DNA from: Pelomyxa schiedti
Lineage: Eukaryota > Protista > Evosea
Reading direction: 5' to 3'
DNA: 39,319 nt
Assembly: GCA_020536535.1 (NCBI GenBank)
Contig: JAHLWZ010000495.1
Location: 1 to 39,319 of the forward strand
Numbering within the stretch: the first letter of the stretch is position 1; every line of letters starts with the position of its first letter. A program made the position numbers and the translations under genes. Below are positions 1 through 39,319 of the stretch, one piece after another. The notes under the pieces were generated by a model that saw only the letters and a list, made by a program, of their open reading frames with translations, was not told where the DNA came from and searched no databases.

Positions 1-14
1 TGTTGGTGCTAGGG

Positions 15-955
15 TCATGGTTTGTCCTCTTCTACACGGAAAGTGATGACTGGTGGGAAACCAACGAGGTGCGTCATGTGGAATATCCCCCTCCATACAA
101 ACGGGTTGCACCAGAGCTGAGTGTGTTGGGTCCTTACTACATGCCCGAATTTTGTCTTGATGTTGCTCTTCACCTAGCGGGTGTGTGAGGTAAACCGAAC
201 GGCTGGGAAAACAGACATACTTTCGTGTACAGAACCTTTCCCTTGCCCCTGGCGTCTGGGTCCTTGATCTTCAGCCAAATGCGGTACATATTGACGTTGT
301 CACGAGCCCATGCAACTTGGACGAATACTGGCCCACTTTTTCCCCACTGGCATTCCCCACAGTTGATGATCCCTCCTTGCTTCTTTGTAACTGTCACTGA
401 CACAAGCAGCGCAGGCCCGCATTTCGATAATGTCACCGAGCCGAGGGTGTCAGTAATCGGCGGACCCAGAGTTTCCACTTCACCTGCCAAATCAGCGTTA
501 AATGCAAACTGTAATGATTCGTGACAACTGTTACCTTCTTCAGAGCCGGATGCACTTGGCTTTCCCTCCTCCTTCTCTTCCCCTTCATCTCCCTCTTTCT
601 CTCCAGAATCACTGCCTTTCTTTGAAAGTGAACTGCTGGACTCGCTCATCTTATCTCCAGATCCTTTAGATGACGTGGGGCTATGAAAGGTTGACGCCTT
701 CTTGCCAGATCCAGTCTGCGACGTGCCACTGGACGCAGCGTGTGACGTGCTACTAGGCTCAGTGTGAGAAGATGTGCTGCTAGATTCCATTTCTTCCTCC
801 GGTCGTGCCTCATCCCCAGATCCACTCAACGCCACATCAGCATCACCATCGTCAGGATCCTTGTTGTCGGCAAGTTGGGCGGTAAACTCGCGGCATCTTT
901 TGCAGTTGTGCCCACAGGCCTTCACACACTGGTGTCTGCAGCCACTACACTCCAT
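15..955 (-). CDS. Hypothetical protein: N-terminal Cys cluster, long Ser/Glu-rich linker, C-terminal beta-rich (possibly C2-like) domain
   Basis: ATG at 955 (MECSGCRHQCVKACGHNCKRC), with an in-frame stop just upstream in the post-gap copy. A 47-nt GTATGT..CTAG intron (174-220) joins LYTK to VKSNIKTKFGHVVRTQHTQLWCNPFVWRGIFHM, with stop at 15-17. The C2 resemblance (xRT....NP.W) is weak. Confidence 0.6.
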
Positions 956-1209
956 CTCGCTCACAGATCCTTGTTTATTTTGTTCAGTNNNNNNNNNNNN
1001 NNNNNNNNNNNNNNNNNNNNNNNNNNNNNNNNNNNNNNNNNNNNNNNNNNNNNNNNNNNNNNNNNNNNNNNNNNNNNNNNNNNNNNNNCGGCAAGTTGGG
1101 CGGTAAACTCGCGGCATCTTTTGCAGTTGTGCCCACAGGCCTTCACACACTGGTGTCTGCAGCCACTACACTCCATCTCGCTCACAGATCCTTGTTTATT
1201 TTGTTCAGT
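868..1209. other. Scaffold gap (100 N, 989-1088) flanked by an identical 121-bp duplication; likely assembly artefact
   Basis: 868-988 is identical to 1089-1209, and the gap is exactly 100 N. Confidence 0.85.
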
Positions 1210-1522
1210 GTGGTTTTAAGAGTCGTTACAGAGTTTCTAAATAGTTTCCAATATTATATTTTTTTCCTAGAACTTTATGTTATTGGTCGCCACCAAAAAT
1301 AAGTGGGTTCTAACCTGGTGACGAAACGTCGTTTACTCGCTAGATTGCCAATAAGATCTTATGATGGATCACCCCTCACGAACACTCTTTGGGGCTCGCA
1401 TGAACTCGAGGAGTGTGTGTCTGTTGTGTTGTCGTTCCACAGCCATTCCAGTGTTCCACTTCGCCATGGACGGTGGCTCTTTTCTCTCAAATCTCCACAA
1501 TCTGATTCAATTGCCCACAGTC

Positions 1523-1991
1523 GCGAATATTAGAAAAAGGCAAACACAGAAGCAAGAAGGAGCCAGGTGCATAAACTTACCTCGTTATCGTCGACATGCA
1601 GGGCAACAAAACGAGCAGCTCCCTCTCCGCCTCCTCCACGCACCAAGCTCCGTCGTGCGAAACCGACATGGAGCGCGAGTTGTCGGGTCTCCCGCCAGAC
1701 ATCAAGGCTCTGCTCATGGCCGCACCGTTCGGCCGAGACGCCCGCGGTGCTCCCCGCACCACCCAGCCAAATAGGCCCAGGAGGGGCACCCGCGCAGAGC
1801 AGAGCCTGGATGTCTTGCGGGAGACCCGACAACTCGCGCTCCATGTCGGCTTCGCACGACGGAGCTTGGTGTGTGGCGGAGAGGGAGCTGCTCGTTTTGT
1901 TGCCCTGCATGTCGCCGATTACGAGGCAAGTTTACCGCACCTGGCTCCTTCTTCTCCTTTTTCTTTTGTACTGCCTTCTTCTAATATTCGC
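1523..1991. repeat. Long inverted repeat (arms about 1523-1715 and 1797-1991, 81-nt spacer)
   Basis: The reverse complement of the right arm aligns to the left arm. Over 1596-1715 there are only 4 substitutions and one 6-nt indel. Convergent ORFs on both strands start MQGNKTSSSLSA. Confidence 0.95.
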
Positions 1992-3099
1992 AACCGCGGC
2001 AAGATTGCCCAGTGTACGTGGGGGTCATCCAGCATTTTTTCTTTCTGGAAATAAAGGATGGCAGCAGAACAAAAACTCTGTTCAGGCTCCGTAGTATAAC
2101 GGTTAGTATGGGAGATTTTGGCTCTCTTGATCTCAGTTCGATTCTGAGCGGGGCCACTCTTTTTTTTTTCCCCAACGTTCCTTGCCAAACACAACTTGGG
2201 TGGTAACCGTTGCCGATGATGCACACTTTATCCGGATCAACAATTGCTGTCTTTTTGTTAAAACTACTCACGGAACCAGGGAAGCCTGGGGACCGGTGGT
2301 TCCAAAAGTGTCTCCACAACAGCGTCGGACCCACAGCCCTGAGGCTAGGGTAGACCTGACCAATCCATGCCAGAAGGTGTATGTGGGTGAGTAAACTTTC
2401 CCGGAAACATCGAACTGACCTTCTAATGATGAATACTGGCCAACTATTTACCCCTTCATTACCGGATTTATCGATACACCGTCTGCATGGTATCGTCTTC
2501 TGCTTTAGAACGGGTGCATTTGAGGAAGGAGAAAAGTTTGCATTTTCTGTACTGGAAAAACTACTACTGGCTGGCCTGTAGTACAGAAATGGAGATCTCC
2601 CAGACTTTTTCTTTGCCAACACGTGTGTGGATCATGATATCATTAGAAGTGATCTGAAAAAAGCTGATGACGACCCACTGCTGAGAAGTATAATCAAACT
2701 CGCCTGGACTTGTTGCGAAAAATAGCTCCTACCTTGTTGGACCTCCCTGTCACCTTCCAGCAATACACATCTTTCTGCTGTTTTAGTGCTAAAGACTTTC
2801 TATTTCGTAGTGATGAGAATGCAACTGAATTGACCTCTGGTCTGTTCATGAACAGGTTTGTGCACTGGGTTGTCGCTGTACAACAGCGGCGATGCCTACA
2901 GGCACTTAAACGTATTTCCTCTGCCTATCGCTGCTTCGCAATAACTTGCACACTGTACAAGCATGCACTAAAGAACTAATTAGCAGAAAGGCTGAAGAAC
3001 TAGACATTTTACTTCTCACGCAAGAAAGAGTCCCTGAAAGCAGATATTACGAATCGTTTCCAATCCTTCTCGGAACGTCTGACAACCAGGCTGAGGGCA

Positions 3100-3850
3100 G
3101 TGGAGGAAGATTGTCTCTCTCCTGCAACCCACATGAGCACCCCCTTTGAAAATGCTACATTATTGAGATGTCAAGTTGAAGCCGAGGCAGCCATCATCAA
3201 AAATCTTACTCACTGGGTGCAGGAGAATGTCATTCAACCAGTAGTCAAGCATATTGAAGTGAGAGTACAAAACAGTTCCGCAATTTGGAAGACGACATTA
3301 TGAGAGAGACTTCTTCAGGCACAACATAGATTTAGCTTGTCACCTGTGAAAGTTCTGGCCACAGGGGCTAGTACTGCAGCGCAAGGCCCCTGTGCACTGC
3401 TTGCGGTTTTTTTTTGTGGACCTGTATTAGTGGCTGGGGTGCTCACTACATGTATTTCCGGAATTTTACTATTTCAAAGTCCATGATCATTGGGATAAAA
3501 AGAATATTCACAACTGCTCACTCATCCACCACAACATCAAGTTAGAGAATATCCTTGTACGAACAGAAGAGGAGCGAGTGACTGATGTAGTAGTGGCAGA
3601 TTTTGGCTTCAGCGTTGTTGACCCTATATGCTGCCCAGTTTTACCCTAGGCTACTACGCTCCCGAAATAGTTGCCCACAAGCCGTACAGCAATAGTATTG
3701 ACATATTTGCATTTGGAATTATGCTGGCGGAAATGACCCCCAAGCTCGAGTTGATGCGCACCAGAGTAAATGACAAGGGCTGGGAGATACACTCACTAAT
3801 AGCACCCAGCACACCACATTGTGGAATTGATATCTAAGTGCATGGCTATG
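3100..3850 (+). pseudogene. Degenerate protein kinase pseudogene
   Basis: Kinase-like segments: EAAIIKNLTH..NVIQ (alphaC region), IHNCSLIHHNIKLENILV (HRD changed to HHN), VVVADFGFS, then a frameshift to LGYYAPEIV..YSNSIDIFAFGIMLAEM. In-frame stops near 3301 and 3835. Stop-interrupted coding-like sequence extends upstream to about 2200. Confidence 0.8.
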
Positions 3851-4455
3851 GAGCACTCTAACCCTTCCAGTAAGCCTTAAGTAATTCAGTTGTATGTATG
3901 TACTTACAATCTTAACAGGGAGTTTAGTTGACAGTGACGCTAGCCTTAAAAAGAGTCCCAGTGTATGTACATTCTAGGACACTTGTATTTCACCTGTAAA
4001 AAAAAAATAAAACCAAGTGATGCAAAAATAAAAAAATGGTTGGTTGTTGTGGTTGCGTGCTTCACAAGGTTTTTTATGGAGTGCCCCAGGACACCTCACT
4101 CTTGGGTAAGAGATTAGTGTCACAGGGCGGGAGGGTTTGGTGAAGACAAATTCACCCTTTGCAGGTGAATCTGGCCTCTAAGACGAATGCCGAAGCATTA
4201 CATCTCGATGAAAGCTGTCTGCACGCAGTGTACTCTTCGCATTAAATTAAACAAAAGTGTATTTCGAGGAAGTAAAGTCACTTTATGCACTTCAACCAAC
4301 CGAAGTTTTTCTCTTTTTTGAGCACAGATATCCGCCATAGCGACTACCCCAAACTTGATTATGGCCCGAACCAAACTCGAAACCAGAAATTCTTTCTTCT
4401 TTTCCCATTACTTGTTACTTGGCCCGTTGGTTTTGTGTTGGATGTATTCTTCTAG

Positions 4456-5211
4456 CTACAAAATTGCGCAAGAAGGGAACATTTCTGTGGACCCTGGGAC
4501 TTCCACAAACACTGCACCACCATCAGCTTGTTCTGTGAAGTCGTAGGAGTTATCATGCAACCACTTCTTTATGGCAGGGCCAACACGCGCGACCCCTCGT
4601 TCACTGTGGTGTCCGGCACCGCAAATCTGTAAAGAAGAACCTCGGAAGTGAGTTCGCCTGGAAAAAGAGGGAGGGAGTCTCACCACTGTCAGTTTGTGGC
4701 AAGTTCCAGTTCCTTTGCAGTGCAACATACGTAGCTTGGATATTCTTTCTTTAAGATTGGTGACAGCCCCGTCCACAGTTTGGCCATGCAAATCAATTGA
4801 GAGAATGTTTCCAAATCTTTTGTTAGCAACATCGAAAACCTCGTCATTAGCCTTGGCCTACATCATGTCAATTAAAAGTTGCTATTGGATATTTCTTAAT
4901 AAAAAAAGAAAAGACCAGAAGTACCTACTTGAGCAATTTTCAGTTGTTCGCCGTGCCGTTTGCCTTCGTCGGACAATTGTTTGGCCCTGGCACCATCCCC
5001 GCGCTTGTAGGCAGCTGACAATTGAGAGAAGATATAGTGTCGAAACTCAGAAAATTGCCAACCATGTCGACCACACAAAAATCAAACCAGAGGCGTCTTC
5101 GAAACACTTGGATCTCAGCCTGGCCTCCTCGTCAGCCACGGCCCGCCACTTTGATACCACGCGTTGAATCTCCTCGGTCCCTTCTCCCCCAGCACTTTCG
5201 GTGGCTCCCAT
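4456..5211 (-). CDS. DUF1771 + Smr (small MutS-related) domain endonuclease-like protein
   Basis: Spliced model with 3 introns: MGATES...EEARLRSKCFEDAS|AAYKRGDGARAKQLSDEGKRHGEQ (DUF1771 helices), then ..SIDLHGQTVDGAV..KLTV|ICGAGHHS..VGPAIKKWL (Smr DLHG and GxGxHS motifs). Confidence 0.9.
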
Positions 5212-5304
5212 CGCAACGGTTTGAGCGATACAGTAGATCTGATCAATAATCTGCAAAATAAGACCGAGAACAAACCAAAAAAACGGCGGGCTGGGCATTG
5301 AGAG

Positions 5305-8300
5305 ATGGTGAGGGAAAAAGGCTCTCGACACACAAAGCCTTAACATGGAATAGGGTGCAGGGGACTCCCGTGGGACACAAGATGTAGGGCAGGAAATACC
5401 CCCTCAGTGTCAGGAAGTTAGCCCCGATGCATCCATTAACGTGCAAGACATCTGCGAAGAACTTCGAAGTCCACACTGTGATTACGATGCTCTGCACCTC
5501 TCGTGTATTTTACTTTTCCCCTTGTTCAAACAAGTCCTCACCCTTGTTACAGATTCCAAAATTGATGACGAGGGGGCAATAAAAATCTCACAGGCACTTA
5601 AATCAAACAAATCTTTGGTGGCTCTGCACCTCACTGGTTTTTTTTTCCCAACGTTCATTTGCCCTCACTGATTATGATAATAATGAAAATCCCAGGCAAC
5701 CAAATTGGGGATGGGGGAGCAGCTGGCTTTGGGAGTGCACTTGAAGTAAACAAGTCTTTGGTGAGTCTGCATCTCAGCTGTATGTCCTTGCCATATTCGC
5801 CTATTCATTCGCCTATTCATTCGCCTATTCTCTCAATTGTGGGTGATACTCAAACCAAATCAAATATATAATGACTAGTCAACCAAATTGGGGATGGGGG
5901 TGCTTCAAGTATTGCATGCGCACTGGAGTCAAACAAGTCACTGACGTATCTGGCTCTCAGTGGTGTGTCCCATAATTTGTTGGCTCTCTCTCCCCTTGAT
6001 CTCAACCAAACACATGAATGCCAGGAAACCAGATTGGTTATACGGGAGCTGCAAGGATTGCACGTGCCCTTGAATCAAATCAATCACTGGGTAGTCTGGA
6101 TCTCAGTGGTATGTCCCATAACTCGCTGCTACTTTCATAACCGAAATTCACCACCAGCCAACCAAATTTGTGATGGGGGAGCTGCACATATTGCACGAGC
6201 ACTCGAATCAAATAAGTCACTGGTGAGTCTGCACCTCAGTGGTGTGCTCCGTCATCCTCTTATATCCACCAATTAAAAAATGATCAGACAACCAAATTGG
6301 AGATGGAGGAGCAGCAAGCATTGCATGCGCAATTGAAGTAAGCAAGTCGTTGTTAAGTTTGCATCTCAGCTGTATTTCCCATCATCCTTTTCTCTGGTCA
6401 AGCTGACCCAAGAAAATAAATTCAATGCCTAGGTAACCAAATTGGAGATGAGGGAGCTGCAAGAATTGCGCATGCACTTGAATCAAACAAGTCGCTGGAG
6501 AGTCTTTATCTCGATGGTACAATCAACCATGCATTCACTCAAGCTCAAAATTAAATATCTAGTCAACCAAATTGGGCATGAGGGAGGATCAAAAATTGCA
6601 TGGGGACTTAGCTCAAACAAGTCCCTGGTGAATCTCTCTCTGGACGGTATATGTGTTCACCATCCATTTAATTGCACTTTGCAACTACGCGCGCTTACAC
6701 AGACCAAACAAATTAGACACCCAAATTGGGGAGGATAATGCAGCTACCATTGGACTTCTGATTGAATTAAACAAGCCACTACCAAGTGAAATGGCACCTG
6801 AAAATGGTATAATAGGCAGTACTCGTAATTTTTGAAATCCTTACAGGTCAAGAAGCCGGCAAAAATAATTCCTCACCACTAAGTACTGATGACTCTTCAA
6901 GTTCGTTATCGGCGGGAACTACTTCACTGCCAAATCAAAAACTTCCTCCGCAAGTTTCGTTGCAACAGATAGACAATAAGGTTGTGGCCCCAGGTGCCTC
7001 AGTTTGACTCAAATTCGACAGATAAGCTCCTTGCCATGTGGAACTCCTGTGAGAAATACACCAACGGAGCCAATGAACATCGCAGTTCCATCAGTTGGAA
7101 CACCTTCCCTTTCAGATTCCTCAACGACTTCAAACCCAATGACCCCAGCAGAAATAGTGAGCACTGCAACTCCAACTCCAACTGCAACTCCTACTCCAAC
7201 TGCAACCCCCGCTTTACGTGAGGAAAGGATGAAAACACCACCATTTCAAATACAAACAGCCAATGTTGATCAATTATGTGCCTGGCTTGAATCTATTGGG
7301 TTGGATGACGACTGCCTGAAGATCATCAAAGCAAACAAACTCCGAGGAAGAACACTTGCCAATTACTCCACGCAACAATTATGTATCCTGGGTATTGTTG
7401 TTGGTGATGCAGAATTCATAGTGGAGGAGGTAAAATCACATTTAGCAAGCCATCCAGAGCAATCACTCTGCTTGCAACAAAACATCGTTCCCTGGTTCTT
7501 TCACTCTTTTTTTTCCTAAAGACCTAAACTGATTCTACAGTCAATCTCCTATTATATCCACAGAGTCGCAAGTTGATCTTGTTCCAAAACAATTTGGTAC
7601 CACTTAATGAGGGAGGAGAGAAAAAACTTTAGGCCTTATTATTGTTCTTCCCCAGGGGCAATATCCCTTTCCAGTTCTGCACTGAATTATAAGTGCTTTG
7701 CATTTACTATTGGAAACGAGTCTTATGTGGGGCGATATGCCCTTAAGAACGCTAGAAATGATGCAGAAACTGTTTCCAAGGTTTACCCCTTATTTTTCCG
7801 CTTTTGTTCACAGCCTTGTTTTCCGGAATTGGCTTCTTCAGTTCTTGAAGAACACATGCCATTTTGAAGTTGTCTGCCACACAGACATTCCAAATCGGCA
7901 GGAGTTCATCAGTAACTTGGAGAAGTTCAAAGCAACTTTGAAGGAGCAAAAAAAGGCAAGAAACAAGGTGTGTCTGGAGGACCGTTTTATTTACAAACTC
8001 ACAGCATATACAAGGTCGCAACTATCTTTTATTTTGCCGGACATGGAAGGCAAATGAAAGGGCACAATTTATTGTTAATGACCGCCGACGAAACTGCTTT
8101 TGAAGAGCCCAACTTCGAGTGCCTGAAGAGCAAAGCAGTACTGCTTGGAGATGTTCTTGATGGGATAAAGAAATACTCCGACCTGACAATCGGAATCCTT
8201 GATGCCTGTCGGGAGTCTCCTCTCGCTGATGAGGATGAAAGCAGGGTGTGTCGTTCAGAAATGTCTGCCTGAATAGACTCACTCTTGCACTTTTGCACTT

Positions 8301-8756
8301 CCCTATATCATGAAAAAGTGGAACGCTGACTTGGCGTTCCTCAAATAATGTTTTACTAGACCCGCGGAGGTTCGGAACCTGAATCACACCACAAATTGAC
8401 AAGAGAAAGTTTTCCCACTGGGTGCATTGTCATGTATCCAACAAGCCCTGGTATGTATTTGTTTCTTTGAGAAAATTAAATAACGATATCTCATAGGGAA
8501 GGGCACCTTGGATGCCTGCAAATTGCCCAATCACAAAAACCATGGCTTCTTCACTGGTTGTTTCCTGGAAGGTTTCCCAGTCCATTCCATTCATAACAAA
8601 ATTACTCACCGGCATTTAGTGGTGGAGAAGGCTAGCCCAGGCACACCATGGAGTGACATTGAGGGTGCCATAATCCTGCTAGTGCAGTCCCTATCCAGTG
8701 GCAGGCAAACACCCTGGATTTCAAAGAGTGTTGGGACTCGTTTTGCTCTCTTCTAA
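5305..8756 (+). CDS. LRR (RI/NLRC3-like) - SAM - caspase-like peptidase C14 (p20+p10) fusion protein, predicted N-myristoylated
   Basis: ATG-only exon 1 (5305-5307), then a 46-nt intron, giving MGAGDS. Eight 84-nt LRR exons (NQIGDGGA..IA.ALE.NKSL..L.L). Thr/Pro linker. SAM-like segment VDQLCAWLESIGLDD..IIKANKLRGRTL..LCILGIVVGDAEFI. C14 motifs IGNESY..LKNARNDA, FYFAGHG (His 8042-8044), ILDACR (Cys 8207-8209), TRGG..GCIVMYPTSPG, HGFFTGCFL, GRQTPWISKSV..F. The frame is continuous using canonical GT-AG introns; stop 8754-8756. Confidence 0.9.
5795..5830. repeat. Intronic tandem repeat (ATTCGCCTATTC) x3
   Basis: Three perfect 12-nt copies in the intron between LRR exons 5696-5779 and 5879-5962. 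Confidence 0.9.
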
Positions 8757-8805
8757 GTTCTATCACGTGGAAAACTTTTGGTAATTTTTTTAAATTTTGA
8801 GCGAT

Positions 8806-11800
8806 TTAGACCAAGTTTGTTTCACTAGTAGTGTTGGGTGGGGTAGTTGTTACAGTTGAAGTAGTTGTTGCAGTAGTTGTGGTAGATGTGGATGATGGGA
8901 GAGATGTGACTTGTGAGGAGACCGCGGGGGCAGTTGGGGGCGAGATTGAGGCAGCCTTTTGTTGTGATTCTGCAGTGAGAATATCGAGGCATTCTTGGAA
9001 GGTGGGTCTGACGGCGGGATCTACAGCCCAGCACCTCAGAATCAACTGAGAGACCCTGGGAGGGAACAGGTCCGGTATGGGCCCAAGGTTTCCTCTTTAT
9101 ATTGGTTGGTGTGGAGATTGATTATGGGAAGAGGGAGGAGAGTAAAGGAGCTCAAACGTGGCTTTTATGGCGTCGATGTCCCATGCCGGTCTTCCTCCAA
9201 GAAGGCGCTTTCCTGTCATCAGCTCCCATAATATTATTCCAAAACTGATGAAGAGGTGAGTAAAGTAAACATGTAAGGGACGGTGGGTTGGGTGCTATGT
9301 GGAGCGTCAAGGTAAATTGATTGCGGGTAAATATATGTGAATTGATAATAGGAAATGAACCTGAAGCAATCCACTTTGAAAGTGTGATGTGCTTGGTCTT
9401 GTTCAAGGGCACTGTAAGCTCGGGTACCTTGCTTGCTGGTGACTGTTTGATTATCCTTGGATACGGGCCGGCTGGTTGCACAAAGTTAAGTCCTTAACAC
9501 TCACCTTAAATAGGCAACCTCAGTCCGAAATCTGCAATCTGCCGGAAATAAGAGCCACAAGGTGTTGAAGAGGGAAATTACTTTGACGTGCCAATTTTTG
9601 GCATCAGCAACCAGGATATCTGTAGTACAATATTTAGGAGAATTTGGCGAAACAACATAAACTCACTTTCAGGCTATTGGTTGTTTACGTGAGTAATAAG
9701 GGTAGAAAAAAAGGATTATATACCTTGAGATCGCGGTGGATAATTGACATGGAGTGGAGGTGTTGCATCCCAGAACATATCTTTGTAATAGTTACTTCAG
9801 TTGAAGTTAACTGCGTAGTTGAATGATTCCACAAACCCCAGAAGAGATCGCAAAAACAACAGAGAACGATGGTATGTAAGATTCTTTGAAGATGTGATGA
9901 TGCAGCGGGCCATCAGTAATAAACTCACAAATCATATCTCAAATGTATTTGTCATAGAAGAACAGCTAAAGTGCACTCACAAACTCCATCATTTAGGCAA
10001 CAAATTCCTAGGAAATCAACGATATTTGGATGATGAAGCTTTCTGGATATGAGCATCTCTCGTAAAAACTGTGAGCGAGCTTGCATTTCAGCTTGTGGTA
10101 GCAGTCTGAAATACGAAAGTTAGAACTAGAAAAATTCTAGAGATTGACCGTTTTGCTGCAATCTCTTTATGTTTAAGGAACTTTCCACGGAATACTGACC
10201 CAAACCCTATTGGCAACAGATTTAGTAAGATTGATCATGAGGATTGCTTTTACCTCCACGCCCTATCTAATATCAAATTAGTCATTTGAAAAACGAGATG
10301 AAAAATACTTCTTCAGTCAACTCTATCTGTGATTCCATTATTTCACAATTTTGTACTTTGAGTTCACTTGCACGACCCAAAACTTCATGTGCTTGGGCAA
10401 GCTCTTCGACAATCATTCCTCCATCAAAGGCCCAACCAGTAGCATGGGCCAGATTGCTCAGAATAAGGGTTTTTGTGGGTGATACAGAAACCCTAATAGT
10501 GGTTTCATCGACTCTGTTTGCATTTGAGCGTTATATGTGCTTTCTTGGCTTCGTACTGCTTAAGTTTCGACGATGGAGAAAGCATAACCCCCAGGAGGAA
10601 CTTGGACATGTCTGCTGTGCAAATACGAAAGCCAATTTCGTCGAGGATAATGAAAACCTGAGTCCATGTTAAAAAGTTGAGACATATATAATACCTTTTT
10701 CCATTTTCTGTTGATGACATCTGACTTAAAATCGGCGGTACCAACCCCTGTACGTTTGGATTGTATAAAAGACAACAAAAAGGAACTTTCTGTGATAACT
10801 ATAAGGGTTGCCACCACGTCAAGCAGATGAAACCTGGGTATGCCTCATAAGGATCAAATTTCTTGTCCTTTGATCCGTCAGATCCAATATCCTGGTTTTC
10901 AAGATTTCGTTCTGACACTGAAGTACATCAGGTGGAATTTGGAAATATCTCTCACTTACAAGAGTCGTCACTAAGGAGTGATGCACGTAATTCTATTTGT
11001 GTATCGTTCTGGCCTTTGTTGTGCAGTTCAGCGTACTGTGTATTGAATCCAGTTCCACCTGCCACCCTTTGGGACGTCACATACCTAACAGCAAGAGCAA
11101 GTCCTACAACAACAGCTATTACAGCACCACCACAGCAGACAGAAATAGCAATAATAGCACCCGTTGAAAGAGGAACCTCCTCAGAACTCGATTCAGGCAG
11201 GGGACCTACATACAGGTCGTCAGATTAACATGGTTGCCCTAAGGGTCATACAAAGATAAGTGTGATTTAGTTGACACTTCACAGTGGAAAACCAAGAATC
11301 CTTAGTACAATCCTGGCAATTCCGGTCCCAACAACTACTTGAATGTACGGCTTCACCCTCAGTACTACAGTATAATACCCCGCTTGAGAAGCAAACCGCA
11401 TCAGCTGTCAAAGTAATTAGATAAGGATACAGAAGGCACTTGGGATCGTCTGTATATATGTCCTCTGGGTGTTGTTAGGGCTTAAAGGAGGACAATAACA
11501 CTCACCAACCCATCCAGTAGGAGGATTATGTGGAATTCCCCAGTTATCTTCACAAGTCACTGAATAATACCACCTTATTCTCACTATAAAATTGGGAAAC
11601 AAAAGAAACTGGTATGAAGTGAAGGTGAAAGTGTATTTATTTGTAAGAAAAATGTTAATTTACGAACCCGCTCCATTCTAGACATCCATCCGAGGGTTCA
11701 CACCCACCAGGGTATGTAGGAATGCATACATGCGCATAGGGACTAGTACAATCTCCATAATTTAGTATCAGTGGTTGGTAATCGTTAGAGGGTAAAAATA

Positions 11801-12142
11801 CAAAAAAAAAAAAAAAAAAAAAAGTTGTGCTGGTTACTGCAGGAACCAAAAACAGGATCATTACGTACTGCCATAGTCGAACCAATTTATGAAGCCGAAG
11901 GTGCTGTTTGGCCACCAGAACGAAGAGTCTGACGAAAACGACGACGAGGACGACGAAGACGACTCAAAGGACGCAGCGGTTCTCCTCGCTATCTCAGCGT
12001 ACGCCAATTTTGTGCGCTCCAGAGGCACCGGGGACCCAGGGGGCCGAATTGTGGGAAGGTCCCATGGCCTCCCCGCACTTTGGCTCGACACAAGAGCCAA
12101 CGACAGCAGCAAGAAGAAAGCTCTGGTGGCAAAACGGCCCAT
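8806..12142 (-). CDS. Receptor-type tyrosine-kinase-like (TKL) protein kinase
   Basis: Signal peptide MGRFATRAFFLLLSLALVSSQS, Cys-rich ectodomain, TM segment GAIIAISVCCGGAVIAVVGLALAV. Spliced kinase motifs: IGRGG|GFGSVFRG, EIAAKR, FLREM..LHHPNIV, IIHRDLK (9724-9738), IADFGL, FGIILWELMTGK, LILRCWAVDPAVRPTF. Thr-rich tail, stop 8806-8808. Some ectodomain splice sites are uncertain. Confidence 0.88.
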
Positions 12143-12369
12143 CTGCTTTTTCTATTGATGGTGGCGGTTGGGTTTTTTTCGAGATCAGAAGAAAAACGGG
12201 CGTTCATGGAAATCTAAGTCCAGGGAACTTCAACCCACTCTGGTTCACTCTCTGATAAGCACGTACCCTCACGAGCAAGTGAGAATGAAGCTGGTGCCAT
12301 ATTCACTTGAGTAACCCCAGGTGGCAGTCTTTTGAGAAACAGGATACCGAGAAAAACGCAGTAACCAAA

Positions 12370-15300
12370 ATGTCAGGAAGCAGCGGTGAGGCACCGCCGC
12401 AGAATTCAGCGACGCCCAGCCGCCACTCGCACCACCACGGCAGCAACCCCAAGCACCCCACATCCGCCGCCACCGGGGGCACCACCCCCATGCCCCGGGA
12501 GGCCCCGCCCACCACCTCGCCCAGGGCCCACCCCCACCACTCCTCCCACCCCTCCCAGATGGCGTCCGCCTCTGTGCCCTCGCCTAAGCCCCCGAAGCAC
12601 TCGTCCGCAGCAACAACAACCACCACCACCACTACCACAACTTCCACGTACGGGGACAACGACCCCGTGGTTTCTAAGCACCGCGGGAGCAGCAAGGATG
12701 ACACGGGGCTAGGAGGCGGCGGTGGTCTCAGCGCCCCAGTGGTCACCAGGCCCCGCTCCAGGTCCTCCTCTTCCATCTCCATAGTGCAGCAGCAGCCGCC
12801 GCAGCAGCAGACCCCCGACGCCGCCGCGGCGGCCACACGCACGAGCCGCTCCAGGAACGACCCCGACGGCGGCGGGAGCGGCAGCGGCAGCGGGCGTGTC
12901 ACCCCCGCCCAAGTCGAGCCCCACTCGCGGCGCGCCTCCTCGTACGTCGGCGCCGCGCAGCCCTACCCCCCGCCGGCCCAGAAGCCCCCGCCGCCGTCCG
13001 GCTCCGGCTCCGGCTCCAGCTCCACGCCGTACCCGGCGCCCCCTTCTGCGCCGGCCACGCAGTCGACTCCCAGTCAGAAGGTGGGGGCGCAGTATCCGCC
13101 TCCGCCGGCGTCGTCGCAGCCTGCCACGGCGTCAAAGGCGGCGTCCGGGGCGTACCCTGCGCCCCCGGAGCCGAAGCCTGGTTCCGCTGCTGCGAATGCG
13201 CCGGGGAGGTCTTCTGCCCAGTACCCGACGCCTCTGGTGGTTGCTGCCCGAGAGCCTGCGCAGAGCACGCCGACGCAGTCGGACCACGCGCTGTCTCGCT
13301 CTGAATCGGATTGCACTATCACTAGCAGGCTATCTATGAGTGTTAGCACCCCGAGCAGTTTGCACGACGGCGGCGGGAGTGCAAGTGATGGGAGAAAGTT
13401 GTTTGGGTCTCCCTTGGACCGAGCTGTGCAACAGTTGGTGCAACCGGGGAATCCTAATCAGTACCCTCCTCCACCACCACAGACTAAATTGCTGCCAGTA
13501 CCTTATATAGTGACTCAGTGTGCAAATTTCCTCACAGCCTGTGGTATGGCTTCCAAATAAATGTTATATCCCCAAAGAGCTTTGGTTAAATATGTGAATA
13601 TATGCATAAAAACAACAACCGTCCACCCAACGTCATTTTCTGCCAGTGTGTCGGTCTCATTGTTGGCTTTTCTAGCAAAAACGGCAGACGGTGTTTTTGT
13701 GCTTGCTGTTAGCAAAGATCGTGTGAAAGAGTTCAGGGAGCTCTTTGAAACAGGTGTGAGCCATTTGTGCTGTCTTGTTTTTTTAATCTCTTATATCCAT
13801 TCTCTGCAGCATTTGTGGAAGGCCGAGATGTCACCTTCCCACCAAACACAGACTACCATGTTGTAGGAGGCCTATTAAAATTGTACCTTTTCACTTTGCC
13901 AGTTCCACTTTTGTCAATGGGACCCGACGGCCTCAACCCCTTTTACAAAGCAGCAGGTTACCCTTTCCCTCTTTGTCACCCATTTGACAAACTAGAATTC
14001 CAGAGTCTGAAGATAATTCCACCTGTCATGTGATGATTATCAAATACCTGGAGACGTTTCCACCTGCAGCCAAAAGTCTTTTACAAGTTATTATTCCACT
14101 GATCCGCACCTTGATAACCAACTGTCCCCAAAACCGTCCAAGGTACATTCCTTACTGAATACAATATTTAACTAGTTATGAGTAAAGGGTGTCACAATTA
14201 ACTCATGTTTTCGCCACTGTGCTGGGCAACCCAAAAACACCTGAAGCAACAACACAAGTAAGAAAAGTTGTTGGAATTCTGTTACGGTTCAAGTTGGAAC
14301 TTCCTTTACATTAGTTTACATTCAAAAGGCATGGACTACATCTTCAAGTGTCACCTGCCGAAGATAAAAAGGACACTAAAGCTGACCCTAAATCAGCTAT
14401 TCCAACCAAACAACCAAGCGATTTATCCAGAGAAGAGCTACTTGAAGTATCCACCAGTTCGTCTTTGTACTTTTTCATAATTATGAAAACAGAGACTCTT
14501 TAAAGCCGAATCTAAAATTCAAGAGTTACAATGCCAGATGAAAGACCTTGAGGTATTAATACTAACTTAAGTTCTCGTATTTCACCAGTTTCAAGTCAGA
14601 AAATACTCGGCTCAAGCAAGATTTGCAAAGCAAGTATGCTCTGATTGTCACTTCGCAAAATGACATGTTTCAGGGAATCTGATGCTCAAGAAATGCTAGG
14701 GTACATTCGAACCCTCCAAAACCAGACTTCCAAAGAAAGCTCAGATGGAACACACTCTACTGCATCGCAACCGGCTGATCTCAGCACACATGCAGCTAGT
14801 AAACCTTCTAAGGAGGAACTACCTCCAAAATCTTCACTGGCACCAGAGAAAGGAGAGTCAGGGCCACGAGTATTCCTTTCCCTTTAAGAGGCACTTCTTA
14901 TTTTGCACAGAAAAGATCTCTGAGCTTTTCAGCCTTACCTCTGAGCAGGACAAAGAGTACATCCTCAATCGACACCCGGAGTGCTTCCTCATCAGTTTCA
15001 ATGCCAACCAGTGAACTGCCTACACTACCCACACTTCATATCAATAGTATGAATCTCTTCCAAACCGCAATGGTGGCAGTAACCTTCTCCTATTTTAGTC
15101 ATAGGGGCACATAACTTACCTGCTGTTGATACGAATGGGTTTTCAGATCCCTATGTTATATTGAAAGTGTCTGACTGGCAGTATAAATCCAAGACCATCA
15201 AAAAGGTCAAACTTTTATTGAGACTTTTCTCCTTACCTAAAATTAGTCACTAAATCCAGTTTGGAATGAAGTTACCTCCCTGTACAATCACTTACACTTC

Positions 15301-18190
15301 TATTTCTATCTTGACAATTTACCCTAGGTTTAATGCCCATCCACAAGATGTCTTACTAGTTGAAGGTTTCCTTTTCACTTGTTTCCTGTTCCAACAACTA
15401 TCCAGTTTGGGATTGGAATGCTATTGAGAGCTCAACTTTCCTTGGTGTTGTTGAAATTCCTTTAGTAACTTTGATGTGAGCTCTTTTATTGCATTTTTGT
15501 GGTCTGACCAATCCAATAGTGATGGAAAACCACGTGAATGTAGATACGTTCTAGAGTCAAACAGTAGCAAAAAAGCTGCAGGAGATATTCACCTAATTTT
15601 GCAACTGATTCCTTATGGTATGTATTATGAATAAACAATCTCCCTGCCGTCATTGCTTATTCCACTGTAGGGGTCAACCCAGATCTCCATCCAGGCTCAA
15701 TTTCGAACTTAAGGCCTCTTGTTCACATTGGAAATGGACAGTTGCGACTTGAAGGTGATCCTTCCTATTCTCTTTTTCTTTTCTTTTTGTTCATCAAAAG
15801 TATCCAGTACTTGAAGCTGCTGAGTTGAAGGTTGGTTGTCTTTGAGCCGAGAAAGTTTAACAAATCTTAGAGCAACAGAGATGTGTACTGTGTTGGACGT
15901 GTAGGAGCACAAGAAGCTCAGTCTCAACTAAATGACTCTGATAATCCTCCAGCATGGAAGACCACCTTTTATTTGTAAGCTCACACTATATCGAAAAAGT
16001 GTAACAAAGACTAGTGAGGTTACTGATGCTACCAAAGCGAGTCTCGAAATCTGGAAATGGGTATGTTACTATTTTCTTCTGTGAGGATTGAGGAATACAA
16101 AAGAATAAAGTGAAATCCAAGCGGGCTCTTGGCCAAATTTCTATTACAATCAGAGAATTGGTTCCTGATACAGTAAAGGAGCAATGGACAGAGCTGGCAC
16201 CAATGAAAGCCGGCAAAAAAGCTAAGGGTGCTGTTCATTTCACATCACTTTACATCCCAGAAGCAGTACGTGTCCACTTATCAGTTGACTTTTTCCAAAA
16301 CCCAAAAGAACATCCCACCCAGCCAAATTTCGTTTGGTGAATTTTTCAAAGCTGACACCGAAAATTGGTCCACTTCCAGACAGCAACGAGAAAAGTGGAT
16401 TGAAGATGTAATAAGTTTAAATACCTGCATTTTCATGAACCAAGAACATAGGTTAAACCAGTGGTACCCCCTGTTTTTGATTTAGTGTGTCAGACCCAAG
16501 GAAACTCGCCACTCTTCTACTGAAATTCTAATAGCTCTACAGGTTTCCACGTTGAAGATGGAAAAACATCTGTTTCTTCCTTCCTTCCTGTGCAGACTGA
16601 GCCATTCAACGCAAAAGCAACCTTTCTATATTATTCACATCATATGCTGGGAAATGGTTGGACGAACACTTAATACGGCGTGTTGAATGACTAATGGAAA
16701 CAAATAGATCACTCTCTGTTTTTTTCCGACCCCACTCAGGATCCTATTGTTGTAGCTATTGCGGCACCTGCTGAAGGGTATAGGAAAGTTCTTGTCATGA
16801 CAAAAAAAGAGGATCGCCGCTTCATAGTACCTGATATACAAGGATATTTGCGAGCAATAAAAGCTGCCTGTCCAGCCCTTGACGGCATCAAATTGAACCA
16901 AATCACGTATTCCTCAGTTGTATTGAGATTATCTTAAAATCTCCCAAGAATACCAGGGATGTCAGAAAAAATATCTGAAATCGAGAGGAAGCTAATAGTG
17001 AGAAGGCACAAACTTGGAGTTTTGTGTGCCTTCGTGTTGTTCTAATTCACCGTTAAACCAATTGAAAGGTACGCTAAAGCAGGTCAAAAAGAGGAAAAAG
17101 CATTCCTGCACAACAGTATGCCACCATAATAAACTGAGAGATGTCTCACTTTCCCAGTTGACACAAGTCCTGAATTTGAACACTTCCTCGAACTTTTAGG
17201 GGACAAGATAGAGCTGAAGGACTGGAAACATTACCGTGCTGGGCTAGACATTAAAAGTTCTCTTAAAAACACATCCCAGTTTTAATACCTGCTTCCAGGT
17301 GGAGTGCACGGGACCCACAGTATTTACACCACATTGCATGATTTGGAAATAATGTTTCATGTGCCACTCCAAACTCTTTTTTTTTTTCGAAAAGTAACAT
17401 TGAAATTAGGTTTGTACACTTATGCCGTACAGAGACGACGATCCCCAGCAGGTTAGAGTTCTCTATCAATGACACCAATTCTTTTGATTTTTGAATGCCC
17501 ACAGATAGAACGCAAGAAACATATCGGCAATGACGTCGTAAGCCTCCCTCCCACTTGGTTAATGAACACCGCTTTTATTTTTACCATCGATTTTTTTATA
17601 GGTGGTGCTTATTTTTAAGGAACGGTCAGGGCCAGATGATGTGATTGACCTCAGCACATTTGTGTCACAATTCAATCGTTGAGTCCCGCACTTTCTTCCC
17701 GGTTTGTTGTAACATGCCACTTAGATGTTTTCTTCTGCGTTTCACCTGTAATACCATCCGATTTTCCCACCACAACATCCAAGACAGCAACCACCTCATC
17801 CAAGACACCGATCACCACATCCAAGACGCCAACCACTATCACAACATCTTCATCCACATGTCAATACCGTGTAAGTATAGCACACAAGCCAGCAGTCTCC
17901 GCCTATCCTCCACAACTCTCTCCAACTTCACCCCCTGCAATATACGAGCACGGTCCTGAATTTAGTCACTTCCTGCTGACCAAATGTAAGTGACAGTCTC
18001 TGTAATTTTCCACACTCATATACTGGCAGTAATCAACTCTGAGAGAGCCGCAATGGAATCACCCCACTTTTTTGGGAACCTTGTAAAAACCAGGAGAATG
18101 CTGGTTCCTCTTCCCCCATCTATTTATTTGCACTTATATTCCAAAACGGCATAGCTTTCCGATGTAATTGCTGAGGCAAACAATTCATAA
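12370..18190 (+). CDS. Multidomain GTPase regulator: Pro/Ser-rich N-terminus - RhoGAP-like - coiled coil - C2 - C2 - Rap/Ran-GAP
   Basis: ATG 12370. RhoGAP-like VPYIVTQC..DGVFVL..HVVGGLLKLYLFTLPVPLL. C2 motifs IGAHNLPAVDTNGFSDPYV..KSKTIKK|SLNPVWNE..WDWN..FLG. Second C2 NPPAW..LGQISITIRELV. RapGAP motifs FLELLGDKIELKDWKHYRAGLD, EIMFHV, RKKHIGND, LINSERAA..KTRRML. The RhoGAP-to-C2 and last-exon junctions splice in frame; stop 18188-18190. Confidence 0.85.
17775..17842 (+). repeat. Coding imperfect 21-nt tandem repeat (SKTATTS/SKTPITT/SKTPTT) within the RapGAP region
   Basis: The CCAAGAC unit recurs at 21-nt spacing three times. Confidence 0.75.
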
Positions 18191-18478
18191 AACTCAAATG
18201 CACCCCCAGAGCGCCAAAGGGAAGTGAAACACCTTTGTACTACACAACCGTTTTGTCCTGTGGCCACCGGAAAATAAATATCTCGTATCTCATATCTCCT
18301 TTCTTCCTACAACCACTACTGATTGACCTACGAAGTCTCGGTTGTAGTCTACAGTCCAGTAAACACTCCATTCACAGCAAACATGTTGTGCTGAGACGAA
18401 ACAAAGGTTGTCGTTTCCTTTTTGTTTTCAGGAGAAAAGGTTCGTTGAAGAGGAAATTAAAAAAAAAAAAAAAGGAAG

Positions 18479-21400
18479 ATGAGTACAGCGGAAGAGCGAC
18501 TCAAGAAGCTACAGCAGGATCTGGACGAGCAGTTGGCCAAAGTAATAATATGACAGAGTTAACGTGCATGCTACTGTCGTCTGTCTTTCTGTTCGTGCTT
18601 GGGTTTTTTTTTTTTTTTTTTGGATGTGTATAGGTTGGTTTGGTTCTTATTATAACGAGTGAGGCAAGGAAGAGGCGGAGAGAAAGAGGAGGCAGGAACA
18701 ACTTGCGGCGAGAAAGGCTGCTCTTGCCAGCATGGGGGCTTTATCTAATGACCCCTCGATGCTCACTCCATCAGTGAGAGCTAGGCCTGTGTCACCTCCG
18801 TCTCTGACCTCCACAGTGCCTGTCACTAGCAGTGTGTCTGGAATTTCCTCTGTGTCTGGCATTTCTTCCATTTCTGGGACAACTTCATCATACTTGGGAA
18901 GTTCAGTGTTAGGCACAACTCCTGCTTATCCAATCTCTGACCCCAGTGTGCAATTTCCCTCCAAGGGATTTTTTTTCCACACGTAATGTAGCAAACAGAA
19001 TCAACTGCTCTTGCGACTGATGCTATATCCAACATCGAGAGACGCAGAAAGGAACGTGAAGAGAGAGCAAAAAGGTTGATGCCTATTGATAAATTATTCT
19101 CATAATCTTACAGACTTATTGACGAAGAACTTGAAAGAGCAAAGGTGGAGAAAGAAGTTGCTTTACGTAATGCTCAACGGCACAACTTTCTTGCAAAACA
19201 AGCTGAAGAAGCGGCTGCAGCTGCAGCGGCTGCAAAAGCCAAGGCTGCAGCAGAAGCTGGTATAATATAACAATATGTAAAATCTCACCGGTCAATTACC
19301 CCCCACAGTCACCACAGCTGCTGCCCAAAAAGCGAAAGCAGAAGCAGAAGCAGCTGCTATCGAGGCAGCAGCACGCCAAAAGGAGGAAGACTTGATAAAA
19401 GAACGAGAAAGACTAAAAAGAGAAAAAGAAGAAGAAGAGGCGAGAAAGGTTAAAGAAGCCGCAGATGCAAGGCGGAAAGCCGAGCTAGAAGAAGAGCAAC
19501 GAGTGCAAGCTGTTGCTGCAGCTGCTCAGAAAGCTCGGGAGGAGGAAGAGGCTAGGCTAGAAAGGGAAAGAGAAAGGGAAAAGGAAGAGAAAGCCAGAGC
19601 TAAGGCAGAAGAAGAGGCTAGGATTAAGGCAGAGGCCGCTGCCAAGGCCAAAGCTGCAGAAGAGGCGGCAAAGGTTTGCTCCTGCCTTGCCTTTTACCAA
19701 AATTTTTTACTTTTTCTAGGCACTGACACCACAGCAAAAAATTGAACTTCTTCAAAAAGAGAAAGAAACTATTGAGGTCCAAATCGAGGAATCTGTGAAA
19801 ACCAAAAAGCATGCCTTCAATAACTCAATGATGACCTAATGTAGTGCAGGGAAGGAGAACAACGCCAGTTGCAATTAAAAGAGGAATACAATGAATTGAA
19901 ACTTAAAGTTGATGACATGAAATTTCGTCTTACTGTCTATGAACAACGAGAAAGACAAAAGCCAAAACTGCCAGCTACTGAAGCAGAAACCGTGGTAGAA
20001 GAGAGACCTGTTGAAGATCCAGCTTGGCTCTCAAGTAAATCAACTTACCCTTTGCGCAAGCCAATTATGTAACAGAGCCACTGAGCCCTGGGGATTCCGC
20101 TATTGCACAGTTTACCCAATTTGACTACTACTCTTGTGAGGTTGTATCTGACCTGGGTGGTGGTAAACTTGAAGTACGCTCAGAGGAAACGAGCGACAGT
20201 GAAGTTGATCGGAAAACAACCTATCCACCCTTTCAACAGGTGGTATTTCCTTGTTATTTAATTCATCTTAACGGGGTAATAGATATATTCCAGATACCAG
20301 GAGCACCTCTCCTCTGCAACCACTGCAAGGGTTTCCCAAGAAGAACAAGAACGTCTGCTTCAACAAAGAATCCAAGAAAAACTCGACACCCTCACAAGAC
20401 TCAAAAAAGAACGAGAAGGTAAGGAATTACCTTTTTTCTCTATGTGCGAACATAGTAATCGCTCTCAGACCTTAAGATCAAATATGGACTTGACCTACGA
20501 AAACTTGTTCGGATACCTGATCGCAGTACAGTGCAGCACTTCATGCAGTGCAATCTAGCATGTGACGCAAACGTGTCACATGATGTAAGCTTCCAACCCT
20601 CATACGTTATTCAACCAAAACACATGCACAGATTATACCCACCACAGTCAACGACATTTGGAGTTTGCAGAGGACATGCGACCAGAGGGAGTGGTGGCCT
20701 ATGCACACAAGCAAGGACCACCCACCAACAGGGCCTCTTGAACTTACACTCACACATAACTCCAAGCTATTCAAATTTTTCTTCAATGAATATGAGGACT
20801 TTTGTGTGAGTATCAAACTCTTCACCTTTTTGCGCTAAAATCCTTCAGGTGACACTTGTACGTAACTACAGGCAAGTGGATCTCCAAACAAAGTTTGCAT
20901 ACATGCTTGATGCCTTCAAAGAGGTCTATGTTTACGTAGGAAAAGAAGCCCCACAACAGCTACAGCAACAAGCTTTACTAGCTACATTCGTATGTCCCTG
21001 AAACACGTGTACTTAACACTTAATTTCGGGGGAAAAAGGGTTACCTGAAATATGTAAAAGATGGCCGCTCACTAGATACAGCTGTAGTTATAATAAATGA
21101 GGGTTCCGAGTCGGAAGCTTTCAAGGCGTGGTTCCCTGACTGGAAAGCTCCGGTATTTCTTACCTTTATAACCAACTCCCTTTTACATAACTAACAAAAA
21201 CTGCAACACCCCTACAAGAAATGGGATACCTCCCGGCCCCCACAACAAACCAGAGGGCCAAAGGTACCACCCCCGACTGAGCCCCAGCCCCCAGCACAAC
21301 CTCCAACAACACCACCAGCACTGCAAGAAGTATTCACATACCAGCAACTACTGGAACGGGGCAAACTACCCCCCACCATTGACACCACACAACTTCACAA

Positions 21401-21512
21401 CTACCTCTCTGATGAGGAATTCACGGCAGTCTTTGGTGTGAACAAGACAACGTTCGCTAGGCTAGAGCCGTGGAAGCAAGCCAAAGCCAAAAAACTCAAG
21501 AAGTTGTTTTGA
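18479..21512 (+). CDS. Coiled-coil + gelsolin repeat + villin headpiece actin-binding protein
   Basis: MSTAEERLKKLQ start and long E/K/R/A coiled coils. Gelsolin-like segment KLFKFFFNEYEDFC|VTLVRNYRQVDL..YMLDAFKEVYVYVGKEA..INEGSESEAFKAWF. Headpiece NYLSDEEFTAVFGVNKTTFARLEPWKQAKAKKLKKLF, stop 21510-21512. Confidence 0.88.
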
Positions 21513-21680
21513 TTCAATCAATTGGGAACAGCAGGCTGCCGTCTCAGCTCTATTTTTGCCGGCTGGGCCGGTAAACATGTCAAAAATAGACATCATTTTT
21601 TGAGAGACGGAATACAAGGAAAATCAAAGCGAAAAAAAAAAGAGAAAAAAAGATCTACCCCGCAGCACATACACGTAACA

Positions 21681-22649
21681 ATGTCGACAACCGAACCAAC
21701 AAGGCTGGATGCACCGGAGACCACAACAACGACATCAGTGGCAACGACACCACTAAGAGTAACTGTGGACCATAAGGAGGTCACTGTTCAGGTGGCCGAG
21801 GGTGCAACTGTTGGGTCGTTGCGCTCAACTGTTGCCGAGTCACTTGGCCACACAGCAGATCCGCATCAAATGGTGTTTTACGCGGGAACGGCGCTGTTAT
21901 CGAACGCACAAGTGGTAATAACCCGCACTCCTTTTTTCCCCTTGATAGTAAGGTTCGATTCCCCCCTCACAGCTATCGGAAATTGTGATCCCCGAGGGTG
22001 GTTTGACCGCCAGAATGAAGACTAGACAAGAGATTCTTGCCAGACTTTATCAAATTCAGCACAACCTACGACAACCCACCTCTGCAGTAAGTATATTTGT
22101 GGTGGCCTTAAAATTTGTTTTATTAACACAGTTATTTTTTCCTTTTCAATAAATAATTTATTTATTAAGTTTCTTTAGTTGACAGAAGACCTAGCCGCCG
22201 AATTGCTTTCTGATCTCCGCACACTTGTCGCCTATTTGGAGACTCTGAACCAAACCGAGATCCACCATTTAGCACCTGTAGCGTAGGCATTCATTACTGA
22301 CACCTTTTCTTCAGTAACGAAATTCTATAGGTTAGCCGCTCCAGCAGCCGTTTTGACCATTGGAGGCATCACAAAGCGCATTCCTGGCAAAGTAGTTTGT
22401 AGTGGTAAGTGCCTCTCGCTATTGGGTTTTCTTTAACAGGAATGGTTAGGCCTCGTGCTCAATTCCGCCGTAGCAGCGCTTTCCTGGTACCTTTGGCCAT
22501 CACTTTTCTCAGAGCCCTCCGCTGCTGGACAATGTATATCCATTGCCAGACAACTGGAGGTCTCGGCAGGCAAAAAGAACTTGCTAGATACAGCATCCCT
22601 CCTTCAGCACTTCCTGTTTGTCTACAGCTATGTTGGTGCCCGGAAGTGA
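21681..22649 (+). CDS. Ubiquitin-like domain protein with C-terminal hydrophobic segments
   Basis: LRVTVDHKEVTVQVAEGATVGSLRSTVAESLG..QMVFYAGTAL has Ubl spacing. Spliced helical middle. Hydrophobic segments AAVLTIGGI and VLNSAVAALSWYLW; stop at 22649. Confidence 0.6.
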
Positions 22650-22736
22650 AAATAAATGTGAACAGAATCTTTTTATTTCCTAGTTTCCTCTTGTGAGAAG
22701 ATTGAGGACTCCACAACAAACAAGTTGTAAGTCGCC

Positions 22737-25700
22737 ATGTCTACACCTCCCGCGAAAACGGCCGCCCAAGCGAGGTCAACATGCACTCATACCACAACAC
22801 CTACGGCTACTTCGTCAATGTCGGCAGCTGCGACGCCAACAACTGCCGCAACCCCGTCGTCGCCACAATCTCCAGCACGAAAAAAGTCCAGGCGTGGAGG
22901 TTCCAAAACAAAAACTTCGGCGACTAGCCCCAGTATCAGACAAACTGCCTCGTCCTCTTTCCTATTTGTGCCTGCTAAAAAAAAACGAGAGCCAAAGCTG
23001 CCACAGTTAAATTCTGTTCTACCGCCGCGGAGACCACAGAGAACCATTAGAAATATGATGCACAAATTGAAAGTGTCATCGGAAGTGAACAGCTCTGCCC
23101 ACAAAGAAGCTGGTAGTGCCTCCAATGATAGAACTTCTACAAGCTCTACTGCTAGCGTGACCTGTTCCAGCACCGGCCAGGAGGCTGGCAGTGATCACAA
23201 TTCCCAGAACCTAAACTCACCACCTTCAATCCCTGCTATTACTTCAGTAGAGACAAGTACCAGGAACAGGAACTTAGTTGAATTCATGCAGAGTCATTTC
23301 AATGTTTTTGTTTTGAATCAGCTGAGTAATTTGGATACTGCTGAGCAAATCATCACCTTGGTTGAGCCAATTCAGAAACGTGCCCTGAGTCGAGATCATG
23401 AACTTCAGCACGCACTCGCCAACCTCTCGGCATGCCCAGATTGCCCTGCCTCATGCACAGAGTTCCTTGTGAATCATCTCAATGAATTCCCTCTTGAGAT
23501 TCTGAAAGCAAATTCACAAAGCCTCACAGCCTTTGCAACATCCCTGGAGACAAAGCACCAATTTGTAGACAACGCAATTAGGTCGATATCAATTGACAAC
23601 AGTATTTCTAAGGAAGACAGAAAGCATGTGATTACCTTCATGAAAGACTACAAGCACATTATCGTGCAACAGACAGAAATGCTTCCGGACAACAACATTC
23701 AGCTCGTCCAAATAGTGAAAGATGTGTGGGAACCACAAATAACTGACCTGCTTGCTCTTGTATGCTATTACATTATGTAATTTTCTCTTAATCAAACCAA
23801 CTAGGTGATTTCTAAAGCTAAAGTTCTTATGGCCAGTGTTCCTCCCCAAGCACTGAGAGAAAGTGATGACCCTGGAAAGTTCTATCTGGATGTATCATCT
23901 GCAGAAGCCATTTGCACATGCATGGGGAATCTGGCTCCATACTTCATGAGGATTGGGCTGAAACTGAAGTCTGAGCCTCATGCCAACAAGCTGGTTGAGG
24001 CTGTGGTATTCCCAGACTTTGTAGACAGAGATACCCCTTTGCAAACGGTTCGCAACTGGCTCATGGAACGCTTTGTCCCTAGGATCCCTTCTGATAAACG
24101 TACAATGAACCCCCTTGTATTTGTCTTTGGGGCACCAGGCAGTGGAAAGGTCCGGCCTCTACTTAACTTTTTTTTTAAACCAAATCACAGTCAAGGGCTC
24201 TGGATGAACTTGTCAATATGTTTGAAGCACCCAATAACCCACTTGCACCACCTACAACTTCCTCCTCTGAACCAAGCCAAGTGGGTAACATTTTCTGTAT
24301 TACTATCACCTGGAATGGGAATACACCTTTTAACCCGCTCGTGGATGCCAGTGGGGATGGCCTTCCTGGTCTTTTCCTTAGAATTTTGTTCTCGTATGTT
24401 TTGCCTTTTTGGTCTGTGGATAACCTTTCTTTCCTAAAGGCATTGGTTTGATGGCATCGGCCTTGTTAAATTTGCCTCTCACATCCAAAATTGGGAAGCA
24501 ATTGTGGCTCAAATTTCTTCTACAGACGGCGAATTGCTTGAAAGGCTCTTTGATGCAATACATCTTCACAGCAAGAAAAGGCACGCCCTTTTGTGTGTTG
24601 ACGAGATCTTGATGTCTAACAGTTCCTCAAAATCTGAGGAACACTCAATTGCCATCTGTAAGCAACTGGGAAACCTGTTAGATAAACACAGAGCGACCAG
24701 TGAAGACCCTAATGCCAGTGTACTGATGGTACTTTTCTCGTGCCTAGACAAAGGCTGGGCAAAGGAGCTGAAAACCCACTCCGGTAGACAAATCCTGTTT
24801 TCCCAGATGGATCCCATTCAATTCAGGCTGTGTGTCAAGCTGTTTGAGCAACATTTTCTGCGATTTGGAGAACAGGCAAAAGCTGGGCTCATGACTTTGC
24901 TTATGGATACTGGGGGCATTCCCTGCTTACTGGCAAGTGCCGAGCAGTGGCTGAGAAACGATAAAACTGCTTTGCAGTGGCTTGCTGGTCGTTCATACTC
25001 TCTGACAAGTATCATAGATGGTACTCGTGCTGGTTGCTTTGACGACGATACATTGGAGATTGTAAGTGCGGTAGTGTGTGCCAGGGATGTAAATCCACTG
25101 ACGCTCATTGGTGAGACATCCTTTTCTCGCCTTATTTCCCGTGGTCACCTTTACTGTCTGGGCCACAAACCATGCACCAGTGTGATTACCTTACTTCAGT
25201 TTGCTTCTGAGCACAATGCTCCTCCTGTTCATACCTTTGAGGATGTTATCACTCTCCTTGATGATAACTCAGGAAAGACCCTCGAGCAAGTGTCAATTCT
25301 CCTTAATTTCATTCTGAATCCTACAGTAAGTTGGGCCAGTGGGCAAGCGTTGGAGGACTTTTGTACCCTGCACCCTTTCCTCCTCACTCTATGCAATGCA
25401 AAAGAGGGTGATAGGACGTTTACTGTATGCTCGATGTTTGGGAGTCCTAAGTTTCGGAGATGTGTAGAAGCAGTCGTAGGAGAGATGGCAGTCTTCCCCA
25501 GGATCCCACATTTTCTCTGCTGGAATGTTCCATATGAAGGGCAATCTCATCACTTCTATTGGTGGGCAAAGAATCACGTCAATTTGTTGCGACTTGGATC
25601 CGTAGTTCGTTGCTGCCACAATAATCCTGGGTAAGTCCTAGCTCTCTTGTTTCTCAATACTCAATTTTAGAACCTCCAAAACAAAATAGTTTCGAGACTG

Positions 25701-26086
25701 TATTCTTACTGGCATCTGCATGCACGAAAGACAAGTTTATCATTTGTCTGGAGGCCAAGTACTCAGAGGAAAAAAGCACAAGCACACTCTCGGCAGAAGA
25801 TATTGTAGATAAATGGAGAAACACGCAGGATCAAATTCAACCCCTGTTACAAACAACGGCATGGGGGGGATCCACAGTGATTCTTATGATAGTAGCCCTG
25901 CGGCAGCTTCCAAAGACCCTCAATTTCCAGCTACCTCCCGATGCCAACATTGTCATTGTGGACAGGCAACAATTTGTGAAGTACCTTGGGCCCACTATTG
26001 GTCGCCGTTTTGAGTCAGCAGACCAGGTTTGTTCCCTTCTCCAGACAAGAAAATACCACAACCAACAACGTCAAGGTGCAGTTTGA
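22737..26086 (+). CDS. Crinkler/RHS (CR)-type protein: disordered N-terminus, helical domain, P-loop NTPase, C-terminal PD-(D/E)xK restriction-endonuclease-like domain
   Basis: Walker A VFVFGAPGSGK|SRAL (24129-24149), ITITWNGNT..FLRIL, Walker B LLCVDE, THSGRQI, DTGGIP. Nuclease-like motifs GQALEDF, HNNPG|FE and FIICLEAKYS (Glu at 25751). C-terminal IVIVDRQQFVKYLGPTIGRRF; stop at 26086. Confidence 0.75.
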
Positions 26087-26393
26087 AGACTTTATCTACA
26101 GGGAAACTACCACAGCCTCTCATTCCTGAACAGGTTAGGCCGAACTAATTCAGCTGCATGTCTGAACAATCTTAATAGGAGTCTCCTGACGACTTGCGCA
26201 TGAAAAAAAAAACTAGAGCTTCAAGTCCGATCCCGACGGCGAGGGAAACTACTCTGCTGCTGCTACGACGACGGAGACGGGCGTGTACTGGCGCACTTGT
26301 CTATAACTGTAGATAGAGAGTATCAGTAGTGAACAACGAGAGAAACCTCATAGTTTTTTTTCCCTCTTTTTGTACAACCTGCATGCTACAATA

Positions 26394-29374
26394 TCATAGT
26401 ACATCCATCTCGCACCCCAAGGAGGACTCTATGGACCCGTCAGCGTGTTGTGCCATGTGAGTGGGAGGCAGTTGTACTGCGGCATCGAGCGTTGGTGGGA
26501 ACCCACGCATTCTGCCCATGATGAGTGCCAGTGTGACCACAACTTGCGAAAAGCCGCGGAAAGTCTGGGCCAGCCCGCCATTGGCACATACAGTGGTAGT
26601 GGTAGTGAGTGAGGAGGTGGATGACACTGTCTCCACGGTTTTGCAGTAGCCAAGGGAGATTCCCACACCGTCGTAGGCGCTCAGTAATTCGAAGATGACA
26701 CCAAATATGGAGAAGCCAGGGTCGGTACCTTGCCGGTAGAACTCGGCAACCAAGACTAGGAAGACCAGAGAGAATGCCCATAAGACATCACTGCCAACAG
26801 CACTGTGAAGTTGCAGGAGGCCCCCGCTCGTGTCAGGTATGCTTACTGGAAGGGCGTCATCTCCAATTACCTCTGGGGCGGCAGCTGGAGGGGTTGGTGG
26901 TGGAGAACGCTCAGGCGAAGGCGATGGAGAAGGAGTACTTCTTGGACTGGGAAGAGCCGGGGAAGAAGATGGAGACTTGGGATGTGTTGGTGAAGGAGGA
27001 GGTGGAATATTGGTGTCTGCAATAACATGCACAACATCCTCGGCCATGCACTTCAACAGATCCTTTCCCCGATTCCCTGGGCGTGGAGAGCCTTGCGGGC
27101 TTGCAATGGGAGCTGATGTTAACAGTACGGAAGGAGATTGAGAGCGCGGAATAAGTGCAGGCGGTGTGACTGCTCCTGTCGAGTCCCCCAGTTTAGCAGG
27201 CGAATGTGAAGCCTGAACAGCAGCCGCGTTCATCTGTCTTATCAAGGCCAGGTCCAAAGGAAGTGGGGGGGAGTCAAGACTTCGTTTTCCAGTTGGCGTG
27301 CGCTCAACAACCTCCGTGATTACATCTCTTGCAAGAAGATTTGTCCAAAATTTGGATTCGTATCTTACTGAACTCGATTTGAGTGTAACCTACAATAAGT
27401 AAGTTTTTCCTCGTAATTACTGAGTGAAGTTACACACGATAAAAGGATAGGCTGAAGTAGTCATAAAGAAGAGTATGATCTGTGTATTGAATAAGGGGCT
27501 TGGGAAGGATGCGAGGCATTATACAAATTGATAAGCTTGGTGAGTTTGTGATACGTCAACTACAGGAAACCCAGTTGCTCTACTAACGGTTAAGACAAAT
27601 ATTAGGATGGGATTATGTGTTTGCCTTGTATTTATTGCCTCAAGCAATGATATCAAAAATCTACCCCATCCCGTGCAGTTCCCATTGTTGCATTCTACAA
27701 GTAAGGGCATATCGCGGTTGAGTACCCAGAACACGATGATCTGAGCAATGAGTAGTATTGTCCAACTTATGCCAAGCACTCTTGTTATGACTGCGGGAAA
27801 GAGATGTGTGCTACACTCTCGGGGATACACGAGCAGAAATTTAAATGACGGTCGGTGAGTAACTCTCCAAAAAACCCATACAAAGAAACGCAAGTAGATT
27901 GGAAGTGCAGTATTCCCAACAGCCATCAGCACAAACAAGGTCAAAACAATTACAGTGTTGGTGTTATATGGCATAAGTCCATCTGCATCATATTAGATTC
28001 TTTTTGAATACTACACTCTTACCACTGAAAAAAGGGAACCCGGCTTGAAAGAAGGCGCCATTGACGTGAAAGAATGCCCACCAGGTTGGGTTCGTGTTCC
28101 GCGCCAGTAATGAGTCTCGAATCTTGGTGTCGAAGTTGACGTAAAGGCCCAACACCAAGAATCCCAATCCAAGGAAAAACAGTAAAAACAGCACCAAGAT
28201 GGCAGCGAGAAATACAAGTGCTTCGTACTCTGTGAAAAAATTACTGGATAGGTCATCAAAGTGCGGATGGAAACCAACTGCAAGACTGCGAAACAACTTA
28301 GATCCAGCTTTGTGTACATTGTGAGAAAAGTGGTTCCGTAAAAATATTATCTGCATGTGGGAAATGAGCACACAACAATTAGTAGGAACTATTGCAGCAT
28401 ACTTTTAAAATAACAGGAACCAAGACAAGCGTTGGGACGCCTCCTAGCCACATGAATACGATATGCAACCCTTTGCTGGCATTCGAGAGACCTTAATTGT
28501 TGTCCCAGAGTTAGAACTACTTTAGTTACAGTACGATGCAAGAAACCTTGAAAATCGAGAGTACCCATTCCTGTCACTCCAACTGAAGCGCCGATTGACG
28601 CCAATGCTGCTGTATAAGGTATCCCGACAGAAACTGTGTCTGTTCATTGTCAGTGCAATGAAACGCATAGATAAACTCACCAGGAAACTTCCCCTGTACT
28701 ACAGAATCTTTTTCCATGGCCTTTAAGATAGCCCCTCCAATGAGGCACAGGAGTAAGAAATATAACATATGACAATGGGCAAAGGTAGTTTGCTTTTTAG
28801 CGACAACTTTAATTGCTTGCCATAATCGCTTCCCTGTGTTCTTAAGTCCGCCAACGTTCTCTTCGTGTGGATTGGAATCTATTTGAACAGTCTCCGGCTC
28901 TTGTGGGATAGATATTGCAGATATTGTGGGCTCTGGTGACCACTCTTTTGACTTACGCGGGTGGGTGTCATGCTGATGGTGATGCTTGTGATGCTTTCGT
29001 CTGCGTCTGTGGGGTCTCGGAGAATGGGAAACGGATTCTGGGCGTCTAGAACGCGACCAAGAATGCGAACGATCGCGAGAGTGGGAGCGAGAGCGAAGGT
29101 GAGAGTGGCCCTTGTGCGAGCGAGAACTCCGCGAGAGTTCAATGCTGGCGTGTCTACGGCTTCGGGAGCGAGATCTCGTGCGGGTGTCGGAGCACGATCT
29201 GCACCTGGAGTGCCGCCTTTTCAAGCTGCGCGATCGACGTATGCTACGGGACCTGCTTTGGCGTTGATCTGGAGATGTAGATGGAAGTGGAGATGGCGAT
29301 GCAGATCTGACCCTCGGCTCCAAAGTGACGACACAACCCCGGCGCGCAACCGCGTTGCTTTCGTCTTCCGACAT
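26394..29374 (-). CDS. Trk/Ktr/HKT-family (TrkH-type) K+/cation transporter
   Basis: ATG 29374 and an RS/His-rich N-terminus. Four pore-loop motifs: VGVTGMGTLD, AFFQAGF, SRATGFPVVDVS, FELLSAYDGVGISLG. C-terminal GRMRGFPPTLDAAVQLP is typical of eukaryotic Trk. Confidence 0.9.
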
Positions 29375-29688
29375 CGCGCGTCCAATTTATTAGGAACAAT
29401 GTTGTTGCGCCCGTTGTCGGCGGGTGTCGTCGAAGCTAAATTACGTTCGAGATCTTGTGGAACCGTTCCAACGCTTCCAAAAGAAGGAGCTGGGAAATGG
29501 CCCTGTGCATTTCGATGTGTTCCTCACCATAAGCACAGTAGAACGCCCGTTTTTGTGTTACGAACGGAGACTGTGAGTCAAAGATAATGTGCTGAGAAGT
29601 ATTGCACTTTTCCTCCACTTTTTCGGGCTGCTAAAAGCAGAAGAGAATTGGTCCAGCGATCGTTTTTAAGTGCTTTCAGTGCTTTGGC

Positions 29689-32600
29689 ATGAGGTACTTG
29701 CCTTGCTGTTTGCTTTGTCTGCTTCTGGTTTCATGTACCCCTCAAGTCCTGTCTCAGTCCTCATCATCAACTTCACCCTCTCAGGGTGAGGCGGACTCCT
29801 CGTCGCCGTCTTGGTGCGCGTCGTCGCTCGAGTCGTGGATTTCTGACATCACCCTATATTGGGAAGGCAACACAAACCTCGTCGACACCGATTTCCTTGC
29901 CCGGCATTACCTCCTCAACGCAACCAACATGACCCTCCATGACATTTCGGTTTCCTCCTTGTCTGCAGTCCTCAATCCCCAACAGTCTTCTGAATCGACA
30001 TCAACATCAGCAGGCACAAACAGTGCAACTTCTCTTGGATTTGGGTTTTCCCTCTCTGGCGTGCAACTGTCGTTCGAAGCGATCTGGACCATAATCGAGA
30101 CCACGACCGACGGGCTCAGCGTCCTTTACAACTCCACATTCCCGGCCGTCCTCAACGTCACAAATAGCACCGACAATGAGGTGTATCTCGCCTTCCAGAT
30201 ACAGAATGACGGCGTCTTGGCTCAGAACCTGACCCTCACAGATTGCCAGGTGAATATCAATTTCACACTGTACCTGCCAAATTCCACGAGTTACGTCGAA
30301 CTTCTGTCGACTGCCCTCGCACTTTTCCTGTGCGACGAGATTGACGACTTTGTGATCGAAACACTGGCACCTCTGATTGACTCTATCAATTCGTTCATAT
30401 CTCCTTACACATCGATGCCTCCAGATCCACTTATGGTTCCGGAACCCCTGCCTACCGCAAATAATCTGACAGAAAACGCGTTTATAAATGCAGTGGACTG
30501 GTTTCTAAATGTGGAAGTTGGGGCTAATGGGCCACTTGGTTTGAATCCCATAATGAACGTGCTGACTAACTACACCGGTGTATTGAACATTGATATGGAC
30601 TCTGATGGGGATATTTTCCAAATGCAGAGTTTGACCCTTGGTGGCTTGAATACTTTCACCAATACAACAACCCTTTTTGTGCCAATTGACAATGTGACTT
30701 TGGATACACAGCTCATTCTAGAATCCGTGGATGTTGATCTCTCCTTTTTATTGACGGTCAATCTCACTTCTTTAATTGACTCATCGTCTCTCTTACCATC
30801 AGCCAATTTATGTGAAAATGCGATTTTCGCTTTTTCGCTTGCTGAGCCTGATCTTACTGCCCTAATGCAATTTGCATGGTACATTGCTTATCTGGCAACC
30901 AACTGGACAGACCCAATGTGCTTAGATTTTGATTGCATCCTGTCTTCCATAGGCGCGAACGATACAGCCTTTACTTCTGCCTACACCGATATGTCCACAT
31001 CGTTTTCTTTCATTATGTCTTTCAATGACAGCGGTACCCAAACACTGGAACATGATGTGTCAGAGGCAATAACAATGGTGGGAGGGGCCTTTTTGGAAAT
31101 GTTTCCAGTGTATGTTCCAAGCACTGTAACAGCTATTTTGTATGCCCTTCTTCTTCCATTTTTAAACTCCAAAATGAGTGAATACTTTGAGAATCAAACT
31201 TGTCCATATACTGCTGATGTTACCGACCCACAGGAGGAAATAGACGTTCTTACAACCAGCCTTGCATTTAGTCTTGCAGTGGTCTTCGCTGTGGGAATTT
31301 TTCTGGCTGCGGAGGCGATTCACTGGAGAAAAAATCGGAAGGCCAAGGAAGCAAATGCGAATGAAACCACAGCTCTTGTTAGTGATACAACGCCGGTAGA
31401 TAATTCGGAAGGAGGCTCAGGAACGCCCAAAAAGCCACAAGAGGTGCCGAAGTCAAATTATACAGGCTCTAGTCTGATTCTGCACCCCCATCTTCACTGG
31501 ATCATTCGATTTGGCATGTTTCTTGCTGTGTGTGCAAATTTTGCAATTTTTATTTGTTCTGGAAGTACTGGAGGGACAGAAGTATATCTTTCACTCAATA
31601 CCGGGACGAGGATAATTGATAGTGATCCTCTTATGATTTTTACATTGGAGTCCTCTGTTACAGTGAGTTCCTCCTCTAAGGTTCTAAAAGGGAACTTAAT
31701 CCATATAGGATATGTGGGAGGCTGGCCTCTGGCCAATAGCAATCATTGTGGCATTGTTTTCTGGAGTGTGGCCACGTCTCAAAATTATTTTGATGGGGGC
31801 TGCATGGGTTGTTCCAGTTTATTTTTTGTCAACTAAACGAAGAGAGCTGGGGATAATGGCCCTTGGTAGTATCTACTTCATTTTTACCCCCATTAAAGAT
31901 GACCAAAGATGCTTTGGGAAAATGGTCATTGGTTGATTCCTTCATGATGATTATCATGATGGTGGCATTTAGATTCTCTGTTGCATTTCCGCTCTATGAA
32001 GTTGAAAATGTTTATATCAAACAGCCCTTTACCATTGACGTTTATGTTCTCATGTTAGCTGGCTTCATCATCTTCCTAATGGGAACAATGGTTTCACTTC
32101 TACTATCACACCTTATTGTGGCTGCGCACAGATTAGCAGAATCCCTTGCAAAAAGCAAAGGCGAAGAAGAAGACTCCAAAGTGGAATCCCTATTCATGCA
32201 TGTTATAAGGCATGGTCCAAGGAGGCGCAAGCACATTAGGGTAGCTTACACCATTGGAGTTGCCGTTGTGCTATGTGGCACGTTCGTAGTTATGATCCTT
32301 GCATTTCGCATCGATTCCTTTTCGTTTCACTTTGGAGGACTTGCTGGGTGGCTTCTTGAAGAAATTGGTTTATCAGCTACTCGGACATTCTCCATTGTCA
32401 CCCTTGCTTATGCCATACCCTCAACCAGCACAGAATCCGATCCTTGGATCTGGGTTGTCACGCTGGTCTATGCTTGCACTTGCATATTCTTCCCGCTGAT
32501 TCAGATAATACTCCTGTTCATCCTGTGGATGACTCCCCTCCCAAGAATTGTACAAAAGATAGGACTTATTGTCGCGGAGGTACTCAATGCCTGGTCCGCC

Positions 32601-33115
32601 CTGGAGGTAACATTTCCACATCCCTTTTTCTCCTTCTCCTTACTCCTATTCTTACTTCAATTTCGACTAACAACACCAACCTTTTTCCCTTCCAAAAAAA
32701 ACAAAAAAACAAAAAAAAGGTGTTCTTTTTGGCAATATGCACGTCACTTTTGCAACTGGAGCAGTTCGCGGCCTTCCTTGTCGACGACGCCTGCGCATCC
32801 ATCGACGTTTTCCTGGAGCAGTACATGAGCGGGCTCCTCGAGGGCGACGCAACCTGCTTCACGGTGAACACGGAGCTACTTGCCGGCGCGTGGCTGCTGC
32901 TCGCCGGCAGCATATCGTACATGGTCACGGCGTGGATTGTGATGAGGGCTTGCCACAGGGTCATCAACAGGGAGGATTTCGAGCGGGGATCATGCAACTG
33001 CAGCTGTTGCTGGGGGTTCTGCTCAAAGTGCACTCGTGGGGGCCACAAGAGCGATGGCGAGAGTGAACCCAGTGACACTGACACTGACACTGGAGACCAC
33101 AAAGCGACAATCTAA
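29689..33115 (+). CDS. Signal peptide + large lumenal domain + TM + two PqiA (paraquat-inducible protein A)-like membrane domains
   Basis: Signal peptide MRYLPCCLLCLLLVSC. About 500 aa ectodomain rich in NxS/T sites. TM segment TSLAFSLAVVFAVGIFLAA. PqiA-1: FTLESSV|..MWEAGLWPIAIIVALFSGVWPRLK..LGKWSLVDSFMMIIMMVAF. PqiA-2: FSIVTL..IFFPLIQ..EVLNAWSALEV|FFLAI. Cys-rich tail; stop at 33115. Confidence 0.82.
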
Positions 33116-33739
33116 AATTAAACAGTATTGTATTACGGTGCAGCACCATACTCATTGGTTTTTTAAACTAAGAACGGTGTCTTCTTGCTATGCTGAGCGA
33201 TTCCATGTACGAGAGGCGTTGTGTGAACGAGTACTTCGCTCGTTTCTTTTTAGAGAATATTGAATTCCCTGAACCTCCTTTGAATAAGGGGAATTTACTG
33301 CAACAATACAAAGCAATCCTGCCAAACTTGGGGGTCAAACCAACTCTACCCAAAAAACACAAGAAAATTCTGGATCTGGTCCGGATGGTGTCAAAATCGT
33401 GTCGAACCAGGGGGAGAAGGTAGTACAGAGCTGTGAGCAGTGTTTCCCTTGGTTCCCAGTGAAAAAGGAGGCACAGGGACTGAGGAAACCCAAAAAGTGG
33501 TGGTAACTGGATGGGTGCCGGAAAAAAAAAGTACAATCAATCATTCTCCTAAATTGATTACAAAAAACCTGTTTGATTGTGGGCAAACTGTTGTGGTATG
33601 TGGTAGTGCATAAGAAGTTGTGGCATGATGGTTTTGAGGTCTAACACACATCCACAGTCACCATTGTCCCAAAATATGACATTGGCTTCACATGTTAGTA
33701 ACAGATTTCGCAGAATGGTACAATCTACAACGTTGTATC

Positions 33740-34900
33740 AAAAAATCGAAATTGTCGCATCGTTGTGTCAAAAATCAAGAAATTGGAGTTATTTGACCCC
33801 CAAAACTCGTTATATGGAAGCTGCACTGGCACGAGCACAAAAGTACTTTCTGGCTAGTGCTGCCAAATGGGGAAAAGAATTCCTGGGTATTCATTAGTGA
33901 GAGAGAACTGAGTGAAGAAACAATACTTGGAAGTTGCCCACCTCTTTGCAGGGGAGGACGGTTTAGATAAGAGGAGACTTCATCAGACTTGGGGGAATCA
34001 ATACCATAAGTGGAAATAAAATCTTTGGCCCCTCAACAGTGAAGATATTTGCTGGTAAGGGGACTGGCAGCCGTTGTAGAAGGTAGACGTTGTTGGTGTT
34101 AGAAAATAAAATGGCAATTACAACACACCGTTTGAGCATCTTGTATGTGGAATTCCACCTTGTGTCATTGGCATTAATGAGTTTGAGTTGTGGTTTATTC
34201 TTTCTCAATTGGTGCTACAGGTTGCTTTGGAGCTCCATGAAAAATAAGAAATCAATGGTTTAATCATTGAAAGGAGTGACTGCACATCAGGTTCCTAAGG
34301 ATAATAAGGAAAAGTCTCAGGACATATAGAAACACACAGAAAGAATATTCTGGACAGTCAGTTGCAACACATGGCAACCACATGAAAGGTAGCCTAATCT
34401 CAGAGCTTTTGCAGTGGCAATCATGTTTGCTCCTTCGTCAGAAGCAAACTCCACACCTGCAATAGTTAACAGGAAGCACCAGAAACAGTGTCAAACTACT
34501 TTGATGGAGGGCCACTCTGTGTTCATAACACAGCTGATATTTGTTGTAAAATCAATATGTGAGAGGGTCCGCACTGGCCTCACAGCAACTAGGATCTCCA
34601 GTGGTTGCCAGTCGTGGGTAATGAGGAAAAATATCACTCCCAAGTAGCCCACATTGGCACTAATTGTGTTAAAAAGGAAGGAAATACAAAGAAACAGTTA
34701 CGTAGATGTCCAGACATCTGATTTAACTGTTGCAAAGCACGTGGAATCTGCTTGTATCACACTTTTTATCTTGGAAATGTTAATACAGTCAAGTTGAACA
34801 TGAAGGCTCAGTGTAGTACAGTGCAGAGTGAGAGTAATCCACCCTGTGGTGACTGTGGATTATGTGTTATTTGGGTGGTATTAAAGTTACAAAACACCTG
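33740..34900 (-). mobile_element. hAT-superfamily transposase remnant (intron-containing, pseudogenised, internally deleted)
   Basis: Motifs in order: SDVWTS|T..YLGV..LITHDW (catalytic D1), FASDEGANM (D2), SCGCHVLQLTVQN (CxxH), DTRWNSTYKML, SYLNRP, FPHLAALARKYF..SAASI*RVFG (catalytic E is now TAA at 33810-33812). Frameshift near 34215. No TIRs identified. Confidence 0.88.
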
Positions 34901-35427
34901 TACCTCCCTCATTGGTTTTCTCGGCCACAAGTGACCCTCGACGTCCCTGCTCGCGCCAACAGTCCTACCCACGGGTGAACATCGTATGGACGCACATCTG
35001 GTTCCGATGTTTGGGCCCAAAGGAAAAAAAAATACTTTGATTGTCAGTAGAACAACCTTCAAGCCTCTTAGCCCGCGGCAAAGGGTCAACTCGTTGTAAA
35101 ACACATAGCCCACAAATAGGAGGAGGAATCAGCTCATTTATCTACCTACCTACTCTATTGTACAACCACACCACATCCCGAACAAAAAAAACCGAGCCCG
35201 ACCACAAAAAAAACAGGCCGTCGGTTGCGGCAACCAAAAACCCAATGCCCGGTGGGTACAACAAAAACCGACAGTAAAACAACACCACATCACTTGGCTA
35301 CACCACCGCACGCAACGCACGTAGGACGCAACACTAACTAAAATTTTTAAATTTTCAATCAAGGAATTTTGATTTGAGTTGCCTCTCATCGCAATTTGTC
35401 CTTCCTTTTGTTTCTTGGTTTGTTAAC

Positions 35428-36296
35428 ATGGAGCGGTGGCAAAGAGTGGGCATAGCAGTCGCTTTTCTGTTGGTCTTCGTCACTTTCTACTTGGTGGGCT
35501 CGGGTGGTAGGAACGATGAGCGGGAACAACAACCGCGTGTTCCGCCTCCCGTTTATGTTACGCCCAAGAAAGCGACTCCTACTGTTGCTCCGCACGAGCC
35601 GTGGAAATTCAAGTTCAGTGAAGCGTGTGCGGGCGTGACACCACAACAGCCTCTAGGAACCATACAAACACCCGCAGACCTACCTGCGATGTTGGCTGCA
35701 AGAAAGATCGCAGGTAATTTAATAACATTAAAATTTCATTTGAGGGCATGTCTAGCCTTGCCTAACATTCCCAGGTGAGGCTGCGGAAATTGATGCACCT
35801 GATGGATCCTTCTCTGATGTTATCCTGCAAAAATGGCCACACTGTAAAAAAGTTTATGTTGTATCCACAACGGCTTCCAGTGCCAGTAATGTTGAGGTGC
35901 TGCACGGCTCATCGCAGGAGGTTCTTCCAATCTCTTAACAATGTATTCTCATTTCGGTTACACCAAGGCTGCAAGACTGATTCCTGATGATTCACTGGCC
36001 CTTGTGTACTTAAATAACTATGACCATGTATTTGAAGACCTGTCAATATGGTACCCAAAGCTCAAACTTGGGGGAATTATGTCTGGACAGTATAAGAATA
36101 TGGTAGAGCCTTTCTTTTAATGAATAAAGCACATCGTTGGGGAAACCTCACAGAACAATAGGCAGGTGCTAATGCAACGAGTTTATTTGAAGAGGCAGTA
36201 AACACCCCAGTATACAAGTTTTCAAAATCCGTATGCAGACAAGTGTCCTTCTCCTATCGCACAAGAAGAGCACCCTCATTTTTCTTTGCCAAGTAA
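35428..36296 (+). CDS. Type II membrane class I SAM-dependent methyltransferase-like protein (Methyltransf_24-like)
   Basis: N-terminal TM VGIAVAFLLVFVTFYLV and a Pro-rich stem. Spliced GEAAEIDAPDGSFSDVILQKWPHCKKVYVV..|AARLIPDDSLALVYL..EDLSIWYPKLKLGGIMSG..SFFFAK, stop 36294-36296. Confidence 0.72.
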
Positions 36297-37455
36297 TTTG
36301 AAATCGGGTAATATGAAAACCGCCTGGTTAGATCAAATTTTTTACTTGCACGACTTTTTTCACTTTTTTCAGCAAAAAAAAAAACCAAGGCCAACACATG
36401 GACTAGATTTTAATGCGGCTTAGGACAGACAAAGGAAAAGAAGGCAAACAAGACAAAAAGGAACAAAGAGGAAAGGGAAAAGGCAAGAAATGGTCACAAC
36501 CTGAAGGCTTAGCGAGAGAGAACACACCGAACAACCGATTGTGTGACCGATCGCGCATGTGGGAGCAGCCCCAAAAATGGTTGCAAAACGCCCACCTCAC
36601 CCCCGGTATGCACCACGCGTCACCGCTACGAGACGTGCGGAATGTGTCTCGCTCCTGTGAATTGTTGGCTCGAACAACGCTGAGGTGTTTGTGCCCTTTT
36701 CTTGGGAACTGTATAATTGTTGTGGATGCACGAAATAATGCAGGGTTTTCAGCAATTGGCACAACATAACCTGAGAAAGTGGAGCAAAGCCACACGTATT
36801 CTCCTGGACCTGCCTGTCAGTCTGGGTTACCTATTATGTTTGAGTGGGGTGATGATGAATATGGAGAGGGGGATTTACCTTGGTGATGTTACCCTGTAAG
36901 TGGAAAATCCACCACCTATCCTCAGGTGAAACGAGAAAAAGAAGAAAGAAGCCACACACTGGTGGCCAAACTGCTGGAGATCAGAAGGCCGGCGATGCTC
37001 CATGATAGCCACAACACCTCCTGGTTTTTGGGGTGAGAAATCGAAAAATAAAAACAGAGAAGACAAAACATACCACTGTCCATCATTGCATTGTATAACA
37101 ATATACTGTTGGCAGAAGCCACACTGCACCCTGCACCCTCTGCAACATGTTTCCTTTCCGAGGTTTTGAGGGCAAACGACTCTACATTAGACAAAACTCA
37201 ATCGATCAGGAGTTTGTGCACTAAAAATAGTTTTATTTTGACAAGCCACACCCACACTCACAGGCTCCGAATTAATATCTAGTGTCGAGAACCACTTGAA
37301 TTAAACCTGAGAGGATAGTCGACATCATAACTGGATCATTGAGCGGAGAGTTGGGGTGGAGGTTTACATACCAAAACACTATGTTCCACCCTTTTTTCTC
37401 AGCCCCCACCTTTTGGTGTAGGGGCTACCTATGGGTTTATTTTTGATTTATTTTT

Positions 37456-38998
37456 TTATGGTTGAGAGGGGTGGTGGGCAGCTGTTGCGGCTTGTTGTTG
37501 CTTTGCTTCTGCATCTCCTTTATTGTAGTTGAATATGGACAGCCCAACAAGCACAACACCGCAAAGGAATTGCATGTTTACATTTGTGCCAAGGAGCCAC
37601 CAGCTCATAACCGCTGTGATAAGCACACTGACAGCAACAGCAAAACCCTAAACAATGGGGGATTAATTGCCGGAGGAACAGAAAGTGTTAGAATACCTTG
37701 ATAATATTATCCGCATATTTCATCACCATGGCCACTAGAAGACCCCCAACAGCACTTGACAGCACAATCAAAGCAGTGAGGTAAGAGTGCCCCGAGAATA
37801 CTGCCAAGCCTTTTCCACTCCAAATGGCATCAAACAGCACACTTACAGAGCACAAGGCGATACTATACATGCCTGAGTGTGATTAGTCATAGGTAGTGCT
37901 TGATGTTGAACTAAACTGAGTTGTAAGTTCCTCTCCCAAATGGTTGCAGTGCCGGACTTAAGAACCTTCTCAAAGTATACTGAAGCCATGCCAGATAGAA
38001 CAGTTACAAGTAGAGAGCAAATGATCTACAGAGAATAAATTGAAAATCTTGTTTATTAATAAATGTTAGCAGTACCCAAATTAATATCAATTAATAAATT
38101 GATCTCTAAATTACCCCAATGATGTAAGCTGTTGTTACGCCAGTTCTACCAAGAGTCGAGGTTTCAGATATGTCACTCAGAGGCGGAACGTCACACATAA
38201 CACCAATGGATGCTTGTTGGACTAAAATCGCGGCAATGATAAGTTCAACTAAAGCACGCCACATAGCTGTATTCACGAGTTTTTCTTTAACAAGTTAGTG
38301 GAAGAGTGCTGGGGGTGGATACGTACTCAAAATTATTACAGAGAGAACTGCTGTCGTCAAGATTTTGAGCTGATTGAGAACTCCAAACACAGCACCGTCC
38401 ACAGTGCTGAGACCCGCAAAGGCAAGGATATTTTGAATAAAGTACAGAAAAGCTGGTACACTGGTAGCTGCCGATTTGGCAATTGTGTCCTGCGCATCTG
38501 TTAGAGAGACGGACCATCCAGACAGTATCACATACATACATAAAAATACTGCGGGATAGGAACTGAGGGTGACCTCGTTGCTAACATCAGCAGTGCTGAC
38601 ATTACTAGGGCATTCAAAGCGGGGGAAAAAAAATTAAGACCCAGTAACTTGGCGAGAAGAGAAAAAAAAAACAACAACCCACAGAAATTGCACTCACAAA
38701 CAAACAAACTATGGTGTAATTAATTACCGAATTTAGTTATCTCAATAAAGAGTACAGCCACGATCTTGCTGTAGTGCTCATGCTGTACTCCCCGAGAGTA
38801 GCTCACCAACATCCAATACGCGACGCACTGCACGGTGAGGCCCACGAGCGCGAACGCCTTCATCGAGCACCACCCCCGGACGCACGGCCCTACACTCCAG
38901 ACCACAGATCCAACGCCCTCCGTTTGTTTTGGCAACACGGACAACCCACCCGGTGTCGCATCTCCGGTACCCTCTCGGTTACTCAAACGCTGTTGCAT
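37456..38998 (-). CDS. SLC35A-type nucleotide-sugar transporter (UDP-Gal/UDP-GlcNAc/CMP-Sia family)
   Basis: Motifs LTVQ..LVSYSR..YS..AVLFIEITK, VPAFLYFIQN, VLNQLKILTTAVLSV, SGMASVYFEKVLK..IWERNLQLS, GGLLVAMVMKYADNIIK|GFA. Stop 37456-37458. The true start may be the downstream MKAF ATG. Confidence 0.92.
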
Positions 38999-39163
38999 TG
39001 TGGGTCGAAAGTAACTTAGTCATCCTGTTCAATTGTTCTGGTGTTTTCGATTCCTCCAGGGATAACACCCCGATTGTAGTTGCACCCGCTCTCCCTTGTG
39101 GGATTGAGGTTCAACACAAAAGAATGAAGCGTTTTTTTTCGTCGCTTTACTCAGAAAAGAGGG

Positions 39164-39319
39164 ATGAAGGACGAAAGTGGCACTCGGACGACTACGACGA
39201 CGTTCCACGTGGAGTGGGTGCGATGCATGGGGATCGTGATGATCGTGGCATGCAACGTGGGGATACCGTGGTACGGCGGCGGTTTCATCGGCGTCGACGT
39301 CCTGTTCGTGACTGCTGGA
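39164..39319 (+). CDS. Acyltransferase-3 (OafA/OatA-like) O-acyltransferase, 5' partial
   Basis: MKDES..FHVEWVRCMGIVMIVACNVGIPWYGGGFIGVDVLFVTAG matches the AT3 N-terminal consensus (DGLR...H....GG.LGVD.FF..SG). The ORF runs off the window end. Confidence 0.75.
   Translation, partial: MKDESGTRTTTTTFHVEWVRCMGIVMIVACNVGIPWYGGGFIGVDVLFVTAG

Follow-up and report, generated by a model that had tools for sequence, protein, structure and literature searches.

Caspase-family proteases are activated by being brought together, either by animal death-fold adaptors and NTPase platforms or, in the case of MALT1, by CARD/BCL10 filaments. MALT1 is mainly a signalling protease, and its activation proceeds by dimerisation on an oligomeric scaffold. 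NLR inflammasomes (NLRC4, or NLRP with caspase-1) have RI-type LRRs, a caspase-family output and induced proximity. A system of another kind is SARM1 (ARM-SAM-SAM-TIR), described as an ARM-inhibited, SAM-ringed octamer, which the protein presented below would resemble in having an inhibitory repeat domain, a SAM oligomer builder and a proximity-dependent enzyme (PMC7688312).

In the window (the whole stretch of 39,319 bp analysed here, which is the entire scaffold JAHLWZ010000495.1 of the anaerobic amoeba Pelomyxa schiedti, Archamoebae), we identified at positions 5305-8756 of the forward strand a gene that joins LRRs, a SAM domain and a C14 protease in a single 787-aa frame (CDS of 2364 nt, 20 exons, stop codon TAA at 8754-8756). 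The encoded order is an MGAGDS start, eight RI-type LRRs with a degenerate ninth, an S/T/P-rich linker, the SAM domain and the C14 protease, and all 787 residues were assigned to LRR, low-complexity linker, SAM or C14. The first-pass annotation of this DNA described a one-gene fusion. The fusion is not singular: P. schiedti has six paralogs of the LRR-SAM-C14 layout, this gene included, several of them annotated though mis-named, which form a subclade within a P. schiedti protease family of about 20 members. The other five, annotated under names such as "NLRC3" and "NOD3", are KAH3758966.1 ('Protein NLRC3', P0011), KAH3759925.1 ('NOD3 protein', P0010), P0152, P0154+P0006, and P0151. The features of the window gene are as follows.

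5305-5307 (+): exon 1, the ATG alone; P0011 has the same layout of ATG, 46-nt intron and GG... (L001 6001-6050)
5308-5353 (+): first intron, GT-AG, 46 nt
5354-5504 (+): exon 2, residues 2-52, with GAGDS, then a segment unique to this part and a partial LRR or N-terminal cap; P0011 and P0010 have N-termini that align with it
5553-6646 (+): eight RI-type LRRs, one per exon, in 84-nt phase-1 exons
5553-5636, 5696-5779, 5879-5962, 6025-6108 (+): LRR exons 1-4, 84 nt each
6158-6241, 6288-6371, 6433-6516, 6563-6646 (+): LRR exons 5-8, 84 nt each
6717-6806 (+): 90-nt exon for a ninth LRR, degenerate, or a C-terminal cap; 45-55% nucleotide identity to the other repeat exons
6847-7234 (+): S/T/P-rich low-complexity linker, residues about 300-420; exon 12 and the start of exon 13, with intron 6981-7021
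7235-7494 (+): SAM domain, residues about 422-508 (Pfam SAM_2, profile, AF2 and Foldseek)
7541-7596 (+): 56-nt micro-exon between SAM and protease in gene model B, flanked by introns 7495-7540 and 7597-7655
7656-8756 (+): Peptidase_C14, paracaspase-like, six exons (Pfam C14; exon sizes as in P0011)
7656-7780, 7842-7967, 8015-8245, 8360-8450, 8497-8571, 8620-8756 (+): the protease exons
8042-8044 (+): catalytic His620 in FYFAGHGRQ, aligned with the GHG of MALT1 and invariant in family alignment A3
8201-8209 (+): Asp673-Ala-Cys675 in ILDACRES, with Cys675 (8207-8209) catalytic by alignment with MALT1

We put at roughly 55% the reading in which this 787-aa protein is a SAM-linked, paracaspase-like protease that would be tethered to a membrane, restrained by its LRRs, clustered by its SAM domain and activated by proximity, a mechanism that we infer. 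N-myristoylation would tether the protein to the membrane, and the LRR domain would bind a ligand or partner and keep the protein inactive; engagement would then permit SAM-SAM self-association, and crowding would make the protease dimerise and become active, as on the oligomer scaffolds of MALT1 and initiator caspases, with cleavage after Arg or Lys, not Asp. The combination of membrane anchoring, LRR autoinhibition, SAM clustering and proximity activation is plausible and resembles SARM1, and an immune or death role of the protein is only a guess. To have a protease of this family in one chain with SAM and repeat 'sensor', and with neither NTPase nor death fold, would solve the task differently and more simply; SARM1, in which SAM organises a TIR enzyme, is a parallel.

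An in-frame TGA is located at 5299-5301, two codons 5' of the ATG, and exon 2 opens with GGT GCA GGG GAC TCC, giving the protein start MGAGDS. This start matches the myristoylation-type pattern MGxxxS (Met-Gly, with position 3 small and position 6 Ser/Thr), and the starts MGAETS, MGGQTS and MGAEQS were found in LRR paralogs. Like the window gene, P0011, P0010, P0152, P0001, P0002, P0003 and P0012 begin with MG, and so does every one of the four full-length LRR paralogs, in agreement with the MGAGDS start proposed earlier; in the window gene it hinges on the 3-nt first coding exon.

RI-type LRRs are abundant in protists, mostly without a known immune role. They are recognised as tandem repeats of 28-29 residues with the pattern LxxLxLxxNxIGDxGA, and eight exact 28-residue repeats were found in the window protein, each 84-nt exon encoding one repeat of the form NQIGDxGAxxIAxALExNKSLxSLxLS. 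These exons are 58-81% identical among themselves at the nucleotide level. Eight repeats were detected with a local LRR profile, and Pfam LRR_6 gave partial matches on single window exons and 118-162 bits in the colinear paralogs. The ninth repeat exon keeps the TQIGEDNAATIG... pattern in its first half, and the eight RI-type LRRs with a degenerate cap repeat first read from the DNA are confirmed, their type by LRR_6. The disordered linker that follows is composed of 16% Ser, 15% Pro and 15% Thr, and a Pfam scan of its exons detected no domain.

Compared with NLR inflammasomes, the window protein is without NACHT/NB-ARC, CARD, PYD and death fold, and its protease lies in the LRR chain itself. 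Pfam scans revealed no NACHT/NB-ARC NTPase in the window exons and LRR paralogs, and no death-fold or Ig family of the type found in type 1/2 animal paracaspases in the window exons and paralogs, as expected from the earlier claim that neither an NTPase nor a death-fold scaffold is encoded. SARM1 differs in its TIR NADase effector, in the two SAMs of its closed octamer, and in having ARM repeats instead of LRRs. The SARM1 SAM is among the profile matches of the Pelomyxa SAM; the link between the two proteins is one of analogy only, with homology confined to the SAM domain.

Within the LRR-SAM-C14 subclade, the annotated paralogs have the exon plan of the window gene and its domain order, from an MG start through RI-type LRRs and an S/T/P-rich linker to SAM and C14; their overall identity to it is 46-47%, rising to 59-61% for the SAM-C14 module. 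Residues 21-787 of the window protein align with P0011 from end to end (46% identity, BLASTP E = 0), and the P0011 gene likewise has 84-nt LRR exons and protease-part exons of near-identical size, as mapped by 8-mers, a mapping that is clean only outside the repeats. P0011 and P0010 differ in an extra post-LRR segment that is missing from the window gene. Each LRR paralog occupies a locus of its own, and among the six the window gene diverges most. In the tree, the Pelomyxa family is monophyletic (support 99/98) and set apart from the 17 non-Pelomyxa sequences included, which are mostly presumed bacterial; the LRR clade including the window gene is supported at 96/94, and within this six-gene subclade the window gene branches off first.

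At least 11 further loci carry the SAM-C14 module behind MORN, Sel1, Ank+PARP_reg, Ras or a second C14, and dynamin+kinase also occurs among the N-terminal modules of paralogs. As judged from these domain orders, the family keeps the SAM-C14 output module constant and swaps the N-terminal module. With a constant SAM-protease module, many N-termini and no close relatives, the family may serve as a natural experiment in the exon and domain shuffling of sensor-effectors, to which the encoding of LRRs as single symmetric phase-1 exons is relevant.

For the protease, PF00656 (Peptidase_C14, clan CD) scored 21.7 bits on exon 8015-8245 alone (cut-off 21.4), and paralogs 59-66% identical to the window protease module scored 71-85 bits over the full C14 profile. 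The His/Cys dyad is retained in nearly all paralogs, and Asp673, two residues ahead of Cys675, aligns with the Asp of LLDMCRK in MALT1. A complete C14 fold with GHG and DACR dyad residues had been proposed before, and both His620 and Cys675 are indeed intact. A conserved R-T-R-G loop occupies residues 687-690. An AF2 model of the 66%-identical paralog module P0153:436-804, used as a proxy for the window protease, reached a pLDDT of 88.8, and Foldseek placed MALT1 first (E 1e-14) and caspases next, the same ranking as in the profile search (MALT1 3.7e-28 over about 230 residues, caspase-1 6.8e-10, metacaspase 2.8e-7). Through this paralog, a caspase/hemoglobinase fold is predicted for the window protease. 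A single-sequence phmmer search of the P0153 protease against the PDB gave no match, and a profile was required.

The match to metacaspase-1 is partial, with the N-terminal half alone aligned, and the window motif ILDACRES is not of the D-S-C-H-S-G type, nor is the best similarity to metacaspases. The profile E-values and the nearest named outsiders agree with the earlier suggestion that the protease resembles paracaspases and bacterial caspase-like proteins more than metacaspases, and on the profile comparison it appears closer to the MALT1-type paracaspase than to caspases or metacaspases. MALT1 (human, PDB 3v4o, 3uo8, 4i1p) is the best solved match by both profile and fold, with a TM-score on the target of 0.77 against the Pelomyxa protease model and aligned GHG and D-x-C-R motifs, at an identity of 18-20% only. 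It differs in its death domain, Ig domains and dependence on CARD/BCL10 filaments, and has no LRR, SAM or myristoylation motif. The Asp-x-Cys in common with MALT1 suggests cleavage after Arg/Lys rather than Asp, a P1 preference predicted from the single aligned Asp673.

No close relative outside P. schiedti was found among 1.8 billion representative proteins. The nearest nameable sequences outside Pelomyxa are bacterial or metagenomic 'caspase-like' proteins without SAM and LRR. These orthocaspase or bacterial paracaspase-type proteins (e.g., Microcystis aeruginosa WP_261779248.1 and many from proteobacterial, acidobacterial and Desulfobacterota MAGs) are 28-34% identical over the whole protease domain, and likewise pair the protease with repeats (TPR, Sel1, Ank), whereas they are intronless and their partners are often of cell-envelope types (PG_binding, PEGA, FGE-sulfatase). 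A Pelomyxa-type SAM or RI-type LRR was present in none of about 135 fetched outside relatives. The metagenome scan returned distant, protease-only matches (22-37% identity) and no environmental relatives of the family, and the bacterial genome scan returned hundreds of protease-only relatives, none of them covering the SAM part. No paper on SAM-caspase fusions or Archamoebae caspases was found in the searched literature, and the word "caspase" is absent from the P. schiedti genome paper; as far as that literature goes, the LRR-SAM-C14 combination is a new one that has not been described.

The resemblance to MALT1, chiefly a signalling protease and the closest solved relative, also fits another account, in which the protein is no immune or death switch and has an everyday regulatory or signalling task, making limited substrate cuts at membranes or the cytoskeleton much as MALT1 tunes signalling, and the N-termini serve for localisation or partner binding and are not sensors of non-self. 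The paralog modules MORN, Sel1, Ank, Ras and dynamin+kinase are typical of membrane, cytoskeleton or signalling proteins, and nothing in the neighbourhood of the window gene points to a function, no conflict-type neighbourhood being seen within the window. However, growth of a family to about 20 genes within one lineage, some of them in tandem and with N-termini swapped on a constant effector, is a pattern usually linked to conflict systems, although this is circumstantial, and we consider the account possible but doubtful.

An extension of the proximity-activated reading would take the whole family as a lineage-specific surveillance system, in which about 20 sensors (LRR, MORN, Sel1, Ank-PARP_reg, Ras) co-assemble through their shared SAM into mixed membrane polymers that activate the proteases. 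We regard this extension as unlikely. If true, it would represent a third independent proximity route to caspase-type proteases, the other two being death-fold filaments and STAND NTPase wheels, and such a system might police bacterial or archaeal endosymbionts, prey or viruses. Pelomyxa is host to permanent prokaryotic endosymbionts.

The SAM-like domain noticed in the first-pass annotation was verified above the Pfam cut-off, by the PDB profile search and by predicted fold. The five helices of its core span roughly nt 7265-7450, and Pfam SAM_2 scored 22.4 bits on exon 7022-7492 (curated cut-off 20.5); in paralog P0004, SAM_1 was detected with an E-value of 1.1e-14 (Pfam). The family SAM profile matched exclusively SAM domains in the PDB (best E 6e-8). 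An AF2 model of the SAM exon of the window itself (pLDDT 84.5) retrieved only SAM domains or SAM-containing chains among the Foldseek PDB top 50, with TM-scores of 0.7-0.84 to isolated SAM-domain entries and an rmsd of 1.4-2 Å on most. The SAM is the best-conserved part among the paralogs (mean column identity of 52%), and the paralog SAMs, P0004 excepted, are 49-72% identical to that of the window. Association between paralogs may also occur, given this high conservation.

Many SAM domains are non-polymerising, and there are some whose ligand is RNA or a heterotypic partner. The SAM here might be a heterotypic adaptor to another SAM protein or a paralog, or an RNA binder, with activation through a separate scaffold. 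A common partner would fit a SAM that is near-identical across paralogs with unrelated N-termini, and the best sequence-profile matches include heterotypic SAMs (CNK2/HYP, liprin) besides polymeric ones; however, polymer-forming SAMs (Shank, Ph/PHC3, Scm, DGK-delta) are numerous among the best fold matches, and we hold an adaptor role to be quite unlikely.

At the level of the gene, 19 of the 19 introns are GT-AG, with sizes of 40-114 nt. The linker exons reach a stop in frame 0 unless the 41-nt intron 6981-7021 is spliced out, as the first reading of the DNA had proposed. A second intron proposed there, at about 7496-7540, is present at 7495-7540, while the 56-nt micro-exon and intron 7597-7655 had been missed. 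In an alternative gene model, model A, one intron (7495-7632) skips the micro-exon and keeps the frame, giving 777 aa. Model B is preferred because it restores the family motif Q..A..L...LNYKC and its intron sizes are typical of the window gene; it fits the paralog alignment better, and model A is the less probable of the two. A single intron at 7495-7655 was rejected, being out of frame and running into a stop. The continuous spliced frame claimed earlier was recovered, with 787 codons open and colinear with the annotated paralogs, and as far as its exons and frame can tell, the locus is an intact nuclear gene of P. schiedti.

That the single frame is an artefact, made of two genes (LRR; SAM-C14) or left by a decaying, unexpressed paralog, is very improbable. 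In its favour, Met419 stands directly before the SAM, the L001 paralog is annotated as two genes and no annotated product of the window locus was found. Against it, the annotation of three paralogs has LRRs and C14 in a single gene, and the two L001 products part within the protease: P0154, which runs from the LRRs through the SAM into the beginning of the protease, stops near model residue 548, and P0006 begins near 568, which marks the split as an annotation error. Further, the window gene has 19 canonical introns, 787 open codons, intact catalytic residues and a 41-nt intron that its linker needs.

The window locus seems to be missing from public annotation. No annotated product of this gene with a SAM or caspase part turned up for the 39,319-bp scaffold in a P0011 module search at 471-1500 aa, and none appeared in the family-profile search (nominally 203-646 aa, with matches to 684 aa), which leaves room for a product outside 203-1500 aa or an LRR-only fragment. 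The names of the annotated LRR paralogs (NLRC3, NOD3) are based on LRR similarity alone, NACHT being absent and none of them characterised, and other paralogs are mis-named 'protein kinase' or 'caspase 8'. The neighbouring genes on scaffold JAHLWZ010000495.1 do have database products.

No long ORF is present at 5305-8756 (+), and a single spliced frame appears after short GT-AG introns are removed, giving 2364 coding nt and 787 residues that end with TAA at 8754-8756. The model consists of 20 exons and 19 introns of 40-114 nt, all of them GT...AG, and is colinear with the P. schiedti paralog P0011; the single LRR-SAM-C14 frame read in the first-pass annotation is thus upheld. Such a structure fits the genome-wide statistics of P. 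schiedti, an anaerobic archamoeba bearing endosymbionts, with 7.4 introns per gene and 98.4% GT-AG according to its genome paper (PMC8887013). Contamination was rejected as the origin, since 19 spliceosomal introns mark a genuine eukaryotic gene.

Features of the LRR-SAM-C14 gene
5305-5307 (+), exon 1, ATG alone
5553-6646 (+), LRR exons 1-8, each exactly 84 nt, phase 1, one 28-residue repeat per exon
(+), ninth LRR exon, 90 nt, degenerate
residues ~300-420 (+), S/T/P-rich linker, open only with the 41-nt intron 6981-7021 removed
within 7235-7494 (+), SAM domain, 3' of the linker
7656-8756 (+), caspase-like domain, six exons
8042-8044 (+), His620, in FYFAGHGRQ
8207-8209 (+), Cys675, in ILDACRES

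An in-frame TGA lies two codons 5' of the ATG, and the exon after the 46-nt intron continues in frame with GAGDS. The eight 84-nt LRR exons are 58-81% identical at the nucleotide level. The residue whose codon is split at the LRR exon junctions varies more than any other in the repeat (Y, G, F, G, A, D, C, V, D), and every LRR exon is symmetric (phase 1-1), which permits repeat gain or loss by exon duplication.

Intron 6981-7021 lies where it had been placed; small corrections to the intron map concern the stretch between SAM and protease exons. Here the frame is kept either by a single 138-nt intron, 7495-7632 (model A), or by a 56-nt micro-exon that is flanked by introns 7495-7540 and 7597-7655 (model B). 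We prefer model B as the probable structure, because its intron sizes are typical and the family motif Q..A..L...LNYKC is regained ahead of the protease; the domain content is identical under both.

An end-to-end alignment of the spliced model (aa 21-787) with P0011 (KAH3758966.1, "Protein NLRC3", 857 aa) shows 46% identity, and P0010 ("NOD3 protein") aligns in the same way. The P0011 gene also begins with ATG, a 46-nt intron and a GG... start, contains 84-nt LRR exons, and has protease exons of 126, 126, 225, 90, and 75 nt vs 125, 126, 231, 91, and 75 nt. No other evidence backs the predicted model, its 3-base exon 1 included, as strongly as this shared exon plan. Between LRRs and linker, P0011 (residues ~303-345) and the matching columns of P0010 carry a conserved hydrophobic segment (LFWFTWVIHPTLGASL...), which the window gene lacks and which could be an intron retained in annotation or a true insert. 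The P0011 locus (JAHLWZ010000721.1) holds two LRR-SAM-C14 genes in tandem; the second, at 1464-5898 just upstream of P0011, is annotated as P0154 (554 aa) and P0006 (219 aa), which looks like an annotation split of one real gene because the break falls within the protease domain.

In single-exon Pfam searches, SAM_2 matched 7022-7492 with 22.4 bits (curated threshold 20.5) and Peptidase_C14 matched the 77-residue exon 8015-8245 with 21.7 bits (threshold 21.4), while LRR_6 matches were partial because every exon divides the Pfam repeat. Modelled with AF2 (pLDDT 84.5), the SAM exon has five core helices and a short sixth, and its best 50 PDB fold matches were all SAM domains or chains that contain one, among them Shank2/3, Scm, Ph/PHC3, DGK-delta, CNK2, and SAMHD1; isolated SAM-domain entries gave TM-scores of 0.7-0.84, with an rmsd of 1.4-2 Å for most. 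The family SAM-region profile matched only SAM domains in PDB (best E 6e-8), SARM1 included, so that the proposed SAM domain is recovered by profile as well as by structure. The C14 domain is complete as described before, and with His620 and Cys675 in place its predicted catalytic dyad is intact.

The fusion is not unique; it belongs to a P. schiedti family with 18 SAM-C14 loci (about 20 protease loci in total), six of which bear LRRs. According to Pfam and local SAM and LRR profiles, the C-terminal SAM-C14 module is constant and the N-termini are variable.

N-termini of SAM-C14 family members (P. schiedti proteins)
RI-type LRR: window gene, P0011, P0010, P0152, P0151 (fragment), P0154+P0006
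MORN: P0005, P0008
Sel1: P0003
Ank + PARP_reg: P0001
Ras/Roc: P0002
second C14: P0004
no assigned N-terminal module: P0153, P0007, P0012, P0009, P0174

P0173 ("hypothetical protein Pelo_1249", 684 aa) keeps SAM and the protease fold region, and its Cys motif reads LLDSFF; since the catalytic Cys is lost, it is probably a pseudo-protease, which could serve as regulator or decoy. By the same profiles, SAM was not detected in the protease-bearing P0013 and P0023 (dynamin-kinase-C14). In a maximum-likelihood tree of the SAM-C14 module, all Pelomyxa members group in a single clade (99/98). Within it, the LRR bearers are united in one subclade (96/94), from which the window gene diverges first, and support for the MORN pair is 100/100, indicating that N-termini were seldom exchanged and were copied afterwards. 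SAM is the most conserved segment (49-72% identity to the window, P0004 excepted). Eight members, including the window gene and all four full-length LRR paralogs, start with MG and mostly have Ser/Thr at position 6, which corresponds to the N-myristoylation consensus.

A full HMMER search with the 77-residue catalytic exon against 1.84 billion representative proteins gave 236 matches at E ≤ 1e-3, and all 13 below 1e-10 were from P. schiedti. The next matches were 30-50% identical and for the most part unnamed, the identifiable ones being bacterial or metagenomic "caspase-like" proteins (e.g., Microcystis aeruginosa) and another protein of P. schiedti, P0023. With a profile of the family and its bacterial relatives, MALT1 paracaspase was by far the best solved match (E 3.7e-28, ~230 residues), followed by caspase-1 (E 6.8e-10), vs metacaspase-1 at E 2.8e-7 over half the domain only, in agreement with the paracaspase and bacterial caspase-like affinity suspected from motifs. 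The protease fold was modelled on P0153:436-804, the paralog module nearest to that of the window gene (66% identity), where AF2 (pLDDT 88.8) gave a caspase fold together with a SAM bundle and a linker helix; Foldseek placed MALT1 first (E 1e-14, TM 0.77 on target) and caspases next. In the HMM alignment, GHG stands opposite MALT1 YYAGHG and ILDACR opposite LLDMCRK. The Asp two residues before Cys aligns with that of MALT1, and in MALT1 and metacaspases this residue contributes to the S1 pocket for basic residues; the protease is therefore expected to prefer Arg/Lys over Asp. Within a low-confidence loop after the catalytic Cys, R-T-R-G is conserved (P0153 model, family alignment) and may be a candidate self-cleavage site.

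Hundreds of protease-only relatives (28-34% identity) were found in bacterial genomes, none with SAM coverage, and neither the family SAM nor LRR profile matched any of ~135 outside proteins fetched. Partner domains in the 97 nearest outside proteins were PG_binding, PEGA, TPR, Sel1, Ank, FGE-sulfatase, and C-type lectin; close relatives were absent from the JGI metagenome scan. According to a previous study, paracaspases of animals and dictyostelids were acquired from bacteria (PMC3417536). The Pelomyxa protease may go back to an amoebozoan paracaspase or to a bacterial transfer of its own.

From the observed domain order, intact dyad, conserved SAM, MG start, and family pattern, a mechanism can be proposed in which the protein would be tethered to the membrane by myristate, LRRs would act as binding and inhibitory module, SAM would drive homo- or hetero-oligomerisation, and the protease would be activated through dimerisation. 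As working analogues, MALT1 and SARM1 come closest: MALT1 is a paracaspase whose activation takes place on an oligomeric scaffold, and SARM1 combines an inhibitory repeat domain, assembly through SAM, and an enzyme as output (PMC7688312). Unlike NLRs, the protein has no NTPase; it is therefore not an NLR, and the paralog names NLRC3 and NOD3 are misleading. Only the expansion-and-swap pattern suggests an immune, symbiont-control or death role, and an ordinary signalling function is a competing explanation to be taken seriously.

No SAM- or protease-bearing product of 203-1500 aa came from JAHLWZ010000495.1, only from other loci, although neighbouring genes of this scaffold are in the protein database; thus the gene seems unannotated, or annotated solely as a fragment outside that range. 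Caspases are not mentioned in the genome paper (PMC8887013), the literature searched held nothing relevant on Archamoebae caspases, and searches on SAM with caspase/paracaspase, orthocaspase with LRR, and paracaspase with Amoebozoa did not return the LRR-SAM-C14 architecture. Multidomain caspase-like proteases activated by assembly are already known; the new part is the SAM-based layout, which appears unreported and, on present data, confined to Pelomyxa.

Directly downstream, a multi-exon receptor-like kinase (8806-~11200, -) converges on the protease gene, its 3' end ~50 nt from the stop; it carries a transmembrane stretch followed by TKL-type motifs (HRDLK, DFG, C-terminal CW..DP..RP). A divergent gene from ~5211 (-) starts ~93 nt from the protease gene ATG with a myristoylation-type MGATES, and kinase-like exons at 3500-3840 (+), with the APE-region motif GYYAPE..., are 42-44% identical to the kinase part of P0023.

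Other features of the window
989-1088, scaffold gap, 100 N
2085-2157 (+), tRNA-Gln (anticodon TTG), Rfam tRNA 59 bits, ARAGORN agrees
26394-29374 (-), TrkH-type cation transporter
29689-33115 (+), PqiA-like membrane protein (P0172)
~36600-38800 (-), nucleotide-sugar transporter

The stretch 12001-13600 is locally GC-rich (65% vs ~44% elsewhere) and contains a Pro/Ser/Ala-rich ORF of 417 aa (12307-13560, +) with no Pfam match. The TrkH-type, PqiA-like, and nucleotide-sugar transporter genes have no evident link to the protease gene within the window; ORF 29689-31833 is 97% identical to "Paraquat-inducible protein A" of Pelomyxa schiedti.
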